Assembly: GCA_023132155.1 (NCBI GenBank)
Contig: JAGLYP010000026.1
Coordinates: 1,741 to 65,740, forward strand
Length of the DNA: 64,000 nucleotides
Source of the DNA: Candidatus Parcubacteria bacterium
Lineage (GTDB): Bacteria; Patescibacteriota; Patescibacteriia; Patescibacteriales; UBA12075
Direction of reading: 5' to 3'
Both the position numbers and the translations under genes were made by a program. The notes beneath the pieces are model-generated. The model saw only the letters and a list, made by a program, of their open reading frames with translations, had not been told where the DNA came from and did not search any database. Positions 1 to 64,000 of this stretch are shown here, one piece after another. How positions within the stretch are numbered: the stretch's first letter is position 1; the number at the start of each line of letters is the position of its first letter.

Positions 1-23
1 GCGTAAGTGAAACTAAGGGAATA

Positions 24-650
24 TTGGATTTTTTTCAAAAGAATTTTCAGAAAAATAAGGTAATTTTAGTGAAAGATTGTAAAAAAGACAGCAACTTGGA
101 GCCGGTATATTTTGAGGCTATTGGCCTGGCAAAGCGATTGTTTTCTGAGAGATGGGAAAATGATTTAGCTTTTTTTGTTAAAAATGATCTTGCAAAAATT
201 AACAAAAACAAAGAATTGTTTTATAATATATATAATAAGATAAATATTAAGCGGTTTAAGGAGAATATAAATTTTAAATTGATATTATTGATTTTTTTAA
301 CAATAACCGCTTCAATTTTGTTTATTAAGGCTTTTAGCGCGAATCCGGCAAATGACATGGAAATAATTAATGAGGTGCCCGCGGCAAAGGAAAGACAAGT
401 CCCTCGTAAAGAGATAGAAGAAATAGTTAAAAGCGCGCAAGGCACAAGTAAAAAAATAAAGGTAAAAGAGATAGGCTCTAATCTTAATGTGCGAAAAGGA
501 GCCGGTTCGGAATACGCAATAATTGGCAGTATTGCCCCAAGGGCTGTCCATGAAATTTTTAAGGAAGAAAACGGCTGGTATAAAATTGTAACAAAAGACA
601 ATCAGGAAGGCTGGATTTATGCTAAGTATACGGAGGAAGTCTTAGAATAA
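24..650 (+). CDS. membrane-anchored protein with C-terminal bacterial SH3-like domain (possibly 5'-partial)
   Basis: 208-aa ORF with a hydrophobic segment LILLIFLTITASILFI. The C-terminal 'GSNLNVRKGAGSEYAIIGSIAPRAVHEIFKEENGWYKIVTKDNQEGWIYAKY' fits the SH3b pattern. The frame has no stop between nt 3 and the TTG at 24, so the gene may start upstream of the window. Confidence 0.5.
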   Translation: MDFFQKNFQKNKVILVKDCKKDSNLEPVYFEAIGLAKRLFSERWENDLAFFVKNDLAKINKNKELFYNIYNKINIKRFKENINFKLILLIFLTITASILFIKAFSANPANDMEIINEVPAAKERQVPRKEIEEIVKSAQGTSKKIKVKEIGSNLNVRKGAGSEYAIIGSIAPRAVHEIFKEENGWYKIVTKDNQEGWIYAKYTEEVLE

Positions 651-752
651 ATTTTAAATATATAAAAATAATAATAATAATTTAATTATCATGTGTTGAG
701 CGATGTATGGCATAATCGCGCGAAACATTTGATATTAATTATTAAATAAATT

Positions 753-1268
753 ATGTATTATGAGGTAAGAAAAAAAAATAAAGGTTTTACTTTGTTGGAA
801 TTATTAATCGTAATCGCCGTGCTAGCCGTGCTAGCTGGCGTATTATTTGTCGCCCTTGATCCGGCCGCGCGCTTGCAGGATTCTCGCAACGCAAAACGTT
901 GGACAGATGTGAGCGCGATTTTATCAGCTATTAAATTGGATCAAGTTGATAATGGCGGATCATATCACGCTAATATAACCGCCATGGCAGATAATACTTA
1001 TTATCAGATTGGTGAAGCCGCGACCGGCTGTAATGACGCTTGCTCTAATCCTTCCGTAACTCTGCAATCGGCTTGTGTTGATTTATTGGATTTGATTGAT
1101 GAGGGATATTTAGCGGATGTGCCGATTGACCCGAATGCAAGCGGCAAGTCATCCAGCGAAACAGGATATTATCTTTATAAATATGACAGCGGCCAGGTTT
1201 CGGTTGGTTCTTGCCATGAAGAGCTTGGTTCAAATTCTTCCGTGCAGGCAATTGAGGCCTCAAGATAG
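753..1268 (+). CDS. prepilin-type N-terminal cleavage/methylation domain protein (type IV pilin / pseudopilin-like)
   Basis: The N-terminus 'KKNKGFTLLELLIVIAVLAVLAGVLFVAL' is the class III signal, with a G|FTLLE cleavage motif followed by a hydrophobic helix. The C-terminal half is variable and Cys-containing. Confidence 0.8.
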   Translation: MYYEVRKKNKGFTLLELLIVIAVLAVLAGVLFVALDPAARLQDSRNAKRWTDVSAILSAIKLDQVDNGGSYHANITAMADNTYYQIGEAATGCNDACSNPSVTLQSACVDLLDLIDEGYLADVPIDPNASGKSSSETGYYLYKYDSGQVSVGSCHEELGSNSSVQAIEASR

Positions 1269-1274
1269 CTTAAG

Positions 1275-1547
1275 ATGTTTTATTTTAAATTTTGGCGCGT
1301 ATTCGTATTATTGTGTTTAGCCGTTTTTATTGAGGGTTGTGTTTTTTCAGGTGCAGACGAAAAGTATTATGAAAATTCCGTTTATTGCCAAATAGATAAT
1401 GATTGTCAGCTGTATGATTGCGCGAATTGTGGAAATAGCTGCTGGATTGAAAAAAATATTAAAGATGATTTGATTTGCGAAAAGCAAAGCAGGGTAATTT
1501 CCTGCAAATGCGTGGAAAATGTTTGCAAAAGGAAATTGCGAAAATAA
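1275..1547 (+). CDS. small secreted cysteine-rich protein, unknown function
   Basis: 90 aa with an N-terminal hydrophobic signal-like segment (VFVLLCLAVFIEGC) and 11 Cys. It starts 7 nt after the pilin stop and is followed by a terminator. Confidence 0.5.
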   Translation: MFYFKFWRVFVLLCLAVFIEGCVFSGADEKYYENSVYCQIDNDCQLYDCANCGNSCWIEKNIKDDLICEKQSRVISCKCVENVCKRKLRK

Positions 1548-1566
1548 TCAAAATTTGAAAAAAATT

Positions 1567-1589
1567 AGAGGTTTGGCCTCTATTTTTTT
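1567..1589 (+). terminator. rho-independent terminator after the pilin/Cys-rich gene pair
   Basis: AGAGG-TTTGG-CCTCT hairpin followed by ATTTTTTTG. Confidence 0.55.
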
Positions 1590-1612
1590 GTTTGCAAAAG
1601 GGCAGTGAAAAA

Positions 1613-1621
1613 TGTTATAAT
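1613..1621 (+). promoter_or_regulatory. extended -10 promoter element upstream of the giant ORF
   Basis: TGTTATAAT (TGnTATAAT) with a TTTGCA/TTGCAA -35-like hexamer about 18 nt upstream. This would give a ~140-nt AT-rich leader. Confidence 0.35.
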
Positions 1622-1759
1622 AATATATAGAAATAAATTTTTCCACACTAATTTATTTAGTGTTATTTTTGGTTTTATAATATTTATTTTTATTTAATAT
1701 TAGCAATATTTTAATTTTTTAATAATCTTTAGTAATCAAAGTAAAATTTAATTGCCCCC

Positions 1760-4700
1760 ATGCAATCCCCATTGCTGAAAAAAATTAGAGCAATCTCTTC
1801 TAATATTTTATTTAGATTGGTATTTTTAATACTCTTATTAATGGCCGTGTTCAATTTTACACCCGGCCGTTTTATTTTTGTTAAAGCTTTTAACAATGAA
1901 ATTAAAATATTTCCCGGAAAATACGCGGTAGAGGAAAATGATGCGGAAAATTTTGTTTGGGAGAATGTTAATAACGCTTTTTTACAGTATTTATCTCCGG
2001 ATTCCGAGCTATCTGAATTTAATCAAGATAATTCGGCTTTTATTGCCTTGCGAAAAACAGATAAAAGCCAATCCAATGTTAAGGCCTTGCCGGAGCTTGG
2101 AAATTCCGAAGAATCCTCCGGCGCTGAAGCTATGGCGGGCAAGGATGACGCAAGTGATAATAGTGAAACCGAAGATGAGCTATTTGAGGTTATTGTAGAC
2201 GAGAATAATAAAGACGAGACGGCCGATAATATTGAAGAAAACAAGCAAGAGGATAGTGAAAGCCAAACATTGGCGCCCGATTTTGTCAGCGGCCCGGGAG
2301 ATGGCGATTTTGAAATAAAAAATATGGACTCAGGTCAAGTTGGCGGCAACAGCCAAACAATAAAGCAGGATAGCGATCAGGAGAAATCCGAAAACGAAAC
2401 TGAAAATCAAGATGGTGATTCGGAAAACGATCGGAAAGGTGAAGATAATCTTGAATTGAGCGGAGTTTATGAAAAAATAAAATCTTTATTTTCTTATTTT
2501 GATTTATTCGCGATTTTTAATAAAAATTCAGCTAATGCTGAAGAAAAATTACTTCAGCAAAGCGTGATTTTTTCCGATTTTAGCGTTCCTTTTGAATATA
2601 AAGACAGAGAAATAAATAGCTTGAATTTGTATTTGTCATTAGCGGCGCGAAGCGCGCAAGAAAATGATAATTTATTTTTTGAATATAGCTTGGGTGAAAC
2701 ATGGGAGCAAATAAGCGTTTTGGAATTGAATCAAGAATATTCCAATTCCGTTAATGGCGGATATTTTAATTTTCAGTTATCTGAGATAATCGGCTGGGAG
2801 GAGATTGAAGATTTAAAAATTAGAATTTCATATAACAGCAATAGTCCGCGGTTAGCAATGGAAAGTAATGCTGAAATTTTGGATTTTTTTGTATTTTTAG
2901 ATTCCCTTTGGATAGAAATTGAATATGATGATATGGACGAAGAGCAAGAAATAAGTGAAAGTGATTATATTCCTCAGTATAAAGAAAATTTTAATGGCGA
3001 GGAAGCGAAAGATGACGATTTAAGCGAATATAGCGTTGATTTATTGAATACTAAAGTTAATTTTAAAATAACCGAGAATCCGGAACTGAATTTTCGCTAT
3101 AAAAAGAATAAAAACTTGATTAATAAAATTATTTCCGGGCTTATCAGCCCTTTTAGCGATGAATATAATCATATAAAAATTTCCGCTGATTTGCGCGATG
3201 CCAGAGGTGATAAAACTGAACTTAAGCCGGAAGTTCGCTATATTAGCGAGGGGGAATTTTTAGTTAAGATTCCGGAAAATATCCGTGAGTTTAGACCAGG
3301 CAAATATTTTTTTGAGATTGAGATTGAAGATAAAGGTGAAATTTATCAGATAAGCCAGAATTTTAATTGGGGTGTTTTAGCGATTAATGTAAATAAAGCG
3401 GTTTATCGTCCCGGCGAAAGAGCTTATCTGCAGATGGGTGTTTTGGATGATTTTGGGCATACGCTTTGCGACGCGGATTTATTTTTAGAAATTACCGCGC
3501 CTAGCGACAAGACCGATATATTCAGCACTGATGATAATACGATTTTTAAGAATTCGGAATGCGCGGGCGATACTGTTATTTCGGGGTCTGATTATTATAG
3601 TTATTATTCCGTATTTGATACAGGAATTTATCGGATCAAGTTAAGGGCTGAAACAGAAAATGGGATTAGGGAAATATATGATGAATTCAAAGTTGAATCG
3701 GTTCAGTCTTTTGAACTTGAGCGGATTGGGCCGACTAGAATTTTTCCTTTAGCTGATTATGAAATGAAGATAATAATGCGCGCTAATGAAAGTTTTCAAG
3801 GAAATTTAGTTGAGTATGTTCCTGGTAATTTTAAAATTACGAATTACAAATTACACCTGTCAAGCGAGTACAAGCAAATTACGAATGAAGATATTAGTGT
3901 TCCTGATTCATTATTTTTAATTCAAGGCGATGAAATTGGTAAGAAGCTAATTTGGCAGAATCTTGATATAAAACCGGGAGATATCCTTGAATTTACATAT
4001 ACATTTGACGCGCCTGATGTTTCTCCGGAATTTTATTTGTTAGGTCCGTTAAAGCTGGTTGATGAGCATTATTTTAATTCCGGCGGAAAAAACGGTCAGT
4101 TGGTTTTTGAAGAAGAACGGCAATGGCAGGTTGCTTCTGACGCGGTCGCGGAATATGACGCCAATGGCGGTAGCAGTGTCGGCACTTGGGTTACTCCGTC
4201 TTACGCGTGGAATTCCGTAAATAATGATTATGCCATTCGCGATATACCGAAAAAGTCAGCAAGTGAAGAATATACAAATTATCTAATTGCCGATTCAAAC
4301 ACCGCCACTGACTTAGGTTATACGATTAATAGCGTTGAAATCGGTTTGGAGGCCTATATGGAAGATTTGCAAGCCGATATTACGGTTTATGTGCAGCCTT
4401 ATTTCGGCGGCACCGCCAGTGGAACAAGTTATGGTTTCGCGCAGTCCGTGTTGGGCACATCTGACGAGGATGTTGCGCATTATTACGATGTTACCAATGA
4501 CGCAAACGCGCCAAGTCCGTGGACATGGAGCGATATTATAAATTTAGATATTAAGCTTTGGGGCATAAACAATTCTAATTCCAGGCAGAGGATGTTTTAT
4601 ATTGATCAGCTCAGTATAATGGTTAATTACACTGAACCGAATGATCCTCCTGTCGGCGCGTTTAATTCAGCCACGCAAAAAAGAGATGGTGACGGAGTAG

Positions 4701-7700
4701 TTGATATTTCAATGGATGTTGGCGATCCCGATAACGATGACGTAAAGGCGATTTTGCAGTATGTCCAAGGTTCCGGATGTGATTTTAGCTCGCCTCAGGA
4801 TCCGACACTTGATGAAACCGATGGCAATACAACAGCTTCAAACGGTGATCCGAAAGTGGAGAATGATAATTTTTACCAAATCGGCAATTCTTCGGGTTGG
4901 ATTAAGACCGACACGGGAACAAATACAGTGCAGTTTGATTGGGATACGATTACGGATTTACCGTCGGGGAATGATACATATTGTTTACGTTTGTATATCA
5001 ACGATGATAATGCCGCTTCTTCCACGGCCGCCACAACGACTTTGACGATTGATAATGTTGCGCCAACAGTGCCCGGAGATTTGTCTGTTTTTGCCACTTC
5101 CGGCACATCCGTGATTTTAACATTTGGCGCGGTTTCCGCGGAAACCAATTTTTCCGAGTATGTTATTTATTATAAACAATATGACGGTTCAAGTCCGATT
5201 GAGTCAGATAGTTCTTGGGCGTCAACAAGCGATTCCAATTTAGACAATATAAATTACGGTTCAGCCACATCAACGGAAATAACAGATCTTTTTCCGGCAA
5301 CTCAGTATATATTTAATATTTGGGTTTATGATGAATACGGGCATAAGGCGAGCGCTACCAATAATGTAATAGCTACTACATCTTCTCAGTTGGTTCCGCC
5401 CGTAACTACGATTAATTCAGTTACGCAAAAGACCGATGGTTCGGGTGTTGTGGATATTTCTCTGGAGGTTGATGATGGTAATGATGACGATGCGCGAGTG
5501 CGGGTGGATTATGAAATCGGCACCAGCTGTGATTTTATTTCTCCTTTAGATCCTGTTTTGGATGAAAGCGCTGTTAATATTTCCGCTGATTTTGGCAATC
5601 CCGTTATTGATAATGATATTGTTTATCAGGTTGGAACCACTACGGGCGGTTGGATAGAAACGAATTCAGGAGTAAACACGGTTCAATTTGATTGGTTGTC
5701 AAGAGGCCATGACCCCGATCTTGACGGTGATTATTGCATACAATTTACCGCTAATGATCTTGATTCCGGAGATCAGATAACACCGGTTAACACTACCGTA
5801 ACGATTGACAACACAAATCCATCCGTTCCCGGGGCAATGTCTGTCGCGACTTCTACGGCAACAACTATCACATTAAATTTTGGCGCCGAGAGCGGTGACG
5901 CGCATTTTAAAGAATATAAGATATATTATAAATATGATTATTCCGGAGTAACAGAGGCGGATAACGCGTATAACAAAAGCGACGATGCAAATTTGGACGA
6001 GGCTGATTTTAACGGCGCCGCTACAACGACGATAAGCAATTTATTGCCTGAAACAACATATTATTTTGTGATTTACGCTTATGATGATTATGGCAATAAA
6101 GTCGGTTCAACTGAAATTAGCGGATTGACTGCGGAAGCCGATAGCATTAGATCGCGAACGGTTAGATTTTTAGCGGGAACATATTCCGGAAGCGGAGGTA
6201 TAGGACAAAATTCAGATGTTAATCAAACTTTTAGCGGATTTAATTTTAGTTTGGCGGAGAACGAGGTTGAGATAAAAAACGCTTATATAATTTTTGACGC
6301 GCAGTATGAATCTTATGCCAATAATTCGGAAAATTATATCGGATATAATTTAACGTTTGATGCCTGTCAAGAGTCATGTACGGCTGATGCTTTTTCAGGA
6401 TCCGGCAGGGTATTAAAAGATGATAACACAATACTTTCCTATGATGAAACAGAGAGCAATCAAATCAGGTTGCTTTTGGATGTAACAGATGAAACGCAAC
6501 TTTCCGCTTATACGGGCGGTAATGTAAATATGGAAGCTCAAATCGGCTATCGTTTGGAAAGGGGAGCGTCTGCCGACTCAATTTCTTACGCAAATGCCGT
6601 TTTAGTTGTAACTTATACTTATAATCATAGTAATTCAGACAGTTTTACCAATACGGTTTTTTATCCGTTGGAATCAAACGCATCGGGTGATAGCGGCACC
6701 AGACGTTCAATTCAAATAAACGGTTGTACGCGCGATTCAAATTGTCCGACTTTTGATTATCAAGTGGATATTCCCGAAATCGGCAAACAGCTTAATTATT
6801 GGTTTGAAGTGAATTTATTAAATTATGACAATAATCAGACCAAAACGGACGATGTGGGAGTTGATGTAAATATAGAAGGTCAGGATATAAATTCTTATAC
6901 TTTTTATCATGAAAATGCCAATGCCGGCGGACAAGGAAATATGCCGAGCATATATTTCGGACAGTTTGCAAATTTCGGTTTTAATGAAAATACAGCTCAG
7001 ATTTTGGAAGTTTACGCGAATTCGGTTGAGTATGATTATTATTTAATGGGCGGTGAAGTTGCCGAAACCTATACGGCATCAACTTCCGCTTCAACTAAAA
7101 CAAGAACTGTTTCTTTTCCGTTCGGGGCAGTAAATAACGGCAATACCACATCGCAGACCAATAGCGCCGTTCAGGTTTATTTTCCTGAAAACGGAAAATC
7201 TTCAGGCGTTGTCACGATTAAAAAAGCTTGGATTAGAGCGCATAGCGGTAATTACAGCTTAGCTGATGTCAATTTAACGATTTCCACAAAGGTTGGCGAT
7301 AATATACAGTCCGGAAATTTTGTTTATAATTATTTTCCCGGACAAGTAAATATCGCTCCGCCGTTTAAAATCACGCATGTTATTCAGTCTTCAGATTATG
7401 GAGAATTAGCCTTGGCTAATAGTAATACGGCGAAAGACGTTACCATTTACACTACTAACAGTTCTGTTAATCAAGGCGGATTGTCAGCGGAATTGATGAT
7501 TACTTATACTTATACCGATGAAGCAAACGGTTACTTGGCAAGTATTGATTTGTTTGCGGGGCAAACCGATGAAAACGGCAATAGCCAGAGCGCTACATCA
7601 GCAACCGCGAATTTGGTTTTTTCAGAGCAAGTAGGCATAAAAACAATACGGGCGGCCGCAATGCATTCAAGTATGTTATTGAATGATAGCGATGGGGCAA

Positions 7701-10700
7701 TGCCAAGCGGTAATTTTACCATTGATGTTGACATATCTTCAACAACACCGTCTTGCTCTAACGCGTATATTACCGGAGCGGATGGAACAAACGCTTACGT
7801 GGAATTTTATAAAGATGTTAAAGCGCGTCTTTCGGCAATTGATAATTTATCATATACGGTGTGTTATTCCAATAGCGGCGGCGGTGATGATAGCGCCGGA
7901 GGAAAGATGAACAGTGCTTTGGTTTATACATATCAGTATGATGTTCAGCCGGCGGTATTAAAGCAAAATGATTGGCGTTGGTATGAGAATATTGACGCTG
8001 TTCAGCCGACAAGCGCCAAGGCGGATGAAAATACAAATATTTCCAATATTAATTTAGCTGACATTTTAAGGTTGAGAATTAATATCGGAGCAACCAAAGA
8101 AGATTTGGCAATTTCATCAAAAATGTTTAAACTGCAATATGGACAGGGTGGTGATTGTACTGCCATTACAGGTTGGAATGATGTCGGCGGTATAAGCGAT
8201 GCAACTCTTTGGAGAGGCTATGACAATAGCTCCATATCCGATGGCGATGCAAGCGGCTCGGTTCTTTTATCAACTTCAAATGTTTTTGAATCGTATGAAG
8301 AAGAAAATTCATCTATTGTAAATCCAACCACTATCCCGCAAAATAATGCAGGCGAATGGGATTGGGCGCTTTATAATTATTCAGCGACATCAAGCAGTGA
8401 TTATTGTTTCCGCGCGGTTAACGGCGATGGCTCTTTATTGAATTTTTATAATTCCGATTCTTACGCGAAACTGACAACAGCCGCCACAAATACCAGACCG
8501 AATACCGTGTTTTCTTTAGAGCAGTTTAAAAATATCGGGACAACTACAATCGCAAATACGGCTTGGATTAATGTTGATTCGGTTCGTCTTAGAGCCTCTG
8601 TTACCGATGTAAATATTAATGAAAATTTGTCTCTTTATTTTCAGTTAGTTCAAAATATCGGATCTTTTACAACAGCCACGACTGAGCCGAGCAGCGCTTG
8701 TTTAAACGGTACGGCTTATGGGGCGTGCGGGTCTAACATTTGGGTCGCAACCAGCACAATTGGGGATTATAGAACAGACGGATTTACCGCAACCGCTACG
8801 ATTGCCGTTATTCCCGATCTTTCGTCGGGGTATAAGTGGCAGGTCTTGGCTTGCGATGACGACGGTGAATGTTCGGAATGGTCGCAATTTAACACAGGAC
8901 CGAATTTTAGAGTTGATATTACGGCGCCAACGGCGCCGGGAAATTTAATTTTGGCATCTACTACCGCCAGCTCATTTTTAATTGATTTTGGCGCCAGCAC
9001 AACTGAAGATAATTTTAAGGAATATAGAATCTTTTATAAAGAAGGCGATTCCGATGTTACCGAATTGAATAATGAGCATAATGATCCGGACTTAGGATAT
9101 AAGGATTATAATTCAACAGCAGATACATTGGTTGAAAGTTTGTCAGCAGGCACTCAGTACGTATTTAATATTTGGGCTTATGATTTTGCCGGAAATAGCG
9201 CGAGCGCGACGATTGAAATGATAGCGACTACAACAAGCTCATTTACGCCACCGACAGGTTCAATATTCTCTCTATCGCAAAAAACCGACGGCTCCGGAGC
9301 GATTGATATCGCGATTAAGGCGGACGATGGCGATAATGACAATACTTTGCGCGCTAAAGTTTTTTATGAGGCAGGATCCGGTTGCGTTTTTAGCCCGCCG
9401 TTAGATATGACAATTGACGCTACCGACGAGAATGTATCGGCAACTTACGGCGATCCCGATGTTGACAACACAAGTGAATATCAGGTCGGAACAACCAGCG
9501 GTTGGATTTTAACATCGCCCGGAGAGAATTTTGTATTTTTTGATTGGCTGTCAAAAACGGAAATTTCGGGAGCCAACGGAACATATTGCATAGGTTTGAT
9601 AGTCAGCGACGGAATATATGTGTCAAGTCCAACCGGCACGAGCCAGATTTTAATTGATAATTTGGCTCCTTCAACTCCCGGAGCTTTAACCTTGAATGAT
9701 AAAAATAAAAGCGACATAACAATGAATTTCGGCGGACAAAGTTCTGATTCCCGTTTTGATCGTTATAGAATTTTTTATTCCACATCTTCGCTTGTAACTG
9801 TGGATGATTATGAACATGATGACGCCAATTTGCTTTTACAGGATTACGGAGGAGCCGCGACTACTACTATTAGCGATTTAGAGGAAGGGGAAATTTATTA
9901 TATTAATATTTGGGCATATGATGATCTTGGGAATCGGGCTAGTTCAAGCCAGTTAACAGTAACTACCAATAGTAAGCCCAAAATTTCGAGTAATTTGACT
10001 CAGTACAAACAAGACGAAGCTACGCTTATAACTAATGGCGCCTGGACTGATGAAAGCGAAGTTCGCTTGTTGGCTTCTTCCACTGATCCTGATACATCGG
10101 AAGTAATTACGCTATATTTTGAATTATTGCCAAGCACTGGAACATTTAAAACCGCGACATCTGAGCCAAGCGGAGCATGTGTCTACGGCGCGGCTTATGG
10201 TACTTGCGACAGTAAAATTTGGTTTGTGGCTTCCTCAAGCCCCGGAGATTTTAGCGTTAATCCGTATATGGGAACAACTAGCATCACCGCGATTCCGGAT
10301 TCGGACACCGGTTATAAATGGCAGGTTTTAGCTTGTGATGACGACGGTGATTGCGCGAATGAATGGGCTATATTTGACGCAGGAACTCCGAATTTTAAAA
10401 TTGATACGGTTGCTCCGACAAATCCCGGTATTTTAAGTGAATATAGCAAGACCAGCGGTAGCATTACCTTAAGTTTCGGAGCTACTACCACTGAAGAAAA
10501 TTTCACGGAGTATATTGTTTATTACGATATCTCATCGCCCGTAAATGAATCCGGTACGGTTCATGGTTCTACCACTGATTCTAATTTGGTTCATATAAAT
10601 TTTAACGGCGTTGAAACAACATTGGTTGAAGATTTATTGCCAAACACGCAATATCATTTTGTTATTTACGCTTATGACGAAGTGGGGCATAAAGCCAGCT

Positions 10701-13700
10701 CAAGTGAAATCAGCATTATAACTAACGCGGTTGTTTCTACACCCGGAGCAATGTTTTATATAAAAAATGATCGCGTTTTATATTATCGCGTTTGGACGGG
10801 ATCCGCTTGGAACGCGGAGCAATCCGGACCGACTTTGGGAAGCGCGGCCGGTGATAATATCAGCCATATTCGGGCTGAGCGCTCGGACGATGGCGCCAGA
10901 ATTGCCATTTTAGCCAAAACATGGGACGGAACAAATCAAGAATGGTGGGGAACGGTTTATAGGGTTGCCGCTGATGATTTTGTAAATTCCGGCATTCTCG
11001 GATCAGCTTATGCAAGCGCTGATAACAACCAATTAATTACCGGATGCATCGGAGCGTTATCAAGTGGCGAGTTTGTTGTAATCAGAAACAATAACGGCAG
11101 TGCCGGCACTTTGGTTTTTTCATGGGATGCCGGCGACGGTTGGACAAGCGAGGGCGCGGGTCCGGGATCAACAGTCGGCGAAGTTGATATAATGAACGGT
11201 TGCCGGTTGGCGCGTCGGACAAGTACGGATAATTATTTATTGATTACTTTTGACGACACTATTCACGGAGGCGGTAATTACGGCGATGTGGGAACAAGTT
11301 ATTATTACGGCGGTTCCTCTTATAATAATAGCAGCTGGACAGTGTGGTTTGAACATTCCAGCTTGGAAGAGGATATTGATAATTATGTCGGAGAAGCGTT
11401 TTTTGATCCAAGTGATAATACGCGCGGGGCAATCAATTACTCAAACAGCAATAGTTCGTTTGACGCGAAAGTTAAAAAATTTATAGTAAGTCCGTCTTCT
11501 CCTTATATCAGTTATGGAGCGGAAGCCACTTCGCCCGCAACTTGGTCGGGGGATTTTGTTCACGGCGAATTCGGAACAGATCCGAACGGTGTCGGAACGG
11601 CTTGGTTTGCGGGTGATGATATTAACGGAGAATTAAATATTTATAAAATTGATATCACAAATAGCGCTCCTTCTTGGACGGCTAGCGCAAACGGAGATAA
11701 TATATCCGGAACAGGCCTTTATTCATATACGAGTGATTCGCAAAAGCCTTACGCCATCCAATTTTATAAAGACGGATACGGAACAGTCGCGTGGAATGAA
11801 GCAATAAGCGCCACTCCCAAGTATAGGATAATAACCGCCTCAACAAATACGATTGATGCCGCTGATACGGCGGTTTCAGGAGCAGAGGCTAATATTTATA
11901 CTCGCGCGCGTTTTTATAAAGATCCGAATGAAAATGAATTTGTGGCAATTTATCAAAATGATGATGTTGATTATAGCGCGATTTTTTGGGATGGAACAAA
12001 TGATAGTTTTTACAGTTCAGGCAATCAGGCATGGACTGAGCTTGTTACCGCTTCAGGCGCCGTTGACGCGGACTATGAGGCAGCTACATTTGCTTTTAGC
12101 GCCGGCAATGCTACTCCGAATACACCGACAAATTTAATTCAATATAAAAGCGATGCCAGCACAACCATTGCAAACGGAGCTTGGACAGATGAAAATACCG
12201 TTAAATTGGTTGCTTCATCCAAAGACGCGGATACCAGCGAAGTATTGTCTGTTTACGCGCAATTAATCGCGGATAATGAAACATTTTCATCTACCACAAC
12301 CCATCCGATTAATGCCTGCGCCGTTGGCGTGTCTTTTACCGCTTGCAACAGTAAAACTTGGCTGGTTGCTACCAGTTCCGGAGACTATAGCGCGAACGCC
12401 CTGGTTGCCACGGCAACTATTACTTTAATTTCTGATTCAGATGTCGGCTATAAATGGCAAGTTATGGCTTGCGATGATGATTCAGCTTGTTCCGGCTGGG
12501 CAAAATATAATTTAACTCAGCCGAATTTTTATGTTGATACAATTGACCCGACAGTTCCCGGAGAGCTTGAGCCTATTTCCAAAACCAGTACCAGCATAGA
12601 TTTAGATTTTGGAGCGACAACAACCGAAGATAATTTTTCTGAATATAAGATATTTTATTCAGAAACCATGCCGATTACAGAATTAAGTTCTGAACATGAT
12701 GATTCTGATCTGGATAATATTCTTTTTAACGGAACCAGCGGGGTGTCTGTTACTTCTCTGACACCCAATACTTTATATTATTTTAATATTTGGGCATATG
12801 ATTTTGCCGGAAATGTTGCCAGCTCAACCGTTGTGTCAACCACAACCAATACCACATATAATTTAGTCCAGACTTCTTATTTATTGGAAAATGATGACGC
12901 GCTAGATGTTAATTCCAATACTTCGGAAACAACTTTTGATAATCCTTTAAATAATATTAATATTGGAGAGCGGATGAATGTGAGGATTCAGCTTGAAAAC
13001 AACGGAGGTGATACCGCTTCTACTAAAGTTTATAGCCTGCAATATGAAAATCAGACTGACAACCCCGGCACATGGATTAATGTTGGCGTGGCTACTGAAA
13101 TTAGTTACTCTTTGGGTTTGTCCGGCGATAATGGACACGTGGTATCGTCAGCAAAAGCTGCCGCAAATTCAAATACTTTCGCGTTTGGCGCTTGGCATGA
13201 AGACACATATCAGACAGGATCTTTTTCTTTAATAAATAATTATTATACGGAATTTGTGTTTGCGATTGAAACCGGCAATGCCTTAACAAGCAAAACTTAT
13301 CGTTTGCGTTTGTATAATGAAACCGATAATAAAGTGCTTGATGGCTACAATAGTACTTCAACTTTTTCCACAGTTGCGACTGAAACTAAAAAATATTCCA
13401 AAGAAGAATTGGATTCTTTGCTCACAACAACCGCTGACTTGAAATATTATTTTGACGGCGAAGGATATGATGATGTTTCAACGGATGATAATACGAATTA
13501 TGATGAAAATGGAACAACAACCGCAAATTACGCTGTAATAAATTTTGCCACTAAGCATACCAATAATACAGATGCCATAACCGTAACTTGGAACGGACAA
13601 TCAAGCGCATCTCCCGTTTACGCAACCGTGTATTTGCAAGTTTATCAATATGGTTCAATTAATTCATGGATAACAATGGCAAGCAACAGCACAGCCGCAA

Positions 13701-15955
13701 CCGGAACTGATTTTACAATAAGCGCCAATTTAAATTCATCTTTGTCTGAATATTATGGAGCAAGCAATTGGACTTATTGGCGCGTTTATCAGGATGCGGG
13801 TAATCAAAATCTAAAAAGTGATTATTTTAATGCCGGTTTTGCCGCGCCTGTTTCGGAGAGCGCGCAAATTCATTATCGCTGGCGCAATGATGACGGTTCT
13901 GAAACCACGGGTGATTGGTTGGAAATTGAAGATACCGGCAGTCCAACCGCAAGTTCCAGTGTTGAGATCGGTGATAATATTCGTCTAAGAATAGAGATGG
14001 CGAACACGGGCGGAGGGGACGCGACAAATTATAATTATCGTTTGGAGTACGCGACCACTACGGGAAATTGTTCAACTGATCCGGGGAACTGGCTGACAGT
14101 GCCGACAGATTCAAGCGGGCATTGGCAAATGGCAACCAGCTCTTATTTTGCTGATAGCGATCCAAGTACCGCGCAGCTAAACAATACGGAATCGTATAGT
14201 TTTGTTGCCGGTGATATGGTTGAATATCCTTCAAATAGTTCGGGCAACATTTCTTTGTCTGAAGGATGGTATACAGAAATAGAATATGTAATTAAGGCCA
14301 CGATTAACGCGCAAAGCGCCGGCACTTATTGTCTTCGCGCCACAAACGCGGGTACGCCGATGGACGCTTATGATATTTTCCCGGTTATTACTCTTTCCGG
14401 AGTTACAAATACTTCACCGTTTTTTACTCTGACCGGCGAACCGATTGACAATAATTCCGCCTCTACTTCACCAACCGCTTATGGGCAAGCGATTGTATTT
14501 GACACGACCGCAAATGATGATGAAAGCGATGACTATTATTTGGCGATTTGCAAGACCGATAATATAACCGCTGGAAACGATGGACCGCCAATTTGCGGCG
14601 GCGGAGAATGGTGTATATCCGAACTTGCGTCAAGCACTGATTCGACAACTTGCAGTTATACGACCGCGACAAGCACGGAAAGTCTGGAATGGTATGGATT
14701 TGTTTGTGATAAATATCCCGGTTTTGCCGTGAGCAAATGTTCAGCGAGCTCGCAAGGAGATGATACGGCGGCAAATAATTCGCCGTTTGTAATTAATCAT
14801 CCGCCAATATTCACGAGTATTTCCACGACTGATGACAATAAAGATCCCGGAGGAATTTTTACGCTTACCGCTATCGCGTCTGACTCTGATGCGGTTGGCG
14901 GCGCAGATACTCTTCAGCTTTATGTTTGCTACACTGATGATGCTGGATTAGGAGGTTGTACCGGCGGCCCGACTGATACTGTTTGTTCAGGCGCGAGCAG
15001 TTCGCCCAATATTGAATGTGTATATACGGACACCGCTCCAAGCACATCAAGCGATATAACTTATTATGCTTTTGTGTTTGATGGGCATAATTTAGCTTCT
15101 GATGATAATTCAAATAGCAATACTTATACGATTAACAATGTCGCGTCGCAACTTGGCAATTTGGTTTTAAATAACGGCGTTGATATCGGTTTGAATATAA
15201 AACCGGCAACTACAACTGTTCAGATAGTAAGTACATCAGTAGAAGATCAAAATGGCTGCTCAACAATTCAGAGCGCTGTTGGAAGAGCATATATGTCAAA
15301 TGTTACCGGCGGCTATAATTGTACGGCTGATGATAATGATTGTTATCACGCGACAATTGGCGATTGCGTGAAAAATTGTACTAGCGATACAACGACCGAG
15401 ATTACTTGTTCGGTTGCTATGAAATATTTTGCCATCCCGACTGCTGATGATGCTGTTAACAATCCAAATGAATCGTACGATTGGCGTTCATATATGCAAG
15501 TTTATGACGGCGCCAATTATTCTTTCGCGACTTCTACCGGAGTTGAAGTTGGAACAGTTATAGCATTTGAAGTCTTAGAAGAGTTAATTGATTTTGGCAC
15601 AAGTATGTTTGCCGGAGAAAATACAGGAACTGTAAATTCTACCACAACAGTAGTTAATTGTGGAAATTCGCCGATTGATACGAGAATCAAAGGCACGGAT
15701 TTAAGCGGTTTTCCAAGCGGATCACTTGGTGTTACAAATATCAAATGGAATCTTGATAATTTTGTCTATGCGACAGAAACGCAAACCTTGACAACTTCAG
15801 AACAATTAGCGCATTTATTTGCTCCGCGCGCTACAAGCGCAATCGCCGTTGAAGATTTGGTTTTATGGGGAATAGGCATACCGCCTACCGCTGATGCCAG
15901 TACTTATACCGGTCAAAATATTTTTAAAGTGAAGTTGGATAGTGATAATTGGTAG
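1760..15955 (+). CDS. giant modular cell-surface protein (4731 aa) with N-terminal TM anchor/signal, acidic low-complexity region, six FN3-like modules and several recurring unknown module types
   Basis: Uninterrupted 14,196-nt ORF. The N-terminus has a hydrophobic segment (LFRLVFLILLLMAVFNF), followed by a D/E/S/N-rich region. Six segments follow the pattern 'APT(V/A/N)PG...(L/I)xFGA...(E/D)NF(S/K/T)EY(V/K/R)I(Y/F)Y...IW(A/V)YD..GN/H', read as fibronectin type III-like. The protein is T/S/N/D-rich overall, as expected for an extracellular protein. Confidence 0.85.
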   Translation: MQSPLLKKIRAISSNILFRLVFLILLLMAVFNFTPGRFIFVKAFNNEIKIFPGKYAVEENDAENFVWENVNNAFLQYLSPDSELSEFNQDNSAFIALRKTDKSQSNVKALPELGNSEESSGAEAMAGKDDASDNSETEDELFEVIVDENNKDETADNIEENKQEDSESQTLAPDFVSGPGDGDFEIKNMDSGQVGGNSQTIKQDSDQEKSENETENQDGDSENDRKGEDNLELSGVYEKIKSLFSYFDLFAIFNKNSANAEEKLLQQSVIFSDFSVPFEYKDREINSLNLYLSLAARSAQENDNLFFEYSLGETWEQISVLELNQEYSNSVNGGYFNFQLSEIIGWEEIEDLKIRISYNSNSPRLAMESNAEILDFFVFLDSLWIEIEYDDMDEEQEISESDYIPQYKENFNGEEAKDDDLSEYSVDLLNTKVNFKITENPELNFRYKKNKNLINKIISGLISPFSDEYNHIKISADLRDARGDKTELKPEVRYISEGEFLVKIPENIREFRPGKYFFEIEIEDKGEIYQISQNFNWGVLAINVNKAVYRPGERAYLQMGVLDDFGHTLCDADLFLEITAPSDKTDIFSTDDNTIFKNSECAGDTVISGSDYYSYYSVFDTGIYRIKLRAETENGIREIYDEFKVESVQSFELERIGPTRIFPLADYEMKIIMRANESFQGNLVEYVPGNFKITNYKLHLSSEYKQITNEDISVPDSLFLIQGDEIGKKLIWQNLDIKPGDILEFTYTFDAPDVSPEFYLLGPLKLVDEHYFNSGGKNGQLVFEEERQWQVASDAVAEYDANGGSSVGTWVTPSYAWNSVNNDYAIRDIPKKSASEEYTNYLIADSNTATDLGYTINSVEIGLEAYMEDLQADITVYVQPYFGGTASGTSYGFAQSVLGTSDEDVAHYYDVTNDANAPSPWTWSDIINLDIKLWGINNSNSRQRMFYIDQLSIMVNYTEPNDPPVGAFNSATQKRDGDGVVDISMDVGDPDNDDVKAILQYVQGSGCDFSSPQDPTLDETDGNTTASNGDPKVENDNFYQIGNSSGWIKTDTGTNTVQFDWDTITDLPSGNDTYCLRLYINDDNAASSTAATTTLTIDNVAPTVPGDLSVFATSGTSVILTFGAVSAETNFSEYVIYYKQYDGSSPIESDSSWASTSDSNLDNINYGSATSTEITDLFPATQYIFNIWVYDEYGHKASATNNVIATTSSQLVPPVTTINSVTQKTDGSGVVDISLEVDDGNDDDARVRVDYEIGTSCDFISPLDPVLDESAVNISADFGNPVIDNDIVYQVGTTTGGWIETNSGVNTVQFDWLSRGHDPDLDGDYCIQFTANDLDSGDQITPVNTTVTIDNTNPSVPGAMSVATSTATTITLNFGAESGDAHFKEYKIYYKYDYSGVTEADNAYNKSDDANLDEADFNGAATTTISNLLPETTYYFVIYAYDDYGNKVGSTEISGLTAEADSIRSRTVRFLAGTYSGSGGIGQNSDVNQTFSGFNFSLAENEVEIKNAYIIFDAQYESYANNSENYIGYNLTFDACQESCTADAFSGSGRVLKDDNTILSYDETESNQIRLLLDVTDETQLSAYTGGNVNMEAQIGYRLERGASADSISYANAVLVVTYTYNHSNSDSFTNTVFYPLESNASGDSGTRRSIQINGCTRDSNCPTFDYQVDIPEIGKQLNYWFEVNLLNYDNNQTKTDDVGVDVNIEGQDINSYTFYHENANAGGQGNMPSIYFGQFANFGFNENTAQILEVYANSVEYDYYLMGGEVAETYTASTSASTKTRTVSFPFGAVNNGNTTSQTNSAVQVYFPENGKSSGVVTIKKAWIRAHSGNYSLADVNLTISTKVGDNIQSGNFVYNYFPGQVNIAPPFKITHVIQSSDYGELALANSNTAKDVTIYTTNSSVNQGGLSAELMITYTYTDEANGYLASIDLFAGQTDENGNSQSATSATANLVFSEQVGIKTIRAAAMHSSMLLNDSDGAMPSGNFTIDVDISSTTPSCSNAYITGADGTNAYVEFYKDVKARLSAIDNLSYTVCYSNSGGGDDSAGGKMNSALVYTYQYDVQPAVLKQNDWRWYENIDAVQPTSAKADENTNISNINLADILRLRINIGATKEDLAISSKMFKLQYGQGGDCTAITGWNDVGGISDATLWRGYDNSSISDGDASGSVLLSTSNVFESYEEENSSIVNPTTIPQNNAGEWDWALYNYSATSSSDYCFRAVNGDGSLLNFYNSDSYAKLTTAATNTRPNTVFSLEQFKNIGTTTIANTAWINVDSVRLRASVTDVNINENLSLYFQLVQNIGSFTTATTEPSSACLNGTAYGACGSNIWVATSTIGDYRTDGFTATATIAVIPDLSSGYKWQVLACDDDGECSEWSQFNTGPNFRVDITAPTAPGNLILASTTASSFLIDFGASTTEDNFKEYRIFYKEGDSDVTELNNEHNDPDLGYKDYNSTADTLVESLSAGTQYVFNIWAYDFAGNSASATIEMIATTTSSFTPPTGSIFSLSQKTDGSGAIDIAIKADDGDNDNTLRAKVFYEAGSGCVFSPPLDMTIDATDENVSATYGDPDVDNTSEYQVGTTSGWILTSPGENFVFFDWLSKTEISGANGTYCIGLIVSDGIYVSSPTGTSQILIDNLAPSTPGALTLNDKNKSDITMNFGGQSSDSRFDRYRIFYSTSSLVTVDDYEHDDANLLLQDYGGAATTTISDLEEGEIYYINIWAYDDLGNRASSSQLTVTTNSKPKISSNLTQYKQDEATLITNGAWTDESEVRLLASSTDPDTSEVITLYFELLPSTGTFKTATSEPSGACVYGAAYGTCDSKIWFVASSSPGDFSVNPYMGTTSITAIPDSDTGYKWQVLACDDDGDCANEWAIFDAGTPNFKIDTVAPTNPGILSEYSKTSGSITLSFGATTTEENFTEYIVYYDISSPVNESGTVHGSTTDSNLVHINFNGVETTLVEDLLPNTQYHFVIYAYDEVGHKASSSEISIITNAVVSTPGAMFYIKNDRVLYYRVWTGSAWNAEQSGPTLGSAAGDNISHIRAERSDDGARIAILAKTWDGTNQEWWGTVYRVAADDFVNSGILGSAYASADNNQLITGCIGALSSGEFVVIRNNNGSAGTLVFSWDAGDGWTSEGAGPGSTVGEVDIMNGCRLARRTSTDNYLLITFDDTIHGGGNYGDVGTSYYYGGSSYNNSSWTVWFEHSSLEEDIDNYVGEAFFDPSDNTRGAINYSNSNSSFDAKVKKFIVSPSSPYISYGAEATSPATWSGDFVHGEFGTDPNGVGTAWFAGDDINGELNIYKIDITNSAPSWTASANGDNISGTGLYSYTSDSQKPYAIQFYKDGYGTVAWNEAISATPKYRIITASTNTIDAADTAVSGAEANIYTRARFYKDPNENEFVAIYQNDDVDYSAIFWDGTNDSFYSSGNQAWTELVTASGAVDADYEAATFAFSAGNATPNTPTNLIQYKSDASTTIANGAWTDENTVKLVASSKDADTSEVLSVYAQLIADNETFSSTTTHPINACAVGVSFTACNSKTWLVATSSGDYSANALVATATITLISDSDVGYKWQVMACDDDSACSGWAKYNLTQPNFYVDTIDPTVPGELEPISKTSTSIDLDFGATTTEDNFSEYKIFYSETMPITELSSEHDDSDLDNILFNGTSGVSVTSLTPNTLYYFNIWAYDFAGNVASSTVVSTTTNTTYNLVQTSYLLENDDALDVNSNTSETTFDNPLNNINIGERMNVRIQLENNGGDTASTKVYSLQYENQTDNPGTWINVGVATEISYSLGLSGDNGHVVSSAKAAANSNTFAFGAWHEDTYQTGSFSLINNYYTEFVFAIETGNALTSKTYRLRLYNETDNKVLDGYNSTSTFSTVATETKKYSKEELDSLLTTTADLKYYFDGEGYDDVSTDDNTNYDENGTTTANYAVINFATKHTNNTDAITVTWNGQSSASPVYATVYLQVYQYGSINSWITMASNSTAATGTDFTISANLNSSLSEYYGASNWTYWRVYQDAGNQNLKSDYFNAGFAAPVSESAQIHYRWRNDDGSETTGDWLEIEDTGSPTASSSVEIGDNIRLRIEMANTGGGDATNYNYRLEYATTTGNCSTDPGNWLTVPTDSSGHWQMATSSYFADSDPSTAQLNNTESYSFVAGDMVEYPSNSSGNISLSEGWYTEIEYVIKATINAQSAGTYCLRATNAGTPMDAYDIFPVITLSGVTNTSPFFTLTGEPIDNNSASTSPTAYGQAIVFDTTANDDESDDYYLAICKTDNITAGNDGPPICGGGEWCISELASSTDSTTCSYTTATSTESLEWYGFVCDKYPGFAVSKCSASSQGDDTAANNSPFVINHPPIFTSISTTDDNKDPGGIFTLTAIASDSDAVGGADTLQLYVCYTDDAGLGGCTGGPTDTVCSGASSSPNIECVYTDTAPSTSSDITYYAFVFDGHNLASDDNSNSNTYTINNVASQLGNLVLNNGVDIGLNIKPATTTVQIVSTSVEDQNGCSTIQSAVGRAYMSNVTGGYNCTADDNDCYHATIGDCVKNCTSDTTTEITCSVAMKYFAIPTADDAVNNPNESYDWRSYMQVYDGANYSFATSTGVEVGTVIAFEVLEELIDFGTSMFAGENTGTVNSTTTVVNCGNSPIDTRIKGTDLSGFPSGSLGVTNIKWNLDNFVYATETQTLTTSEQLAHLFAPRATSAIAVEDLVLWGIGIPPTADASTYTGQNIFKVKLDSDNW
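4640..6135 (+). repeat. intragenic tandem duplication in giant ORF: two [module A + FN3] units
   Basis: A1 at 4640-5055 ('FNSATQKRDGDGVVDISMDVGDPDNDDVKAILQY..GSGCDFSSPQDPTLDE') followed by FN3 at 5059-5385. A2 at 5390-5815 ('INSVTQKTDGSGVVDISLEVDDGNDDDARVRVDYEIGTSCDFISPLDPVLDE') followed by FN3 at 5818-6135. Confidence 0.8.
7970..8480 (+). repeat. giant ORF module C copy 1 ('DWRWYENID' type)
   Basis: 'LKQNDWRWYENIDAVQP...LRLRINIGATKEDL..KLQYGQGGDC..GWNDVG' resembles the copies at 12878 and 13871 ('IHYRWRNDDGSETT...IRLRIEMANTGGGDA..YRLEYATTTGNC..NWLTVP'). Confidence 0.6.
8495..10730 (+). repeat. giant ORF repeats: [module B + FN3][module A + FN3][module B + FN3]
   Basis: B1 at 8495-8925 and B2 at 9970-10410 share 'AW(I/T)..(D/E)(S/E)VRL.AS..D....E...LYF(Q/E)L......F.TAT.EPS.AC..G.AYG.C.S.IW.....GD......T..I..IPD...GYKWQVLACDDDG(E/D)C'. 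A3 at 9240-9665 is 'SLSQKTDGSGAIDIAIKADDGDNDNTLRAKVFYEAGSGCVFSPPLDMTIDA'. Each module is followed by an FN3-like module (8923-9240, 9664-9965, 10410-10730). Confidence 0.8.
12105..12850 (+). repeat. giant ORF third [module B + FN3] unit
   Basis: 'IQYKSDASTTIANGAWTDENTVKLVASSKDADTSEVLSVYAQL...GYKWQVMACDDDSACSGW' is followed by 'DPTVPGELEPISKTSTSIDLDFGATTTEDNFSEYKIFY...YYFNIWAYDFAGN'. Confidence 0.8.
12878..14395 (+). repeat. giant ORF module C copies 2 and 3
   Basis: Copy 2 begins 'YLLENDDALDVNSNTSE...MNVRIQLENNGGDTASTKVYSLQYENQTDNPGTWINVG' at 12878. Copy 3 begins 'IHYRWRNDDGSETTGDW' at 13871. A non-repeated segment lies between them. Confidence 0.6.
14405..15150 (+). repeat. giant ORF tandem Cys-containing module D x2
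   Basis: Both units open with 'SPF(F/V)' and contain D-rich and Cys-bracketed stretches. D1 carries 'YYLAICKTDN..PPICGGGEWC...YGFVCDKY'. D2 carries 'LQLYVCYTDD..GGCTGGPTDTVC...YYAFVFDGH'. Confidence 0.5.
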
Positions 15956-16006
15956 TATTTGGTTTTTTGTAAAATTAGTCTTTTATGTTATAATACAAAC
16001 AATAAC

Positions 16007-17758
16007 ATGCCAAAAACTTTATATATAAATATTGCAATATTTTTCGGGATAATTATCTCGGTGTTTTGTATTGGCATGCTGGCAATTACAAATTTAGGTC
16101 CATTAACTGTTGCCGCTGAAGAAGATGATGTTTTGCCGCCGCAGATTTCTAATATAAAAATCGGCAATGTTAGCGCTACATCTACGGTTATTACATGGGA
16201 AACTGATGAGCTGGCGGATTCATTAGTTAATTTTGGCTTAAATAAAAATTATGGGATTGTACGCGAGCCGCGTTTTGACAAGCTTGAACATGAAGTTATT
16301 TTAGATGAGCTTTTATCTGATTCAACTTATTATTTCCGCGTTACTTCCGCGGACGAAAAAGGCAATCAAGGAATATCCAGTGATCATTTTTTTGTTACTC
16401 CGACAGATAAACAATCTTCATTAACCGGCGGGAAAGACAAAGTTAACGCCATTGAAGAGATGATTGAAGAAGTTTTGGATTTGGTTAATCAAATTTCCAC
16501 CGGCGAGGAAATGGATAAAGTTGATGGCCGTCTGGATGATAAAGGCGGCGGCGATGAAAGATATTTTGAAGGTGCTTTGGGCGAGATTTTAGATATGTTG
16601 AAATTAATTGCCAGCGAGGAAAATATTGATTTGGAAGAAATTGAACGCGGAAAAGAGGTTGGCCGGCTTGAGGGCGGTGAAGGCAATATGGAATATGTTT
16701 CTTTAAAAGAAGTGCTTGAACTTTTAGATTCTATTTATCAGGAAGAAAGCTTGGAAATTATTGAACAAGAAGTTAAAGAAAAAGCGGAAGAAATTTTGGA
16801 GCCGCCGACTATTATTTTGGATTATGCCGATGTTGAAATTGGCATTGATTACGCGATAATTTCTTGGGCAACAGACAAAGAGTCAAATTCAATTGTCGCA
16901 CTAGCCGTTGAAGAAGATTATGACAGTGAAGCAGAGAATCCTTATGTATGGAAAGAGGGCGAACCGGACGAATTAGTGCTGGAACATTTAGTCTATATTA
17001 ATGGCTTAATTCCCGCCACAACTTATCATTTTCAAGTGCAGTCAAAATCAGCACTTGATTTAACCGGAAAAAGTATGGATAAAATTTTTAGGACTAAATC
17101 TATTGCTCCGGAAATATATAATTTGCAAATTGTTAAAATTGAAGAAGAAGCCGCGACAATTCGCTGGACTACCAATGTGCTTTGTTCTTCAATTGTGGAA
17201 TACACAAATCTTAATAATGCCGAAGCAAAACTTGAGGGAAATTCAAGTTTTATAACAGCGCATTCAATGCGTTTAACAAATTTGGTTTTTGATACTTATT
17301 ATTCGGCCGTAGTTAAGGTTGAAAGCGAAGACGGCGAAAAAGGGGAAAGTGAAATAATGACATTTATTACCACTCGCGATAAGTATCCGCCTGAAATTTC
17401 CCAAGTTAATACCGAGTCAACCATATATCCCGGATCGGACAACAAGATTCAAACGATTGTCAGCTGGCGCACTGATGAAGAAGCAATGTGCCAATTATTT
17501 TATCATCAAGGCTTGATATCAATGGACGAGCCGTCTTCATTGCCAAAAGAAGAAGATTACGCGTTTAAGCATGTTGAGGTGGTAACTAATTTTTTACCGG
17601 CCAGCGTTTATAAGTTTTGGATTGCTTGTGAAGATGAAGCTGATAACAATTCAAAGTCAGAAGATTTTACTATGTTGACACCGACCCAAGAAGAAAGTAT
17701 TATTGATATAATTATTAAGAATTTTGAAAGTTCATTCGGTTGGCTTAAGAGAAAATAG
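16007..17758 (+). CDS. membrane-anchored protein with four FN3-like domains
   Basis: The preferred start is ATG 16007 (MPKTLYINIAIFFGIIISVFCIGMLAI is a TM segment); the TTG at 15959 in the ORF track lies in a TATAAT-containing stretch. Four repeats follow the pattern 'PP.I......V....A.I.W.T.......V.Y..........H...L..L...T.Y.F.V', for example 'PPQISNIKIGNVSATSTVITWETDE...STYYFRVTSADEKGN'. An E/G-rich linker follows the first repeat. Confidence 0.75.
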   Translation: MPKTLYINIAIFFGIIISVFCIGMLAITNLGPLTVAAEEDDVLPPQISNIKIGNVSATSTVITWETDELADSLVNFGLNKNYGIVREPRFDKLEHEVILDELLSDSTYYFRVTSADEKGNQGISSDHFFVTPTDKQSSLTGGKDKVNAIEEMIEEVLDLVNQISTGEEMDKVDGRLDDKGGGDERYFEGALGEILDMLKLIASEENIDLEEIERGKEVGRLEGGEGNMEYVSLKEVLELLDSIYQEESLEIIEQEVKEKAEEILEPPTIILDYADVEIGIDYAIISWATDKESNSIVALAVEEDYDSEAENPYVWKEGEPDELVLEHLVYINGLIPATTYHFQVQSKSALDLTGKSMDKIFRTKSIAPEIYNLQIVKIEEEAATIRWTTNVLCSSIVEYTNLNNAEAKLEGNSSFITAHSMRLTNLVFDTYYSAVVKVESEDGEKGESEIMTFITTRDKYPPEISQVNTESTIYPGSDNKIQTIVSWRTDEEAMCQLFYHQGLISMDEPSSLPKEEDYAFKHVEVVTNFLPASVYKFWIACEDEADNNSKSEDFTMLTPTQEESIIDIIIKNFESSFGWLKRK

Positions 17759-17765
17759 TTTATTT

Positions 17766-17873
17766 GAGAATTAAGAATCAAGAATAAAGAATAAAGGGGA
17801 ATAAAAATTGCTTCGCAATTTAGTAGAAATAAATCTCCAATGCTTGATTCATAATTCTTTATTCTTTATTCTT
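17766..17873. repeat. heptamer array (AAGAATN x4) forming a 17-bp perfect inverted repeat with a 60-nt loop
   Basis: Left arm aagaataaagaataaag at 17780-17796 is the exact reverse complement of ctttattctttattctt at 17857-17873. The loop contains a second hairpin, AAATTGC-TTC-GCAATTT, at 17805-17821. Confidence 0.8.
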
Positions 17874-17884
17874 AACTAAAAAAT

Positions 17885-18700
17885 ATGGGAATAGGAAATT
17901 TAATGGGGTTTGGCGGTTCTAAGCCGTCTGGAGGAGGAAATCTTTTTGGTTTGGGCGGTTCAGGCAGCCAGGCGCCAAAGAAAGTAATTAGAAATATTGA
18001 CTGGAAGAACAGTAAGTTAAAAGAAAAAGCCAGAAATTTTGGTATTGTAAAAGTTAATCGTGTTGAAAAAGTTAATGGGAAAAATGTTGTGACCAGAGAG
18101 GTGATAAAAAAATCTAATATTGTGGATTTTTTGAAAAAAGGGGTTAAAAGCGGGCAGACTGTTTCAAGCTATAAGTATAATTTTGACAAAAAGCATACTA
18201 TGCTTGACCAAAAAAGCGGCGGCAAGGTAAAATATATTTTTAGCAGGGACAGCGCCTTAGATAGAAAAAAGAGCGATAAGATCAGGGATATCTATGATAA
18301 AGACGGGCCGACTAAGGATGAAATAGCCGCGGAATTTAAAAAACAAGAAAGGTTTGCGAAAAAAAACGTTTTAGAAACGCAATGGAGCAGAGAAAAAGAT
18401 GAAATGGCGGGGCAATTAAGCAATCGCAGAAAGAGAGGAGCAAAAAAATCCATAGATATGCGCAGCGGCGATAGAAAAGTTGGCGCTGAAGATATTGGCG
18501 CGAGAAGAGAGGAATACAATGTTACAGCTCTTGGTGGTAAGATATCTTCGTCAAACAGAGGAGGAGCGCGGGGTTTTGCCAATAAGATAAAAAATCCGGA
18601 AGACAAACAGGGTAATGCGGCCGGTTTAAGCGGGGATAAAGCAAAAGGCATTAACGAAGCTAATGACACGCCAATGTTTCGTCCCGGCGCTGATAAGTAA
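17885..18700 (+). CDS. basic Lys/Gly/Arg-rich low-complexity protein, unknown function
   Basis: 271-aa ORF with a Gly-rich N-terminus (GFGGSKPSGGGNLFGLGGSG). The remainder is K/R/D/E-rich. I recognise no catalytic motif. Confidence 0.4.
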   Translation: MGIGNLMGFGGSKPSGGGNLFGLGGSGSQAPKKVIRNIDWKNSKLKEKARNFGIVKVNRVEKVNGKNVVTREVIKKSNIVDFLKKGVKSGQTVSSYKYNFDKKHTMLDQKSGGKVKYIFSRDSALDRKKSDKIRDIYDKDGPTKDEIAAEFKKQERFAKKNVLETQWSREKDEMAGQLSNRRKRGAKKSIDMRSGDRKVGAEDIGARREEYNVTALGGKISSSNRGGARGFANKIKNPEDKQGNAAGLSGDKAKGINEANDTPMFRPGADK

Positions 18701-18787
18701 TTTATAGTCAAGGAATTTGAATATTCCCGACTACTGTTAGTGCCCTTTGGGCATAAAATGCCCTTCAGGGTATAACTTGTTTTAATT

Positions 18788-19768
18788 ATGTTTCCAGATA
18801 TATTTTATTTAATTATCGGTTTTATTTTTTTGATTAAAGGCGCTGATATATTAGTTGACGGCTCCTCATCAATTGCCAAACGTTTCGGTTTGTCAACTTT
18901 TTTTATCGGTTTGACCGTGGTTGCTTTTGGCACATCCATGCCCGAGCTTGTGGTTAGCGTTTTGGCAAGTATTGAGGGCAGTCCGGGAATTGCCTTGGGA
19001 AATATAATCGGCTCTAATATTTCCAACACTTTGTTAATTTTAGGCGCGTCCGCGATTGTCGCGCCTTTGGTAGTCAAAAAAACCACGGTTAACAAAGAAA
19101 TCCCATTTTCTTTATTGGCAATTTTGGCGGTAGGTTTTTTAGTTAATGATTTATTAATTGATAATTGCGCGCCCGATGGCTTAACCCGCATTGACGGCTT
19201 GGTGCTGATTTTATTTTTCGCGATTTTTATATATTACACTTTTGGCATTAGCCATGAAAAAGAGAATATTTTTAAAAAAACAGTCGGAGATTTAAAAGAC
19301 GAACCAAAAGAATATCCGGGCTGGCTGGCTGCTGTGATGATTTTTGGCGGTTTGATTTGTTTAGCCGGAGGCGGACAGTTAATTGTGAATAGCGCGACTA
19401 ACATTTCTTTTTATTTTGGCATCAGCGAGGCTCTTGTCGGCTTGACAATAGTGGCAATCGGCACATCATTGCCTGAATTGGCCGCGTCCGTAATGGCAGC
19501 GCGCAAAGGCAAAACCGATATCGCTGTCGGCAATGTTATCGGCTCAAATATATTTAATTTTGTCTGGGTTTTGGGTATTAGCTCCCTTATTAAGCCTATT
19601 TCTTATGATGCGATTTTAAATGCTGATTTTGTTGTTTTATTTTGTGTAACAATAATGTTATTATTTCTTATTTATGTCGGCAAAAAGAATATATTGGATA
19701 AGTGGGAGGGCTCGGCATTATTGTGTTTGTATGTTTTTTATATTGTTTTTATAATTATTAGAGGATGA
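18788..19768 (+). CDS. Ca2+/cation antiporter (CaCA family, YrbG-like Na+/Ca2+ exchanger)
   Basis: Polytopic membrane protein carrying the two alpha-repeat signatures 'GTSMPELVVSV...GNIIGSNISNTLLILG' and 'GTSLPELAASV...GNVIGSNIFNFVWVLG'. Confidence 0.8.
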   Translation: MFPDIFYLIIGFIFLIKGADILVDGSSSIAKRFGLSTFFIGLTVVAFGTSMPELVVSVLASIEGSPGIALGNIIGSNISNTLLILGASAIVAPLVVKKTTVNKEIPFSLLAILAVGFLVNDLLIDNCAPDGLTRIDGLVLILFFAIFIYYTFGISHEKENIFKKTVGDLKDEPKEYPGWLAAVMIFGGLICLAGGGQLIVNSATNISFYFGISEALVGLTIVAIGTSLPELAASVMAARKGKTDIAVGNVIGSNIFNFVWVLGISSLIKPISYDAILNADFVVLFCVTIMLLFLIYVGKKNILDKWEGSALLCLYVFYIVFIIIRG

Positions 19769-20610
19769 AAATCAATTTTATGATTACCATTAAAACTAAA
19801 GAAGAAATTGAAATATTAAAAGAGGGCGGAGATATTTTGGCCGGGATTTTAGATAAATTGTGCGAAGCCGTTAAGCCTGGGGCAACTACGGCTGACTTAG
19901 AGGATATGACCAGGCGATTAATGAAAGAGGCAGGCGGCCGTCCTGCTCAGCTTGGCTTTAGGATGCCGGATAAAAGATTGTTTCCTGCCGCCTTGTGCGT
20001 GTCAATTAACAGTGAAATCGTGCATGCTCCCGCAATGCCCGCGCGAACAATTAACGAAGGCGATATAGTAAGCCTTGATTTTGTAATGGAATATCCAATT
20101 AGCGAAAAGTTAAGAGCCGGAAGAATTGTGAATAAACGTTCAGGGCTTGGCGGTTATTACACTGATACAGCAAAAACCGTCGGTGCTGGAAAAATCAGTG
20201 AGGAAGCGAAAAATTTAATTAAAATAACCGAGGAGTGTTTGTATGCCGGAATTAGACAGATACAACAGGGGAATAGGCTTAGCGATATCGGCGGCGCCAT
20301 TCAAAAACATGCTGAAGCAAACGGTTATAGCGTTGTGCGCGAATTAGTGGGGCATGGCGTGGGATACAGCCTGCACGAGGAGCCGCAAGTGGCAAATTAT
20401 CGCGCAAGCAGTCAAGATATTAAAGATATCATATTAAAGGCAGGAATGGTTTTGGCGATTGAGCCGATGATAACAATCGGTGATTGGCGGATTAAAACCA
20501 AGGAAGACGGTTTCGCTTTCGCGACAATAGATGACAGTTTAAGCGCCCATTTTGAGCATTCAGTAGCTGTTACTGAATATGGGCATGAAATTTTGACTAA
20601 AAAGAAATGA
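19765..20610 (+). CDS. map: type I methionine aminopeptidase
   Basis: Motifs 'IKTKEEIEILKEGG', 'HGVGYSLHEEPQVANY', 'LAIEPMITIG' and 'SAHFEHSVAVTE' are present. ATG 19765 overlaps the previous stop (ATGA). An alternative start at ATG 19780 (MITIKTKEE) aligns better with canonical MAP N-termini. Confidence 0.9.
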   Translation: MKINFMITIKTKEEIEILKEGGDILAGILDKLCEAVKPGATTADLEDMTRRLMKEAGGRPAQLGFRMPDKRLFPAALCVSINSEIVHAPAMPARTINEGDIVSLDFVMEYPISEKLRAGRIVNKRSGLGGYYTDTAKTVGAGKISEEAKNLIKITEECLYAGIRQIQQGNRLSDIGGAIQKHAEANGYSVVRELVGHGVGYSLHEEPQVANYRASSQDIKDIILKAGMVLAIEPMITIGDWRIKTKEDGFAFATIDDSLSAHFEHSVAVTEYGHEILTKKK

Positions 20611-20999
20611 ATTATTCAGAAAAAAAATATTTAGGAGTTGATTGGGGTGAGAAGCGTATTGGTTTAGCCTTGGGCGACAGTGAAACAAAGTTGGCAAGCC
20701 CTTTTTGCGTAGTAAAAAGAGCCGATGAAATAATTAATATTATTAAAAATGAAAAAATAGATTATTTAATAATCGGCCAGCCGATTAAAATGTCCGGCGC
20801 AAAAGATAATTTTACTGAAGGTTTTAAAGATTTTTTGCGATATATTAAAAATAAAATTAATATTCCAATTAAATTGGTTGACGAAAGGCTAACAAGCAAG
20901 GCCGCGGATGCTTTGTCCGGGACAAAAAAAACCAAGGCCTCGCGCGATTCGCTGGCGGCAATGCTGATTTTGCAGAGCTACTTTGACAGTGTTAATTAA
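20607..20999 (+). CDS. ruvX: YqgF/RuvX family putative Holliday junction resolvase / pre-16S rRNA nuclease
   Basis: 'YLGVDWGEKRIGLALGD' N-terminal motif, ~130 aa, and 'DERLTSKAA' near the C-terminus. The start overlaps the map stop (ATGA). Confidence 0.85.
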   Translation: MNYSEKKYLGVDWGEKRIGLALGDSETKLASPFCVVKRADEIINIIKNEKIDYLIIGQPIKMSGAKDNFTEGFKDFLRYIKNKINIPIKLVDERLTSKAADALSGTKKTKASRDSLAAMLILQSYFDSVN

Positions 21000-21003
21000 T
21001 CTA

Positions 21004-21069
21004 TATTCGCATGTCCCGCACGTGTGCCGTTCTACGGTATTCGCAGTGCGGGTTCGCGAAGCGAATAAC
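21004..21069. repeat. REP-like hairpin element, copy 1 (second copy at 39840-39887)
   Basis: TATTCGCATGTCCCGCA-[26-nt loop]-TGCGGGTTCGCGAAGCGAATAAC. The arms are identical to the copy at 39840. The outer helix is TATTCGC/GCGAATA and the inner helix is CCCGCA/TGCGGG. Confidence 0.8.
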
Positions 21070-21071
21070 CA

Positions 21072-21779
21072 ATGGAAGAAACTTTTAATATTCAAGCTAT
21101 TATATTAAATCGGCATATTTTTCGCGAAAACGATAGCAGGGTTTTGGTTTACAGTAAAGAACACGGGAAAATGTTTTTGGTTGCGAGAGGCGCAAGATCT
21201 ATAAAATCAAAAATGGCCGGACACATTGAACCTTTTTGTTTGTCTGATTTAATGGTGGTTCGCGGGAAAAATTATAATTATATCGGCGGAGCAAAGTCAG
21301 GCAATTGTTTTCGCGAACTTAAAAGCGATTTAAAAAAATTGGAAGTTGCCGGCCGTTCTTTCGCGATTTTAAATAAAATAATTAAAGAGCATGAAGTTGA
21401 TCCAAAATTATTTTTTTTAATAAATGATTTCTTAGAAGCACTATCAGATATTAATAAAAATATTGATTCAAATTTATTTTTGCATGCTTTTATTTTGAAA
21501 TTAATTTGCCAATTAGGCTATCGCCCGGAGCTTTATTCGTGCGTAATTTGCCGAAAAGATATTAATCCAAACAACAATTATTTTGATTTTAAAAGGGGCG
21601 GTTTGGTTTGTTCTAGTTGCCGAAAAAACAGCTTGACAATTCATAAAGATTCCATTAAGCTGTTAAGGTTTATAGTTAAAGAAAATTTTAAAAATATTTC
21701 AAAATTGCACTTTAATAAAAAAATCTCTTTAGGGGCAATAAAAAATATTGTTTTGTTTTATAATTATAATTTTAAATGA
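21072..21779 (+). CDS. recO: DNA repair protein RecO
   Basis: N-terminal OB-fold-like 'AIILNRHIFRENDSRVLVYSKEHGKMFLVARGARS' and a C-terminal Cys4 pattern 'CVICRKD...CSSCRK'; 235 aa. Confidence 0.8.
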   Translation: MEETFNIQAIILNRHIFRENDSRVLVYSKEHGKMFLVARGARSIKSKMAGHIEPFCLSDLMVVRGKNYNYIGGAKSGNCFRELKSDLKKLEVAGRSFAILNKIIKEHEVDPKLFFLINDFLEALSDINKNIDSNLFLHAFILKLICQLGYRPELYSCVICRKDINPNNNYFDFKRGGLVCSSCRKNSLTIHKDSIKLLRFIVKENFKNISKLHFNKKISLGAIKNIVLFYNYNFK

Positions 21780-21791
21780 GGAGGTGAGAAA

Positions 21792-22034
21792 ATGGAAAAG
21801 GAAAGGTGCCCGTTTTGCGGAACAATACAGATTATTGATGGTGTTTGTCCTAATTGCGGGACGAATGTGTCAAAAAAGATTAAAAAAATTGAAACTCCAC
21901 ATAAACCCGCATTGGAACCGGATAGCTTGGGCGGAAACCAAGACAACAAGAGAATTGATTATGATAGTGGAAAAAACGAAATATTTTCCGGAAATATGAT
22001 GCATAAAAGGATTATAAATGAAACTTCACAATGA
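21792..22034 (+). CDS. small zinc-ribbon protein
   Basis: 80 aa with 'CPFCGTIQIIDGVCPNCG'. A strong SD (GGAGGTGAGAAAATG) precedes it and a terminator follows. Confidence 0.55.
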   Translation: MEKERCPFCGTIQIIDGVCPNCGTNVSKKIKKIETPHKPALEPDSLGGNQDNKRIDYDSGKNEIFSGNMMHKRIINETSQ

Positions 22035-22046
22035 AAAATCAATGAA

Positions 22047-22076
22047 ATGGCGACTTTATTTACGGTCGCCATTTTT
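22047..22076 (+). terminator. rho-independent terminator
   Basis: ATGGCGAC-[10 nt]-GTCGCCAT followed by TTTTT. Confidence 0.75.
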
Positions 22077-22078
22077 CC

Positions 22079-22107
22079 TTGACTTAATTTTAATAATTAT
22101 CTATAAT
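22079..22107 (+). promoter_or_regulatory. sigma70-type promoter of the T-box leader
   Basis: TTGACT (22079-22084), a 17-nt spacer, then TATAAT (22102-22107). The predicted +1 is near 22114. Confidence 0.7.
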
Positions 22108-22113
22108 TGTGTA

Positions 22114-22384
22114 TGTAAAGCCGTATTTTTATTTAATTAAAAATGAATTTTGGCAAACACCAAAAAGAGGCGCGGGAAGAAAGCTTCGTCAAAGTGAGTA
22201 GAACCTGCCGGGTAAGCCCGTTATAGCTTATGAATTAAGGGTTATATTATTGTTTGGCATATTGGTGATTAAATAATCACTAATTAACTAATCATCAATT
22301 AACTAAATATGGGTGGCACCACGGGTTAAAGAACTCGTCCCTGATTATCACGAATTTTGTGGTACTTAAGGACGAGTTTTTTTG
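22114..22384 (+). ncRNA. T-box riboswitch leader with intrinsic terminator (putative aspS leader)
   Basis: 'AUAUGGGUGGCACCACGGG' at 22307-22325 matches the T-box consensus GGGUGGNACCGCG. It is followed by terminator AACTCGTCC...GGACGAGTT plus a T-run (22332-22384). A stem III-like hairpin GTGATT-AAAT-AATCAC lies just upstream. A promoter precedes it and an aaRS gene lies downstream. The specifier codon is not resolved. Confidence 0.65.
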
Positions 22385-22414
22385 TATAAAATTTATTTTT
22401 GTTATTTTGGCGAA

Positions 22415-22750
22415 TGCTTTTTTCCTTTTTGTCATTCCTGCAGAAGTTAAGTAATTCGTTGACAAATAAAAGTAAACCCTCCTTACCTTGTCATCCTGGG
22501 GCTTGACTGGAGCGACAGCGGAAGTCAAGAACCCGGGATCCAGAAGAAAGAGGTACGTACTATATTCACTTGATATTGTTTATTTGTTTCTCCCACTCCT
22601 GGATCCCGGATATTTTTATTTCTACCCCAAGAGCACTTCCGTTGGGCGCGCTGTCGCTCCAATAAAAATTCCAGGATGACAAAAGTATGGAGGTTTGTTA
22701 ATTTCTGTCAACGAATTGTTAACATCTATAAGAATGACAGGAAAAATTTA
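22415..22750. mobile_element. MITE-like nested palindromic element (~310-330 nt) between the T-box leader and aspS
   Basis: Nested complementary pairs: tgtcattc(22430)/gaatgaca(22732); aattcgttgaca(22453)/tgtcaacgaatt(22706); ttgtcatcctgg(22488)/ccaggatgacaa(22671); ggagcgacagcg(22509)/cgctgtcgctcc(22649); ccgggatccag(22533)/ctggatcccgg(22599). No credible ORF is present. Confidence 0.6.
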
Positions 22751-22780
22751 AATTTATTAATAAATATCAACATATTGCAT

Positions 22781-22808
22781 GTTATGCGATGCGTGTTATG
22801 TGATATGT
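22781..22808 (+). repeat. 7/14-nt periodic GTTATGY-GATRYGT array just upstream of the aspS start
   Basis: gttatgcgatgcgt and gttatgtgatatgt lie in tandem. About 25/29 positions are identical to the array at 54331-54358 upstream of mreB. Confidence 0.7.
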
Positions 22809-22819
22809 GAAATAAATAT

Positions 22820-24601
22820 ATGTTAAGAACAAACACTTGTGGCGAGCTCACCAAAAAAGAAATCAACAAACAAGTTACGCTTTGCGGCTGGGTGCATCGG
22901 CGCCGGGACCATGGTGGAATAATTTTTATTGACCTGCGAGATCGCTACGGTTTGACGCAAATTAAATTTGATCCGGAAATTAATAAAGAAACTCACGCGC
23001 GAGCCGATAAACTGCGCAATGAATGGGTGATTCGCGTTGCCGGCAAGGTAATTGCCAGACCCGAAACAATGGTAAATAAAAAATTAAAAACAGGAGAAAT
23101 TGAGGTGGAGATGGAAAAACTGGAAATATTAAACGAATCAAAAACTCCGCCGTTTGAGTTAAGCGAAGAAAAAGCCAAAGAGGCTAATGAAGAAATAAGA
23201 ATGGAGTATCGTTATATTGATTTACGGCGGAAAAAAATGCAGAAAAATTTAAAATTAAGAAGCGAAGTTACTAAATTGATTCGCGATTATTTTTACAGGG
23301 AAGATTTTTTAGATGTTGAAACTCCTTGCATGGTCAAAGATACTCCTGAGGGCAGCCGTGAATATTTGGTTCCGGCGCGAACGTTTCCCGGACAATTTTA
23401 TGTTCTTCCACAAAGCCCGCAGCAATTAAAGCAATTTTTAATGATTGGCGGAATTGATAAATATTTTCAAATCGCCCGCTGTTTTCGTGATGAAGATTTG
23501 CGCGGCGATAGGCAGCCGGAATTTACTCAGTTTGAAATTGAAATGAGTTTTGCCGAGCAAGAGGATATTATCAATGTTATGGAAGGATGTTTTTTGGAAG
23601 TTTCAAAGCAAATTGTGCCTGATAAAAAAATATTAAATAAACCCTTTTTGCAAATGATATGGCAGGACGCAATGGAGCGTTATGGTTCTGATAGTCCGGA
23701 TATTAGATATGATTTAGGAATTAAGCCGGTTACGGAGCTGGTCAAAGATTGCGGTTTTAAAGTTTTTGCCGATATGGCAAAAAAAGACGGCCATGTAGTT
23801 CATGCTTTAAAAATTGACAAAGGCGCTAAATTTACCAGAAAAGAAATTGATGATTTAACCAGAATCGCTCAAGATAACGGCGCTAAAGGCTTGGCTTATA
23901 TAATTATTAAGGAAGACGGTAAATTGCAATCGCCGATTGTGAAATTTTTAGGAGAAGATTTATCTAAAAATATTTTAAATACGGTTGCCGCGAAGCAGGG
24001 AGACATAGTATTTTTCGGGGCAGATGAATTTGCTGCTGCTTGTGAAAGTTTGGGCGCGGTAAGAAAAGAATGCGCTAAAATGTTAGATTTAATCCCTAAG
24101 GATATTTTGGCGTATTTGTGGGTAATTGATTTTCCATTATTTGAGAAAAGCAAAGAAACCGGCGGATTGGGCGCCGCGCATCATCCTTTTACCCGCCCGC
24201 TTAAAGAGGATATGAAATTATTAGATGAGGATCCGCTTAAGGTCAGATCGCATGCCTATGATTTGGTTTTAAACGGCGTTGAAATCGGCGGCGGTTCTTT
24301 AAGAATACATGAAAAAAAATTGCAGGAAAAAATATTTACAGTATTGGGGATATCAGAAAATGATGCCAAGCGACGCTTTGGCCATATGATTAAAGCTTTT
24401 GAATATGGAGTTCCGCCTCACGGCGGAATCGCAATGGGTCTGGATAGATTTGTGATGTTATTAGCTGACGAACCAAATATTCGTGAAGTTATGGCTTTTC
24501 CTAAAGAGGGCAAAGGGCGCGATTTAATGCTTAATGCTCCTGCCCCGATTGATGAAAAACAATTAAAGGAGCTTGGACTTAGGATTAGAAAAGTTGATTA
24601 A
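22820..24601 (+). CDS. aspS: aspartyl-tRNA synthetase
   Basis: 'RTNTCGELTKKEINKQVTLCGWVHRRRDHGGIIFIDLRDRYG', class II motif 2 'FRDEDLRGDRQPEFTQFEIEMSF' and motif 3 'GGIAMGLDRFVMLL'; 593 aa. Confidence 0.95.
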   Translation: MLRTNTCGELTKKEINKQVTLCGWVHRRRDHGGIIFIDLRDRYGLTQIKFDPEINKETHARADKLRNEWVIRVAGKVIARPETMVNKKLKTGEIEVEMEKLEILNESKTPPFELSEEKAKEANEEIRMEYRYIDLRRKKMQKNLKLRSEVTKLIRDYFYREDFLDVETPCMVKDTPEGSREYLVPARTFPGQFYVLPQSPQQLKQFLMIGGIDKYFQIARCFRDEDLRGDRQPEFTQFEIEMSFAEQEDIINVMEGCFLEVSKQIVPDKKILNKPFLQMIWQDAMERYGSDSPDIRYDLGIKPVTELVKDCGFKVFADMAKKDGHVVHALKIDKGAKFTRKEIDDLTRIAQDNGAKGLAYIIIKEDGKLQSPIVKFLGEDLSKNILNTVAAKQGDIVFFGADEFAAACESLGAVRKECAKMLDLIPKDILAYLWVIDFPLFEKSKETGGLGAAHHPFTRPLKEDMKLLDEDPLKVRSHAYDLVLNGVEIGGGSLRIHEKKLQEKIFTVLGISENDAKRRFGHMIKAFEYGVPPHGGIAMGLDRFVMLLADEPNIREVMAFPKEGKGRDLMLNAPAPIDEKQLKELGLRIRKVD

Positions 24602-24631
24602 AGGCGGGTTTAATAGTATAATAACAAGTAT

Positions 24632-25465
24632 ATGGAAGAAATAAAACCAGAAAAAATTAATAATCAAGCGCCGGAATTAGCAAAAAAAATTCCAGATGTG
24701 GAAATTGATAATCAAATTTCTGAAAAAAGTTTTGGAAATAATATTCGCACGGAAAAAAAAGTTCTGGAAGATATACGATCAGCCAAAGAAATACCGGAAA
24801 AAGAGTATGAGCAAATTAAAACAATGGCCGATTTTATTAGAGTGTTGGAAGATAGACTAGCCGCAACGGAAGACGCGCAAGAAAAAAACGCAATCGCTTA
24901 TAATTTATTGCGCGTACAAAGCGCCTTTGTCGGATTAAAAGTCAAGCCGGCAAAGTTTAAAATCGGCATTGCCAAAGATGGTAAATTAAGCGTGTATAAT
25001 AAAAATGTTCAGGAATTTAGAGTTTCTCCGGAATTATTGGAATCAATTGAGGATTGCAAGTTAGACGCGAAAACCATGGGAATATCTTTTAAGGAAGCGG
25101 AAATTGAAAAATCAGGCATTCTGGATACAGGATTTCAACAATTAATGATTGAAAAGTCAGGCATCAATTCCGGAGAATACCATAAAGAAGAAAGATGGAG
25201 TGTAAAAAGAATATTTGGCAAATGGGGCGAGAAAAATGTTTTAGATTTGGTAAAAGAACCCAAGAAGTTAGCTGATTATTTTTTGGAAAAAGAAATTGAA
25301 AAGCGCTTAAAGCAAGCAAGGAAAATAGAGGCAAAAGAATTGGCGCCGTATTTATCCGATCAATTCAAAAAGGGAGCGCCAAAATTGCATGAAAAGTTGA
25401 GAAAAAGCGGTTATGGTTTTCGCGGTAGAGTTAAAGAAATTATTTTAAATTTAGAAAATAATTAA
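24632..25465 (+). CDS. hypothetical protein (K/E-rich, probably helical)
   Basis: 277-aa ORF ending 8 nt before the GGDEF-like gene. I recognise no motif. Confidence 0.4.
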   Translation: MEEIKPEKINNQAPELAKKIPDVEIDNQISEKSFGNNIRTEKKVLEDIRSAKEIPEKEYEQIKTMADFIRVLEDRLAATEDAQEKNAIAYNLLRVQSAFVGLKVKPAKFKIGIAKDGKLSVYNKNVQEFRVSPELLESIEDCKLDAKTMGISFKEAEIEKSGILDTGFQQLMIEKSGINSGEYHKEERWSVKRIFGKWGEKNVLDLVKEPKKLADYFLEKEIEKRLKQARKIEAKELAPYLSDQFKKGAPKLHEKLRKSGYGFRGRVKEIILNLENN

Positions 25466-25472
25466 TAATTAT

Positions 25473-26552
25473 ATGGAAAAATTTTCCAGCGATTTTTATA
25501 AAGACGAGGAGGAGGCATATGAAATAAAAGAAAAAGCAGACAAAGGCTTAGCCAGAGATTATCAAGAAGCTGATTTAATGCATAAATTACAAAAAACCAA
25601 AGATGAGCTTGATGATGCCTGGAATACAATTGAATGGTTAAACAGCAAGCACGAAGGTTTAATCGGCGAATATAAAGATTTATTCGTAGAAAGCACTACC
25701 GGTTTGAAGCGCCGTGAATTTTTATATAAAGATATGGATGGGAAGATAGCGGAATTATTAGATATTGAGAAGATAAATAATATTAATGATGAAGAATTTT
25801 TAAATATTTTAAAATCAAAGTCTCCGGATGATTTTAAAAATGAACCGTTATACGTAATGTTTGGAGATATGGCATATTTATCGCTCGCCAACGAAGGCGG
25901 GCATCGCAGTGGCGATGAACTGTTAAGCGAAACAGGAAAAGCGGTAAAGGATGAATTTTTTGGCGCTTCCCGCCGCGGCGGTGATGAATTTACCACCTTA
26001 GTTTTACTTAAAAAGAAAGAGGCTGAAGAAAAGATCAGAAAACTGGAAGAAAAAATAAGAGGTATGAAAAAAATTCCCAGTCTTGAATATTATAATTTAG
26101 AGCCGAATATGGATATTGGCATAGCTCATTTTTCAGAGGGGTTAAAAGTTTTTAAAGAAATCGCTAAAAGCATGGAGCAAACAAAAGAAGGGAAAGAGAA
26201 ATTGTCAAAATTAAATATATTAAAAGAATTGCAAAATATTTGGTTAGAGATTGCTGATAAAAGATCGTCTATTAAAAAAGCAATGGAACGGATTCCTTTG
26301 TTGGTAAAAAAGAGAGAGAACGAACCGAAGCAATATGAAGAATTGTATGGATTTTTGAATAAAGGCGCTTACAGCGCTACTGATAGTGATATAGAAAAGA
26401 TGGCTGAAAAAATAAAAAAAGGGGAAAATCCGGAAGAGGTTATTTTTGATTATATTAAAAACAAGGAGCATAAAAGTTTAAAAAAATTGTTTGGATATGA
26501 AAAAGTAAAAGCCGAAATAATTCTAAAAACGGCTGATAATAAAATGTTGTAA
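25473..26552 (+). CDS. divergent GGDEF-domain protein (putative diguanylate cyclase-like nucleotide cyclase)
   Basis: 'ESTTGLKRREFL' resembles the D.LTGL.NRR.F motif. 'YVMFGDMAYLSLANEGGHRSGDELLSETGKAVKDEF' resembles the D.D.FK..ND..GH..GD..L motif. 'RRGGDEFTTLV' is an intact GGDEF motif and 'MDIGIAHF' is also present. The flanks are N- and C-terminal helical regions, with no TM segment. Confidence 0.6.
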   Translation: MEKFSSDFYKDEEEAYEIKEKADKGLARDYQEADLMHKLQKTKDELDDAWNTIEWLNSKHEGLIGEYKDLFVESTTGLKRREFLYKDMDGKIAELLDIEKINNINDEEFLNILKSKSPDDFKNEPLYVMFGDMAYLSLANEGGHRSGDELLSETGKAVKDEFFGASRRGGDEFTTLVLLKKKEAEEKIRKLEEKIRGMKKIPSLEYYNLEPNMDIGIAHFSEGLKVFKEIAKSMEQTKEGKEKLSKLNILKELQNIWLEIADKRSSIKKAMERIPLLVKKRENEPKQYEELYGFLNKGAYSATDSDIEKMAEKIKKGENPEEVIFDYIKNKEHKSLKKLFGYEKVKAEIILKTADNKML

Positions 26553-26725
26553 TTTAATTGATTTGCTTTCTTTTGGAAGAATGGATATTGATATAAGCCT
26601 AAGCTTTGCACTTGTGATAATGACTTTAAGCTCTTTATTCGTTTTGGCGGATTATAGCCAAGTATTCAAAAAAATTTTTTAAAATTATGCGAAAATTAAT
26701 GGAAAATGTAAATAAATCAAATATG

Positions 26726-26757
26726 GCGCCCGAAAGGAAAATTTTCGGGCGCTTTTT
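26726..26757 (+). terminator. rho-independent terminator
   Basis: GCGCCCGAAA-GGAAAAT-TTTCGGGCGC followed by TTTTT. It sits ~170 nt after the GGDEF gene and 7 nt before the next ATG. Confidence 0.8.
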
Positions 26758-26763
26758 CTCTTT

Positions 26764-27456
26764 ATGCGCTTAAAAGTTAATTTACATTTGCACACCAGCC
26801 AAGATCCAAAGCATTTTTTACATTATTCTATTTTTCAGGCAATAGACCGAGCCGCTAAATCGGGTTTTGATGTTTTAGCTCTTACTTGCCATGAAAAATT
26901 TGCCTATAAAAAAGAATACGGAGATTATGCTTGCAAAAAGAATATTTTGCTTATTCCCGGAATTGAAGCCAGCATAGAAAGGAAAGATGTTTTGATTTTG
27001 AATTGCGATAAGCAAGCTGAAAATATTAAAAATTTTTCTCAGTTAAAACATTATAAAGAAAAAAATAAAAAAATATTTATTATTGCTCCCCACCCGTATT
27101 TAAGCGATTTTTCTCAAGTTAGCCTGCAAAAAAAATTAGATGAGCATATAGATTTGTTTGATGCTCTTGAATTGACCATATATTGCAATAAGTATTTTAA
27201 TTTTAATAAAAAGGCTTTGGCGGCAGCCGATAAATACAATAAGCCGATAATTGCGAATTCCGATACGCATTTTTTAAAAGATTTGGAAAAAGGATATTTT
27301 TTTGTTGAAGTTGAAAAAAAAGAGGCGCGTTTAATATTTGAGGCGATAAAAATGAAAAAAGTCAGCAATATAATAAGACCGATGGGTTTTTTTGAAATGT
27401 TTGTTTTTCGCATTCATTGTTTATTGGAAAAGCCTTTTGTTTTTTTTAAAAAATAG
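26764..27456 (+). CDS. PHP-domain metal-dependent phosphoesterase
   Basis: 'VNLHLHTSQD' N-terminal His motif, plus 'LALTCHE', 'IAPHPY' and 'NSDTHF' conserved His/Asp positions typical of PHP. Confidence 0.65.
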   Translation: MRLKVNLHLHTSQDPKHFLHYSIFQAIDRAAKSGFDVLALTCHEKFAYKKEYGDYACKKNILLIPGIEASIERKDVLILNCDKQAENIKNFSQLKHYKEKNKKIFIIAPHPYLSDFSQVSLQKKLDEHIDLFDALELTIYCNKYFNFNKKALAAADKYNKPIIANSDTHFLKDLEKGYFFVEVEKKEARLIFEAIKMKKVSNIIRPMGFFEMFVFRIHCLLEKPFVFFKK

Positions 27457-27526
27457 CAGTATTGCACTTTTTTTGATATCTGTTTTTTGCTATAATATAA
27501 GAAAGAATGTAAAGCATTTATAAATT

Positions 27527-29182
27527 ATGACGCAATTAATTTCAATTTTCGGTTTTTTAGCCGTATTAACAAGCTTGGTTTTGGGCGCCTATGTATATTT
27601 TGAAGACTTCAATGGCGCGAATATTTATTTATTTATATTTTTATTTATATTAAGTATAATTTTTTGTTTTTATATATTAACCGTTCGCAGAGTAATTGGA
27701 TTATCCACTTTGTTAAGACGGCTGTTTATCTTTTTATCTTCATTTTTAAGCGTTTTAATTTTCGCGGTATTATTAAAATTTTTAATAAATTCATTGCTAT
27801 TGTTAACCGGATTTTGGACGGAATTTATTGTTATAATGTCCGCGATTTTAATTTTTTCGTTTGTAAAAAATTTTTATTCATGGGTTGCGAAAACTTTTAT
27901 TTTTTCATACTATTATAATAGCCAAAATGTTATAGTTGAATTGAATAAAAGCTTAAAAAATACTTTAGATATTAATGAGATATATACAAAATTGTCTGAT
28001 TTGCTTTGTAAAACTTTTAGGGCAAAATCTTTTGCCGTGTTTAGCTGTGATGAAAATAATAATGATTTTTTTATAGTTTTCAACAAGGGCTTTGATATAA
28101 ATTTTAAAAATAAGAAAGCTATAGGCAGTATTTTGCGGAAAAATTGTTTCGCGAATAGCGAAGCTATGGTAATTGAAGATTTAATTAATTGCAGCAACAA
28201 AGATGATAAATTGATTAAATTTTTAATTAAATTAAGAGCTGGTTCGCTTGTGCCTATAAAAATAAAGCATAAGCTTGCCGGTTTTTTTGTTCTTGGCCTG
28301 AAAGATATCGGAAATATTTATGATAAAAAAGATTTACAAACTTTGGAAATAATCGGCGTTCAAGTTTCAATGGCAATTGAAAACGCCTTAATGCACCAAG
28401 AAACAAGGAATTTTAATAATAAACTTGAAGAGGAAGTGGCAAGGGCGACAAAAGAATTGCGTGAGGCTAATGAAAAGCTCATGAAATTGGATGAGGCGAA
28501 AAGCGAATTTATTTCAATCGCCTCTCATCAGCTAAGAACACCATTAACGGTTATCAAGGGATATGTTTCTATGATGATGGAAGGTAATTTCGGCAAACTT
28601 CCAAGAAGTATAATCGGTTCAATTAAAAAGGTTTATGACTCAAATGAAAGATTAATATTGTTGGTTGAAAATTTATTAAATATTTCCCGCATTGAATCGG
28701 GTAATTTGCAATTTAATTTAAAAGAAACCGATATAGAAGAATTGGCGATTAGCGTGATAGATGAACTGCAGGATACCGCGCGAAAGAAGAATAATGAATT
28801 AGTCTATAAGCCTTCTGCTAAAAAAATACCTTGCGCGATAGTTGATTCTGAAAAAATTCGCCATGTAATCTTAAATTATCTTGATAACGCGATTAAATAT
28901 TCTGAAAAAGGAGAAATTATTATAAGATTAAGGCAAGAAAACGATAAAATAATTTTTAGCGTAAGCGATTTTGGCATTGGATTTTCCAATGAAGAAATTA
29001 CAAATTTATTTAAAAAATTTTACCGTGGCTCCTTAACTCCGTTAATTCATACTGAGGGAACCGGACTAGGGCTGTATGTTGCCAAGCAAATGATAGAATC
29101 GCATAAAGGCAGAGTATGGGCGGAAAGCAAGGGCAAAGACAAGGGTGCGACATTTTATTTTTCTTTACCCTTGCCTAAATAG
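27527..29182 (+). CDS. membrane sensor histidine kinase (TM region + GAF-like + HisKA + HATPase_c)
   Basis: About 5 N-terminal TM helices. H-box 'EFISIASHQLRTPLT', N-box 'LNYLDNAIKYS' and G-boxes 'DFGIGF' and 'GTGLGLYVAKQMIESHKGRVWAES'. No adjacent response regulator. Confidence 0.85.
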   Translation: MTQLISIFGFLAVLTSLVLGAYVYFEDFNGANIYLFIFLFILSIIFCFYILTVRRVIGLSTLLRRLFIFLSSFLSVLIFAVLLKFLINSLLLLTGFWTEFIVIMSAILIFSFVKNFYSWVAKTFIFSYYYNSQNVIVELNKSLKNTLDINEIYTKLSDLLCKTFRAKSFAVFSCDENNNDFFIVFNKGFDINFKNKKAIGSILRKNCFANSEAMVIEDLINCSNKDDKLIKFLIKLRAGSLVPIKIKHKLAGFFVLGLKDIGNIYDKKDLQTLEIIGVQVSMAIENALMHQETRNFNNKLEEEVARATKELREANEKLMKLDEAKSEFISIASHQLRTPLTVIKGYVSMMMEGNFGKLPRSIIGSIKKVYDSNERLILLVENLLNISRIESGNLQFNLKETDIEELAISVIDELQDTARKKNNELVYKPSAKKIPCAIVDSEKIRHVILNYLDNAIKYSEKGEIIIRLRQENDKIIFSVSDFGIGFSNEEITNLFKKFYRGSLTPLIHTEGTGLGLYVAKQMIESHKGRVWAESKGKDKGATFYFSLPLPK

Positions 29183-29229
29183 CTGTTTTTAAGCTATTAT
29201 TGTATTATTAATTATTAAGTTTTATTTTT

Positions 29230-29406
29230 ATGGCAATTTCCGTAAACAAGGATACTTGCGTCGGCTGTGGCGCATGCGCGGCTTTATGCCCCGGTGTTTT
29301 TAAGATGGATGATGATGGCAAGGCATCCGCGATTAATCAAAAAGATTTAAATTGCGCTAAAGATGCCGGCGGAAGCTGTCCGGTTCAAGCAATTAAAGCT
29401 GAATAG
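29230..29406 (+). CDS. small 4Fe-4S ferredoxin
   Basis: 58 aa (below the ORF-track cutoff): 'MAISVNKDTCVGCGACAALCPGVF...GGSCPVQAIKAE', with a CxxCxxC...CP cluster motif. Confidence 0.75.
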   Translation: MAISVNKDTCVGCGACAALCPGVFKMDDDGKASAINQKDLNCAKDAGGSCPVQAIKAE

Positions 29407-29416
29407 CATGTTAAAT

Positions 29417-29460
29417 AAAAAAACAATTTTTCGTTTTTAAAAGATTGTTTTTTTGTTTTT
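29417..29460 (+). terminator. AU-rich hairpin plus T-run (possible terminator)
   Basis: AAAAAAACAAT at 29417-29427 pairs with ATTGTTTTTTT at 29444-29454. The stem is GC-poor. Confidence 0.35.
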
Positions 29461-29470
29461 GGTTCTTTAT

Positions 29471-29601
29471 TGTCATTGCGAGCGCTTTTAATTTGTCATT
29501 GCGAGCTCGCGAAGCAATCCCGTACCACAGAACATCGTGCGTGGATTTGTAACGGATAGCGCAAATACCGCGGGATTGCTTCGCTAGCGCTCGCAATGAC
29601 A
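29471..29601. repeat. TGTCATTGCGAGC-type long hairpin element abutting the uvrC start
   Basis: tgtcattgcgagcTCgcgaagcaatcccg (29494-29522) is complementary to cgggattgcttcgcTAGCgctcgcaatgaca (29571-29601), with a 48-nt loop. An extra partial direct copy tgtcattgcgagcgc lies at 29471-29485. Confidence 0.75.
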
Positions 29602-29608
29602 GAATAAT

Positions 29609-30937
29609 ATGGATATAAAAAAAATAAAAGTCTCGCAAAGCCCCGGTGTTTATTATTTTTTAAATAAACAAGGAAAAATAATTTATATCGGGAAAGCGGC
29701 GAATTTGAAAAGCCGCGTGTTTTCGTATTGGCGCAAAAGCGCCGGTTTGAGCGGCGCCAAACAGGAAATGATGAGGCAAATCGCGGATATTAAGTGTGTT
29801 GAAACCGATTCGGAAATAGAAGCTTTGCTTTTAGAGTCAAATTTAATAAAAAAGCATCAGCCGAAATATAATATTGATTTAAGAGATGATAAACGCTTTG
29901 TTTATATCAAAATTTCAACAGAAGATGAAATCCCCGGGGTTTTTATTACCAGAAAAATCGAAAAGCAAGGAAAGTATTTTGGTCCTTTTATATCTGTGTT
30001 TGCCGTAAAAGATGCGTTAAAAGCAATTAGAAAAATATGGCCGTATTGTACAGAGCGAAAAATTAAAAATAAGCCTTGTTTTTACGCGCAAATCGGGCGT
30101 TGTGTCGGGGTTTGCGGCGGTAATTTTGATTTAAACGAATACAAAGAAAAAATTATTAAGCCGATTGTGATGTTTTTGGGTGGGAAGAAAAATGTGATAA
30201 TTAAGAATTATGAATTAAGAATTAATAATTTAGAGAAGAAATTAATAAATAATAAAAATGATGAGAAAATTTTGGAAGAGATTACGCGATTAAAGCGGAA
30301 ATTATTGAATTTAAAGTATATATTGGCGTGCGCGAATGTTATTGGAATTTCTGAAAAGTACGCGGCTGATGTGTTTGAGTTGGCTAAAGTTTTGGGTTTG
30401 CCTAAAGTGCCTGAGCGGATAGAAGGGTATGATATATCCAATATTTTCGGGCGTGAAGCGGTTGGGTCAATGGTGGTTTTTTCCAATGGCGAACCTGATA
30501 AAAGAGGTTATCGCAAGTTTAAAATAAAAGTTGGCAGTGAAATGGGGGATACGGGGATGTTGAAGGAGGTATTGGAAAGGAGATTGAAGTATGCAGTAAA
30601 TAATGGCTTGCGCTCCGAAGCTTCAGCGAAGGAGTGGCCTAGTCCCGATTTAATTATTATTGACGGCGGAAAGGGACAGCTTAATTTGGCGGTGAGATTA
30701 TTAAAAAAAGAAAAATTGGGTATTCCTGTGATAGCCGTGTCAAAAGGCAAGGGGTTAAGGGGCGCGAACGCGCTTGATAAGATATTTTTTCCGGGAGAAA
30801 AAAAGCCGCTTGAATTACCATTGGCTTCACCTGCTTTGCATATTATAAAACGTGTTCGCGATGAAGCGCATCGTTTCGCGATTAAATATCATCGGGAGTT
30901 GAGGAGGAAAAGTTTTGTGAAAAGTGCAAGAAACTAA
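29609..30937 (+). CDS. uvrC: excinuclease ABC subunit C, short form lacking the C-terminal (HhH)2 domain
   Basis: GIY-YIG 'GVYYFLNKQGKIIYIGKAANLKSRVFSYW' and 'IKKHQPKYN'. The endonuclease region carries 'IEGYDISN', 'PDLIIIDGGKGQL' and 'RVRDEAHRFAIKYHR'. The protein ends 13 aa later at 442 aa, versus ~600 typical. Confidence 0.85.
   Translation: MDIKKIKVSQSPGVYYFLNKQGKIIYIGKAANLKSRVFSYWRKSAGLSGAKQEMMRQIADIKCVETDSEIEALLLESNLIKKHQPKYNIDLRDDKRFVYIKISTEDEIPGVFITRKIEKQGKYFGPFISVFAVKDALKAIRKIWPYCTERKIKNKPCFYAQIGRCVGVCGGNFDLNEYKEKIIKPIVMFLGGKKNVIIKNYELRINNLEKKLINNKNDEKILEEITRLKRKLLNLKYILACANVIGISEKYAADVFELAKVLGLPKVPERIEGYDISNIFGREAVGSMVVFSNGEPDKRGYRKFKIKVGSEMGDTGMLKEVLERRLKYAVNNGLRSEASAKEWPSPDLIIIDGGKGQLNLAVRLLKKEKLGIPVIAVSKGKGLRGANALDKIFFPGEKKPLELPLASPALHIIKRVRDEAHRFAIKYHRELRRKSFVKSARN
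30197..30231 (+). repeat. in-frame NNAATTA heptamer array inside uvrC
   Basis: ATAATTA AGAATTA TGAATTA AGAATTA ATAATTT encodes 'IIKNYELRINNL'. Confidence 0.8.
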
Positions 30938-31024
30938 GTACATACGATTTTTTTGTTATCCGTAGGAACAGGGCAGTACCCTGTTCCTACGGATAACAAA
31001 AAAATCGTAGGTACTTAGTTTCTT
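30928..31024. terminator. 97-nt palindrome (30-bp perfect core stem); bidirectional terminator between convergent uvrC and uvrB
   Basis: acgatttttttgttatccgtaggaacaggg (30944-30973) is the exact reverse complement of 30979-31008. The outer arms aagaaactaagtac (30928-30941) and gtacttagtttctt (31011-31024) include the last two codons and the stop of both genes. Confidence 0.85.
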
Positions 31025-32820
31025 TTAATTGTCCGCGGCGTGATGCCGTGTTTTTTATTATAAGCAATTTGCATTTTTCTGCGCCTTTTAGTTTCGTTTA
31101 CAGCATAAGTAATTGCTGGAGTGATTTTATCGCCGTACATAATAACTCTGCCTTCAACGTGGCGGGAGGTGCGTCCCATTGTTTGCATAAGCGAGGTTTC
31201 ATTTCTTAAAAAGCCGGACATGTCAGCGTCAAGAATCGCGACCAACGATACTTCCGGCAAATCCAGACCTTCGCGCAGAAGATTGATTCCCACCAGCACA
31301 TCGTATTTGCCAAGTCTTAAGTCCCTGAGAATATCAACACGCTCCAAGGTTTTTATTTCCGAGTGCAGATATTGGACTTTGATTTTTTCTTCTGCCAAGT
31401 ATTCTGCCAGTTCTTCAGCCATTCTTTTAGTTAAAGTTGTTACCAATACCCGCTGTTTTTTAATAACTGTTTTTTTTATCTCTTTTAGCAAATCCGGAAT
31501 CTGCCCGGTGCTTGGACGAACCATAACTTCCGGATCCAAAAGGCCTGTCGGTCGGATAATTTGTTCAACGACTTGTTTTGATTTGCGTATTTCATAGTCT
31601 TTTGGCGTGGCGGAAACATAAATTACTTGATTGATTTTAGAATTAAATTCTTTAAAATTTAATGGGCGATTGTCTTTGGCGCTTGGGAGCCGGAAGCCGA
31701 AATCAATTAAAGTTTGTTTGCGGGATTGGTCGCCCGCGTACATGCCGCGAATTTGCGGAATACTAACGTGCGACTCATCAATAAATAATAAAAAATCTTT
31801 TGGAAAAAAATTCATAAGAGTGGATGGCGGTTTTCCCGGATTGCGGTTGCTTAAATGCCGCGAGTAATTTTCTATGCCATTACAATAGCCGATTTGTTCA
31901 ATCATTTCCAAGTCAAAATTTGTTTTTCGCTCCAAACGGTACGCTTCTACTTGTTTATTTTGTTTGCTTAATTCATTTAAACGTTTTTTAAGCTCCAGCC
32001 GGATATTTGTTAAAGCTTTTTCCATTCGGTCTTTAGGAGTCATAAAATGTTTAGCAGGCAGAATATTTATACTGTCCAGTTTTATCGCCTGCTTGTTTCT
32101 TAAGTCTTTTGCCCAAACCGGTTCAGTAGCGCCGGGTTTAACATTGAAAATATAAATATTTTCAATTTTATCGCCATACATTTCAATTCTTACAACCGAT
32201 TCGCCGGTAGATAAATGAATATCAATCATGCCGCCATTAACCCTGAATTGTCCTCTGTAAAACGCGGTATCGTTTCTTTCATATTGAATGCCGACCATCT
32301 GCCGCAAGAGTTCGTTTCTTTTTATTTTTTGCTTAACGCTGAAAATCCGCCCTAAATTTTCATAATCTTTTTTTTCTCCCAAACCGTAAATGCAGGAAAC
32401 GCTAGCCACTATAATTACATCCTTACGATTAATTAATGATTGCGTTGAGGCATGCCGCAGGCGGTCTATTTCTTCGTTAATTGTCGCTTCTTTTTCAATA
32501 TAAGTATCAGTTTGCGGAATATAGGCTTCCGGCTGGTAATAATCGTAATAAGACACAAAATAATGCACTGCCGCTTGAGGAAAAAATTGCTTAAATTCTC
32601 CGTATAGCTGCGCCGCCAAGGTTTTATTATGGGACATAATTAATGTCGGTTTTTGCGTTTTTTCTATGATATTAGCCATAGTAAAAGTTTTGCCGCTTCC
32701 GGTAACGCCAAGCAATGTTTGGTTTTTTTTGCCGGCCTTTAAGCCGGCTGTTAATTTTTTAATCGCAATCGGCTGATCACCGGCCGGCTTGTATTTTGAA
32801 TGAAGTTTAAATAAGCTCAT
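31015..32820 (-). CDS. uvrB: excinuclease ABC subunit B, short form lacking the C-terminal UVR domain
   Basis: '[15 protein letters not shown]', Walker A '[10 protein letters not shown]', and helicase motifs 'DESH' and 'QTMGRTSRH'. It ends at '...[15 protein letters not shown]' (601 aa), just after helicase domain 3. Confidence 0.9.
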
Positions 32821-32886
32821 GTGTTATTTATAGCAGTAATTGTTGGAAAGATAAAGGATTGGAAAATTTTATTTTACAATAGTTTG

Positions 32887-32895
32887 TGATATAAT
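32887..32895 (+). promoter_or_regulatory. extended -10 promoter element (TGATATAAT)
   Basis: TGnTATAAT lies ~75 nt upstream of the 32971 ATG. Confidence 0.4.
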
Positions 32896-32970
32896 ATTTA
32901 TATGACAATGGAAAGTAATAGCAAAAAGTGTAATGCTCAAATTCACAAAATTGTTTAAAGAGATAAAAGT

Positions 32971-33843
32971 ATGACTTATAAAATTAAATTTCGTTTAAAT
33001 GACATACAAAGCGATTCAAATGATCCTTGGGAGTTGCATTTTGGGATTGAAAAAGAGAATGAAAATATCAAAAAACAGCTTAAAAAAGATTTCACTTTTA
33101 AATTAAATAATGACTGGATTGTTTCAGCTAATAAAACAAAATTTAGAGGGCGTCCTTATTGGTTTATAAGAGGATCAATTGATTATGTGAGTGGCAATAA
33201 AAAATATTATAAAAAAGAATCAAAAACTTTTTATCATAAAAAATATTTTAATAAAGAATTAATTGAGAACTGCCCGCAAATAAAAGAAAAAAATTATGAA
33301 GGTGAATTTGATATGAACAAAAAAATTATGACAATAAGGAATCCAATTTTAGAAGATTTGATAAAATATAAACTCAATATTATCTTTTGCGGAATGGCAG
33401 CAGGAAAAATTTCAGCTGAAGTTGGCGGTTATTACACTAAGAGTAATAATAAATTTTGGGGCATATTACATGAATTAGGACTTACTACAAAAAATAGAAA
33501 ATTGAGATGCTGTGAATATAAAGAGTTGCTAGATTTTAATATAGGTTTAACCGATTTAGTAAAAGATCAAATTGGTGGTGACAATAATGTTAATGTTACC
33601 GAACATGACTATCATCTTTTAAGGAAAAAAATAATTGAACATAGACCTAAAATATTGGCATTTAATGGTAAAAAATCAGCAAAAAAATTTTTTCATAAAA
33701 GAGAAATTGATTACGGAAAAATTAATAATATCGGACAAACCTCTATTTGGGTTTTAGAATCAACTTCACCCGCCGCAAATAGATGGTGGAATAATGGAAA
33801 ACATTGGAAACAGTTAGCGCAAAAAAATAAAAAAATATATTAA
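32971..33843 (+). CDS. MUG/TDG-like (family 2) uracil-DNA glycosylase with ~120-aa N-terminal extension of unknown function
   Basis: The C-terminal 170 aa aligns by eye with E. coli Mug: 'LNIIFCGMAAGKISAEVGGYYTKSNNKFWGILHELGLT' against '[38 protein letters not shown]'. 'IGLTDLVKD', 'PKILAFNGKKSA' and 'TSIWVLESTSPAANRW' also match. The N-terminal 120 aa are K/N-rich and unrecognised. Confidence 0.65.
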   Translation: MTYKIKFRLNDIQSDSNDPWELHFGIEKENENIKKQLKKDFTFKLNNDWIVSANKTKFRGRPYWFIRGSIDYVSGNKKYYKKESKTFYHKKYFNKELIENCPQIKEKNYEGEFDMNKKIMTIRNPILEDLIKYKLNIIFCGMAAGKISAEVGGYYTKSNNKFWGILHELGLTTKNRKLRCCEYKELLDFNIGLTDLVKDQIGGDNNVNVTEHDYHLLRKKIIEHRPKILAFNGKKSAKKFFHKREIDYGKINNIGQTSIWVLESTSPAANRWWNNGKHWKQLAQKNKKIY

Positions 33844-33866
33844 CTAAAAATTTTAATCAAAACAAA

Positions 33867-34034
33867 ATGGAATTTAGTTTTTCTACATTTTTATTTATTA
33901 TTTTTGCAACATTTTGCGAACAAATTATTATCAACAGAGCGAATGGCGTGAATAAAATAAAGATTTTTACTAAGAAAAAAGGTGTTATTTATGATTTTAT
34001 AAATGGCAATCATCATTATACTAATAAAGATTAA
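33867..34034 (+). CDS. possible small hydrophobic-N-terminus peptide (55 aa)
   Basis: ATG ORF 'MEFSFSTFLFIIFATFCEQIII...' has no clear RBS and lies below the ORF-track cutoff. Confidence 0.2.
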   Translation: MEFSFSTFLFIIFATFCEQIIINRANGVNKIKIFTKKKGVIYDFINGNHHYTNKD

Positions 34035-34066
34035 TTATTGTGCGTATATAAAGAAGATGTATTTTT

Positions 34067-34099
34067 TCAACGAATTAGTAAACATCTATAATAATGACA
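34067..34099 (+). repeat. solo copy of the right-end motif of the 22415-22750 element
   Basis: TCAACGAATTAGTAAACATCTATAATAATGACA compared with TCAACGAATTGTTAACATCTATAAGAATGACA at 22708-22739. Confidence 0.7.
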
Positions 34100-34103
34100 A
34101 AGC

Positions 34104-34132
34104 AAAAAACAGGATTCTGATTCTGTTTTTTT
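34104..34132 (+). terminator. hairpin plus T-run terminator
   Basis: AAAAAACAG-[10 nt]-CTGTTTTTT. Confidence 0.5.
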
Positions 34133-34159
34133 GACCCCCTTAATATTCTATGATATAAT
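34131..34159 (+). promoter_or_regulatory. strong sigma70-type promoter of the abiE operon
   Basis: TTGACC, a 17-nt spacer, then TATAAT with an extended TGA (TGATATAAT). Confidence 0.65.
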
Positions 34160-34192
34160 ATATTTTATAATATTATTAAAAATGATAAGAAA

Positions 34193-34798
34193 ATGAAATA
34201 TATAGATTTGATAAATAAAGTGCCTGATCCGATATTTAGCATTCAAGATTTAGCTTTAATGGGAATAAAAATATATCCTTATCAACTTTCCCTTTGGTCG
34301 CAAAAAAAATATATTCAGAAACTTAAAAACGGGCTTTACGCAATTAGTGAACGGGCAAAAAGTTTAAAAATGGAAACAATTGCCTTTAATTTGTATCAGC
34401 CAAGTTATATTAGCTTGGAATGGGCGCTTTTTAAATACGGGTTAATTCCCGAAATCGTGTTTAATCCGACTTCGGTTACCGCTAAAACTACCAGAGTTTT
34501 TAAAAATAATTTTGGCTTGTTTTCTTATCGCCACTTAAAAAAAGAATTGTTTTTCGGTTATAGAAAAATTAATGAAAACGGACAGATTTATTTAATTGCC
34601 GAACCGGAAAAAGCGCTTTTGGATTATTTATATTTAAATTCGCCAAAAATTAAAACGCAAGAAGATATTAAAGAATTAAGATTCAATGAAATTGAAATAA
34701 AAAAACTTAATAAGACAAAATTACGAAAATATACAGAAATGGCAAATAATAAAAATTTGCAAAAATTAATTTATAACATAACAAATGTTAACTTTTGA
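34193..34798 (+). CDS. abiEi: AbiEi-like antitoxin / transcriptional regulator (type IV TA)
   Basis: 201 aa located immediately upstream of, and overlapping by 14 nt, an AbiEii-type nucleotidyltransferase. The N-terminus resembles the AbiEi_4-type wHTH ('FSIQDLALMGIKIYPYQLSLWSQKKYIQKLKNGLYAI'). Confidence 0.65.
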   Translation: MKYIDLINKVPDPIFSIQDLALMGIKIYPYQLSLWSQKKYIQKLKNGLYAISERAKSLKMETIAFNLYQPSYISLEWALFKYGLIPEIVFNPTSVTAKTTRVFKNNFGLFSYRHLKKELFFGYRKINENGQIYLIAEPEKALLDYLYLNSPKIKTQEDIKELRFNEIEIKKLNKTKLRKYTEMANNKNLQKLIYNITNVNF

Positions 34799-35561
34799 AC
34801 AAATAAAAAACGAATATGCGCGAGAAACAATTCAGCGAAATCCCAAGGCGATTTTAGTTGAATATCTTCAGTATGAACTTTTAGATTCGCTATATAAACA
34901 AAAAAATAGCGAGCGCTTGAGTTTTATGGGCGGTACTGCAATTAGAATTGTGTATGGCAGCCAAAGATTTTCCGAAGATTTGGATTTTGATAATTTTGGT
35001 TTGAGTTATCGGGATTTTGAACAGATTTTAGAAAAAGTAATGGCGGATATGAAAAATAAGGGTTTTGAGATTGAGTTTAGATTATTAAAAAAAGGCGCTT
35101 ATCATTGCTATATAAAATTTCCAAAACTGCTTTTTGAAAATAATTTATCTGACCATCAAGATGAAAAGATTTTGGTGCGGATAGATACGGTTTTAAAAAA
35201 ACAATTCAATAAACCAAAGAATTTTATTTTAAACGGATTTGGAGTTTATAGAAAAATTTTGGTTAATTCAGAGGAAGTGATTTTATCTCAAAAAATAATA
35301 GCAATCATAGAAAGAAAACGAAGCAAAGGGCGCGATTATTATGATGTTTCCTACTTACTTGGAAAAGTTAATCCAGATTTTGGTTATCTTGAAACTGTTT
35401 TGGGAATTAAAGAAAAAGGCGCGATTAAAAATAAATTGATTGAAGTGGCAGACAAAAATAATTTAAACGATTTAGCCAAAGATGTCAGTCCGTTTTTAAT
35501 TGACAAAAACGGTTCGGATAGGGTTATCGGTTTTAAAGAATATATTGAACAGAGGATGTAA
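34785..35561 (+). CDS. abiEii: AbiEii/AbiGii-family nucleotidyltransferase toxin (DUF1814)
   Basis: 'FMGGTAIRIVYGSQRFSEDLDFD' is the nucleotidyltransferase G..A/DLD motif typical of AbiEii. '...RSKGRDYYDV' is a C-terminal conserved motif. Confidence 0.75.
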   Translation: MLTFEQIKNEYARETIQRNPKAILVEYLQYELLDSLYKQKNSERLSFMGGTAIRIVYGSQRFSEDLDFDNFGLSYRDFEQILEKVMADMKNKGFEIEFRLLKKGAYHCYIKFPKLLFENNLSDHQDEKILVRIDTVLKKQFNKPKNFILNGFGVYRKILVNSEEVILSQKIIAIIERKRSKGRDYYDVSYLLGKVNPDFGYLETVLGIKEKGAIKNKLIEVADKNNLNDLAKDVSPFLIDKNGSDRVIGFKEYIEQRM

Positions 35562-35589
35562 ATAAATTAAAATATTAAAAAGATATCCA

Positions 35590-38583
35590 ATGAAAAAACA
35601 AGAAAATAATGAGAATAAAATAAAAAAGAACCCTTTTGCGATAATGGAAGAGGATGTTTTAAAATTTTGGGAAAAGAATAAAATTTTTGAAAAATCAATT
35701 GAAAAAGAGGCGCCAAAAGGCGATTATGTTTTTTATGACGGGCCGCCGTTTATTACCGGATTGCCGCATTACGCGACGCTTCTTCCAAGTATTGCCAAAG
35801 ATATGGTGCCGCGCTATTGGACTATGAAAGGTTATAGAGTAGAGCGTGTTTGGGGCTGGGATTGCCATGGCTTGCCTGCGGAAAATAAGGTGGAAACAGA
35901 ATTGGGTTTGAAAAATAAAAAAGATATTGAAGAGCTGGGGGTTGATAAATTCGTAAACGCTTGCCGTGACTATGTTACCACCGGTTCAGAGCAATGGGAA
36001 TGGTATATTAATCGTATCGGCCGCTGGGTGGATATGAAAAACGCCTACAAAACCATGGATTTAAAATTTATGGAAAGCGTAATTTGGGCATTTAAAAAAT
36101 TGTATGACAAAGGCTTGATTTATGAGGGTTATCGTTCTTCACTGCATTGCCCTCGCTGCGCGACTCCGCTTTCAAAGTTTGAAATTACAATGGACGCGGG
36201 TTCTTATAAGGATGTTATTGATGATTCGGCTGTTGTTAAGTTTGAGATAAAAAATGTTAATAAAATATTGGCAGACTTGGAGCTTAGTTCCGAAGCTTCG
36301 GAGCTAAGCTCCGTGAATAGCAATGTTTATATTTTGGCTTGGACTACTACGCCTTGGACTTTGCCCGGAAATTTAGCTTTGGCGATTAATAAAAGTATTA
36401 AGTATCAAGTATTAAGTATTAACGATAATAATTATATTATTGCAAAAGACAGGGTTGAGGAAGTTTTTAAGGATAGAGGATATAAGATAATAAAAGAGTT
36501 TAAGGGTAAAGAATTGGTTGGGCTAGAATATGAGCCGTTGTTTGATTTGGGAAATAAAGAAATTTCTGAAAATAAGAATACATATAAAATATATCACGGA
36601 GATTTTGTTTCCACTGAGGAGGGGACGGGGGTCGTGCATATCGCGCCGAATTTCGGTGAAGATGATTTTGAATTTGGCAAAGCATATAAATTGCCAATGG
36701 TTGATTTAATGGATGAGATGGGAAATTATACTGAATTGGCGGGCGAGGAATGGAATGGATTGTATTTTAAAAAAGTTAATACAAAAGTTTTGGAAATATT
36801 GGGTGATAAATTATTTTTAAAGGAGCCCCACGAGCACTCATACCCCTTTTGTTACCGCTGTAATAGCCGTTTGATTTATAAAACTCAAAAGGCCTGGTAT
36901 TTGCGAATTTCAGAAATTAGAAATAAAATGCTTGAAAGCAATAAAGATATTAACTGGGTGCCGGAATATTTTAAAGAGGGCAGATTCAAATATAATCTGG
37001 AAAACGCGCCGGATTGGTGCTTGTCTCGTTCTCGGTATTGGGGTTCGCCGATTCCTGTTTGGCGCTGTGAGGAATGTGATGAAATTAAAGTTGCTGGTTC
37101 AGTTGAAGAAATTAAGAAATTAAGCAATGAAGAAGTTAAAGACTTACACAGGCCGGCAATTGATAAAGTTGAGTTTAAATGTGAAAAGTGCCAGGGAAAA
37201 ATGAAGCGAGTTGTTGAGGTTTTGGATTGCTGGTTTGAGTCTGGATCAATGCCTTTTGCGCAATTTCATTATCCTTTTGAACGAAAAAAAGAATGGAAAA
37301 ATATTTTTCCGGCAGATTTTATTATTGAATATACGGGCCAATTAAGAGGCTGGTTTTATTATTTGCATGTTTTGTCTAATGCCTTATTTGATTCTTTGGC
37401 ATTTAAGAATGTAATTGTATCCGGCGTACTCGCGGGAACAGATGGGCGCAAAATGAGCAAGTCATACGGCAATTATCCTGATTCAAAAAATACTTTAGAT
37501 AAATATGGGGCTGACGCTCTTAGATTGTATTTTATGTCATGTTCAATTATGGCCGGGGATGACACAACTTTAAGCGAAAAAGATATTCAGGATGCTTTGC
37601 GAAAAAATGTTATGCTTTTGTGGAATGTCACCAAATTTTATGATATGTTTTGCCATGATAAGGAAACCATAAAAGAAGATTTGGAATTTAAAAATATTTT
37701 AGATAGATGGATTGTTTTTAGGTTAGATCAGGTAGTTAAAGAAGTTACAGATAATATGGAAAAATATAGTTTACAAGGAGCGGCGCGTCCGATTACAGGG
37801 TTTATTGACGATTTGTCAACCTGGTATCTGAGGCGTTCTCGAGATCGTTTTAAAGGTGATGATAAAAATGATAAAATTCAGGCTTTAAAAACAACAAAAT
37901 ATGTTTTATTAACATTTTCCAAAGTGATCGCGCCGATTATGCCGTTTATTGCGGAACAAGTTTGGCAGAAAGTTAGCGGGAATGATTTTAAGAATGAGAA
38001 TAAATCAGTACATTTGGAGGGATGGCCTAAACAGGAATTACGAATTACACCCGTCAAGCGAATACAAGCGAATTACGAATTACGAATTTTGGAAGAAATG
38101 GAAATAGTTAGGAAAATTGTGGAATTGGCGCTTGCGAAAAGGGATGAGGCGGGAATAAGGGTGAGACAGCCGTTGAGCGAATTACGAATTACGAATTGTG
38201 AATTACGAGATGAATATATGGATTTAATTAAGAATGAATTGAATGTTAAAGATATAAAAACAGAAAAAGGCGATGGGGAATTAAATGTGAAATTAGATAT
38301 AAAATTAACACCGGAATTAAAACAGGAGGGTATGAAAAGAGAGATAGTCAGAACGGTTAACAGCATGCGCAAGAATATTGGCTTAACAATAAACGATAGG
38401 ATAGTTTTGTTCTGGCAAAGCGAAAATCAAGATATAATTCAAGCAATAAAAAAATATTCTAATGATATTCGCGGCGATGTTTTGGCTGATGAAATAAAAA
38501 ATGAAAAAAATGATGAAGTTGATATTCAGAAGGAAATAAATTTAGATTGTGGAATATTATTTTTAGGCATAAAAAATAAATAA
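35590..38583 (+). CDS. ileS: isoleucyl-tRNA synthetase
   Basis: 'FYDGPPFITGLPHYATLL' (HIGH region), 'WTTTPWTLPGN' (editing domain), 'KMSKS', and Zn-ribbon-like 'CYRC...CEEC' and 'CEKC'; 997 aa. Confidence 0.95.
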   Translation: MKKQENNENKIKKNPFAIMEEDVLKFWEKNKIFEKSIEKEAPKGDYVFYDGPPFITGLPHYATLLPSIAKDMVPRYWTMKGYRVERVWGWDCHGLPAENKVETELGLKNKKDIEELGVDKFVNACRDYVTTGSEQWEWYINRIGRWVDMKNAYKTMDLKFMESVIWAFKKLYDKGLIYEGYRSSLHCPRCATPLSKFEITMDAGSYKDVIDDSAVVKFEIKNVNKILADLELSSEASELSSVNSNVYILAWTTTPWTLPGNLALAINKSIKYQVLSINDNNYIIAKDRVEEVFKDRGYKIIKEFKGKELVGLEYEPLFDLGNKEISENKNTYKIYHGDFVSTEEGTGVVHIAPNFGEDDFEFGKAYKLPMVDLMDEMGNYTELAGEEWNGLYFKKVNTKVLEILGDKLFLKEPHEHSYPFCYRCNSRLIYKTQKAWYLRISEIRNKMLESNKDINWVPEYFKEGRFKYNLENAPDWCLSRSRYWGSPIPVWRCEECDEIKVAGSVEEIKKLSNEEVKDLHRPAIDKVEFKCEKCQGKMKRVVEVLDCWFESGSMPFAQFHYPFERKKEWKNIFPADFIIEYTGQLRGWFYYLHVLSNALFDSLAFKNVIVSGVLAGTDGRKMSKSYGNYPDSKNTLDKYGADALRLYFMSCSIMAGDDTTLSEKDIQDALRKNVMLLWNVTKFYDMFCHDKETIKEDLEFKNILDRWIVFRLDQVVKEVTDNMEKYSLQGAARPITGFIDDLSTWYLRRSRDRFKGDDKNDKIQALKTTKYVLLTFSKVIAPIMPFIAEQVWQKVSGNDFKNENKSVHLEGWPKQELRITPVKRIQANYELRILEEMEIVRKIVELALAKRDEAGIRVRQPLSELRITNCELRDEYMDLIKNELNVKDIKTEKGDGELNVKLDIKLTPELKQEGMKREIVRTVNSMRKNIGLTINDRIVLFWQSENQDIIQAIKKYSNDIRGDVLADEIKNEKNDEVDIQKEINLDCGILFLGIKNK
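36279..36312. repeat. 34-nt near-perfect palindrome in frame inside ileS
   Basis: ggagcttagttccgaag|cttcggagctaagctcc has one mismatch pair and encodes 'LELSSEASELSS' in the variable linker before WTTTPWTL. Confidence 0.8.
38034..38089 (+). repeat. in-frame heptamer (CGAATTA) array 1 inside ileS
   Basis: GGAATTA CGAATTA [3 degenerate units in phase] CGAATTA CGAATTA CGAATTT encodes 'ELRITPVKRIQANYELRIL'. Confidence 0.8.
38178..38205 (+). repeat. in-frame heptamer (CGAATTA) array 2 inside ileS
   Basis: CGAATTA CGAATTA CGAATTG TGAATTA encodes 'ELRITNCELR'. Confidence 0.8.
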
Positions 38584-38787
38584 TTAAATCCATATTAGGA
38601 ATATTTTTATAAAGATAATAAAAATAATAAAATTTGGCAGAATCATACGGAAAGAAACTTAAAAACAGAATCAGCCAAAGTTTTGGCTCAGAAAATCAGG
38701 GAATCAAATCCGTTTGAATGGCTTTATAAGCTAGCGGAAGAAAAGACAGGTAGAGATATTAAACAATAAAAGTAAATTTATATTTTT

Positions 38788-39816
38788 ATGCCAAAAACAA
38801 AAGCCTTAGTTTTATTTTCTGGCGGCTTGGATTCAATTTTAGCCGTTAAAATGCTACAGACGCAAAAAATAGCGGTAACGGCTATTTGTTTTGAGAGTAA
38901 TTTTTATGACGCTAAAAAAGCAAAAGAAAGCGCTAAAAAATTAGATATAGATTTAAAAGTAATTGATATTAAAGAAGAAATGCTGGCTTTGGTAAAAAAT
39001 CCATTTTCAGGGTATGGGAAAAATTTAAATCCTTGTATTGATTGCCATTCGCTGATGATAAAAAAAGCCGGCGCAATCGCGAAAAAAGAAGGTTTTGATT
39101 TTGTGGCTACAGGCGAAGTTTTGGGACAGCGTCCTTTTTCGCAAAACAGAAAAGCCTTGGAAAAAGTAAAAGATTTGTCAGGCGTGGAAGTCTTGCGGCC
39201 TTTATCCGCGAAATTGCTAGATGAAACCGAGATTGAAAAAAATAAAATATTAATTAGAGGTCTTTTGGGTAGAATTCAGGGCAGAAGCAGAGAAGGGCAA
39301 ATTGAGCTGGCGCGCAAGTATAAATTAAAAGATTATCCGTTGCCGGCCGGCGGATGTTTGTTGACTGATCCGGGTTTTAGCGAAAGATTAGGGAAAATGC
39401 TTGAATATTGGCCGAAATGCGAATGTAATGATATTGAGCTTTTAAAATATGGACGCGTATTTTGGTTTAAATATTTATCTAATAAAAAAGAAAACAAGAA
39501 AATTTTAATTATTGTCGGCAGGCATAAAGATGATAATGAAGCGTTAAAAAGACTAGCCAAGAAGGGTGATTTTATGGTAGAATTAAAAGAGATTAACGGA
39601 CCCTTAACATTAATAAGAGCAAAAGAAAATTTTAAAAAACCGGATTTTCAAAATTTAAAAATAAATATTCCAAATAAGCTTAATTTAGCAAAAATAAATT
39701 TAAATTTTCGCGGTGATTTAAATGATATTGTAAAAACTGCCGGAAAATTAACCGGAATATACGCGCTTAAGGCCAGAGGGAGGGAAGTTGATATAGTTAT
39801 TAAAAAAATAATTTAA
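38788..39816 (+). CDS. PP-loop ATP pyrophosphatase, ThiI/MnmA-like putative tRNA thiolation enzyme
   Basis: 'ALVLFSGGLDSILA' is the SGGxDS PP-loop. 'NPCIDCHSLMIKKAG...DFVATGEVLGQRPFSQ' is also present; 342 aa. Confidence 0.55.
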   Translation: MPKTKALVLFSGGLDSILAVKMLQTQKIAVTAICFESNFYDAKKAKESAKKLDIDLKVIDIKEEMLALVKNPFSGYGKNLNPCIDCHSLMIKKAGAIAKKEGFDFVATGEVLGQRPFSQNRKALEKVKDLSGVEVLRPLSAKLLDETEIEKNKILIRGLLGRIQGRSREGQIELARKYKLKDYPLPAGGCLLTDPGFSERLGKMLEYWPKCECNDIELLKYGRVFWFKYLSNKKENKKILIIVGRHKDDNEALKRLAKKGDFMVELKEINGPLTLIRAKENFKKPDFQNLKINIPNKLNLAKINLNFRGDLNDIVKTAGKLTGIYALKARGREVDIVIKKII

Positions 39817-39839
39817 CATATAAAGAATTTCAATATTAT

Positions 39840-39887
39840 TATTCGCATGTCCCGCATTTGTAGTTGCGGGTTCGCGAAGCGAATAAC
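39840..39887. repeat. REP-like hairpin element, copy 2
   Basis: TATTCGCATGTCCCGCA-TTTGTAGT-TGCGGGTTCGCGAAGCGAATAAC. The arms are identical to 21004-21069. It lies 10 nt upstream of ATG 39897. Confidence 0.8.
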
Positions 39888-39896
39888 TTAAAAACT

Positions 39897-41075
39897 ATGG
39901 CTTTTTCAAACAAGAAAAAAAATGAAGATAAAATAGATATTATTAAATTGGTAAATGATATTTTTTATCAAGGCATAGAAGAGGGGGCAAGCGATATCCA
40001 TATTCAGCCGTTTAAAGACGGGATTATAGTGCGTTATCGTATTGATGGAATTTTAAGAACGGTATTTGAAGGTGATAAAGGTTTAAGTGATTTTATGTTT
40101 TCGCGCATTAAAATTTTAGCGGATATGGAAACAACAGGATTGCCGCGCCCGCAAGAAGGAAATATTAAATTTAAATTTAATGAAAATCATGTTGATTTGC
40201 GCGTATCTATTTTTCCAACCAGCCAGGGAGAAGCGGTGGTGGTGCGTATTTTAGAAAGTAAAAAGTTTTTTAAAGAATATAATGATTTGGGGTTTAACGC
40301 TGAGCAAACAGCAGCTTTGGAAAAAATTACAAAAAAGCCATACGGATTAATTTTGGTTACAGGCCCTAATGGCAGCGGAAAATCAACAACGCTTTTTACC
40401 GTATTAAATAAGCTTAACATTCCTGAAAAAAGCTTGGTTACTTTAGAGGATCCTGTTGAAAGAAAAATAGATATGGTTAGGCAAACCAATATTAATCCGG
40501 CAATCGGATTAACTTTTGCCAAAGGATTAAAATATTTGTTAAGGCAGGATCCCGATGTTTTGATGGTGGGAGAGATTCGCGATAAAGAAACAGCGAATAT
40601 AGCCGTGCAGGCCGCCGTAACCGGACATTTGGTTTTGGCGACAATTCACACAAATAACGCGGCCGGCGCTATTGTTCGTTTAATTAATATGGGAATTGAA
40701 CCGTTTTTATTATCTTCAGCCTTAAAATTTGTTTCAGCGCAAAGATTGGCAAGAACAAATTGTCCGCATTGTAAAAAAGAATATCGCCCTTCTAAAGAAC
40801 TAATTGATATTCTTGGCGCTCCGCGAGGAATTAAATTTTATCATTCAGAAGGCTGTGATGAGTGCGGCGGCAAAGGCATGAAGGGCAGGCAAGGGATTCA
40901 TGAGGTATTGTTAATTTCCAAATCAGTTCAGGAATTGATTTTACAGCGGCCATCCGATGATCATATTAATAATTTGGCCGTAAAAGAAGGAATGGCAACA
41001 TTAAGGCAGGCCGCGCTGCAAAATGTTTATAGTGGAAATATCAGCATTGAAGAAGCGATCAGGCTCACGGAATAA
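39897..41075 (+). CDS. pilB: type II/IV secretion ATPase (GspE/PilB family), short form
   Basis: Preferred start is ATG 39897; the TTG at 39864 lies inside the hairpin element. Walker A 'GPNGSGKSTT', Asp box/Walker B 'LRQDPDVLMVGEIRD', His box 'TGHLVLATIHTN' and tetracysteine 'CPHCK...CDECGGKG'. Confidence 0.8.
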   Translation: MAFSNKKKNEDKIDIIKLVNDIFYQGIEEGASDIHIQPFKDGIIVRYRIDGILRTVFEGDKGLSDFMFSRIKILADMETTGLPRPQEGNIKFKFNENHVDLRVSIFPTSQGEAVVVRILESKKFFKEYNDLGFNAEQTAALEKITKKPYGLILVTGPNGSGKSTTLFTVLNKLNIPEKSLVTLEDPVERKIDMVRQTNINPAIGLTFAKGLKYLLRQDPDVLMVGEIRDKETANIAVQAAVTGHLVLATIHTNNAAGAIVRLINMGIEPFLLSSALKFVSAQRLARTNCPHCKKEYRPSKELIDILGAPRGIKFYHSEGCDECGGKGMKGRQGIHEVLLISKSVQELILQRPSDDHINNLAVKEGMATLRQAALQNVYSGNISIEEAIRLTE

Positions 41076-41113
41076 TGAATAATTAAAAATTAAGAATTAA
41101 TAATTAACAATTA
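41070..41113 (+). repeat. intergenic heptamer array (GAATAAT x2, then NNAATTA x5)
   Basis: AATTA recurs at exact 7-nt spacing from 41081 to 41113, starting at the pilB stop. Confidence 0.8.
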
Positions 41114-41152
41114 AAATCACATTCTCGTTCTGCTTTTAAATTTTATTTTTAA

Positions 41153-41180
41153 GTATTGTGTGGTGCGTGATGCGTGTTTA
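41153..41180 (+). repeat. GTGNTGC heptamer array upstream of lemA
   Basis: GTATTGT GTGGTGC GTGATGC GTGTTTA ends 11 nt before ATG 41191. Confidence 0.6.
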
Positions 41181-41190
41181 GAAAAAAATT

Positions 41191-41757
41191 ATGTCTACAG
41201 TGTTAATAGTTGTGCTAATAGTGATTGGCGCTTTGGCGATAATTGCTATTGGAATGTATAATAGTTTGATTCGCTTAAAGAATCGCGTAGATGAGGCTTG
41301 GAGCGATATTGACGTGCAATTAAAACGCCGTTACGATTTAATTCCAAATTTAATTGAAACGGTTAAGGGTTACGCGAGCCATGAAAAGGAAACTTTTGAA
41401 AAAGTTACCAGGGCTAGAACCGAAGCTATGTCTGCCCAAAAATCAGGAGATGCCAAGGCTCAGGCTCAAGCGGAAAATATGCTTAGCTCAACTTTAAAAT
41501 CTATTTTCGCTTTAAGCGAAAATTATCCGGATTTAAAAGCGAATACTAATTTTTTGGAATTACAGCGTGAATTAAGTGACACGGAAAACAAAATTCAAGC
41601 ATCAAGAAGATTTTATAATGGCAATGTTCGCGATTTTAATATAAAACTTGAAATTTTTCCAACTAATATTATCGGTAATATGCTTGGGTTTAAATCTCGC
41701 GATTATTTTGAAATAGCCGATGAAAGAGAACGAAGTAACGTTAAAGTGAAGTTTTAA
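41191..41757 (+). CDS. lemA: LemA family membrane protein
   Basis: N-terminal TM segment followed by 'YNSLIRLKNRVDEAWSDIDVQLKRRYDLIPNLIETVKGYASHEKETFEKV' and 'NYPDLKAN..F..LQ.EL...EN.I...R..YN', which are canonical LemA. Confidence 0.9.
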   Translation: MSTVLIVVLIVIGALAIIAIGMYNSLIRLKNRVDEAWSDIDVQLKRRYDLIPNLIETVKGYASHEKETFEKVTRARTEAMSAQKSGDAKAQAQAENMLSSTLKSIFALSENYPDLKANTNFLELQRELSDTENKIQASRRFYNGNVRDFNIKLEIFPTNIIGNMLGFKSRDYFEIADERERSNVKVKF

Positions 41758-41781
41758 GGGTTTTTAACGTGTAAGTTTTGA

Positions 41782-42717
41782 ATGAAATTTATAGATATGC
41801 CAACACTCTATAATCACTCAGACTCAAATAAACGAAAAACCTGGCTTTTGCTGTCCGGTTTTTTGATTTTTGTTATCTTAGTCGGATATATTTTTAGCGT
41901 TGCCATGGAAAGCCCTATCATCTTGTATTTTGTTGTTGGCTTTAGCATAATTTCAGCATTTGTCAGTTATTGGTGGAGTGATAAAATTGTTTTATCAATG
42001 TCTGACGCCAAGCCCGTGAAATTTGATGATAACAAAGAATTGTATAGAATAGTTGAAAATCTTTGCATTACCGCAGGACTGCCGGTGCCAAAGATATACA
42101 TTATAAACGATACCGCTCCTAATGCGTTTGCTACCGGACGCGATCCCGAGCACGCGGTTGTTGCGGTAACCGCCGGTCTTTTGCAAAAACTGGACAGAAG
42201 CGAATTGGAGGGCGTAATCGCGCATGAGCTTTCCCACATAGGGAACAGGGATATTCTGCTCGCTACCGTAGTTACGGTTTTAGTCGGCGTTGTCGTGCTT
42301 TTGGCTGATTGGTTCAGGCGCTGGACTTTTTGGGGCGGGGCAAGGAGAAGAAATAATGAAAAAGGCGGACAATTACAGCTTGTTATAATGATTATCGCGA
42401 TTATTTTATCTATTTTAGCGCCGATTTTCGTTTATATGATGCAATTTGCGATTTCCCGCAAACGAGAATTTTTGGCCGACGCTGACGGTGCTTTGCTGAC
42501 CCGCTATCCCGAAGGACTGGCGCGCGCTTTGGAAAAAATATCAGCAGATACTGAGCCTCTGGAAGTTGCTAATCGGGCAACAGCACATCTTTATATTTCT
42601 TCGCCGTTTGAGGGCAAAAGAGATAGGCGGGATAAGAAGAGTTTTTTTAAGAAGGCTTTTATGACACATCCGCCAGTTAAAGAAAGGGTTGCGGCTTTGA
42701 GGGGGATGGAGATTTAA
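41782..42717 (+). CDS. htpX: M48-family zinc metalloprotease HtpX
   Basis: TM helices, 'PNAFATGRDPEHAVVAVTAGLL' and HExxH 'AHELSHIGNRD'. A later 'EFLADADGA' is present and 'THPPVKERV' lies near the C-terminus. Confidence 0.9.
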   Translation: MKFIDMPTLYNHSDSNKRKTWLLLSGFLIFVILVGYIFSVAMESPIILYFVVGFSIISAFVSYWWSDKIVLSMSDAKPVKFDDNKELYRIVENLCITAGLPVPKIYIINDTAPNAFATGRDPEHAVVAVTAGLLQKLDRSELEGVIAHELSHIGNRDILLATVVTVLVGVVVLLADWFRRWTFWGGARRRNNEKGGQLQLVIMIIAIILSILAPIFVYMMQFAISRKREFLADADGALLTRYPEGLARALEKISADTEPLEVANRATAHLYISSPFEGKRDRRDKKSFFKKAFMTHPPVKERVAALRGMEI

Positions 42718-42755
42718 TTATCAATTTTCAATTAGGAATTAAAAATTAAAAATTA
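42714..42755 (+). repeat. intergenic heptamer array (NNAATTA x6)
   Basis: AATT(A/T) recurs at 42716, 42723, 42730, 42737, 42744 and 42751. The array begins within the htpX stop codon. Confidence 0.8.
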
Positions 42756-42777
42756 TTTAAAAGCTAATTAAAAAACC

Positions 42778-44223
42778 ATGAAAATAAAATTATCAGAAAA
42801 AAAATTAAAAGACATCAAAGCGGATTGCGAGATTGTTTTTGTTGTGAACAAAAATTTAGGACACAAATTTATTCGCGATAAAGAGATTTTAAATGAAATG
42901 AATTTTAAGGGCAAGGCTGATGAGGTTTTGTTGTTGCCGGAAAAGAAGAGAATGTATGTTGGGATTGGCGATTTAGAGCTTGAAAGTTTGCGTTGCGCGA
43001 CAGCGTTAGCGGCGCGAACTATCGTGAAAAGCAAAATCACGTCATTAAAAATCGCTTTATATTTTGCTGATGATGCTGGGAGAGGAATTAAAGCTTTAAG
43101 CGAGGGATTTTTGCTTGGCGCTTACAGCTACCAAAAATACAAATCAAAACCTACGAAAAATAACATTAAACAAATAATAATTTCCAGTGAAAATTATTAT
43201 AATAAAAAAATTGAAATAAAAAATTTAGAAGAAAAAATCAAAGAAGCCGAAATTATTTCTAAGAGCGTAAATTTTGTCCGTGATATCGTGAATGAGCCGC
43301 CGTCTGATTTGACTCCGTTAAAATTTTCTGAAATCGCAAAGGCGGAAGCGAAGGAAAACAATTTAACAATAAAAATTTTAGGCAAAAAAGAATTGGAAAA
43401 ATTGGGAATGGGAGCGTTTTTGGCGGTTAATCAGGCGAGTGCTTATCCGCCGTGGCTTATATATTTGAATTATAAACCCAAAAACGCGAAAAAGAAGATT
43501 ATATTAGTCGGCAAGGGTTTGACTTATGATACCGGCGGACTGAGTTTAAAATTGGGCGACGGCATGCTGACGATGAAAATGGATATGGGCGGAGCTGGCG
43601 CGATTTTGGGAGTAATTATGGCAATAAGCCAATTAAAATTGCCAATTGAAGTTCAGGCGATTATCGGCGCTACGGAAAACGCGATTGGCAAAGACGCGTA
43701 TAAGCCGGATGATGTTTTAAAAGCAATGAATGGAAAAACAATTGAAGTGAGGGATACTGACGCGGAAGGCAGGCTGGTTTTGGCTGATTGTTTGTGTTAC
43801 GCGCAAAAAGAAAATTTTGATTATATTATTGATATAGCCACGCTGACCGGAGCATCTATGGTTGCTTTGGGCGAATACACAAGCGCGGTTATGGGGTTTA
43901 ATCAAGACTTGAATCATAAAATATTAAAATCAGCGGAAAAATCGGGGGAGCTTGTCGGCATTTTGCCGTTTAATAAATATTTGCCTAAATTATTAAAAAG
44001 CGAAATTGCGGATATTAATAATCTTCCTTCTTCCAGATATGGCAGAGCAATTACAGCCGGACTGTTTTTAGGAGAATTTATTGAAAAAAGGAATAAGAAA
44101 AAATGGGCGCATATTGATATCGCCGGTCCGGCTTTTAAAGACAAACCTTGGGGAGTAAATCCGGTTGGCGCCAGCGGAGCCGGAACGCGCTTGTTAATTG
44201 AATGGATTAAGGGTGTTTTGTAA
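42778..44223 (+). CDS. pepA: leucyl aminopeptidase (M17)
   Basis: 'VGKGLTYDTGGLSLK', 'MKMDMGGAGA' and 'VRDTDAEGRLVLAD' (the NTDAEGRL motif). Confidence 0.9.
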   Translation: MKIKLSEKKLKDIKADCEIVFVVNKNLGHKFIRDKEILNEMNFKGKADEVLLLPEKKRMYVGIGDLELESLRCATALAARTIVKSKITSLKIALYFADDAGRGIKALSEGFLLGAYSYQKYKSKPTKNNIKQIIISSENYYNKKIEIKNLEEKIKEAEIISKSVNFVRDIVNEPPSDLTPLKFSEIAKAEAKENNLTIKILGKKELEKLGMGAFLAVNQASAYPPWLIYLNYKPKNAKKKIILVGKGLTYDTGGLSLKLGDGMLTMKMDMGGAGAILGVIMAISQLKLPIEVQAIIGATENAIGKDAYKPDDVLKAMNGKTIEVRDTDAEGRLVLADCLCYAQKENFDYIIDIATLTGASMVALGEYTSAVMGFNQDLNHKILKSAEKSGELVGILPFNKYLPKLLKSEIADINNLPSSRYGRAITAGLFLGEFIEKRNKKKWAHIDIAGPAFKDKPWGVNPVGASGAGTRLLIEWIKGVL

Positions 44224-44230
44224 ATTGGAT

Positions 44231-44276
44231 AAAAAAATTGTAGGGAACAAAAATTTTTGTTTCTTACAATTTTTTT
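44231..44276 (+). terminator. long-stem rho-independent terminator
   Basis: AAAAATTGTAGGGAACAAAA-loop-TTTTGTTTCTTACAATTTTT with two G.U pairs, followed by a T-run. Confidence 0.75.
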
Positions 44277-44334
44277 GATTTGATTTTTTTAGGGATAAGT
44301 AATATAATGAATATGTTTTATTTCTGCGAATTAA

Positions 44335-44362
44335 TAATTTTTAACTCTTAATTCTTAATTTA
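44335..44362 (-). repeat. heptamer array in inverted orientation (TAATTNN x4)
   Basis: TAA(T/C)T recurs at 44335, 44342, 44349 and 44356, which is the reverse complement of the NNAATTA units. It ends 8 nt before the secA ATG. Confidence 0.7.
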
Positions 44363-44369
44363 TATAAGT

Positions 44370-47207
44370 ATGAGTTTTTTAGATAAAATATTTGGTGATC
44401 CAAATGAAAAAGCAGTAAAAAATTTAAATCCGATTGTTGATGAGATTAATTCTCTGGAAAAAAGATTTGAAAAGATGAGCGATGATGAGTTAAAGGCAAT
44501 GACTCTTGATTTTAAGGATCGTTTGGAAAAAAGCGAGAACGCGGATGAGGCGCTTGATGAAATATTACCCGAGGCTTTCGCTGTTGTCAGGGAGGCAAGC
44601 AAGCGGATTTTAGGAATGCGCCATTTTGACGTACAATTAATCGGCGGCATAATTTTGCATCGAGGCAAGATTGCCGAGATGAAAACCGGTGAAGGTAAAA
44701 CCTTGACCGCGACTCTTCCTCTTTATTTAAACGCTTTAACCGGCAAAGGCGCGCAGTTGATTACCGTAAATGATTATTTGTCGCAAGTTGGCGCCGGTTG
44801 GATGGCAAAAGTGTATTATTCCCTCGGAGTTAGTGTCGGCGTAATTATTCATGATGCCGCGCTTGTGTATGATCCCGAATTTAGCGATGAGTCGCAATAT
44901 GATGAAAGGCTTAAGCATTTTCGTAAAATTGAGCGTAAAGAGGCTTATAATTGCGACATTGTTTATGGAACAAATAATGAATTCGGTTTTGATTATTTAA
45001 GGGATAATATGGCGCAAAATTTAAGCGATCAAGCGCAAAGAGATTTGAATTACGTTATTGTTGATGAGATTGATTCTATTTTAATTGATGAAGCGCGCAC
45101 GCCTTTGATTATCAGCGCCCCGGCGGAAGAATCAACCGACAGGTATTATAAATTCGCGCAATTAGTGGGAAGACTTAAAGAAAATGAGGATTATAATGTT
45201 GATGAAAAAATGAAAGCAGCGACTTTGACTGAGAGCGGAATAACACGTATGGAAAAGTGGCTTGGAGTGGATAATATTTATACAACCGGCGGCATTCGCG
45301 AAGTGCATCATATTGAGCAGGCGCTAAAGGCGCATACGCTTTTTAAAAAAGACAGGGATTATGTGGTACAAGAAGGCGAGGTGATAATTGTTGATGAATT
45401 TACGGGGCGCTTAATGCACGGCCGCAGGTATAGCGAGGGCTTGCATCAGGCGATTGAAGCCAAAGAAGGCGTAAAGATTCAGCGCGAATCACAGACTTTG
45501 GCGACAATTACTTTTCAAAATTATTTTCGCATGTATAAAAAATTGTCCGGTATGACCGGTACGGCCGCCACCGAAGCGGAAGAATTTTCAAAAATTTATA
45601 AATTAGATACGGTAATTATCCCAACGCATAAGCCCAATATACGCGACAATAAAAACGATTTGATTTATCGTTCTGAAGAAGGCAAATATAAAGCCGTTAT
45701 TGATGACGTAAAAAAGCGCTCAGAGCTTGGGCAGCCGATTTTGGTGGGTACGATTTCAATTCAAAAAAATGAACTTTTGTCTTCAATGATGGAGCGCAAG
45801 GGTTTGAAGCCGAATATTTTGAATGCGAAAAACCATGAAAAAGAAGCTCGTTTTATTGCCGAGGCCGGCGAGCCGGGAGCGATTACAATTGCCACTAATA
45901 TGGCGGGCAGGGGAGTTGATATTGTTCTTGGCGGCGTAGAACCTGCAAAGAATACACCTGAATATGAAGCATGGCAAAAAGAACATGAGAAAGTGATAAA
46001 AGCTGGGGGCTTGCATGTGATTGGTACGGAGCGGCATGAATCGCGCCGGATAGATAATCAATTAAGGGGGCGCGCCGGACGGCAGGGCGATGCCGGTTCC
46101 TCGCGGTTTTATGTTTCCATGGAGGATGATTTGATGAGGATATTCGGCGGGGATCGTATGAAGAATATTATGACCACTTTGAATGTTCCCGAGGATATGC
46201 CGATTGAGAACCGCTTGATTTCCCGTTCAATAGAATCGGCGCAGAAAAAAGTGGAAGGCAATAATTTTGATATCAGAAAGCATTTGGTTGAATATGATGA
46301 TGTAATTAATAAGCACAGAGAGTCAATATATGGCAAAAGAAAACGGATTTTGAAAATCGCGGAAAATAAAGAAGAAGAGATAATAAAAAATTCAGATTCA
46401 GATATTCAAAACAACAAAAAACAATATAATTCTCTTTCGGAAATTATTTTGGAAAATATAGAGGGCGAAATTGAGCAGGTAGTAAGTTTTCATACTGCCG
46501 CGGAGTATATTAAAGATTGGAATTTAGATGAAATTTCGCAGGTTGTATCAACTATTTTTCCTGTAGAAGAAAACTTAAAAGGCGATATTAGCAAATTTAT
46601 TGAAAATAATAACAAACTTGATAAAGTAAAAGCGCGTACGGCAATGATTGAACATTTGACTGCGATGGCCGAAAAGAAATATAAAGAAATGGCGGATGTG
46701 GCAAAAGAATTGAATATTGATTGGGTGAGATTGGAAAAATCGGTTTTGATTCGTTCAATTGATACGCTTTGGGTTGAGCATCTGGAGGCAATGGCAAGCG
46801 TTCGGCAAGGAATCGGCCTTAGGGGCTATGGCCAGCGCGATCCATTGGTAGAGTACAAAAAAGAGGCTTATCGCCTTTATAATGAGCTTAATAATTTAAT
46901 TAACAAGGAAACAGTTTATTCCATATATAAAGTCGGCAATGCCCAGCAAGAGGCGATTGTTCGCCAATTTAACGCGCCAAGTCTTATTGATTTGGCAAAA
47001 AATTTCAGCGCTCCGGCAAAAACGGCTGGCGGCAGCACGTCTTCTTTTTCCGGATTCGGCTCAGGTGACAATAAAAACAATGGCAGCGCAAGCGTTTTTT
47101 CCGAGCCGCAGGCAAAAGCCAGAGATGAAAGCGGAAAAAAAGTCGGCCGTAACGATCCTTGTCCGTGCGGAAGCGGGAAGAAGTATAAGAAGTGCTGCGG
47201 GGCATAA
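44370..47207 (+). CDS. secA: preprotein translocase ATPase SecA
   Basis: '[35 protein letters not shown]', DEAD-like '[21 protein letters not shown]', and a C-terminal Zn motif '[16 protein letters not shown]'. Confidence 0.97.
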
Positions 47208-47268
47208 TAAGGACATTCTGTCAATATTGCAATTTATTTAATATTAGTTTAAAATAATCATAGTTATT

Positions 47269-47301
47269 AATAATACCTAAGTTGTAGGTATTATTGTTTT
47301 T
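47269..47301 (+). terminator. rho-independent terminator after secA
   Basis: AATAATACCTA-AGTTG-TAGGTATTATT followed by GTTTTTA. Confidence 0.7.
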
Positions 47302-47325
47302 ATTAAATTATTTAATGTTTATTTT

Positions 47326-49404
47326 ATGGCTAGCTTAGCGGAAAAAATATTTAAACCATCTGCCAGAGGCAAAATCTGGCGCGTTTTTTTAGTTATTATT
47401 TTATTGGTTTTTATCGGCGGTCTTGTAGATGTTGGTAATTATTATAATAAAGGCACAGATTATATTGCTTGGAAAACCAATGGAACGATTAAGTTGCCAA
47501 AGACAAAGGAAATTCCTTTTCGTTTAGGGCTTGATCTACAAGGCGGCAGCCATCTTGTGTATGAAGCTGATATGTCGGAGATTCCAGATAGCGATAGATC
47601 CGGAGCGTTGGAGGGTGTAAGAGACGTAATTGAAAGAAGAGTTAATGTTTTCGGCGTAAGCGAACCATTAATACAAACCAGTCTTTCTGGCGGTAACTAC
47701 CGTATCATTGTGGAATTAGCCGGTATCAAGGACGTGGGTGAGGCAATCAAAATGATTGGAGAAACTCCTTTGCTTGAATTTAAAGAAGAGACCCAGGAAA
47801 TTAGAGAGCTAACCGAAGAAGAGCAAAAAACCATGGAAAAATATAATACAGAGGCGGATAAAAAAGCGGAAGATGTGTTTGGCAAGTTATTGTCAGGAGG
47901 AGATTTTGACGCTTTGGCCAAAGAATATAGCGACGATCAAAATACAAAAGAAACCGGCGGGGATTTGGGCTGGATAACGGAAAAAGAAGCGCCGCAAATT
48001 ATTGCCAAAATCAAGGATTTTGAAATTGGGCAAATAAGCGAGGATTTGGAAAAGGAAGAATTGGGTTATGATATTTTAAAATTGGAAGATAAGCGCTTGC
48101 GCGTTAATCCTTTTGATGAAAGCGAAGTGGAAAAAGAAGTTAAAGCTTCGCATCTATTGCTTTGCCACAATGAAGTTGAAAATTGCGAAAACGGTTTAAG
48201 CAAGGACGAGGCTTACGCGAAAATTAAAGAAATAAAAGCGCGAGCCACTCCTGAGAATTTTGCCGGTTTAATAAAAGAGCACTCAACCGAACCCGGAGCC
48301 GACACTCGCGCCGGAGATTTGGGCTGGTTTGCCAAGGGAGCGATGGTAAAGCCTTTTGAGGACACTGTTTTTGACCAAGAGACAGGAACAATTTCTTATG
48401 TTATTGAAACGCAGTTTGGTTATCATTTGATTTATAAACAAGCCGAAAGGGATATTTATGAGTATAAAATAAGGCGTTTGTTTATCCGTATTTTAACTGA
48501 ACGAGATATAATCGGCGATCAAAAAGAATGGAAATTAACGGAATTAACAGGAAAAAATTTAGAGCGCGCGGCGGTGCAATTTGACCCAAATGACAATAGT
48601 CCGATTGTCAGTTTGGAATTTGACAGCGAAGGCGCGGATTTGTTCGCGGACATTACCGAAAGGAATGTCGGCAAGCCCGTAGCGATATTTTTAGACGGCG
48701 AGCCGATAAGCACTCCGAATGTTAATGAAAAAATTACCGGCGGCAAAGCGGTTATATCCGGTAAATTTAATATCCAAGAAGCGAAATTATTAGCCCAAAG
48801 GCTTAACGCCGGCGCCTTGCCGGTTCCGATTGAACTTGTCGGCCAGCAGACAGTCGGAGCCAGCCTGGGCAAGATTTTTTTGGAATCAAGTTTGAAGGCC
48901 GGATTAATCGGATTAATATTGGTGGCGTTTTTTATGATTTTTTATTATCGTTTGCCTGGGATTTTCGCGGTTATATCATTGGCGATTTACGGTATATTGG
49001 TTTTGGCGATATTTAAGCTTTGGCCGGTAACATTGACCTTGTCAGGCATGGCCGGATTTATTCTTTCAATCGGCATGGCGGTTGACGCGAATGTCTTGAT
49101 TTTTGAGCGCTTAAAAGAAGAGCTTAAGTCGGGCCGACCTTTAATTTTGGCAATTGAAGATTCTTTTTTGCGCGCATGGCCGTCAATTCGCGATGGCAAT
49201 GTTTCCACTTTGGTTACTTGTCTTATTTTGATTTGGTTTTCAACCGGCGTGGTAAAAGGCTTTGCCATTACTTTGGGTCTGGGTATTTTAGTGTCAATGT
49301 TTTCGGCAATAGTGATTACCAGAAATTTATTGTGGCTTTTTAAGCCTGAGTGGCTGGAAAAAAGGATGTGGCTGATCAGTGGCGGGGTTAAAATTAAGAA
49401 TTAA
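47326..49404 (+). CDS. secD: protein translocase subunit SecD carrying an inserted tandem parvulin (PpiC-type PPIase)-like region
   Basis: SecD hallmarks are 'GLDLQGGSHLVYEAD', 'VIERRVNVFGVSEPLIQ' and 'LNAGALPVPIELVGQQTVGASLG', plus 6 C-terminal TM helices. Residues ~155-400 contain 'ASHLLL...GDLGWFAKGAMVKPFEDTVF....GTISYVIETQFGYHLIYK' and a second degenerate copy 'GGDLGWITEKE..'. Confidence 0.85.
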   Translation: MASLAEKIFKPSARGKIWRVFLVIILLVFIGGLVDVGNYYNKGTDYIAWKTNGTIKLPKTKEIPFRLGLDLQGGSHLVYEADMSEIPDSDRSGALEGVRDVIERRVNVFGVSEPLIQTSLSGGNYRIIVELAGIKDVGEAIKMIGETPLLEFKEETQEIRELTEEEQKTMEKYNTEADKKAEDVFGKLLSGGDFDALAKEYSDDQNTKETGGDLGWITEKEAPQIIAKIKDFEIGQISEDLEKEELGYDILKLEDKRLRVNPFDESEVEKEVKASHLLLCHNEVENCENGLSKDEAYAKIKEIKARATPENFAGLIKEHSTEPGADTRAGDLGWFAKGAMVKPFEDTVFDQETGTISYVIETQFGYHLIYKQAERDIYEYKIRRLFIRILTERDIIGDQKEWKLTELTGKNLERAAVQFDPNDNSPIVSLEFDSEGADLFADITERNVGKPVAIFLDGEPISTPNVNEKITGGKAVISGKFNIQEAKLLAQRLNAGALPVPIELVGQQTVGASLGKIFLESSLKAGLIGLILVAFFMIFYYRLPGIFAVISLAIYGILVLAIFKLWPVTLTLSGMAGFILSIGMAVDANVLIFERLKEELKSGRPLILAIEDSFLRAWPSIRDGNVSTLVTCLILIWFSTGVVKGFAITLGLGILVSMFSAIVITRNLLWLFKPEWLEKRMWLISGGVKIKN

Positions 49405-49424
49405 GAATTAAGAATTAATAATTC
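49390..49424 (+). repeat. heptamer array (AGAATTA x3 plus variants) spanning the secD stop
   Basis: AAAATTA AGAATTA AGAATTA AGAATTA ATAATTC. The last four secD codons and its stop ('KIKN*') lie inside the array. Confidence 0.8.
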
Positions 49425-49448
49425 AATAATTCTAATTATTTAAATTAT

Positions 49449-50384
49449 ATGATTAAGATTATTCAAAAAAGAAATATTTGGCTTAGTTTTTCAGGCGTTT
49501 TGGTTGCAGTTTCAATTATCGCACTTGCGGTTTTCGGTTTGAATCTTGGTATTGATTTTACAGGCGGCAGCCTTTTAGAGCTTAAATTTTTAAATGAAAG
49601 GCCTGCGGTAAACGATATTCAGCAGTCTGTGGCTGATTTGGAACTAGGCAGTTTGGTTGTTCAGCCTGTTGACGAGCAAAATGTTATTTTAAGATTTCAG
49701 GAGACAAGCGAGGAAAAACATCAGGAAGTTTTAAAAAGGCTTGATCAAATTGGAATGGAAACAGAAGCGGAAGAAGCGATTAAAGAAGAAACATCAGGCT
49801 TTAAAAACATTGAAGAACTTCGTTTTGATTCTGTGGGTCCGACAATCGGACAAGAGCTGAAAAGCAAATCAGTGTCAGCGGCTATTATCGTGTTAATTGC
49901 GATTGTTTTATATATTGCATGGATTTTTCGCAAAGTTTCCAAACCTGTTGAATCATGGAAATACGGAGTGTCAGCCATTATCGCGTTGTTTCATGATTTG
50001 ATTATAACTTTGGGCATATTTGCCTGTTTGGGGCATTATATGAATGTTGAATTAAATACAGCTTTTGTCGCGGCTATGCTTATGATTTTAGGCTATAGCG
50101 TTAATGACACAATCGTGGTTTTTGATCGGATTAGAGAAAATCTGCCAAAGAGCGAAGAGGATTTTGAAGGCACTGTCAACACAAGCGTTAACCAAACCAT
50201 CAAGCGATCTATCAATACTTCTTTTACCACTTTATTGGTTTTGCTATCTATTTTCTTTTTTGGCGGCGCCACAATCCGCGATTTTGTCCTGGCTTTGTCA
50301 TTCGGCGTATTAATCGGAACTTATTCTTCAATTTTTTTAGCAAGTCCGGTGTTGGTTTTGTGGGAGAGATTTGGGAGGAAGTAG
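49449..50384 (+). CDS. secF: protein translocase subunit SecF
   Basis: 'LNLGIDFTGGSLLELKF', 'GPTIGQEL', 'LFHDLIITLG' and 'GYSVNDTIVVFDRIRE'. Confidence 0.9.
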   Translation: MIKIIQKRNIWLSFSGVLVAVSIIALAVFGLNLGIDFTGGSLLELKFLNERPAVNDIQQSVADLELGSLVVQPVDEQNVILRFQETSEEKHQEVLKRLDQIGMETEAEEAIKEETSGFKNIEELRFDSVGPTIGQELKSKSVSAAIIVLIAIVLYIAWIFRKVSKPVESWKYGVSAIIALFHDLIITLGIFACLGHYMNVELNTAFVAAMLMILGYSVNDTIVVFDRIRENLPKSEEDFEGTVNTSVNQTIKRSINTSFTTLLVLLSIFFFGGATIRDFVLALSFGVLIGTYSSIFLASPVLVLWERFGRK

Positions 50385-50573
50385 AGGGGATTTATGATTT
50401 GATTTATGATATATTTTTATTTAAGATTAGCTAAAAGATATCAATACTATTTGACAGTATTTTAATAGTATGTTATTGTTGAAAATTAAACAATGGCGTT
50501 TAAGTATCTTGAAAACTAAATAAAAAAACAAGAAAAGAAAAATGACTTTTTAAATTGTATAAAGGAGGATGTA

Positions 50574-51083
50574 ATGAAAGTGAGAATTTTTGACCAAAAA
50601 AAGGCAACAGAAATAAGTTTAAAAGATTTTTTAGAAAATAAAAAAAATTGGAGCAAGGAGGCATTTCATTATTTTGATTTCGTTGATAAAAAATACGGTA
50701 ATTACAAGACGTTTTATTTTATTATTGCAAACAATTCGTTCTGCATAGGAACTGAGTCACTAAGTTCATCAAGTCATCTTAAGCTTTCTGAGAGTTTATA
50801 TAAGATAGACGGCAAGTCTAATGTCTATGGCGGCGGACATATAACGTTTTTGTTATCAGAAAAAAGTAGTAATTTAGTTGTTATTTCTGGTGCATCAGAT
50901 ACTTATAAAAGATGGTGGACAGGAGATGAAATGGCAGGATTTAAGGAAGATGAAAAATTAATAAGAGATTTGGCTGTTTTATTTTCTGCTTCTGTTTATT
51001 CTATGAGCGGACCAAATTATCTGGTTTTACAACGAAATGCCATGCTGGAAAGAGTAAGCATAGGAAAAATAGAGTGTTTATAA
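50574..51083 (+). CDS. hypothetical protein
   Basis: 169 aa with a strong SD (AAAGGAGGATGTAATG). No motif recognised. Confidence 0.45.
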   Translation: MKVRIFDQKKATEISLKDFLENKKNWSKEAFHYFDFVDKKYGNYKTFYFIIANNSFCIGTESLSSSSHLKLSESLYKIDGKSNVYGGGHITFLLSEKSSNLVVISGASDTYKRWWTGDEMAGFKEDEKLIRDLAVLFSASVYSMSGPNYLVLQRNAMLERVSIGKIECL

Positions 51084-51132
51084 AAATAAGAAATATAGAC
51101 ATCTAATTCTAACTCTTGTAAGGAGGTAAAAA

Positions 51133-51405
51133 ATGTATTTTCCAGACGATTTTAAGAGAAGATTGAAGGCGGTTTTTCCTGTAGAATATCATGGATATGT
51201 GGATGATGGCGTCTTTTCTGTAACTGAAGGTCAATTAGGCAAGGGGAGCAATTTCTCAATTAACGCGGAAACTATTGTTAAAGCACGTAAAGATGGTCGG
51301 GAAGAAGAGGACATTTTTAACCCGGCTCAAAATGCGGTTAAAATGCGCAAACTGAATAAAGAGTTGGGGCAGCTCTATAAAAAGCAATTTGGCATCTCAG
51401 ATTAA
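51133..51405 (+). CDS. hypothetical protein
   Basis: 90 aa with a strong SD (AAGGAGGTAAAAAATG). No motif recognised. Confidence 0.45.
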   Translation: MYFPDDFKRRLKAVFPVEYHGYVDDGVFSVTEGQLGKGSNFSINAETIVKARKDGREEEDIFNPAQNAVKMRKLNKELGQLYKKQFGISD

Positions 51406-51447
51406 GACGCAGAAACTAATTAAGAAATAACAAAAAAAATTATCCTT

Positions 51448-51478
51448 CGGCCAGTTTGCAAAAGCTGGTCGTTTTTTT
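51448..51478 (+). terminator. rho-independent terminator
   Basis: CGGCCAGTTT-GCAA-AAGCTGGTCG (10 bp with two G.U pairs) followed by TTTTTTT. Confidence 0.7.
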
Positions 51479-51523
51479 ATTATATGAACAAATAATACCT
51501 AAAATTTAAAATAAATTCAGCGC

Positions 51524-51675
51524 TTGACGTAAAGGCAAGGATAGTATAAATTATAAGCATGAATAAAATTATATCGCCAATTTACCCCCCGATCAATTTG
51601 GATGTTTAGTTTTAGCTTGGGGTTTTATTTTGGCGATAAAATGTTAAAACAATCCTAAGCGGGTTGTTTTTTTGT
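51524..51675 (+). promoter_or_regulatory. promoter plus structured leader with 16-codon Pro-containing ORF and intrinsic terminator (candidate attenuator of proB-proS)
   Basis: TTGACG, a 17-nt spacer, then TAAATT, giving a predicted +1 at 51559. The ATG at 51559 opens 'MNKIISPIYPPINLDV*'. Hairpin TATCGCCAA/TTGGCGATA plus ACCCC/GGGGT spans 51572-51638. Terminator AAAACAATCC-TAAGC-GGGTTGTTTT plus a T-run spans 51646-51675. The SD TAAGGAGGG and the proB ATG follow. Confidence 0.5.
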
Positions 51676-51703
51676 TATTTTAAAAAAATATAAGGAGGGA
51701 AAG

Positions 51704-52471
51704 ATGTCAAGAATTGTGATTAAAATCGGTTCAGCTGTGATTACGGACAATGGCAATGGTCTGGACGGTGATTTTATTGGCGAGATAGCCCATCAAGTTA
51801 ATGAATTAATTGTTGCCGGTCATGATGTTGTTATTGTAAGCTCAGGAGCGGTGGCCAGCGATCCTAAAAAAAACCGTTCGTGCAATTTAAGAGCGATGAT
51901 TGGTCAAGGAAAATTAATAGGCGAATACGCGCGCCAGTTTGCGAAATTTGAGTTGGAAGTGGCTCAGCTTTTAGTAAAGGATGAAGATTTTTTAAGGATA
52001 AAAAATGATTGCGGTTTGAATCAGCTTGAAATGAATTTGCTGGAGGGGTTTGAAGAAAAAATTGTTACGGTAATAAATTTTAATGATGGAACCAGCGACA
52101 GGGAAATGAAAATGCTGCCGCAATGCGCCGATAATGATGTTACAGCGAAAAACGTTTGCCTGTTGCCGGGAATTAATTTTGATTATTTGATTGTATTGGC
52201 AAATGTTCAGGGAGTAATGGATGAAAAAGGAGAATTAATCCCTTTAATAGATGGTAATAATTACGAGGAAGTTGTTAAAAATTTGAAAGGGGGAAGTCGG
52301 CAAGGTTTTAGCGAAAATGGCATAAAAGTAAAAGCCGAGTCATGCCGCGCGGTTGCAAGAACTGGCAGGGTTGCCATTGTTGCTCCGGGGCATGCTGAAG
52401 ATTGTGTTCTCCGCGCTTTTAATCGCTTGGAAAGTAAAAGTTGGCTGGATTTTGGCACATTTTTCATTTGA
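51704..52471 (+). CDS. proB: glutamate 5-kinase (amino-acid kinase domain only, no PUA domain)
   Basis: Alignable by eye to E. coli ProB: 'IVIKIGSAVIT' against 'VVKLGTSVLT'; 'AGHDVVIVSSGAVAS' against 'AGHRIVIVTSGAIAA'; 'VINFNDG' against 'VINENDA'; 'ADNDVTA' against 'GDNDNLS'. 255 aa. Confidence 0.7.
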   Translation: MSRIVIKIGSAVITDNGNGLDGDFIGEIAHQVNELIVAGHDVVIVSSGAVASDPKKNRSCNLRAMIGQGKLIGEYARQFAKFELEVAQLLVKDEDFLRIKNDCGLNQLEMNLLEGFEEKIVTVINFNDGTSDREMKMLPQCADNDVTAKNVCLLPGINFDYLIVLANVQGVMDEKGELIPLIDGNNYEEVVKNLKGGSRQGFSENGIKVKAESCRAVARTGRVAIVAPGHAEDCVLRAFNRLESKSWLDFGTFFI

Positions 52472-52604
52472 CAAAATATCCTGTTTATTGTTATAACTAT
52501 GGCAGTAAACAGGATAAATTTTTTTGACAAAACATATACAAATAATGTATTATATAGATTAGATAATTATTTAAGTGTTCAAAAAATTTGCACAGCTATT
52601 TTTT

Positions 52605-54281
52605 ATGAAACAATCAAAATTATTTGGAAAAACAACAAAAACAATATCAAAAGACATAAAGATAACATCCCATAAGTTATTATATCAGGCCGGATTTATA
52701 AGAGAGTCGGTTGCGGGCAGGTATTATTTTTTACCTTTGGGTATGAGAGTGAGAGAAAAAATAGTTAAGATTATTGAGGAGGAAATGAATAAGGCCGGCG
52801 CGATAAAGATTATTACACCGGTACTTCATCCCTTGGAGTTATGGAAAGAGACCGCAAGAAATGATTCTGTCGGGTTTGAATTAATGACTATTAAGGATAG
52901 AAACGGAAGCGATTTTGCGCTTGGCGGAACAGCCGAAGAGATGATGGTTGATTTGGTAAGAGGTTTTAACTTAAGTTATAAAGATTTGCCTTTTAATATT
53001 TATCAATTTTCACAAAAATTTCGAGACGAATTGCGAGCTAGAGGCGGGCTTTTGCGCGTGCGCGAGTTTTTAATGAAAGACGCGTATTCATTTCATGCTG
53101 ATGAAAACGATTTTAAGAAAGAATATAAAAATATGTGGAATGTTTACAAAAATATTTTCCAGAGGCTCTGCCTTGAAACAGTGGTGGTAGAAGCGGATAA
53201 TGGATATATTGGAGGAGATTATTGCCATGAATTTGTAGTTGAAAGCGATGTGGGGGAAAGTCGGTTTTTAATAACTGAAGACGGACAATATGCGGCGCAT
53301 GAAGATGTGGCAATATTTAAAAAAGAAAATAAAAATATTAATGAAAAAGAAAAGGAATTAGCAGAAGTAGAAGCAAAAAGAGGCAATACAATGGATGACG
53401 GAGTTAAGTTGCATAATATGCCATTATGGCAGCAAATAAAAGATGTTATGTTTATAGATGATAAGGGCAGGTATATTTTGGCGGTAATAAGGGGAGATTT
53501 TGATATAAATGAAACTAAGTTATTAAATATAACGAAGTCTAATGATTTACGGTTAGCTACAAATGATGAAATAAGGAAAATCGGCAGTGAGTCCGGATTT
53601 ATATCTCCGGTAAGAATTAATAAAAATGTCATTGTGGTTGGGGACGATTCTTTAAGAACCACAAAAAATGCTTATGGAGGAGCAAATAAGAAGCATAGGG
53701 ATTTATTAAATGTAAATATTGATAGAGATTATAAATTAAATTTGGAAGGGGATATTGCTATGGCGCAGGAAGAATTTTGCGACAATAACAATAAAGTTTT
53801 AATAGAAAGAAAAGGTATTGAGGTTGGTAATATTTTTCAATTGGGTTATCATTATAGTAAAAAAATGAATGCTAAATTTACTGATTGCGACGGTCAAGAA
53901 AAATTTTATTATATGGGTTGTTACGGTATTGGCGTTGACAGAACAATGGCTGCAATCGCGGAGAAACATAATGATGAAAAAGGCATAATTTGGCCGGAAT
54001 CGGTTGCTCCGTTTAAAGCGCATTTACTATCGTTAAATCAAAATGAAAAAGCAGAAGAGCTGTACAAAAATTTAGAACAGGCGGGAATTGAAGTTTTGTA
54101 TGATGATAGAGATTTAAGACCGGGAGAAAAATTCGCTGACGCGGACCTAATCGGTATTCCATACAGAGTAGTTATTAGCGCGAAAACTTTAAAAGAAAAT
54201 TCAGTTGAACTTAAAAGGCGCGATTCAGAAAAGGTTGAGATGGTTAAGATAGATGAGTTAATTAACAAATTGAAAGTTTAA
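52605..54281 (+). CDS. proS: prolyl-tRNA synthetase (bacterial type with editing insertion)
   Basis: Preferred start is ATG 52605 (MKQSKLFGKT). 'AGFIRESVAGRYYFLPLG', motif 2 'FRDELRARGGLLRVREFLMKDAYSF', and motif 3 region 'GCYGIGVDRTMAAI'. Confidence 0.93.
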   Translation: MKQSKLFGKTTKTISKDIKITSHKLLYQAGFIRESVAGRYYFLPLGMRVREKIVKIIEEEMNKAGAIKIITPVLHPLELWKETARNDSVGFELMTIKDRNGSDFALGGTAEEMMVDLVRGFNLSYKDLPFNIYQFSQKFRDELRARGGLLRVREFLMKDAYSFHADENDFKKEYKNMWNVYKNIFQRLCLETVVVEADNGYIGGDYCHEFVVESDVGESRFLITEDGQYAAHEDVAIFKKENKNINEKEKELAEVEAKRGNTMDDGVKLHNMPLWQQIKDVMFIDDKGRYILAVIRGDFDINETKLLNITKSNDLRLATNDEIRKIGSESGFISPVRINKNVIVVGDDSLRTTKNAYGGANKKHRDLLNVNIDRDYKLNLEGDIAMAQEEFCDNNNKVLIERKGIEVGNIFQLGYHYSKKMNAKFTDCDGQEKFYYMGCYGIGVDRTMAAIAEKHNDEKGIIWPESVAPFKAHLLSLNQNEKAEELYKNLEQAGIEVLYDDRDLRPGEKFADADLIGIPYRVVISAKTLKENSVELKRRDSEKVEMVKIDELINKLKV

Positions 54282-54330
54282 AAGTAGAAAGTTATAAAGT
54301 GTAATTATTAATTGCATCGCACCATTTTTG

Positions 54331-54358
54331 TTATGTGTTGCGTGTTATGTGTTGTGTG
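54331..54358 (+). repeat. 7/14-nt periodic TTATGTG-TTGYGTG array overlapping the mreB start region
   Basis: TTATGTG TTGCGTG TTATGTG TTGTGTG. The 7-nt periodicity also extends upstream through the proS 3' end (GAAAGTT TAAAAGT AGAAAGT ...). Confidence 0.7.
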
Positions 54359-55399
54359 TTTAATAAATTATTAGGAAAATTTAGCAAAGATCTCGGCATA
54401 GATTTAGGCACGAAAAATACTCTTGTCTATACCGCTGATAAAGGCATAGTTATTAATGAGCCGTCGGTTGTGGCCGTGAATACGCGCACTGATGAAATTT
54501 TGGCTGTGGGGGACGAAGCCAAAAAAATGGTTGGGAAAACTCCAGGCCATATTCAGGCGATAAGGCCTTTGGTTGACGGTGTAATTTCCGATTTTGAAGT
54601 TACTGAAAAAATGCTTAAATATTTTATTGATAAGGTTCACGCGGAAAGTTTTACGTTAATTCCGCGTCCGCGAGTTGTTATCGGCATCCCTTTGGATATT
54701 ACCGAGGTGGAAAAAAAGGCGGTTAAAGACGCTGCAAAATCAGCAGGGGCCAGACAGGTGTATTTAATTGAGGAGTCAATGGCGGCCGCTATCGGCGCGC
54801 GTTTGCCGGTAGCCGATCCGACCGCGACTATGATAGTTGATATTGGCGGCGGAACTACGGAAATTTCGGTAATTTCTTTGGGCGGGGTTGTTTCATGGAA
54901 ATCGCTTAGACAGGCGGGAAATGAATTGGATAATAATATAATTCAATATTTTAGGGATGAGTTTAGCATATTAATCGGCGAGCAAGTAGCGGAAAATGTT
55001 AAATTGCAAATCGGTTCGGCCGCTGTTTTAAAAGAGCCGATGGAGATGGAAGCGCGCGGAAGAGATCTTATTAACGGCTTGCCTCGCGCCGTTGTTATTA
55101 ATGACAGCCAAATTAGAGAAGCTATTAGCAGAACGGTTAATCAAGTCATTGATAACATAAAAATTACCATGGAAACCACTCCGCCCGAATTGGTTTCTGA
55201 TATATATGAGCATGGCATAACTTTGGCCGGCGGCGGCGCGCTTTTAAGGGGCTTGGATAAAGAAATCGCGCAAGCTACAAAGATTCCCGTGCGAGTAGCG
55301 GATGATGCCTTGACTTGCGTTGTTAGGGGCGCGGGGATTTTATTAGAGGATCCTGAATTGCTGGAAAAAGTTTTGACTCCAAATAGCGATGAATTTTAA
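54347..55399 (+). CDS. mreB: rod shape-determining protein MreB
   Basis: 'FSKDLGIDLGTKNTLVY', 'VVAVN', 'RPLVDGVISDFE', 'MIVDIGGGTTEISVISLGG' and 'GITLAGGGALLRGLD'. The start is ambiguous: GTG 54335, ATG 54347, or GTG 54356. The last gives 'VFNKLLGKFSKDLGIDLG', which parallels E. coli 'MLKKFRGMFSNDLSIDLG'. Confidence 0.92.
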   Translation: MCCVFNKLLGKFSKDLGIDLGTKNTLVYTADKGIVINEPSVVAVNTRTDEILAVGDEAKKMVGKTPGHIQAIRPLVDGVISDFEVTEKMLKYFIDKVHAESFTLIPRPRVVIGIPLDITEVEKKAVKDAAKSAGARQVYLIEESMAAAIGARLPVADPTATMIVDIGGGTTEISVISLGGVVSWKSLRQAGNELDNNIIQYFRDEFSILIGEQVAENVKLQIGSAAVLKEPMEMEARGRDLINGLPRAVVINDSQIREAISRTVNQVIDNIKITMETTPPELVSDIYEHGITLAGGGALLRGLDKEIAQATKIPVRVADDALTCVVRGAGILLEDPELLEKVLTPNSDEF

Positions 55400-55438
55400 T
55401 AAATATTTATTTATTTTTAAATTTTATAGCGGGTTTAT

Positions 55439-56248
55439 ATGATTTTTAGTAAAAAGAAAAATATAGTAATATTCATAGCAGCATTTGCGCTGCTTGTTTT
55501 TTTGTATGGAATCGGAGTTTTAAAGCCGGTTGAAAATTTGCTTACGCGAATTTTAAATCCGGTTTTGAAGCAATTTTATATAATCGGAACAGATATTAAA
55601 AATATTTATGAAGAGCAAACATCAAAATATGATTTGACTAAAGTTGTGAATGAACTGCGGGAAGAGGTTATGGCTTTGTCCGGTGAAAACGCTAAATTAA
55701 AAACCGTAGTTAGGGAAAATGATATTTTGCGCGAACATTTAGGTTTTTTGGAAAGAAATGAATTGAAATATGTAATGTCTAATGTCATCTCCAAGGAAGA
55801 TATTTTAAATGTCGGCGGGCAAACAGAGGTTATAATTATTGATAAAGGCGAACAGAATGGAATTCGCAGGGGTTTGTCAGCGGTGAATAGCCAAGGGGTG
55901 ATAATCGGCAAGGTTGCGGAAGCAAAGGAGCGAGTAGCAAAGATATATTTGGCAAGCAGTGATAAATGTAAATTAGCGGTTACAATATTGGGGGACGATG
56001 ATACAAGCGGAATCGCCCAAGGAAGCCTTGGACTGGTTATAAAAATGGATTTTATTCCGCAGATAAAAAATTTAAATATTAACGATATTGTAGTGAGCTC
56101 CGGTTTAGAAAAAGATATACCGCGCGGCTTGGTCGTCGGCAAGATTAGCGAAGTGCGCAAAGAAAGCAATAAATTGTGGCAAAGCGCGATTATTGAACCG
56201 ATGCTGGATATGGATGAATTAATAATCGTATCAGTAATCATACCTTAG
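55439..56248 (+). CDS. mreC: rod shape-determining protein MreC
   Basis: N-terminal TM segment, coiled coil 'LREEVMALSGENAKLKTVVRENDILREHL', and a beta-rich C-terminus with 'VVSSGLEKDIPRGLVVGKI'. It sits between mreB and mreD. Confidence 0.85.
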   Translation: MIFSKKKNIVIFIAAFALLVFLYGIGVLKPVENLLTRILNPVLKQFYIIGTDIKNIYEEQTSKYDLTKVVNELREEVMALSGENAKLKTVVRENDILREHLGFLERNELKYVMSNVISKEDILNVGGQTEVIIIDKGEQNGIRRGLSAVNSQGVIIGKVAEAKERVAKIYLASSDKCKLAVTILGDDDTSGIAQGSLGLVIKMDFIPQIKNLNINDIVVSSGLEKDIPRGLVVGKISEVRKESNKLWQSAIIEPMLDMDELIIVSVIIP

Positions 56249-56797
56249 ATGTATTTAAAAATATTAAACCAAATTATTTTTTTTAGTTTGATAACCCTTA
56301 TTCAAATCGGTTTTGTCGGAGCTTTGCCCGTTTGGTTTAGCGAATTTAATTTGGTGTTGTTGATTTTGGTTTTTTTTCTCGGGTTTAACAAATTAAAAAC
56401 AGCTTTATTTTGGGGCGCGGGAATGGGCATTGTTTATGATTTATATTCTTTTGCCCCTTCTGGAGCATATACAATAAGCATGGTAATAACGATTTTTTTG
56501 GCTTATTTTTTGATGGAAAATTTTTTAACCAACCGTTCGCTTTACTCTTTTTTGGTTTTGGCGTCATTTACTTTTTTTTGTTTTGAATTTTTTTCTTACG
56601 CGATAATAAATATAAGCAGTTTGGCTCTTAACCGGGAATTTTTGTTTATTTTTAATAAATCGTTTTTTTTGCATAAAATGTATGGCTTGTTTTTGAATTT
56701 ATTTTTGATGTCAATATTTTTGTATTTGTTTAATTTTTTCAGCTTCAGATTTAAGCCGGTTTTTTTAAAAAAGAAAAAAATAATCGCCGCTAAATAA
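56249..56797 (+). CDS. mreD: rod shape-determining protein MreD (polytopic membrane protein)
   Basis: 182-aa hydrophobic protein starting directly after the mreC stop, in the conserved mreBCD order. Confidence 0.65.
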   Translation: MYLKILNQIIFFSLITLIQIGFVGALPVWFSEFNLVLLILVFFLGFNKLKTALFWGAGMGIVYDLYSFAPSGAYTISMVITIFLAYFLMENFLTNRSLYSFLVLASFTFFCFEFFSYAIINISSLALNREFLFIFNKSFFLHKMYGLFLNLFLMSIFLYLFNFFSFRFKPVFLKKKKIIAAK

Positions 56798-56798
56798 C

Positions 56799-56834
56799 GG
56801 GACTGTCGCCAAACTGCTGTTTGGCGATAGTCCC
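56799..56834 (+). promoter_or_regulatory. 16-bp stem hairpin between mreD and mrdA
   Basis: GGGACTGTCGCCAAAC-TGCT-GTTTGGCGATAGTCCC with one G.U pair and no T-run. It ends 6 nt before ATG 56841. Confidence 0.6.
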
Positions 56835-56840
56835 ATAGCT

Positions 56841-58847
56841 ATGAAAAAAAATAAGACTATCAATCCTTTTACAATTCAGAGTGGAAGGTTTAAGGACGGA
56901 CAAATAAATAAGTTTAATAAATCGTCTTGGTTTGAAGACGTTTTTATTTTTGATAAAAAAGAAAGAGAAATGGTTGGAAACAGTTTTAATCCGGGAAAAT
57001 TAAAAATATTGTCAGCCTTTTTTATTTTTTTGCTTTTGTTTCTTTTGGGAAAATCAGCTTGGCTGCAAATCGTCAAAGGCGATTATTATTATTCAGTCGC
57101 GGAGGGAAACCGCGTTAGAATAGAGCGAATTGAGCCGAAAAGAGGGGTGATATATGACAGGTTCGGCAGGCCGCTGGTAAGAAATAGGGCTAATTTTATG
57201 CTATATTTCATTCCGGCTGATATAAGCAAAGATGAAAAGGAAAGAAATTTAATATTTAATAAATTAGGCTTGATTCTTGAGGATTTAAGCGCGAGTGATT
57301 TAAGCGCAAAATATAATTCAGTTTCGCAAAAATCTTTGGATCCGCAAAAATCTTTGGAGGCTTATCAGCCTTTATTTGTCGTTGATAATATTGGATATGA
57401 AAAGGCAATGAAGTTGTATTTATTATCCGATTTTTGGCCGGGAATTGTGTTGTCAAACCGGACAAACCGCGATTACTTAGTGTATGGTCTGGAAAATGAA
57501 AGTGAACAAGCCGATTATTTTCTTTCCATGTCGCATATTATGGGCTATACGGGGAAAATTAACAAAACCGAACTTGAGCAATTTGGTGAAGAGTATTTAG
57601 CTATTGACTATATTGGAAAGATGGGAATTGAATATTTTTGGGAAAACGAGCTTAAAGGCAAAAGCGGGCGGAAGCAAATTGAAGTTGACGCTTTGGGAAA
57701 ACAAAAGAAAATTATCGGCATAGTTGAACCTGAAGACGGAAATAATTTGGTTTTGTCTTTGGATGTTATGGCGCAAATTAAGCTTGAAGAAATTTTAAAT
57801 AAGCATTTAAAAGAATTAAACCTTGCCAAGGCATCGGCGATTGTAATGGATCCTGAAAATGGCGAAATATTATCAATGGTTAGCTTGCCGGCTTATAATA
57901 ATAATGCTTTCGCGCGCGGTATATCGCACGAGGAATATAACGTTTTGGTTAATCATCCCTATAACCCATTATTTAATCGTTCAATTAGCGGTGAATATCC
58001 TTCCGGCTCCACAATTAAGCCTCTTATTTCAGCGGCGGCCTTGGAAGAAGGAATTATTAGCGAACACACAAGCTTTTTAAGCGTTGGAGGACTTAGGATA
58101 GGAGAATGGTTTTTTCCGGATTGGCTCGCCGGCGGGCACGGAAGAACAAACGTTCGTAAAGCAATCGCACAGTCGGTAAATACTTTTTTTTATTATATTG
58201 GCGGAGGCTATGAAGATTTTCGCGGGCTGGGAGTTGACAGGATCGTTGAATACGGCCGTTTGTTCGGCTTGGGCGCGCAAATGGGAATTGATTTAGCCGG
58301 CGAGTCAAGCGGATTTTTACCAACCAGAGAATGGAAGGAGAATTATAAAAACGAGCCATGGTATATCGGCGATACATATCATTTGGCAATCGGCCAAGGG
58401 GACTTGCTGGTTACGCCATTGCAAGTAGCGGTTTTTACAAGCGTTTTCGCGAATTCAGGAAAATTATATCGCCCGCATTTTATCAAGGAAATTTTATCAA
58501 GCGATGATAAGGTAATAAGAATTTCCGAAAATGAGCCGGTAAGAAAAGATTTTATTGACCCTTATAATATCCACGTGGTGCGGCAAGGAATGCGCCAGAC
58601 AGTAACTTCCGGTTCTGCCCGCAGTATGCAGACAGTACCGGTGGAGGTTGCGGGAAAAACCGGAACCGCCCAATGGTCAAGCAAGCACGAGACCCACGCA
58701 TGGTTTACCGGTTTCGCGCCTTATGACAATCCTGAATTGGTAATCACAGTTTTAATTGAACAAGGCGGAGAAGGCAGCAGTGTTGCCGTACCGATTGCAA
58801 AAGAATTTTTGCAGTGGTATTTTGGGGAGTATAAAAATGAGGAGTAG
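56841..58847 (+). CDS. mrdA: penicillin-binding protein 2 (elongasome transpeptidase)
   Basis: N-terminal TM segment, 'RG.IYDR.G..L', and the catalytic motifs 'SGSTIKP' (SxxK), 'SVN' (SxN) and 'KTGTAQ' (KTG). Located in the mreBCD context. Confidence 0.9.
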   Translation: MKKNKTINPFTIQSGRFKDGQINKFNKSSWFEDVFIFDKKEREMVGNSFNPGKLKILSAFFIFLLLFLLGKSAWLQIVKGDYYYSVAEGNRVRIERIEPKRGVIYDRFGRPLVRNRANFMLYFIPADISKDEKERNLIFNKLGLILEDLSASDLSAKYNSVSQKSLDPQKSLEAYQPLFVVDNIGYEKAMKLYLLSDFWPGIVLSNRTNRDYLVYGLENESEQADYFLSMSHIMGYTGKINKTELEQFGEEYLAIDYIGKMGIEYFWENELKGKSGRKQIEVDALGKQKKIIGIVEPEDGNNLVLSLDVMAQIKLEEILNKHLKELNLAKASAIVMDPENGEILSMVSLPAYNNNAFARGISHEEYNVLVNHPYNPLFNRSISGEYPSGSTIKPLISAAALEEGIISEHTSFLSVGGLRIGEWFFPDWLAGGHGRTNVRKAIAQSVNTFFYYIGGGYEDFRGLGVDRIVEYGRLFGLGAQMGIDLAGESSGFLPTREWKENYKNEPWYIGDTYHLAIGQGDLLVTPLQVAVFTSVFANSGKLYRPHFIKEILSSDDKVIRISENEPVRKDFIDPYNIHVVRQGMRQTVTSGSARSMQTVPVEVAGKTGTAQWSSKHETHAWFTGFAPYDNPELVITVLIEQGGEGSSVAVPIAKEFLQWYFGEYKNEE

Positions 58848-58908
58848 GGAGTGATTGGATTTTATTTAATTTTTTTGTGAATAATATAAATTAGTTTTAA
58901 CTAAAAAT

Positions 58909-59505
58909 ATGATAAAAGCGATAGTCTTTGATTTTGACGGGGTTTTGGGGGATACATGGGATACCAGTATTGGTATTTGCAGGGAATTAAATATAGATTT
59001 TACTATTGATGATTTTAAGGATCATCATAATGGCAATGTATTTGAAAGACCAAAACTTGAATTTTCAAAAAAACAAGCTGATGAATTTTTTTTAGCTTAT
59101 GAAGAAAAGATTAGCGGCAATAAACTCTTTCCTTTGCAGCCGGAGCTTAAAAGGCTTAATCAAAAATATAAAATATTCGTGATTTCAAGCAGCAAGGAAA
59201 CGGCTATTAAAAAATATTTTGTTTTGGGGGAGTGGGATCACTATTTTGAAAAAATATTTGGCATTGAAATTGATAAATCAAAATTAAAAAAGTTTAAAAA
59301 ATTATTTCAAGATTATAATTTAAAGCCGGAAGAATGTGTTTTTGTTACCGATACATTGGGGGACTTGATAGAAGGTGAAAAGGCGGGAGTAAAAACATTA
59401 GCGGTTACTTGGGGTTACCACGGAGAGATGAGATTAAAAAAAGGAAATCCGGATAAAATAATTCATAATTTTAACGAACTCGCTAACGCGGTTGGCTCAA
59501 TATGA
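58909..59505 (+). CDS. HAD-superfamily hydrolase (phosphatase)
   Basis: Motif I 'AIVFDFDGVLGDT', motif II 'VISSS', and motif III/IV 'K...VFVTDTLGD'. Confidence 0.75.
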   Translation: MIKAIVFDFDGVLGDTWDTSIGICRELNIDFTIDDFKDHHNGNVFERPKLEFSKKQADEFFLAYEEKISGNKLFPLQPELKRLNQKYKIFVISSSKETAIKKYFVLGEWDHYFEKIFGIEIDKSKLKKFKKLFQDYNLKPEECVFVTDTLGDLIEGEKAGVKTLAVTWGYHGEMRLKKGNPDKIIHNFNELANAVGSI

Positions 59506-60323
59506 ATTTTAAAATAGCTGTAAAAGGAATTATAAGGCGGGGTGATGGGAAAATTTTGATTGTCAAAAGGAGCAGTCAGGATAGTTTTATGCCGGGAATT
59601 TGGGAAACTGTCGGCGGCGGCGTTAAAGAAAAAGATAATCCAAAGAAGGCCTTGGAAAGAGAAATTATGGAAGAGGTTGGGCTTACGGTTAGGATTGGCG
59701 AGCCCTTTAATGTTTTTACTTTTAACAATAACAAAGGCGAGTTTAAAATTGGCATTACTTTTGTGTGCGATTATCTTGGCGGCGAAATCAAGCTAAGCTC
59801 GGAACATAGTGATTTTAAATGGATTGATCCGACGATTATTAAACAATTTTACTCTATTCCATTATTCTATAATGAAATAACAGCTTATTCAAACAAGTAC
59901 AGCGCTGATTATGAAAGGTTTACAGTTAGCCAAAAAGCGGTTATTATCCGTGATGATAAATGTTTTGTCGCGGAAATTAACAAGACACCCGGAATATGGG
60001 ATTTGCCTGGCGGACGGATTGACAGGCGCGAAGACGCCGAAAAGGCCTTTAGGCGGGAAATAAAAGAAGAAATCGGCGTGAGCGATTTTGAAATTTTAGC
60101 CACTTATGACTGTGATACTTGGCTGTCTCCTGTTGGAGCGGCGGTTTACGGCAGTGTCAGTTTAATTAGTACTGACAAGAAAATCGTGTTAAGCACTGAA
60201 CACGCGCAATGCAAATGGATAAACAAATCCGAAATTGACGATTATAATTATATTTGGCCGGCCATGAATCGGATGATAAAGAAGGGGTTTTGGTATTATG
60301 GTTTGTTAAGGGGTGGGGATTGA
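59502..60323 (+). CDS. tandem double-NUDIX hydrolase
   Basis: Two Nudix boxes are present: 'GGGVKEKDNPKKALEREIMEEVGL' and 'PGGRIDRREDAEKAFRREIKEEIGV'. Confidence 0.8.
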   Translation: MNFKIAVKGIIRRGDGKILIVKRSSQDSFMPGIWETVGGGVKEKDNPKKALEREIMEEVGLTVRIGEPFNVFTFNNNKGEFKIGITFVCDYLGGEIKLSSEHSDFKWIDPTIIKQFYSIPLFYNEITAYSNKYSADYERFTVSQKAVIIRDDKCFVAEINKTPGIWDLPGGRIDRREDAEKAFRREIKEEIGVSDFEILATYDCDTWLSPVGAAVYGSVSLISTDKKIVLSTEHAQCKWINKSEIDDYNYIWPAMNRMIKKGFWYYGLLRGGD

Positions 60324-60425
60324 TTTTTTTGTGTGTGGGGTGAATAAATATAGTTATTTTGCCATATGAGTTAAAATATTATAAAATAAAAATAGAAAAG
60401 ATAAATTAATTATAAAATTTTATAT

Positions 60426-60587
60426 ATGACAAAGAAAAATTATAATAAAGTCAATTTAACATCATCGGATTTATCTCAAGAAAAACAGAAAGAATTAAGA
60501 AAAATTCTTCCAGAGGCATTTAGCGAGAATAAGATAGATTGGGAAAAATTAAAGCAGGGCTTGACGTATTTAAAAACGGCAATATAG
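60426..60587 (+). pseudogene. remnant of the N-terminus of a type III/IIG-like DNA methyltransferase (RM/BREX-type)
   Basis: The 53-aa ORF 'MTKKNYNKVNLTSSDLSQEKQKELRKILPEAFSENKIDWEKLKQGL...' matches the characteristic N-terminal 'L..LFPE.F.EGKID.EKLK..LG' opening of these methylases as I remember it. It stops abruptly and no catalytic motifs follow. Confidence 0.45.
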
Positions 60588-60677
60588 CAGTTAATACGGT
60601 TGGTTCATCAAGGACTGAGCTTAATATTAAAAACATACCTGGTTATTTGGAGTTTTATAAAAATTTGAAGGGTGAAT

Positions 60678-61739
60678 ATGAGGGTAATTAATTATAAAAG
60701 AAAATTAATAATTGTCGGAGTAATATTATCGGCGGTGCTTGTTGTTATTTTTAATATATTCAAAGAATATTCTGATAAGTGGGAGGTAAATCGAAATGAC
60801 AAACTTCCGATTGTGTATTCAGATAATTATGATATTACTTTGTTTGGCATGCAAAAATTGCATCCGTTTGATTCAGAAAAATATAGTAAAGTGGCTAATT
60901 ATTTAATTAAGAATGTTGAAATTGAAAAGAGCAGATTTTACGCGCCAAAAAAAATAAATGGAAGTTATTTATTATTGGTTCATACTCAAGAGTATTTAGA
61001 TTCGCTTAAGAATTCAAGAGTAGTAGCGCAAATCGCCGAGTTGGGATTATTAGCAATAATGCCGAATTTTATAATACAGGAGAGATTACTTGATTCTGTC
61101 CGGTATGGAACTGGAGGAACTGTGTTGGGTGCCGAGCTTGCCATGGAAGAGGGATGGGCAATTAATCTGGCAGGCGGATATCATCATACTAAAGCGGATA
61201 CAAGCGGTGGATTTGGTTTTTATGCTGATGTGCCGATAGCGGTAAATAAACTGTGGCAGAATAATCCTAAGCTTAAAGTATTGATAATTGACTTAGATGC
61301 TCATCAAGGAAACGGGAATGAAGCTATATTTAAGGATGATCCTAGAGTATTTATTTTGGATATGTATCACGAAGATAATTACCCTAAAGACGATAAGGTC
61401 AAGAAGTATATTGACTTTGATATACCGGTGGGGTTTATGGATACTCAAGGCTACTTAGCGATTATCAATCGGGATATTCCGAAAGCTATTGAACAGTCTC
61501 AACCAGATTTGATTATTTATAATGCCGGTACGGATATTTACAGTCGAGATCCGTTGGGTAAAATGAATGTATCAAAGGAAGGAATTATCAAGCGCGATGA
61601 AGTTATATTTCGATATGCCAAAGAGAATAATATACCTATTTTGATGGTATTGTCCGGCGGTTATGCTTTTGAGAGCGCACGGATAATAGGGGAGTCAATA
61701 GAAAATATATTAATTAACATAGTCAAATATGAACAATAA
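60678..61739 (+). CDS. histone deacetylase-family (HDAC/acetylpolyamine amidohydrolase-like) Zn-dependent deacetylase with N-terminal TM segment
   Basis: 'GGYHHTKADTSGGFGFYADVPIAV', 'IDLDAHQGNG' and 'YNAGTDIY..DPLG'. The ATG at 60678 is preferred over the GTG at 60672. Confidence 0.8.
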   Translation: MRVINYKRKLIIVGVILSAVLVVIFNIFKEYSDKWEVNRNDKLPIVYSDNYDITLFGMQKLHPFDSEKYSKVANYLIKNVEIEKSRFYAPKKINGSYLLLVHTQEYLDSLKNSRVVAQIAELGLLAIMPNFIIQERLLDSVRYGTGGTVLGAELAMEEGWAINLAGGYHHTKADTSGGFGFYADVPIAVNKLWQNNPKLKVLIIDLDAHQGNGNEAIFKDDPRVFILDMYHEDNYPKDDKVKKYIDFDIPVGFMDTQGYLAIINRDIPKAIEQSQPDLIIYNAGTDIYSRDPLGKMNVSKEGIIKRDEVIFRYAKENNIPILMVLSGGYAFESARIIGESIENILINIVKYEQ

Positions 61740-62169
61740 CAAATTAACCCCAAAAGTCGGTGTTGGTGTTTTAATTCAAAATAGCAATAACGAAGTTTTG
61801 CTTGGCGAAAGGATTGGCTCGCATGGCGAAGGCGAGTGGTGTTTTCCGGGCGGGCATTTGGATTTTGGCGAGACTATTTTTCAAACCGCGAAAAGAGAAG
61901 TAAAAGAAGAGACAGGACTTATCGTTGACGAATTTGAGTTGATTTCCGTTGCTGATGAACTTAGATATATCAAAACCGACAACAAGCATTATTTGAATAT
62001 TGGCATCAAGGCAAAGTATAAAGGCGACGAACCTAAAATAATAGAGCCTGATAAATGCAAGGAGTGGCGCTGGTTTAAATTAAACAATTTGCCGGATAAA
62101 ATGTTTGAGGGCACGGAACTTACGATTAAAAATTTTAAAGCAGGCAAGATTTATCAGAATAATAATTAA
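61729..62169 (+). CDS. NUDIX hydrolase (MutT-like)
   Basis: Nudix box 'PGGHLDFGETIFQTAKREVKEETGL'. Confidence 0.8.
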   Translation: MNNNKLTPKVGVGVLIQNSNNEVLLGERIGSHGEGEWCFPGGHLDFGETIFQTAKREVKEETGLIVDEFELISVADELRYIKTDNKHYLNIGIKAKYKGDEPKIIEPDKCKEWRWFKLNNLPDKMFEGTELTIKNFKAGKIYQNNN

Positions 62170-62186
62170 ATTGTAATTTTTTAAAT

Positions 62187-62672
62187 ATGCCATTAGAAGC
62201 AACGCATATTCGTTTCGCGCTTGATTTGAAAGACGAATATAAAATTAAAGATATTAAAAAATATATTTCAGGAACAGTTTATCCTGACAGTCGTTATATT
62301 ACCGGAATTGATAGAAATTTAACTCATCATGAGGATATTCTAAAATCGGAGTTTGCAAAAGATGATTTTAAAAAAGGCTGGCAAGTTCATCAAATTTGCG
62401 ACATGATTATGAACAAGGAAAAGAAAAAGGTTTTATCTAGTTCGTTTGTTGACGGGCGCGCTGGTTTTAATGAAGAAGAATGGATAATTTCGTCAGCTAT
62501 GAAAATTATTCAAGATATGAATGATATGCAAAATTTTGATTTGCAAAAAAATTTAAAATATCTTAATTTCGCGTATAACCCCAATGGTGAAAATTTAAGC
62601 GACATAAGGAAATATAATCAAATAATAATTGATTTGTATAAAAATAAAAAAGTTACCACATGTAGAGGATAA
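62187..62672 (+). CDS. hypothetical protein, possibly a zinc-dependent phospholipase C-like hydrolase fold
   Basis: The N-terminus 'MPLEATHIRFALDL' resembles the 'THxxFA' opening of that family. Otherwise unrecognised. Confidence 0.3.
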   Translation: MPLEATHIRFALDLKDEYKIKDIKKYISGTVYPDSRYITGIDRNLTHHEDILKSEFAKDDFKKGWQVHQICDMIMNKEKKKVLSSSFVDGRAGFNEEEWIISSAMKIIQDMNDMQNFDLQKNLKYLNFAYNPNGENLSDIRKYNQIIIDLYKNKKVTTCRG

Positions 62673-62679
62673 TTATAAA

Positions 62680-62826
62680 ATGTGGATTGCTCTTGGGATA
62701 AATAAAGAGCAGGGTGATAAAATAAAAGAGAAGACGGAAGATTTTTTAAAAGATAAAGGATTGGTTAAAAGAATTGAAGCAATATATGACGATATGATTG
62801 TTAATTATAAAGATGTTTTGTTTTGA
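62680..62826 (+). CDS. small ORF (48 aa), possibly the frameshifted C-terminus of the preceding gene
   Basis: The ATG at 62680 opens 'MWIALGINKEQGDKIKEKTEDF...'. This reading frame is already open from 62629, overlapping the end of 62187-62672 across an A-rich tract (AAAAATAAAAAAG). Confidence 0.3.
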   Translation: MWIALGINKEQGDKIKEKTEDFLKDKGLVKRIEAIYDDMIVNYKDVLF

Positions 62827-62876
62827 TTAAAAAATAAAAAATCATAAAAATAAAATATTAGACAATATGTTAAGCG

Positions 62877-62899
62877 GGCGTTTTTAAATGCCGTTTTTT
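62877..62899 (+). terminator. possible rho-independent terminator
   Basis: GGCGTTT-TT-AAATGCC followed by GTTTTTT. The loop is short, so the stem is probably shorter than drawn. Confidence 0.4.
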
Positions 62900-62931
62900 A
62901 TTATCTAAAATAAGCCAAAAAATAAATATTT

Positions 62932-62958
62932 TTAGCACTCTTGACACAAGAGTGCTAG
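62932..62958. promoter_or_regulatory. CIRCE operator (HrcA binding site) overlapping the hrcA promoter
   Basis: TTAGCACTC-TTGACACAA-GAGTGCTAG matches the consensus TTAGCACTC-N9-GAGTGCTAA at 17 of the 18 arm positions. The spacer contains the TTGACA -35 hexamer, with TATTAT 18 nt downstream (62965-62970). Confidence 0.9.
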
Positions 62959-62976
62959 TTGGTGTATTATGTCATT

Positions 62977-63663
62977 ATGGACGAAAGAAAAGAGTTGATT
63001 TTAAATACAATTATTAAGGAACATATAAAAACAGGGCTTCCTGTGAGTTCCGGCGTTTTGGTGGAAAAGTATAAATTGAATATATCACCAGCTACGGTTA
63101 GGAATGAAATGGCTGTACTGGAAGACGAAGAGTATATAATTCAACCGCATACTTCCGCGGGAAGAATTCCAACGGAAAAAGCTTATAAATTATTTATTGA
63201 AAATATTCAGCCTAAAAAAATAAATCAATCGGATAGAGCGGGCTTAGAAGAATTGCTTGAACAATCCACTGAGGAGAATTTGAAAAACGCGGCCAAAAAA
63301 CTTTCCAGCCTTTCAGGCGCAACTGTTTTTTGGGCTTTTCATAGGCATAATTTGTATTACACCGGAATATCAAATTTATTTCAGCAGCCTGAATTTTCCG
63401 AGCTTAGTATTATTTATGATATTTCCGCGATTATTGACAGGATTGATGAGATAATAAATGATATATTTGACGAAATTGAAGATGGGATAAATATCAGAAT
63501 CGGTTCAGACAGTCCGTTCGGGAGTTTTAGCGGCACTATTATGGCTAAATATAAAATCGGCGAGCACACGGGTTTGTTCGGAGTTTTAAGCCCTGTTAGA
63601 ATGGATTATGAAAAAAATTTAACTTTAATAAATTTTGTTTATGATAGACTAAAAATAATCTAA
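62977..63663 (+). CDS. hrcA: heat-inducible transcription repressor HrcA (short form)
   Basis: 'MDERKELILNTIIKEHIKTGLPVSSGVLVEKYKLNISPATVRNEMAVLEDEEYIIQPHTSAGRIPTEKAY' is the canonical HrcA wHTH. A CIRCE lies upstream and grpE downstream. 228 aa, versus ~340 typical. Confidence 0.88.
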   Translation: MDERKELILNTIIKEHIKTGLPVSSGVLVEKYKLNISPATVRNEMAVLEDEEYIIQPHTSAGRIPTEKAYKLFIENIQPKKINQSDRAGLEELLEQSTEENLKNAAKKLSSLSGATVFWAFHRHNLYYTGISNLFQQPEFSELSIIYDISAIIDRIDEIINDIFDEIEDGINIRIGSDSPFGSFSGTIMAKYKIGEHTGLFGVLSPVRMDYEKNLTLINFVYDRLKII

Positions 63664-63728
63664 TTATAATTTTATTTTAATAAATTTTGTGTATATTATA
63701 GATTAAAGACGCTTTAAAGTATAATCTT

Positions 63729-64000
63729 ATGGGAGAAAAAAAGATTAAGAATCCAAAAATAAAACCGGAAAAAGTTAAAAAGCTATCGGACAAAGAAAAG
63801 TATGAAGATTTAAATAATAAATATAGGCGCGCTTTAGCGGATTATCAAAATTTATTAAAGAGAACAGCCGTGGAAAATCAAGAATTTATTAAATACGCGA
63901 ATGAAAGATTGTTGCATGAAATTTTACCGGTTTATGATAATTTAAAAATTTCATTATCCCATATTGACGAAGAGGCGCAAGGCAACGGCTGGGCCGAAGG
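63729..64000 (+). CDS. grpE: nucleotide exchange factor GrpE (3'-truncated by window end)
   Basis: 'YRRALADYQNLLKRTAVENQEFIKYANERLLHEILPVYDNL' is the GrpE coiled-coil signature. The position after hrcA supports the call. Confidence 0.85.
   Translation, partial: MGEKKIKNPKIKPEKVKKLSDKEKYEDLNNKYRRALADYQNLLKRTAVENQEFIKYANERLLHEILPVYDNLKISLSHIDEEAQGNGWAE

Follow-up and report, generated by a model that had tools for sequence, protein, structure and literature searches.

Translated heptanucleotide repeat arrays in the isoleucyl-tRNA synthetase gene of a Parcubacteria bacterium are part of a window-wide repeat family

Repeat arrays in the ileS gene

The window, by which we mean the whole 64-kb stretch of DNA analyzed here, comes from a small-genome Parcubacteria bacterium and carries one copy of ileS, the gene for the essential enzyme isoleucyl-tRNA synthetase (IleRS). 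The product was identified from its ORF, from Pfam matches (tRNA-synt_1, residues 23–653; Anticodon_1, 705–863; DUF5915, 868–977) and from its 100% identity to the NCBI protein 'isoleucine--tRNA ligase [Candidatus Parcubacteria bacterium]'; the 90% protein cluster that holds it has one member. With a class I catalytic core, Anticodon_1 and a C-terminal DUF5915, and with another IleRS as the closest structure (IleRS2, 8c8v_A, E 4e-37; T. thermophilus 1ile, 2e-18), it is a type 2 IleRS. The gene and its tandem arrays of 7-nt units are laid out as follows; GAATTAC and CGAATTA denote the same heptamer in different phases.

35590–38583, + strand: ileS, isoleucyl-tRNA synthetase (type 2), 997 aa
36393–36422, + strand: third array, (AAGTATT)4.3, translated KSIKYQVLSIN, a strand of the editing-domain hairpin
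38035–38048, + strand: array 1 left, GAATTAC x2, translated E816-L-R-I-T820
38049–38069, + strand: 21-nt non-heptamer spacer between the two parts of array 1, translated PVKRIQA
38067–38088, + strand: 22-nt direct repeat AGCGAATTACGAATTACGAATT, copy A (exact)
38070–38088, + strand: array 1 right, GAATTAC GAATTAC GAATT, translated (A)NYELRI (TRF and repeat listing)
38089–38175, + strand: conserved core L834–L862, a long helix with VRQPL at its end
38176–38197, + strand: 22-nt direct repeat AGCGAATTACGAATTACGAATT, copy B (exact, 109 nt downstream of copy A)
38179–38206, + strand: array 2, GAATTAC GAATTAC GAATTGT GAATTAC, translated E864-LRITNCELR873

The IleRS arrays qualify as long heptanucleotide simple-sequence repeats (SSRs), which are defined by at least three head-to-tail 7-nt units. 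TRF returned period-7 CGAATTA rows at 38069–38088 (2.9 copies, 100% matches) and 38178–38208 (4.4 copies), and a repeat search placed GAATTACGAATTAC at 38035, 38070 and 38179, with a degenerate copy at 38193. When one mismatch at most was allowed, CGAATTACGAATTA occurred six times in the window compared to 0.12 expected, a count reached in 0/100 shuffles. TRF, the repeat search and the shuffle test thus agree that the CGAATTA arrays noticed in an earlier, sequence-only reading of this DNA are real, and the 88-nt core between them (38090–38177) and its translation, ...LEEMEIVRKIVELALAKRDEAGIRVRQPLS, were also as described there. That reading had treated array 1 as a single 56-nt array with three degenerate units. 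We found instead that its middle is a spacer agreeing with a continued heptamer array at just 7/21 positions. Since the spacer measures three times 7 nt, the heptamer units stay in phase across it and the reading frame is kept. Within this region, ACACCCGTCAAGC (38047–38059) agrees at 10/13 positions with ACAGCCGTTGAGC, which borders array 2 on the left, and an equally good match to this left flank exists at only 4/63,806 window positions. A 10-nt tandem duplication, CAAGCGAATA/CAAGCGAATT (38055–38064/38065–38074; TRF period-10 row), overlaps the spacer. The repeat search around the IleRS arrays revealed direct repeats only, and no terminal inverted repeats, hairpin or target-site duplication.

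As pointed out previously, the reading frame is shifted whenever 7-nt units are gained or lost in numbers not divisible by three. The distance of 109 nt between copies A and B of the 22-nt repeat equals 3n+1, so the two copies are translated in different frames. Deletion between the arrays, also proposed in the sequence-only reading, holds as a hazard but not as a usable variant, because loss of 109 nt would combine a frameshift with the removal of a helix that ranks among the best conserved in the enzyme, leaving a lethal mutational hazard only.

Protein segments encoded by the arrays

In the IleRS model, array 1 falls in a variable loop modeled at low confidence (pLDDT<50 for residues 795–826), and it is an insertion relative to both the closest relative and 8c8v. 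Array 2 corresponds to strand 862–868 and a turn, where the C-terminal domain starts; this block was modeled with pLDDT 84–88, and array 2 aligns to 'QSLSLVVTEEDVE' of 8c8v without insertion. The expectation that both arrays would map to surface loops was therefore borne out for array 1 but not for array 2, which encodes a structured strand. The AAGTATT array corresponds to strand 271–277 of the model. Between arrays 1 and 2, helix 823–854 runs across the core, in which R859 and Q860 are invariant and P861 and L862 nearly so. The array sites in IleRS are three: the loop after HLEGWP (site i), the strand and turn after VRQPL (site ii), and a loop/hairpin of the editing domain (site iii).

Three GAATTAC units make 21 nt, which are translated as ELRITNY in every frame, a peptide in which polar and hydrophobic residues alternate before a turn residue. 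Because the peptide is frame-neutral, in-frame arrays should be tolerable wherever a loop or an edge β-strand/hairpin is acceptable.

A heptamer family across the window

Among the tandem periods of the window, 7 dominates. TRF detected 12 period-7 arrays, both genic and intergenic, whereas 30 dinucleotide shuffles gave 0.2 on average and never more than 1, an approximately 60-fold enrichment; like the six occurrences against 0.12 expected, this is above chance. Lag 7 alone gave exact lag runs, and 10 lag-7 arrays were counted compared to 0–3 at lags 5, 6 and 8–12, most of them built of GAATTAA, GAATTAC or GAATAAA units. The enrichment is confined to the tandem form of the heptamer: single units are not enriched (CGAATTA, 15 compared to 24 expected; GAATTAA, 52 compared to 40). 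The members outside ileS are listed below.

3835–3855, + strand: AATTACGAATTACAAATTACA within a 4731-aa ORF, translated KITNYKLH
17767–17796, + strand: intergenic, AGAATTA AGAATCA AGAATAA AGAATAA, inverted pair with 17854–17873
17854–17873, − strand: intergenic, ATTCTTT x3 (reverse complement of AAAGAAT), partner of 17767–17796
30199–30230, + strand: UvrC array, AATTAAG AATTATG AATTAAG AATTAAT, translated IIKNYELRINN
41070–41114, + strand: GAATAAT.../TAAGAAT... across the stop codon of the T2SSE gene (39864–41075)
42737–42755, + strand: intergenic, AATTAAA x2.7
44335–44360, − strand: intergenic, TAATTCT x3.7 (reverse complement AGAATTA)
49392–49423, + strand: (AATTAAG)3 AATTAAT across the stop codon of a SecD-like gene (47326–49404)

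The in-frame TAA that (GAATTAA)3 would contain is missing from the coding copies, which have TAC or TGT in IleRS and TAT in UvrC, and the AAGTATT array of IleRS has CAA at the corresponding place. The family consensus is GAATTAA, with GAATTAC as its stop-free coding variant, and the family is spread in this Parcubacteria genome and in many Patescibacteria. The presence of related repeats across the window means that the arrays passed the refutation test set in the sequence-only reading, namely absence of such repeats elsewhere; it also means that they are not a peculiarity of IleRS, as that reading had implied, but ordinary members of a window-wide and lineage-wide family rather than an IleRS-specific device.

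Arrays in relatives and metagenomes

We analyzed 80 Patescibacterial/DPANN IleRS loci (1.4 Mb; numbered with L below) and found 52 lag-7 arrays compared to 7–19 at other lags, so that period 7 dominates in these related loci as it does in the 64-kb window. Site ii is the heptamer hotspot of IleRS: at residues 863–867, 8 of 79 non-redundant IleRS genes, belonging to seven related species plus the window, carry 8 arrays with 8 units (Poisson P 4e-10). Three relatives with 63–65% aa identity and GC contents of 27–43% (L208, L209 and L210) have nucleotide-level arrays at all three IleRS sites. The site-i array of L208 is orthologous to array 1 right: over 24 nt, its right boundary is the same as in the window, and GAATTACGAATTTTGGAAGAAATG of array 1 right is identical in it. 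The closest relative (P0002/L081, 84% aa identity in the alignment) is without array 1. Many lineages have ordinary non-repetitive sequence at the IleRS array sites, and in L017 and L076 the peptide is kept (ELRIKNCEL/ELKIINYEL) while the periodicity has decayed. Taken together, these comparisons show that the arrays are old features of Patescibacterial IleRS whose positions are conserved.

The array 2 orthologue in L081 has exactly the same length and differs by point substitutions only, in agreement with one of the two possibilities raised earlier, namely that the arrays are constrained. Orthologous arrays change their unit concertedly, all copies together. Site ii is built of GAATTAC-type units in the window and L081, but in L084 (80% aa identity by the same alignment) every unit of the site is AAGTTAA-type, and unit position 6 of the UvrC array reads A/T/A/A in the window but C/C/C (units 2–4) in L081. 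Accordingly, identity to the window is lower in array than in flank, at 70% compared to 77% in L081 and 52% compared to 76% in L084. In the distant L058, array identity is 85% compared to 45–58% in the flanks, and part of this similarity can stem from conserved peptide and AT-rich codon bias. The array across the T2SSE stop codon (41070) differs in units and length in the L084 orthologue. Different units can also occupy one IleRS gene, as in L031 (AGAATCA, AAAGTCA and CTCCGAA) and L210 (GAATTAA and AGACAAC).

At least 120 metagenome contigs contain (GAATTAC)n of three or more units, read in frame in genes that include those for LeuRS, ValRS, MurD-like and TsaD proteins, and many of these matches lie at contig ends. 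Contigs selected for (GAATTAC)n contained 199 lag-7 arrays compared to 2–17 at other lags, including about 100 arrays of other units. The GAATTAC unit also occurs in UvrC of L081, at L006 position 15719 and in LeuRS of a Patescibacterium with 56% GC, and GAATTAC/ELRITNY recurs in proteins of Nostocales, a Tannerella and WWE3/CPR. No copy-number polymorphism was seen between the window and the other assemblies of the same strain, a 769-kb scaffold and a Logan assembly of SRR13892600, which are identical, and three assemblies of the relative showed no array differences.

Origin and maintenance of the arrays

Considering these results, we conclude, with a probability of roughly 65%, that the arrays are translated heptanucleotide SSRs of the cyanobacterial short tandemly repeated repetitive (STRR) type, kept by DNA-level misalignment or conversion together with selection. 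Replication misalignment, in the form of slippage or transient misalignment, would keep them repetitive, and short-tract copying between neighboring arrays, of which the flank of array 2 inside array 1 is a putative trace, may contribute. Purifying selection on IleRS would purge frameshifts, TAA-creating changes and strand disruption; the 109-nt deletion and single-unit changes would be lethal and lost in the same way. Given the lack of copy-number polymorphism among the assemblies compared, we infer ongoing slippage rather than see it. Since single-unit slippage would be lethal in a coding array, length-neutral homogenization would need transient misalignment or conversion. No regulatory or switching role in IleRS is needed to account for the arrays, and there is no evidence of phase variation.

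Could the peptide alone explain the pattern? A conserved hairpin peptide with 7-residue periodicity (ELRIxNY-ELR), written in AT-rich preferred codons, would leave no phenomenon at the DNA level. The motif x-L-x-I-x-N/G-x-x-L is indeed general at site ii, with or without repeats, L017 and L076 keep the peptide without its periodicity, and synonymous resampling of site ii already yields 15.6/29 lag-7 matches. However, when codons were resampled synonymously, lag-7 matches exceeded expectation in 11/14 arrays (P≤0.012; best <5e-5; array 1 right, 1e-4; AAGTATT array, 5e-4), showing that the periodicity is greater than peptide and codon usage explain. In the arrays, R and T are encoded by CGA and ACG, the codons dictated by the GAATTAC unit. 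Like units also form intergenic arrays, period 7 is enriched window-wide, and 22 nt are identical between the two IleRS arrays despite their different frames. The period-7 enrichment, the lag-7 arrays and the resampling largely refute this reading, which we regard as very unlikely. The excess periodicity would also fit a functional nucleic-acid signal, such as single-strand or duplex protein-binding sites, or tuning of ileS translation or mRNA stability. Cold-shock-type proteins bind heptamer repeats; roles have been proposed, but not shown, for TAACTGA repeats of Beggiatoaceae and for start-codon heptamers in Nostoc; and the intergenic arrays lie at gene ends and in inverted pairs. We nevertheless consider such a signal quite unlikely, as site ii has 8 different units among species, single heptamers are not enriched, many lineages lack repeats at the array sites, and direct repeats yield no RNA structure of their own. 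Contingency loci classically consist of an SSR with a non-triplet unit inside an ORF, where unit change shifts the frame (PMC3315296), and 7-bp repeats in the HMW1A promoter are an example of SSR-driven phase variation (PMC8262952). On/off switching of IleRS by unit gain or loss is extremely unlikely, and we rejected a phase-variable locus, because IleRS is essential, present once in the window and neither a dispensable nor a surface or defense gene; no unit-number variation was seen, array 2 having the same length in an 84%-identical orthologue; frames were intact in 82/86 loci examined, and all of the 120 homologues listed cover at least half of the query. Moreover, arrays 1 and 2 lie about 80–87% along the gene, whereas switches are enriched near the N-terminus (PMC3315296). 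Short repeats are prone to misassembly, and the many (GAATTAC)n matches at contig ends might point that way, but the chance of an assembly or sequencing artefact is negligible here: the 769-kb scaffold and the separate Logan assembly agree, orthologous arrays occur in several independently assembled relatives, and the reading frame is intact.

A sequence-specific process, mobile or gene-conversion-like and possibly horizontal, might instead install or overwrite heptamer blocks, so that the IleRS arrays would be repeated captures at permissive sites. This would fit the occurrence of GAATTAC in unrelated genes (IleRS twice, the 4731-aa ORF, UvrC of L081 and L006 15719) and in the distant hosts named above, the lack of array 1 in the closest relative, the array 2 flank copied into array 1, and the many metagenome arrays at contig ends, as expected of dispersed multi-copy repeats. 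We find it doubtful, because the arrays are without terminal inverted repeats, hairpin or target-site duplication, single genes carry several units at different sites (L031 and L210), array 2 is equal in length in L081, and the GAATTAC-selected contigs carry arrays of so many other units. Still, recurrence of GAATTAC across phyla is not obviously predicted by generic slippage and counts against our preferred reading of slippage-type SSRs held by selection. A speculative and rather improbable extension is that a sequence-preferring process installs and homogenizes GAATTAN arrays in Patescibacteria, with a preferred unit common to Nostocales and some Bacteroidetes, and that evolution repeatedly recruits them as ready-made β-strand/hairpin modules at fixed sites of essential enzymes (IleRS, LeuRS, ValRS, UvrC, MurD-like and TsaD). 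If so, a DNA repeat would overwrite and maintain part of a conserved fold over phylum-scale time.

Relation to known repeats

STRR heptanucleotides were reportedly described by Mazel and colleagues in 1990 from Calothrix/Tolypothrix PCC 7601 and other Nostocales. The classical STRR1–3 units are CCCCAGT, TTGGTCA and CAACAGT. Like the window repeats, STRR are dispersed tandem heptamers, direct and inverted, often near gene ends, and small ORFs of Nostoc, Anabaena, Cylindrospermopsis and Tolypothrix PCC 7601 contain ELRITNY, the peptide encoded by (GAATTAC)n. However, STRR have been described mainly as intergenic, whereas the IleRS arrays are coding. The arrays are not STRR sensu stricto: none of the window units (GAATTAC, GAATTAA, AAGTATT and others) is STRR1–3, and the host is a Parcubacterium, not a heterocystous cyanobacterium. 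Cyanobacterial STRR are also mentioned in PMC4692102.

As far as the survey of Mrazek, Guo & Shah 2007 is relayed in two later papers (PMC4679880, PMC4692102), heptanucleotides are the most abundant class of long SSRs in repeat-rich bacteria, polymerase slippage was proposed as their origin, and repeats whose unit length is a multiple of three are the likeliest to lie in coding regions. The relayed account shares with the window head-to-tail 7-nt units, dominance of period 7 and many units per genome; the window differs from it in that 7-nt arrays lie in frame in essential genes and keep their positions across deep divergence. TAACTGA direct repeats are known from marine Beggiatoaceae, Cyanobacteria and Bacteroidetes (MacGregor 2015, PMC4679880). 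Like GAATTAC, they are one heptamer common to distant phyla; they have stops in some forward frames, and their translatable orientation gives a 7-aa peptide, LSVISYQ, predicted to form antiparallel β structure, just as window arrays are modeled as β-strands. Unlike the window arrays, they mostly lie just before start codons, where translational control was proposed, and few related heptamers form repeats in the Beggiatoaceae genome (PMC4679880), while many units coexist in the window. Tandem repeats of Borg elements are described as creating new intrinsically disordered protein regions (PMC9879509). As in IleRS, repeats arising at the DNA level independently of protein need become translated segments; the IleRS arrays differ in having a 7-nt unit, with three units per peptide repeat, and in that two of them are modeled as β-strand. 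A Borg-type amino-acid tandem repeat was rejected, as the unit of 7 nt is not divisible by three within the ORF. In the literature library searched, no paper was found that links the heptamer-repeat pattern to Patescibacteria.

Essential genes normally avoid non-triplet repeats in their middle part (PMC3315296), and yet the IleRS arrays persist in frame at the same sites across lineages with only 47–65% enzyme identity. If general, this would offer a simple and testable example of how the dynamics of DNA repeats supply protein segments and maintain them, and annotators should be warned of spurious small 'ELRITNY' ORFs and of unexpected insertions in CPR housekeeping proteins. The pattern, if it holds genome-wide, could also serve as a marker for heptamer-rich lineages.

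Rickettsia palindromic elements (RPE; Ogata, 2000) and the small dispersed repeats (SDR) of Nostoc (Elhai, 2008) are said to be in-frame mini-insertions of fixed sequence that form hairpins. They resemble the IleRS arrays as short repetitive DNA tolerated in frame in conserved, even essential, proteins at surface positions, but the arrays are plain direct repeats without inverted arms and their units vary from one to another, so we rejected an RPE/SDR-like mobile mini-element. A separate 36-nt palindrome within the IleRS gene (36278–36313) is closer to RPE/SDR.

Heptamer arrays in the isoleucyl-tRNA synthetase gene

Both arrays lie in an ORF at 35590-38583 (+ strand) whose 997-aa product is isoleucyl-tRNA synthetase (IleRS; Pfam domains tRNA-synt_1 23-653, Anticodon_1 705-863 and DUF5915 868-977). 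The protein is 100% identical to the NCBI entry 'isoleucine--tRNA ligase [Candidatus Parcubacteria bacterium]' on a 769-kb contig, and its closest solved structure is IleRS 8c8v (E 4e-37). The CGAATTA arrays described in the sequence-only reading are real; we write the unit as GAATTAC, which is the same heptamer in a shifted phase. The IleRS gene contains the following arrays:

38035-38048, + strand: array 1, left part, GAATTAC, 2 units
38070-38088, + strand: array 1, right part, GAATTAC, 2.7 units
38179-38206, + strand: array 2, four units (GAATTAC GAATTAC GAATTGT GAATTAC)
36393-36422: third array, unit AAGTATT (different from GAATTAC), peptide KSIKYQVLSIN

Two-unit 14-mers with at most one mismatch numbered 6 in the window, where 0.12 were expected. 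Translation through arrays 1 and 2 reads WPKQ-ELRIT-PVKRIQA-NYELRI-LEEMEIVRKIVELALAKRDEAGIRVRQPL-S-ELRITNCELR-DEY. An exact direct repeat, AGCGAATTACGAATTACGAATT, has copies at 38067 and 38176; because their spacing of 109 nt is 3n+1, the copies are read in different frames, and since three 7-nt units traverse all three frames, both encode cyclic permutations of one peptide. The proposal that such direct repeats could delete the intervening segment stands as a hazard but not as a mechanism, since losing those 109 nt would shift the frame and take out a helix that is nearly invariant; the hazard is purged.

Three degenerate units had also been read into array 1. We rejected this interpretation, because only 7/21 positions at 38048-38068 fit a continued array, indicating that the spacer does not consist of decayed heptamers. 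The spacer holds ACACCCGTCAAGC, identical at 10/13 positions to the left flank of array 2 (ACAGCCGTTGAGC), a score attained at only 4/63,806 window positions, as well as a 10-nt tandem duplication (CAAGCGAATA/CAAGCGAATT). Once one duplication copy is taken out, 38047-38091 and 38166-38200 agree at 31/35 positions. Part of array 1 may have been rebuilt from a copy of array 2 and its flank, with the heptamers serving as homology, and the 10-nt duplication would have brought the spacer to 21 nt, restoring repeat phase as well as reading frame. This copying-plus-duplication history is one that we only infer.

As a whole, the AlphaFold model of IleRS is weak (mean pLDDT 64, from a shallow alignment of 30 sequences), and we used its confident portions, the C-terminal part (830-997) and the editing domain. 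Residues 795-826, covering ELRITPVKRIQ (array 1, left part, plus spacer), have pLDDT<50, and a helix is modelled at 823-854. Array 2 (LSELRIT, L862-T868) is modelled as a β-strand within a block of pLDDT 84-88, followed by a turn, NCELR, and a helix at 874-884; the AAGTATT array is modelled as a strand at 271-277. Sequence alignment with 8c8v (IleRS2) was consistent with the model: site i, the loop after HLEGWP, is a 9-residue insertion, and site ii, after VRQPL, aligned to QSLSLVVTEEDVE with zero insertion. The expectation that both arrays occupy surface loops holds for array 1, which is located in a hypervariable loop, but not for array 2, which, like the AAGTATT array, is according to the model a structural strand whose sequence varies within a polar/hydrophobic alternation.

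Period-7 arrays across the window

The sequence-only reading depended on related repeats existing elsewhere, and period-7 arrays of the same family were indeed found across the window. TRF detected 12 of them in the whole window, compared to a mean of 0.2 and a maximum of 1 in 30 dinucleotide-preserving shuffles. Exact fixed-lag self-matches of at least 12 nt were found at lag 7 only, and the lag scan gave 10 lag-7 arrays versus 0-3 at lags 5, 6 and 8-12; TRF supplied one extra array, at 44335, in the GAATTAA/GAATTAC unit family. Most of the lag-7 arrays belong to one unit family. Arrays outside IleRS are:

3835: AATTAC, inside a 4731-aa ORF, peptide KITNYKLH
17767 / 17854: AGAATAA and its reverse complement, intergenic, inverted pair
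30199: AATTAAG/AATTATG, inside UvrC, peptide IIKNYELRINN
41070: GAATAAT/TAAGAAT, spans a stop codon
42737: AATTAAA, intergenic
44335: reverse orientation, intergenic (TRF)
49392: AATTAAG, spans a stop codon

Although ORFs of at least 100 aa make up 90% of the window, about half of its arrays lie between genes or at their ends. (GAATTAA)3 contains TAA in every frame, and the coding arrays alter the in-frame unit to TAT (UvrC), CAA (the AAGTATT array) and TAC or TGT (IleRS). Single words were not enriched in the window (CGAATTA, 15 versus 24 expected; GAATTAA, 52 versus 40 expected), showing that the excess is peculiar to the tandem arrangement and ruling out an uptake signal or recognition word.

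GAATTAA-type arrays lie over the stop codons of the T2SSE (41070-41114) and SecD-like (49392-49423) genes; with TAA in three forward frames and on the reverse strand, this unit stops translation in any frame. At the orthologous position, L084, a locus from a close relative, has a different, interrupted CGAATTA-type array. In the intergenic region 17767-17873, arrays in opposite orientation (AGAATAA..., ...ATTCTTT) stand on either side of a small inner hairpin and can therefore form a long stem by pairing. Two other loci have comparable inverted pairs (L014, 4718/4791; L033, 18223/18269), and such pairs may act as terminators or constitute a small element. A TRF period-7/14 array at 54329-54360 (TGTTGTG / TGTTATGTGTTGCG), at the start of ORF 54335-55399, has a unit unlike the GAATTAA family.

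Conserved array positions in IleRS

Alignment of 40 homologues revealed heptamer-type peptides at three shared places of IleRS in many divergent species: site i, after WPKQ (QITNYELRI, AIKNYELRI); site ii (ELRIMNYELR, ELRIKNYELR, FSIFNFQFSIN, KLKVKSQKLKV); and site iii, in the editing domain before YILAWTTTPW (FRITNYELRITN, FRIKNYELRIKNL). We then considered 80 IleRS loci among the matches listed (1.4 Mb), which were Patescibacterial apart from a few of DPANN archaea and were mostly distant, close relatives being added individually. They contained 52 lag-7 arrays versus 7-19 at other lags. Among 79 non-redundant IleRS genes, 8 arrays fell at residues 863-867 (Poisson P 4e-10), from 7 related species and the window. 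These eight have 8 different units (TCGATTT, AGAAGTT, CGAATTA, AATTATT, GAATTAA, AAGTTAA, AAATTCA, ATTATGA), and all 8 encode x-[L/F]-x-[I/V]-x-[N/S/D]-x-x-[L/F]. Three further relatives (L208, L209 and L210; 63-65% aa identity, GC 27-43%) have nucleotide-level arrays at the three sites, and the right boundary of the L208 site-i array is that of the window over 24 nt. The positions of the arrays in IleRS are thus conserved. In many other lineages site ii is ordinary sequence, e.g. AKLTIKGADL, and two loci (L017, L076) keep the peptide ELRIKNCEL with decayed periodicity.

The segment that follows HLEGW (site i) is hypervariable across the three closest relatives (window, 38034-38091; L081, 12300-12350; L084, 3990-4110). 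The window's linker has 22 residues and is heptamer-derived; P0002, the IleRS of the closest relative L081, has no array and a linker of 11 residues (WTKTGKIDKNIIAEME), 11 residues shorter, and the insert of the protein P0003 is unrelated and exceeds the window's by about 24 residues.

A near-perfect 36-nt palindrome, GGAGCTTAGTTCCGAAGCTTCGGAGCTAAGCTCC, lies at 36278-36313, in frame in the editing domain (DLELSSEASELSSV), in a loop of pLDDT<50 (229-242). It is GC-rich in an AT-rich gene, is predicted to form an RNA hairpin of -30.4 kcal/mol (z -5.9), represents an insertion of 30-36 nt relative to L081 and L084, and occupies the place of heptamer arrays in other species. It resembles in-frame palindromic mini-elements; a search of the window gave no convincing further copy.

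Periodicity at the DNA level and concerted change of units

In the distant locus L058, array identity to the window is far above that of the flanks (85% versus 45-58%). We downgraded this value as proof of DNA-level conservation, as it is partly due to the conserved peptide and AT-rich codons, and put a synonymous resampling test in its place, where the peptide was fixed and codons were drawn from each genome's own usage. Lag-7 matches exceeded the resampled expectation in 11/14 arrays (P<=0.012), including the right half of window site i (1e-4), the AAGTATT array (5e-4), the UvrC array (7e-4), L210 site iii (below 5e-5) and window site ii (0.012). The array codons CGA for R and ACG for T are imposed by the GAATTAC unit. 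The arrays are therefore more periodic than their peptides require, and there is little support for an effect of peptide or codon bias alone.

The units also change in concert. At site ii, L081 (84% aa identity) has a GAATTAC-type array of the same length as in the window, more decayed, and L084 (80% aa identity) has AAGTTAA AAGTTAA AAGTAGA AAGTTAA AAGTAGG, in which 3/7 unit positions differ in all units. In the orthologous UvrC arrays, unit position 6 is A/T/A/A in the window and C/C/C (units 2-4) in L081. Array identity to the window in these close relatives is lower than that of the flanks (L081, 70% versus 77%; L084, 52% versus 76%).

Wider distribution

The exact 21-mer (GAATTAC)3 was found in at least 120 metagenome contigs (GC 31-67%), with many matches at contig ends. 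Eighty loci kept from these contigs contained 199 lag-7 arrays versus 2-17 at other lags, about half with units other than GAATTAC. Members of the family occur across the lineage as well as the window. Among the matches listed, arrays within long ORFs were all forward and ELRITNY-reading, since the unit carries TAA when reversed. The ORFs that host them encode LeuRS, ValRS, a MurD-like ligase, TsaD and O-antigen ligases, among others. In-frame (GAATTAC)3-4 was observed in LeuRS (twice in one gene), ValRS, MurD-like ligase and TsaD genes (L119, L127, L155, L100). The LeuRS contig is Patescibacterial with a GC of 56%, so base composition does not account for the AT-rich unit.

A protein search with (ELRITNY)6 returned 128 proteins, of 31-74 aa among the matches listed. 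Named sources were the Nostocales Cylindrospermopsis, Nostoc, Sphaerospermopsis, Desmonostoc, Anabaena and Tolypothrix PCC 7601, together with Pseudanabaena, a Tannerella and a WWE3 bacterium, indicating that the GAATTAC unit is shared with cyanobacterial heptamers of the short tandemly repeated repetitive (STRR) type. Four ORFs of 53-66 aa (P0246, P0252, P0308, P0344), from Sphaerospermopsis, Tolypothrix and a WWE3 bacterium, are 64-79% identical to (ELRITNY)6 and are annotated 'alpha/beta hydrolase' with no Pfam domain recorded; these labels are probably repeat-seeded annotation errors.

Origin of the arrays

As heptanucleotide simple-sequence repeats that are translated, the arrays belong to a known kind, of which we found no report in this lineage: our literature searches for heptamer repeats in CPR/Patescibacteria returned no linking paper. 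In prokaryotes rich in repeats, heptanucleotides are described as outnumbering all other long simple-sequence repeats, with the suggested cause that about 7 nt contact the polymerase during slippage (Mrazek 2007, as relayed in PMC4679880 and PMC4692102). TAACTGA repeats are common to Beggiatoaceae, cyanobacteria and Bacteroidetes and in the translatable orientation give a 7-aa repeat of predicted β structure (MacGregor 2015, PMC4679880), and SSRs are generally suppressed mid-protein in coding regions (PMC3315296). Regulatory roles have been speculated for Nostoc heptamer repeats near start codons.

We infer that the arrays probably arise by replication misalignment and short-tract copying between arrays, and that selection retains those that keep the frame, lack stops and are compatible with a strand. 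An unlikely alternative, for which the recurrence of GAATTAC in distant phyla leaves some room, is a sequence-specific or mobile process. Phase variation and artefact are both poorly supported. Other assemblies with the exact IleRS were identical over 7-23 kb and had no array variant; the 90% IleRS cluster has one member, and there were no strain variants in the collections. Three assemblies of a relative differed by point changes and one 1-nt indel only, outside any array. The sole length difference seen was in one non-coding orthologous array.

Neighbouring features of the window

The array at 3835 is of GAATTAC type and lies in a single 4731-aa ORF (1760-15955). Between the convergent UvrC and UvrB genes, 30919-31033 is an inverted repeat with 55-nt arms (91% complementary) and a 5-nt loop, of which a 51-nt part matches the locus L082 in both orientations. 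Directly upstream of ileS, the gene at 34785-35561 has an AbiEii toxin-family domain (PF08843, precomputed Pfam) and is missing from the syntenic region of L081. All non-nested ORFs of at least 100 aa except UvrB are on the + strand and GC skew is positive in every 2-kb bin, consistent with one replichore with strong co-orientation.

Follow-up and report, generated by a model that had tools for sequence, protein, structure and literature searches.

Short tandem arrays of heptanucleotide units recur at gene boundaries in a Falkowbacteria-like CPR bacterium (SecA 68% identical to that of a Falkowbacteria MAG). The reading we favor, with a probability of about 0.6, is that they are microsatellites generated by slippage, confined by their stop-codon content and serving at most as passive A/U-rich spacers with stops in all frames. 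The stretch of DNA analyzed, 64,000 nt in length, is referred to as the window, and its arrays are collected in Table 1.

Table 1. Heptanucleotide arrays in the window, with positions counted from its first letter. The identities of array-flanking genes were confirmed with Pfam.
Positions	Strand	Unit and copies	Location
3834-3855	+	AAATTAC, 3 units	in a giant ORF (4731 aa)
17766-17796	+	AAGAATN, ~4 units	8 nt past the preceding gene's stop; left arm of an inverted pair
17839-17873	-	AAGAATN, inverted copy	ends 11 nt short of the next ATG (17885); right hairpin arm
30197-30234	+	NNAATTA, 5 units	in uvrC; read in the one open frame, IIKNYELRINNLE
36393-36422	+	AAGTATT, 4.3 copies	in ileS
38040-38088	+	CGAATTA units	in ileS, within a linker of variable length, QELRITPVKRIQANYELRILEE; belongs to a ~50-nt segment also in the giant ORF
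38178-38208	+	CGAATTA, ~4 units	in ileS; encodes ELRITNCEL, the conserved motif LRI(T/K)NYEL of homologues
41067-41115	+	AATTAAN, 5 perfect and 2 degenerate units	from the stop (TAA, 41073-41075) of the T2SSE ATPase gene (pilB)
41155-41180	+	TG-rich period-7 run TATTGTG TGGTGCG TGATGCG TGTTTAG	10 nt ahead of the lemA ATG
42714-42757	+	AATTANN, 6 units	from the stop (42715-42717) of the M48/HtpX-like peptidase gene
44326-44362	-	AATTAAG, inverted, ~5 units	ends 9 nt before the secA ATG (44370)
49388-49448	+	AGAATTA, 4-5 good units and degenerate units	from the secD end to the secF ATG (49449)
50387-50414	+	GATTTNN, ~4 units	begins 3-4 nt after the secF stop
54329-54360	+	TGTTNNG, 4.6 copies	at the start of ORF 54335-55399
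62828-62855	+	TAAAAAA, period 7, 3.7 copies	in the spacer 62673-62958

All six arrays described in a first-pass annotation are present in the window, including the AAGAATN array with its inverted copy. AATTA follows AATTA at a spacing of 7 nt 25 times, compared with 2.7 +/- 1.8 times (maximum 8) in 200 dinucleotide shuffles, and harmonics are seen at 14, 21 and 28 nt. TRF yields 13 non-redundant arrays with period 7 and three or more copies, against 1.14 expected from 50 shuffles within 100-nt blocks that keep the local AT content. Shuffling at equal AT content had been set beforehand as a refuting test, and the arrays withstood it on both counts. No tandem period other than 7 is clearly over-represented in the window. 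In 81.9 kb of the own genome there are 20 arrays (~1 per 4 kb), and in 78 other bacterial loci 38 arrays in 1.46 Mb.

At least five unrelated cores (AATTAAG, GATTTNN, AAGAATA, AAGTATT and TGTTNNG) occur together in 82 kb of this one genome, so the regularity lies in the period and not in a single motif. The first-pass annotation had overlooked the GATTTNN, AAGAATA and TG-rich families, as well as the arrays inside uvrC, ileS and the giant ORF. The AATTA core is common to 9 of the 20 arrays, by a rough estimate more than random seeding would give. Mismatches between units cluster in two phases, leaving five positions conserved and two free (33 of 38 versus 28.3 +/- 1.5, P = 0.004). Three units of 7 bp make 21 bp, or two helical turns, and TRF picks up a 21-nt super-period in 41074-41114 and in 49388-49438. 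The earlier remark that a 7-bp period does not match the helix thus holds for the single unit but not for every third unit, which is in phase. The exact 7-bp spacing, in phase only every third unit, also bears out the earlier judgment that simple A-tract bending is unlikely, and phased curved DNA with A/T runs every 10-11 bp was rejected as an identity for the arrays.

In the window, three of the four intergenic AATTA arrays abut a stop codon and the fourth, which is inverted, abuts a start, albeit with approximate start-codon calls. The array behind the T2SSE ATPase gene forms the 5' end of a 115-nt spacer ahead of lemA, and the one behind the HtpX-like peptidase gene covers most of a 60-nt spacer before pepA; they end 77 and 22 nt from the next ATG, so the claim that the arrays end just before start codons is borne out by two of the four. 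The secA array lies within an inferred 5' UTR that reaches from a promoter-like site (44280-44308) to the ATG, and the secD array supplies the final four codons of secD (K I K N) together with its stop (49402-49404). Runs resembling the TG-rich run ahead of lemA occur at 22776-22804 and 54329-54360. Most gene junctions in the window carry no array.

The arrays had been called intergenic, which is correct for most of them, as they fall between ORFs or at ORF edges, but others lie within uvrC, ileS and the giant ORF. There the units are free of in-frame stops and are read in whichever frame is open. A segment of ~50 nt containing CGAATTA units is common to the giant ORF (3836-3886) and ileS (38030-38085) at ~92% identity and in different frames, where none is expected by chance; it was absent from all other loci fetched. 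Arrays in any open frame, and a segment shared by two unrelated ORFs, point to a generating process that acts at the DNA level and is blind to coding.

Stop-codon content confines the arrays to gene boundaries. Each unit has a top-strand TAA, and through TTAATT the bottom strand reads TAA as well. Since 7 is coprime to 3, three successive units place stops in all frames, and an ORF that enters an array ends within 21 nt, which gives the array the appearance of starting at a stop codon. The earlier statement that arrays start exactly at stop codons is true of those at 41070 and 42714, but it is largely a logical consequence of the TAA in each unit.

The direct arrays fold no better than shuffled sequences (-5 to -9 kcal/mol, z between -1.1 and +1.5; -1.1 for the array before lemA, +0.45 before pepA and +1.5 before secA). 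Only the AAGAATN pair forms a hairpin (-25.7 kcal/mol, z -2.2), and it lacks a U-tract; the arrays were accordingly rejected as intrinsic terminators or REP-like palindromes. Promoter-like matches within the arrays stay at background level, no terminator-like sites were seen in or beside the three arrays starting from stop codons, and neither a terminator nor a promoter was found between pilB and lemA, htpX and pepA, or secD and secF. A Shine-Dalgarno sequence precedes 4 of 44 genes, and ~40 of the 44 do without.

The arrays turn over fast among close relatives, and they do so by whole units. The secD-secF junction measures 80 nt in the window, compared with 53, 49 and 56 nt among relatives, and its content varies between AAGAATT x5, AAAATTA x4, a degenerate remnant and a single AAGAATTAA. 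In a relative with 86% SecD identity (contig L091) a different heptamer, TAACTCA/TAACTTA, found in this relative only, stands at the secD stop. A comparison of array length between strains, as had been suggested, shows that L091 and L092, whose SecD proteins are identical, are separated by a clean indel of 28 nt, or 4 units. The secA 5' UTR is 61 nt long with the array and 34 nt in a relative that lacks it (L096). On the other hand, an array orthologous to the one after secF is present in L088 (5.9 copies) and L096, and is thus kept in three species. Within one population the arrays are identical in contigs from seven samples, albeit consensus assemblies may hide minor variants, and this identity argues against hypermutable switches.

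A census gave 109 arrays on 80 metagenome contigs with a GC content of 0.19-0.67. Most of them (100 of 109, 92%) are intergenic and near gene ends. Their orientation relative to flanking genes is unbiased (83 versus 81), and the types of intergenic region they occupy mirror the background (47/10/9 versus 252/40/47), which argues against a role specific to an RNA strand, a promoter or a terminator. Their position within the spacer is bimodal (quintiles 24, 5, 3, 5 and 20; KS P = 0.002 versus uniform), with a gap of at most 3 nt at 23 of 65 stop-facing flanks. A stop lies inside the array in 15 cases, accounted for by stop content, but not all remaining near-stop cases are explained in this way. 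Where two arrays share a spacer they are inverted in 8 of 10 cases, and neighboring pairs usually flank a 30-60-nt spacer. Three contigs (L100, L120 and L138) each have their own dominant unit. Some arrays run from a stop to the next ATG, as in L008, from the secA TGA, and in a GATTTNN array that links the stop of a response-regulator gene to the T2SSE ATG.

Contrary to the earlier view that such arrays have no described function, heptanucleotide repeats are an already described class (Mrazek 2007, in the account given by PMC4679880 and PMC4692102), and the arrays belong to this described, still poorly understood class of bacterial repeats. According to the same two accounts, the class of long simple sequence repeats (SSRs) of Mrazek, Guo and Shah 2007 comprises 5-11-nt units, heptanucleotides being the most abundant in most prokaryotic genomes and polymerase slippage the proposed cause; that survey predates CPR/Patescibacteria genomes. 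As in that class, the units are joined head to tail beyond chance (13 versus 1.14 arrays; 25 versus 2.7 spacings), scattered phylogenetically and mostly non-coding (100 of 109 in the metagenome contigs and most in the own genome), and their number changes among relatives by whole units (the 28-nt indel, the secD-secF and secA 5' UTR lengths). What sets the arrays apart from the class, as far as these accounts describe it, is their AATTAAG-type unit and a very high density of ~1 per 4 kb.

A near-identical case is that of the TAACTGA arrays beside start codons, with all-frame stops and few ribosome-binding sites, in marine Beggiatoaceae, some Cyanobacteria and Bacteroidetes (MacGregor 2015, PMC4679880). 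These arrays also have 2-6 copies, are almost all intergenic and abut gene boundaries; some overlap the upstream ORF end to a limited extent because of their all-frame stops, and they have occasional copies in ORFs, no predicted RNA structure and one dominant genome-specific unit (PMC4679880). The TAACTCA/TAACTTA units of L091 are one base from TAACTGA. TAACTGA itself is not in the window, where the units are NNAATTA, GATTTNN and AAGAATA and several families coexist, unlike in the TAACTGA system. Furthermore, the BOGUAY repeats point to the downstream start codon (132 of 170, PMC4679880), whereas the arrays here run mainly from stops and show no orientation bias in the census. The cyanobacterial STRR and the Xanthomonas/Nostoc GGGAATC and GGGGA(T/C)T repeats (PMC4692102) are likewise intergenic heptamers, some in inverted pairs, that vary in length and sequence at the same gene pair in close relatives. 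In contrast to the A/T-rich, stop-bearing units here, which cannot form quadruplexes, STRR/GGGAATC-type units are G-rich and some form G-quadruplexes (PMC4692102). Membership in the STRR of heterocystous cyanobacteria (CCCCAGT, TTGGTCA, CAACAGT) was rejected, as units and host differ.

Slippage-generated filler was one of three options left by the first-pass annotation, and changes of length and unit at the same junction, together with the 4-unit indel, make it the favored one. It is unlikely that the arrays are instead, as in another of these options, cis-acting sites at which a protein recognizing nucleic acid in heptanucleotide steps binds and sets translation or transcription of the adjacent genes. 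On RNA such a reader could have an OB fold, like cold-shock proteins and ribosomal protein S1, or form a ring, like HutP and TRAP; HutP binds UAG triplets spaced by 7 nt. On duplex DNA it could resemble the ribbon-helix-helix protein omega/ParB of pSM19035, which coats contiguous heptads, direct or inverted, and whose heptad consensus, WATCACW, differs from the units here. Its operators and parS sites consist of 4-10 contiguous 7-bp units with a conserved core and variable flanks, at least four heptads being needed and both orientations accepted (PMC9499535). The 4-6 contiguous units here, in both orientations, would be compatible with this geometry, and the restriction of unit variation mostly to two phases, which leaves a 5-nt core, and the dominance of one core in this genome, with other contigs each favoring a unit of their own, also speak for a reader. 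So does the location of arrays beside start codons devoid of a Shine-Dalgarno sequence, an argument also put forward for the TAACTGA repeats (PMC4679880). However, omega/ParB is a dedicated protein serving a few plasmid promoters, whereas the arrays occupy dozens of chromosomal gene-end sites with varying units and are not promoter-specific. Different cores, or no array at all, at one orthologous junction in close relatives, the unrelated cores within 82 kb, the absence of any preference for orientation or intergenic type in the census, the arrays within ORFs and the lack of a common functional theme among the flanking genes all tell against a reader.

Decidedly improbable, in our view, is a selected punctuation for polycistronic translation, in which the array is an all-frame stop backstop followed by an unstructured A/U-rich track on which terminating ribosomes re-initiate at the next start lacking a Shine-Dalgarno sequence; some units provide an ATGA stop/start overlap. 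The stop-to-ATG arrays (secD-secF in the window, L008, GATTTNN before T2SSE), the all-frame stops by construction, the unstructured arrays, the 4 of 44 genes with a Shine-Dalgarno sequence, the three junctions without a separating terminator or promoter and the array kept after secF in three species would fit such a role. On the other hand, arrays are just as frequent in convergent and divergent spacers, which rule out coupling, both orientations occur, most junctions in the window do without arrays and the same junctions are array-free in close relatives. In addition, periods of 4, 5 and 8 nt also give three-frame stops, but only 7 is enriched.

That the arrays are traces or components of a small DNA element that moves or recombines (target-site duplications, MITE-like inverted ends or template-switch copies) is a very remote explanation: the segment shared by the giant ORF and ileS, the inverted pairs around a 30-60-nt spacer and the 7-nt target duplications of some transposons (discussed in PMC4679880) are in its favor, but neither a transposase nor any conserved flanking sequence goes with the arrays, no other locus fetched has the shared motif, relatives differ in unit number and not in the presence or absence of a defined element, and a target duplication makes two copies where the arrays have 4-23. 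Contingency repeats, also proposed earlier, found no support. Phase-variable loci, such as the 7-bp repeats upstream of hmw1A in Haemophilus influenzae (PMC8262952, PMC12721329), share short tandem units near gene starts that slippage can lengthen or shorten, but they are hypervariable in populations and switch surface or virulence genes, whereas the arrays here flank housekeeping genes (secA, secD/F, htpX, pepA, lemA, hrcA) and are identical in the seven samples.

Strand slippage during replication, by whole units, would then create and resize the arrays, probably seeded from A/T-rich gene ends; the end of secD, AAG AAT TAA (Lys-Asn-stop), is already one unit plus two bases. Some observations go against slippage: the arrays lie nearer to gene ends than they would if placed uniformly in the spacer, the two-phase clustering of mismatches is not expected from simple slippage, the AATTA core recurs in 9 of 20 arrays, pairs sharing a spacer are mostly inverted and one array is kept after secF in three species. 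Slippage also gives no reason for a preference of 7 nt over 5 or 8, the polymerase-footprint idea being a published conjecture only. Because of their stops, arrays would survive only in intergenic sequence, or inside ORFs in a form where TAC or TAT replaces TAA. The direct arrays, unstructured and A/U-rich, would be spacers that are presumably co-transcribed with the flanking genes, and their effect on the organism, if any, would be a passive one: ribosomes would be stopped in all frames, and genes without a Shine-Dalgarno sequence would be given an open leader.

Exact 7-nt spacing of AATTA exceeds what is expected by chance, with 25 pairs in the window compared with 2.7 ± 1.8 (maximum 8) in 200 dinucleotide-preserving shuffles. 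Harmonics of this spacing were found at 14, 21 and 28 nt, and no excess over the shuffles was seen in the window at any other distance. Tandem Repeats Finder returned 13 non-redundant period-7 arrays of at least three copies, against 1.14 expected per window when shuffling was kept inside 100-nt blocks, with the AT-richness of the spacers preserved; in the same comparison periods 5, 6, 8 and 9 were at or below expectation. Shuffles of matched AT content had been named in the first-pass annotation as a possible refutation, and the periodicity survived them, both over the whole window and in local blocks, which rules out an artefact of chance or AT-richness. AT-richness is also ruled out by 80 SecA loci of other species (1.46 Mb): several of these have a GC of 0.28-0.33, and only the closest relative (locus L008) and one Selenomonadaceae locus carry an AATTA-type array. 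In L008, six TGAATTA units exactly fill the stretch between secA and the following gene, from the TGA of the one to the ATG of the other. Among arrays of other sequences in the pooled SecA loci, period 7 was the commonest tandem class (38, versus 10 for period 8 and 5 for period 5). This accords with the published dominance of heptanucleotides among the long SSRs of bacteria, where they are the commonest long microsatellite class (Mrazek 2007, as cited in PMC4679880 and PMC4692102).

Twenty arrays were counted in 81.9 kb, seven of them in 17.9 kb of same-genome flanks, the window lying within a 769-kb metagenome scaffold. Re-reading of the sequence bore out all array details of the first-pass annotation. 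Other arrays, which it missed, lie inside uvrC, ileS and a 4731-aa ORF. These in-gene variants have no in-frame stop in any case, TAC or TAT replacing TAA. Further heptamer units had also been missed (GATTTNN, AAGTATT, TGNTNNG, TAAAAAA), and the TG-rich runs lie 10-20 nt 5' of three start codons or overlap them. What is regular is the 7-nt period; several cores occur, most often AATTA. Gene names are supported by Pfam (T2SSE, LemA, Peptidase_M48, Peptidase_M17, SecA, SecD with its rotamase insertion, SecF).

Heptamer arrays and other features of the window, of its same-genome flanks and of orthologous junctions. Positions are those of the window; N is any base; L088, L089 and L096 are fetched loci of relatives.
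Feature	Position	Unit or sequence	Context
Array		AATTAAN, 5 perfect and 2 degenerate units	Starts at the TAA stop (41073-41075) of the T2SSE secretion ATPase gene
Array		AATTANN, 6 units	Starts at the stop (42715-42717) of the M48/HtpX-like peptidase gene
Inverted array		AATTAAG, minus strand	Ends 9 nt before the secA ATG
Array		AGAATTA	Encodes the last 4 secD codons and stop; degenerate units onward to the secF ATG
Array and inverted copy	17766-17796; 17839-17873	AAGAATN	
In-gene array	30199-30231	IIKNYELRINNLE	uvrC
In-gene arrays	36393-36422; 38069-38088; 38178-38208	QANYELRILEE, SELRITNCEL	ileS
In-gene array	3834-3855		4731-aa ORF
Array		GATTTNN	Just 3' of the secF stop
TG-rich family	22776-22804; 41155-41180; 54329-54360	TGNTNNG (TGTTATG CGATGCG ...)	7/14-nt periodicity
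Flank array		TAATTAA x4	Starts at the hrcA stop
Flank array		GATTTNN	Exactly fills the interval between a response-regulator stop and the following gene's ATG
Flank inverted pair		AATTTCT/AGAAATT	3' of a T2SSF stop
secD end/secF start, window		AAGAATT x5	80 nt
secD end/secF start, L096 (PepA 88% identical)		AAAATTA x4	53 nt
secD end/secF start, L088 (SecD 89% identical)		Degenerate remnant	49 nt
secD end/secF start, L089 (SecD 72% identical)		Single AAGAATTAA (Lys-Asn-stop)	56 nt
Shared segment, ~50 nt	3836-3886; 38030-38085	GAATTAC(A/G)AATTACACCYGTCAAGCGARTACAAGCRAATTACGAAT	4731-aa ORF; ileS
pepA-secA spacer	44230-44308	TTGATT-17-TATAAT	20-bp A/T-rich bidirectional terminator-like hairpin, directly followed by this promoter-like site
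Hairpin-like motif, conserved	21005-21071; 39838-39896	ATTCGCATGTCCCGCA ... TGCGGGTTCGCGAAGCGAATAAC	Directly 5' of two unrelated genes (235-aa ORF at 21072; T2SSE ATPase gene); loop length differs
Region without genes	22035-22819		785 nt
Sub-threshold T-box leader match	22143-22345		36 bits vs gathering score 93, E = 3e-6; includes a 15-nt tandem repeat (22268-22306)
Long palindromic element	29480-29608	TTGTCATTGCGAGC...GCTCGCAATGACA	Between a small ferredoxin-like ORF and uvrC; half copy just upstream
SecD	47326-49404		Two PPIC-type rotamase (PPIase) domains inserted in the periplasmic region
4731-aa ORF	1760-15955		Faint fibronectin-III-like matches; pilin-like (N_methyl) genes 5', 599-aa Fn3/purple-acid-phosphatase-N protein 3'

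The direct arrays folded no better than shuffles (z from -1.1 to +1.5); the inverted pair 17766/17873 alone forms a hairpin (-25.7 kcal/mol, z -2.2), without a U-tract. Terminators were ruled out, with no terminator-like site overlapping any array and none within or adjoining the three arrays that have a stop codon at their start. Promoters were likewise ruled out: array-internal matches are weak (9/12 at most), and the arrays do not account for the excess of promoter-like matches in the region (60, compared with 41 ± 7 after shuffling). Rfam gave no match at gathering score anywhere in the window and none for the ATTCGCATGTCCCGCA/TGCGGGTTCGCGAAGCGAATAAC motif, and neither tRNA nor tmRNA was found in the window. 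Outside the T-box-like match, the region without genes is G+C-rich and palindromic, without a match. All genes of the window but one are on the plus strand and the GC skew is positive throughout. The rotamase architecture of SecD is a clade-wide fusion, since it is shared by all of the best 120 homologues, and the 4731-aa ORF likely encodes a giant surface protein.

Candidatus Falkowbacteria MAGs match the SecA of the window at 68% and 62% identity, which places the organism among the CPR/Patescibacteria. Orthologous sites were compared in contigs fetched for SecD and PepA homologues of 72-91% identity. Besides the differences at the secD-secF junction listed in the table, a relative with 86% SecD identity has another heptamer, TAACTCA/TAACTTA, from the last secD codons on. 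Two assemblies with an identical SecD protein differ by one clean 28-nt gap at the secD end, exactly four units. In contigs from seven samples of the window's own population the arrays are identical. The absence of length differences among these samples led us to reject contingency or phase variation, one of the options of the first-pass annotation. The secA 5' UTR is 61 nt with its array in the window versus 34 nt without an array in L096, in which the terminator-like hairpin and the promoter-like site 5' of secA are both conserved. The GATTTNN array after secF occurs in three species with differing copy numbers. Whole-unit length changes and turnover of the unit sequence at a fixed site were thus observed directly, and this turnover, together with the identity across seven samples, indicates that the arrays expand, contract and change unit over species-divergence time and are not hypervariable switches.

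A metagenome scan for four AATTA cores at exact 7-nt spacing matched at least 120 contigs with a GC of 0.19 to 0.67. Among the matches listed there were 109 arrays on 80 loci, 100 of them outside long ORFs. Their orientation relative to flanking genes was even (83 same, 81 opposite), and co-directional, divergent and convergent spacers with arrays (47/10/9) resembled the background in the same contigs (252/40/47). In this same set, the gap at stop-facing flanks was at most 3 nt in 23 of 65, with the stop inside the array in 15; relative position in the spacer was bimodal (quintile counts 24, 5, 3, 5, 20; KS P = 0.002), and two arrays in one spacer were inverted in 8 of 10 pairs, as are 17766/17873 in the window. 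We used stop-side distances only, since start-side distances are biased by ORF calling: the stops of an array set where ORFs can begin. On one metagenome contig with a GC of 0.65 (L100), long ORFs contain four AATTACG arrays within 3.3 kb, adjoining further heptamer runs (CGGCGGT, TTCGTAT); arrays of this A/T-rich unit therefore occur in high-GC organisms too. The arrays are found in any open frame inside genes and have no preference for orientation or spacer type.

An AATTAA-type unit holds TAA, as does its complement TTAATT. Since 7 shares no factor with 3, every frame of either strand meets a stop within three units, and an ORF entering an array must therefore end within 21 nt, an argument also made by MacGregor for the TAACTGA repeats (PMC4679880). 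The SecD tail (…GGVKIKN) is similar to the K/N-rich tails of homologues, and the array therefore arose from native Lys-Asn-stop sequence, without replacement. Stop-codon content accounts for most of the boundary pattern, though not for all of the measured edge preference. Shine-Dalgarno sequences (AAGGAGG-type) precede only 4 of ~44 genes in the window (21792, 50574, 51133, 51704); having an A/U-rich, SD-free leader is thus usual here and does not set array-bearing genes apart.

The reading we favor, with a probability of about 0.6, is that replication slippage would produce and resize these heptanucleotide microsatellites, that their stop-codon content would confine them to gene boundaries, and that they would act at most as passive A/U-rich, all-frame-stop spacers. 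Slippage itself and the reason for 7 nt are what we infer; for the latter, PMC4692102 and PMC4679880 offer the polymerase footprint as a conjecture. A dedicated heptad-binding protein could also be imagined, by analogy with the omega/ParB protein of plasmid pSM19035, which binds contiguous 7-bp heptads and needs at least four units (PMC9499535), and with the translational-regulator role proposed for the TAACTGA repeats (PMC4679880). Such a protein would suit the five-base core left by inter-unit differences that fall mainly in two phases (33 of 38 mismatches vs 28.3 ± 1.5, P = 0.004), the one dominant core per genome and the usual 4-6 units per array in either orientation, but against it stand the lack of strand bias, the coexistence of five or more cores within a single genome, and the unlike cores of close relatives at one and the same junction. 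A selected role in translation punctuation fits some arrays, those spanning exactly from stop to start, but leaves unexplained both the arrays in convergent or divergent spacers and the enrichment of period 7 alone. That the arrays are widespread selected gene-boundary punctuation, with a 5-nt core per 7 nt read by a heptad-stepping protein or the ribosome, seems to us quite improbable. If it were true, they would mark cistron ends and starts in genomes largely without Shine-Dalgarno sequences, with an own core co-evolving in each lineage. Such lineage-specific cores would explain why contigs with a GC anywhere from 0.19 to 0.67 have their arrays near stop and start codons, and the punctuation reading would explain why variation is confined to two unit phases.

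A mobile-element origin is suggested only by the segment common to ileS and the giant 4731-aa ORF, about 92% identical and read in different frames (KITNYKLHLSSEYKQITN vs QELRITPVKRIQANYELRI). The different frames place the likeness at the DNA level, as copying between two unrelated genes, and rule out a protein-level origin of the in-ORF arrays. In ileS the segment lies within a length-variable linker. A dispersed element tagged by ACCYGTCAAGCGA was ruled out by a search of the fetched loci, the tag being present only at the two sites in the window. The motif encoded by the ileS array at 38180 is, however, conserved among homologues; this array may therefore be of old date, or may coincide with a choice of AT-rich codons.

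The closest precedent for the arrays is the TAACTGA system of Beggiatoaceae (MacGregor 2015, PMC4679880), with which they have in common heptamer units in 2-6 copies at gene boundaries, limited overlap with ORF ends, few ribosome-binding sites, some in-ORF copies and no predicted RNA structure. Their general class is that of heptanucleotide long SSRs, as far as Mrazek (2007) is represented in later papers, and cyanobacterial STRR and the GGGAATC repeats of Xanthomonas and Nostoc are further relatives. Searching the literature for the unit strings themselves and for Patescibacteria tandem repeats brought up no account of arrays of this kind. Their density is unusually high here: the genome, of about 0.8 Mb, has roughly one array every 4 kb. 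Dense arrays and a graded series of relatives make this a convenient natural system in which to measure array turnover, suited to testing the stop-codon confinement argument and to asking whether arrays serve as spacers or as binding sites where translation starts without Shine-Dalgarno sequences. A practical consequence for annotation is that, in genomes like this one, the repeats shape ORF ends and some protein tails and linkers, such as the SecD C-terminus and the IleRS linker.

Follow-up and report, generated by a model that had tools for sequence, protein, structure and literature searches.

Does the short, proline-containing ORF that lies ahead of a proB-like gene in a Parcubacterium, together with the intrinsic terminator that follows it, make expression of that gene depend on the supply of charged tRNA(Pro)? 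Bacteria of the Candidate Phyla Radiation (CPR) are thought to be poor in biosynthetic pathways and in regulators, and proline biosynthesis has been regarded as being controlled by feedback inhibition or, in the Firmicutes, by T-boxes. A first-pass annotation of the window (the whole 64,000-nucleotide stretch of DNA that was analysed) had proposed a proline-sensing leader, possibly translated from a leaderless transcript, for a proB-proS operon.

The leader and the gene that it precedes

The leader and its surroundings are laid out as follows:

51448-51471, followed by a T-run: upstream terminator, 5' of the leader
51524..51552, + strand: leader promoter (consensus scan), with -35 TTGACG at 51524-29, a 17-nt spacer and -10 TAAATT at 51547-52
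51559..51609, + strand: leader ORF, MNKIISPIYPPINLDV-stop, 16 codons, from ATG 51559 to stop codon TAG at 51607-51609, with no SD
51577..51591, + strand: putative regulatory Pro codons, CCA at 51577-79 (codon 7) and the pair CCC-CCG at 51586-91 (codons 10-11)
51692..52471, + strand: the putatively regulated gene, proB, with SD AAGGAGG at 51692-98, ATG 51704 and CDS 51704-52471

The promoter, the mini-ORF, its Pro codons and the hairpin and terminator that are described below had all been located by the first-pass annotation, and each is found at those coordinates; the promoter is indeed a new one, 3' of the terminator of the previous operon. Taken alone, the promoter is weak: it matches the consensus at 9 of 12 positions, a consensus scan of 2.4 kb finds 13 sites of that grade where 8.7 are expected, and matches of equal quality also lie upstream, at 51455-51512. 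The case for a leaderless start is therefore made by spacing that is conserved across loci. In the window the leader ATG comes 6 nt after the -10 hexamer, so that +1 is predicted to fall on the A of this start codon. An in-frame TAA (51553-51555) two codons 5' of that ATG keeps the ORF from extending further upstream, the 5' end of the leader holds no ATG ORF of at least 8 codons other than MNKIISPIYPPINLDV, and this ORF has no SD, whereas proB has AAGGAGG. Leaderless translation, which had been put forward as a possibility, is probable. The consensus scan identifies no promoter-like site on the + strand between 51553 and the proB ATG at 51704, which implies that proB can be expressed only by read-through from the leader.

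Three of 15 codons of the leader peptide specify Pro (P = 0.011 against the 3.2% Pro of the long ORFs of the window). The peptide also holds four Ile; isoleucine was considered as the sensed amino acid and rejected, since Ile is not enriched in the leaders of other genomes. A second, overlapping ORF, MFSFSLGFYFGDKMLKQS from ATG 51602, was set aside for lack of a counterpart in those leaders.

The product of the regulated gene is a 255-residue ProB-like glutamate 5-kinase with a Pfam AA_kinase domain and no PUA domain, and a Candidatus Parcubacteria hypothetical protein matches it with 100% identity. It scores 104.8 bits with TIGR01027 (proB), for which the cutoff is 186, and its sequence matches in the PDB are all glutamate 5-kinases or P5C synthases; judged by its sequence, it is probably a divergent ProB. 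A tblastn search of the 64-kb window yielded neither proA nor proC. The proposed proB-proS operon does not hold as one regulated unit: the two genes are separated by a hairpin (52477-52516) and by a proS promoter (52524-52553), upstream of a proS that starts at ATG 52605 and not at GTG 52575. The proS promoter and 5' UTR are 89.6% identical in a relative that lacks any proB. Since proS has a promoter of its own that is conserved in relatives without proB, it lies outside the regulated unit, and the notion of an operon was dropped.

Mutually exclusive RNA structures

The alternative structures of the leader are built from four elements:

51572..51588, + strand: segment 1, the 5' arm of the anti-antiterminator (MFE fold), UAUCGCCAA (51572-80) and ACCCC (51584-88), within the ORF and holding Pro codons 7 and 10
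51615..51638, + strand: segment 2 (constrained folds), consisting of GCUUGGGGUU (51615-24), which supplies the 5' strand of the antiterminator, and the pairing partner of segment 1, UUGGCGAUA (51630-38)
51651..51660, + strand: segment 3, AAUCCUAAGC, the 3' strand of the antiterminator, comprising the end of the terminator 5' arm and the terminator loop
51646..51676, + strand: intrinsic terminator, the attenuator (terminator scan), AAAACAAUCC-UAAGC-GGGUUGUUUU at 51646-51670 and a U-run to 51676

The hairpin of segments 1 and 2 is present in the MFE structure and by itself has a folding energy of -20.5 kcal/mol; GGGGU (51619-23) of GCUUGGGGUU also pairs with ACCCC (51584-88) of segment 1. The terminator hairpin, at -8.4 to -9.3 kcal/mol, lies 16 nt before the proB SD. 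Computing the energies of the alternatives, a check that the first-pass annotation had called for, bears out its idea of exclusive structures: the antiterminator duplex GCUUGGGGUU/AAUCCUAAGC comes to -14.0 kcal/mol, compared with -9.5 kcal/mol for the arms of the terminator. The particular antiterminator that it had drawn, GGAUGUUU paired with AAAC(A)AUCC, does exist, but at -6.7 kcal/mol it loses to the terminator; with the better helix blocked the terminator still forms, and this pairing was accordingly abandoned in favour of 51615-24/51651-60. With the latter duplex in place, the geometry is closer to the trp paradigm than had been claimed.

Folding distinguishes three states. Free RNA adopts the 1:2 hairpin together with the terminator; stalling of a ribosome at Pro codons leaves the antiterminator; once the ribosome stands at the stop codon, the terminator is back. 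In silico, the terminator has a probability of 0.95 in free RNA, which falls to 0.01 when the A site of the ribosome is on Pro11 and returns to 0.93 when the ribosome has come to the stop codon. In the ribosome scan of the leaders only RNA 3' of the ribosome was folded; a model in which the ribosome was masked but pairing across it was permitted was dropped as inconsistent for one class of leaders (class A, below). The result for the window is stable for assumed 3' edges of the ribosome from +10 to +16, and of 500 shuffles of the 87 nt that precede the terminator only 1 brings back the three-state switch. In this model a stall at almost any codon from 3 to 15 gives antitermination.

We infer the start of transcription, translation of the ORF, stalling upon proline limitation and termination in vivo, which would be connected in the following way. 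Transcription would start at or beside the A of the ATG at 51559, with a ribosome translating the 16-codon ORF as RNA polymerase proceeds. When proline is ample, the ribosome would get to the stop codon and cover the start of segment 2; after its release the 1:2 hairpin would re-form, the terminator at 51646-51676 would form in its turn, and transcription would stop short of the proB SD. When Pro-tRNA is scarce, the ribosome would stall at CCA, CCC or CCG (codons 7, 10 and 11) and cover segment 1. GCUUGGGGUU (51615-24), thereby freed, would form a duplex with AAUCCUAAGC (51651-60); this would block the terminator stem, and polymerase would enter proB. In the absence of translation the 1:2 hairpin and the terminator would form, and proB would be off.

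The same design in related genomes

Upstream of homologous ProB-like kinases in Moranbacteria and in other metagenome-assembled genomes of the Parcubacteria group there are 21 other distinct leaders. With that of the window they make up 22 leaders in three sequence classes, unrelated to each other in sequence and following one common design; each of the 21 consists of a promoter, then a short ORF in which 2-4 Pro codons are clustered, then a terminator. Conservation of the Pro-codon mini-ORF, on which the first-pass annotation had staked its proposal beforehand, is thus found in all 21, and one further locus (L053) has an ATG-ORF without Pro. The leader ORFs of relatives are 16-29 codons long, and the homologous promoters have TTGACA, a spacer of 16-18 nt and a -10 hexamer at the same distance from the ATG. 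That distance is exactly 6 nt in 12 of the 22 leaders, the window included (L008, L010 and L020 were read by eye). Four leaders with 19-23-nt UTRs, and L028, which has an SD, depart from the leaderless layout. All 22 leaders have a terminator (computed for 19, and read from the sequence in L055, L056 and L058), with energies in the other leaders of -8.4 to -14.7 kcal/mol. In L012, L033, L035 and L038 the start codon is shifted by ~18 nt and a Pro-codon ORF of the same length is kept. A PP pair at codons 10-12 is common to the window, L021/L054 and L028; the Pro codons of classes A and B are spaced, as PxxPxP and PxP.

The excess of Pro codons is not confined to one class. In 12 representatives 32 of 288 codons specify Pro (P = 1.5e-9 at a background of 3.2%), an excess of ~3.5-fold against the background of the window and 5-fold against that of the loci. 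Pro is the sole residue that is present at least twice in all 12, and the sole one that is enriched in every leader class. By reading frame, CC dinucleotides number 32 at codon position 1 and 7 and 19 in the other two frames. The Pro codons of class A vary only synonymously (CCG, CCA, CCT), while neighbouring codons change their amino acid. Because the C-rich Pro codons have pairing partners in the G-rich segment 2, structure could account for some of their conservation.

The antiterminator, too, is conserved. In class A its 26 pairs are 94.5% paired (slid controls, 34-48%) and five of them show double compensatory changes; part of the class A ORF (LGCLCVF) is conserved as the antiterminator strand. 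The RNAalifold consensus of class C (the window, L021 and L028) is likewise an antiterminator overlapping the 5' arm of the terminator, as is that of class B. Eighteen of the 19 leaders that were scanned in silico form the antiterminator upon a stall at Pro codons and the terminator when the ribosome is at the stop codon. The Pro codons fall inside the run of codons that gives antitermination in every leader but L028 (at its end in classes A and B), and in L021 the antitermination window corresponds exactly to the A site being on the second Pro. In the equilibrium model no clear switch is seen for L028. The free RNA of several class A leaders already folds at equilibrium as the antiterminator, so that the off state there must be kinetic.

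The leader goes with whichever gene opens the pro cluster: in L035 and L038, where the gene order is proC-proA-proB-proS, it lies ahead of proC. (proA and proC adjoin in L002, L005, L035 and L038.) No leader was found in relatives without proB; these include four ProS relatives at 76-78% identity, within a top tier of 75-78%. No confirmation of the Pro ORF comes from L052 and L053, the two closest ProB relatives. L052 (46% identity of ProB) has no leader; L053 is the closest (56%), its truncated contig starts 192 nt upstream, and its aligned ATG-ORF has no CCCCCCG segment and no Pro codon.

Competing readings and known systems

The explanation that best accommodates the observed sequence features, the exclusive structures and their energies, their conservation and covariation, the conservation of Pro codons and the linkage to pro genes is that the leader is probably a ribosome-mediated attenuator of transcription, of the leader-peptide type, through which the supply of Pro-tRNA(Pro) would govern the gene of the ProB-like kinase. 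The first-pass claim, in which a proline-biosynthesis gene is controlled by a Pro-codon leader through exclusive structures and an intrinsic terminator, is supported by its recurrence in the 21 other leaders and by the covarying antiterminator. A leader of this kind might instead report on the speed of translation: Pro-Pro stalls ribosomes intrinsically, and read-through would then register the activity of EF-P or translation capacity. The PP pairs at codons 10-12 of the window, L021/L054 and L028 and the coincidence in L021 of the antitermination window with the second Pro are what one would look for, and Pro-rich leader ORFs that are under the control of EF-P have been described in Salmonella (e.g. 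PMC6460261). However, the PxxPxP and PxP arrangements of classes A and B are not strong EF-P-dependent motifs, and the regulated genes are always genes of proline biosynthesis, with the leader tracking the first of them. We consider this reading unlikely, although the two are compatible to the extent that EF-P status could modulate a proline sensor.

It is less likely still that the ORF is incidental to a translation-independent RNA switch, whether a riboswitch, a T-box-like tRNA sensor or the target of an RNA-binding protein. Exclusive, covarying helices do exist irrespective of translation, class A LGCLCVF is conserved because it is an antiterminator strand, and in the window the C-rich codons pair with G-rich partners. 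Against this stand the in-frame, exclusively synonymous variation of the Pro codons, the start codon that has moved in four leaders with the length of the Pro ORF maintained, the fixed distance from -10 to ATG in 12 of 22, the absence of an aptamer-like conserved unpaired pocket, and three classes that have only the ORF, Pro codons and terminator in common. Nor does a known family step in, as the first-pass annotation had allowed: at the gathering threshold Rfam gives no match in the whole window or in 10 leader-bearing loci, and neither T-box (RF00230) nor any riboswitch family matches in 51380-51760 up to an E value of 10. The best Rfam resemblance, Phe_leader (RF01859), lies below threshold (29.4 bits, E = 0.0047, at 51558-51676; gathering threshold, 55 bits) and is matched over its full length, as an architecture only, the codons here being Pro and not Phe. 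Coincidence (an independent small gene or spurious ORF with its terminator, or simply a 5' UTR that has structure, leaky read-through giving constitutive expression of proB) is very improbable. In its favour are the weak promoter match, the frequency of short ORFs in AT-rich DNA, an MFE z-score that reaches only -2.6 for the leader, and the lack of a Pro ORF in the closest relatives, L052 and L053; but shuffling almost never recreates the switch, the design recurs in 21 other leaders with covariation and a highly significant enrichment of Pro, and the leader shifts to proC where proC comes first.

Attenuation by a leader peptide is a classic control device; here it most likely turns proB on when proline is in short supply, a use not known from earlier descriptions in proline synthesis or in Parcubacteria. 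Leader-peptide attenuation is known for the Trp, His, Leu, Thr, Phe, Ile/Val and Cys pathways of Proteobacteria, Actinobacteria and a few Firmicutes. With the classical attenuators (trpL, hisL, leuL, thrL, pheL and ilv of Proteobacteria; trp, leu and ilvB of Actinobacteria) the Parcubacterial leaders share a short ORF with codons for the end product, the succession of 1:2 anti-antiterminator, 2:3 antiterminator and 3:4 terminator, and the principle that a stall in or near segment 1 frees segment 2. They differ in sensing proline, in their CPR host, in the absence of sequence homology, in having only 2-4 regulatory codons, spaced or paired, and in an mRNA that is predicted to be leaderless. The T-box leaders of Firmicutes proBA and proS distinguish uncharged from charged tRNA(Pro) and choose between terminator and antiterminator; a T-box binds tRNA directly and does not need translation. 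Their regulatory purpose is alike, but the leader here has a length of ~115 nt and no T-box match. Neither Rfam 15 nor the searchable literature contains an attenuator of proline biosynthesis, and no description of a proline leader peptide for pro genes or of any CPR attenuator was found in that literature.

Two other systems come close in part. The Pro-codon leader ORFs mgtP (mgtCBR leader) and mgtL (mgtA leader) of Salmonella sense Pro-tRNA; stalling under proline limitation alters the leader RNA and raises downstream transcription, as Pro-to-Gly changes in a proline auxotroph showed (PMC3641672). These, too, are short ORFs, with 3-4 Pro codons; however, they have an SD, belong to long leaders that integrate multiple signals, control genes for Mg2+ transporters and for virulence, and show no sequence relationship, whereas the output here is the proline pathway itself, in a simple end-product feedback loop. 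In mycobacteria, leaderless polycysteine sORFs serve as attenuators (Canestrari et al., bioRxiv 10.1101/834739). The likeness lies in a leaderless sensory first cistron and in the stall at codons for the amino acid of the pathway, which remodels the RNA downstream. The mycobacterial sORFs use Cys codons and act on translation, stalled ribosomes unmasking the next RBS; here the codons are Pro and the output is an intrinsic terminator with its U-run.

On balance we lean towards regarding leaderless Pro-codon attenuators as a widespread and previously undescribed regulatory family of the Parcubacteria (CPR/Patescibacteria), with at least three sequence classes that keep the design alone (a promoter, an ATG at +1, Pro codons in a cluster, an antiterminator and a terminator). 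If such a family exists, its members would be the first amino-acid-sensing cis-regulator to be reported in the CPR and the first of the classical attenuators to be devoted to proline biosynthesis, and the coupling of leaderless translation to transcription termination would extend beyond the Actinobacteria. The ~115-nt leader is a compact candidate part for a proline biosensor, and its layout (a short ORF 6 nt past a -10 hexamer, then a terminator) offers a search rule for sensory mini-ORFs in metagenomes. Such attenuators would also mean that the device can be rebuilt repeatedly from unrelated sequences, and that CPR bacteria with reduced genomes make proline and tune its synthesis to the charging of Pro-tRNA, regulating a retained amino-acid pathway with nothing more than the ribosome and the folding of RNA.

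The leader of proB and its predicted switch

The region upstream of the ProB-like glutamate 5-kinase gene (proB) contains the features that the first-pass annotation had claimed for it:

51448-51471: terminator of the preceding 90-aa ORF, followed by a T-run (from a scan)
51524-51552: promoter-like site, TTGACG-17-TAAATT, with 9 of 12 consensus matches
51559-51609: leader ORF MNKIISPIYPPINLDV-TAG, its ATG (51559) six bases 3' of the -10 and without a Shine-Dalgarno sequence (SD)
51577, 51586, 51589: Pro codons CCA, CCC and CCG of the leader ORF
51572-51638: large hairpin, UAUCGCCAA..ACCCC / GGGGU..UUGGCGAUA, -20.5 kcal/mol
51646-51676: intrinsic terminator, AAAACAAUCC-UAAGC-GGGUUGUUUU, with its U-run
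51704-52471: 255-aa gene (proB), preceded by a strong SD, AAGGAGG, 16 nt past the terminator

The promoter match is weak, and the promoter scan finds sites of equal quality further upstream. It finds none in the window between the leader and proB, so that proB would be transcribed only by read-through of the terminator. (A second, overlapping ORF, MFSFSLGFYFGDKMLKQS, with four Phe, lies at 51602-51658; its ATG is within the leader in a different frame and lacks an SD, and no counterpart occurs in the other leaders.)

Unconstrained, the RNA folds into the hairpin of segment 1 (51572-51588, in the ORF) with segment 2 (51615-51638), together with the terminator (MFE z = -2.6). Stalling was simulated by removing, before folding, the nucleotides under a ribosome at each of the three Pro codons. 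At any of these the MFE structure is a helix of GCUUGGGGUU (51615-24) with AAUCCUAAGC (51651-60, segment 3); the latter comprises the terminator loop and the end of the terminator 5' arm, and formation of the helix precludes the terminator. P(terminator) goes from 0.95 in free RNA to 0.01 with the A site at Pro11 and returns to 0.93 once the ribosome has reached the stop codon, in keeping with the first-pass logic of exclusive structures coupled to translation of Pro codons. The antiterminator proposed there, pairing the last leader codons with the 5' half of the terminator, has been abandoned: its duplex energy is -6.7 kcal/mol, compared with -14.0 for GCUUGGGGUU/AAUCCUAAGC and -9.5 for the terminator arms, and it loses to the terminator even when the GCUUGGGGUU/AAUCCUAAGC helix is blocked.

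As modelled, the geometry is of the trp type (1:2 / 2:3 / 3:4, segment 4 being the 3' side of the terminator), with the Pro codons within segment 1, a closer fit to that paradigm than was at first expected. Among 500 shuffles of the 87 nt upstream of the terminator, a single one reproduces the three-state switch, which is robust to placing the ribosome 3' edge from +10 to +16. The model yields antitermination upon stalling at nearly any codon, and the peptide has four Ile; we infer the Pro specificity of this leader from the gene under its predicted control and from the leaders of the other classes.

Leaders in related loci

Aligned ProB-like kinases of the CPR clade served to retrieve 51 loci from genomes and metagenomes, and exact-protein look-ups added 7 more. 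Upstream of the kinase they provide 21 more distinct leaders, which fall into three sequence classes:

Class A: peptides MNNFKYANSIPADPRPRQLGCLCVFEINR, subclass MNSARRTMNVGLPVPAKAGCFCVFGIGD; loci L004, L005, L006, L008, L010, L020, L013, L025, L026, L033, L012, L035, L038
Class B: peptides MKKNLTKSLPQPINPKSFLRLFVSV and MKSNQTAKSPIPTDPIPNLRLVC; loci L002, L003, L055, L056, L058
Class C: peptides MNTNYFLQLIPPTMLNVVNV, MRKLLLQINPPHNHSFVTFGSFGV and that of the window; loci L021/L054, L028 and the window

Every leader has two to four clustered Pro codons and an intrinsic terminator (-8.4 to -14.7 kcal/mol) beginning 20-37 nt past the stop codon. The Pro ORF is essentially the sole ATG ORF of at least 8 codons at leader 5' ends, so that the rule for selecting ORFs adds little bias. 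A Pro mini-ORF is present in 21 other leaders. The two nearest ProB relatives do not confirm the particular ORF of the window. L052 (46% ProB identity) is without a leader. L053 (56%) is similar in the 3' half (GCTTGGAGTT, terminator, SD), on a contig that ends 192 nt upstream; in its aligned ATG-ORF the CCCCCCG block is missing and there is no Pro codon.

Pro accounts for 32 of 288 codons in 12 representatives (P = 1.5e-9 at the 3.2% background of the window's long ORFs; the background in proteins of these loci is 2.1%) and is the sole residue to occur at least twice in all 12. CC dinucleotides start 32 times at codon position 1 vs 7 and 19 times in the other frames. In class A, Pro codons 11, 14 and 16 vary in the third base only (CCG, CCA, CCT), while the codons between them undergo amino-acid changes (A/V, D/A/V, R/H/Q/T). 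Despite a start codon displaced by ~18 nt, L012, L033, L035 and L038 retain an ORF of equal length with two Pro. Judged from these counts and alignments, the Pro codons appear to be selected as codons.

The structures are conserved as well. The class A antiterminator helix (13 sequences, alignment A2) has 26 pairs, 94.5% paired, with both sides changed in 5; shifting it by 1-3 columns, as a control, leaves 34-48% paired. Pairing reaches 98% in the terminator of this class, where three pairs are compensatory, and 88% in its 1:2 helix. Columns 141-150 of A2 are used by both antiterminator and terminator, making the two mutually exclusive. For class C (three leaders, that of the window among them), the RNAalifold consensus coincides exactly with the window's antiterminator, N-C-G-U-U-U-(A)-G-G-G-G pairing with the terminator loop and 5'-arm end; that of class B is also the antiterminator. 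(Class A peptides are nearly invariant in their C-terminal half, LGC[LF]CVF, for example at ~1585-1625 of L004; the nucleotides encoding it are the antiterminator 5' strand and also pair with segment 1.)

A codon-by-codon scan, folding only RNA 3' of the ribosome, gives P(terminator) of ~0 for stalls through the Pro cluster, inclusive, in 18 of the 19 leaders scanned. The probability rises to ~0.9 within a few codons past the cluster in classes A and B. The antitermination window of L021/L054 is only four codons and opens exactly with the second Pro of PP in the A site; for L028 the equilibrium model yields little change. Several class A leaders adopt the antiterminator already as free RNA at equilibrium, so that kinetics must account for their off state.

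The ATG lies exactly 6 nt past the -10 in 12 of 22 leaders (spacings of L008, L010 and L020 read by eye), behind TTGACA, 16-18 nt, TAnnnT promoters, and none of the 12 has an SD; from this layout, leaderless initiation is likely. Elsewhere the spacing is 8-9 nt (L021, L055) or there is a 19-23-nt UTR (L012, L033, L035, L038); the L028 ORF has an SD.

Several loci depart from the common layout. The spacer between leader terminator and proB start is 216 nt in L010/L020, ~190 nt in L055/L056 and 149 nt in L028; the long spacers are conserved within each locus pair, and that of L028 contains GC-rich inverted repeats. L009 (~2930-3000) retains only a terminator, AAACAGCTTGCCTTCCGCGAGCTGTTTTTT; L035 and L038 have the identical one in their leaders. 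It stands directly past an upstream P-type ATPase gene, with no promoter visible before proB, and the leader of L009 seems to have been deleted. L014 (~2940-3003) and L036 (~1545-1610) have a GTG ORF, MKPPFSTLKIENRQ..., starting 8 nt past a -10 (TAGGGT), with a PP pair at codons 3-4 and no terminator. Its stop overlaps the kinase ATG in L036 (ATATGA), and the L014 version forms an in-frame fusion with the kinase. Proline sensing in these loci may take a variant form based on translational coupling.

Relation to known attenuators

Searches with Rfam 15 give no hit at threshold, either in the window or in ten related loci, and no match to a T-box or to a riboswitch, the latter an alternative named in the first-pass annotation. 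The best sub-threshold match of the window leader, over the full model length, is Phe_leader (29.4 bits vs 55), a resemblance of common architecture and not of homology. Functionally, the element would be a classical leader-peptide attenuator. The Pro-codon leader ORFs mgtP and mgtL of Salmonella, which sense Pro-tRNA, differ in governing Mg2+ transport genes (PMC3641672), and the leaderless cysteine-sensing sORFs of mycobacteria differ in working at the level of translation (10.1101/834739). Proline is not among the attenuators in accessible surveys (PMC2965389; PMC1262725), and full-text searches of open papers turned up neither a proline attenuator for pro genes nor any attenuator in CPR bacteria. 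On the folding models and the comparison of leaders, we consider a proline-specific leader-peptide attenuation mechanism at proB quite probable.

The gene under predicted control and its neighbors

The 255-aa product is an amino-acid kinase; a hypothetical protein from a Candidatus Parcubacteria MAG (769-kb contig) matches it with 100% identity. The product's best NCBIfam model is proB (104.8 bits vs a cutoff of 186), and its PDB sequence matches are, without exception, glutamate 5-kinases or P5C synthases. Neither proA nor proC was found within the 64-kb window. The two window ORFs upstream, of 169 aa (50574-51083) and 90 aa (51133-51405), belong to neither a Pfam nor an NCBIfam family, and none of the fetched loci contains a homolog of them.

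Although proS directly follows the kinase in 19 loci, and the first-pass annotation had joined the two in an operon, two elements separate them in the window:

52477-52516: hairpin 3' of proB, before proS
52524-52553: proS promoter, TTGACA-18-TATTAT, followed by an SD-less 5'UTR

Promoter and 5'UTR are 89.6% identical to positions 689-783 of L059, which is without proB; control of proS by the leader was rejected, and by this sequence comparison proS is placed outside the regulated unit. ProS begins at ATG 52605 rather than at GTG 52575, the start in the 568-aa database entry. Most loci have a TTGACA/TATAAT promoter for proS in the proB-proS spacer (for example L008 3735-3765, L012 3745-3810, L004 2610-2650); in L008 just 8 nt separate the -10 from the ATG of proS, which may itself be leaderless there.

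The genes proC and proA adjoin in L002/L024, L005, L035 and L038. In L035 and L038 the order is proC-proA-proB-proS, with the leader upstream of proC and not of proB, indicating that its position follows whichever proline-biosynthesis gene comes first in the cluster. Set against window positions 50574-52520, four ProS relatives (L059-L062; 76-78% identity) keep the proS-mreB-mreC synteny without proB and without the leader (secDF lies upstream of proS only in L062), which marks proB and its leader as an accessory module.
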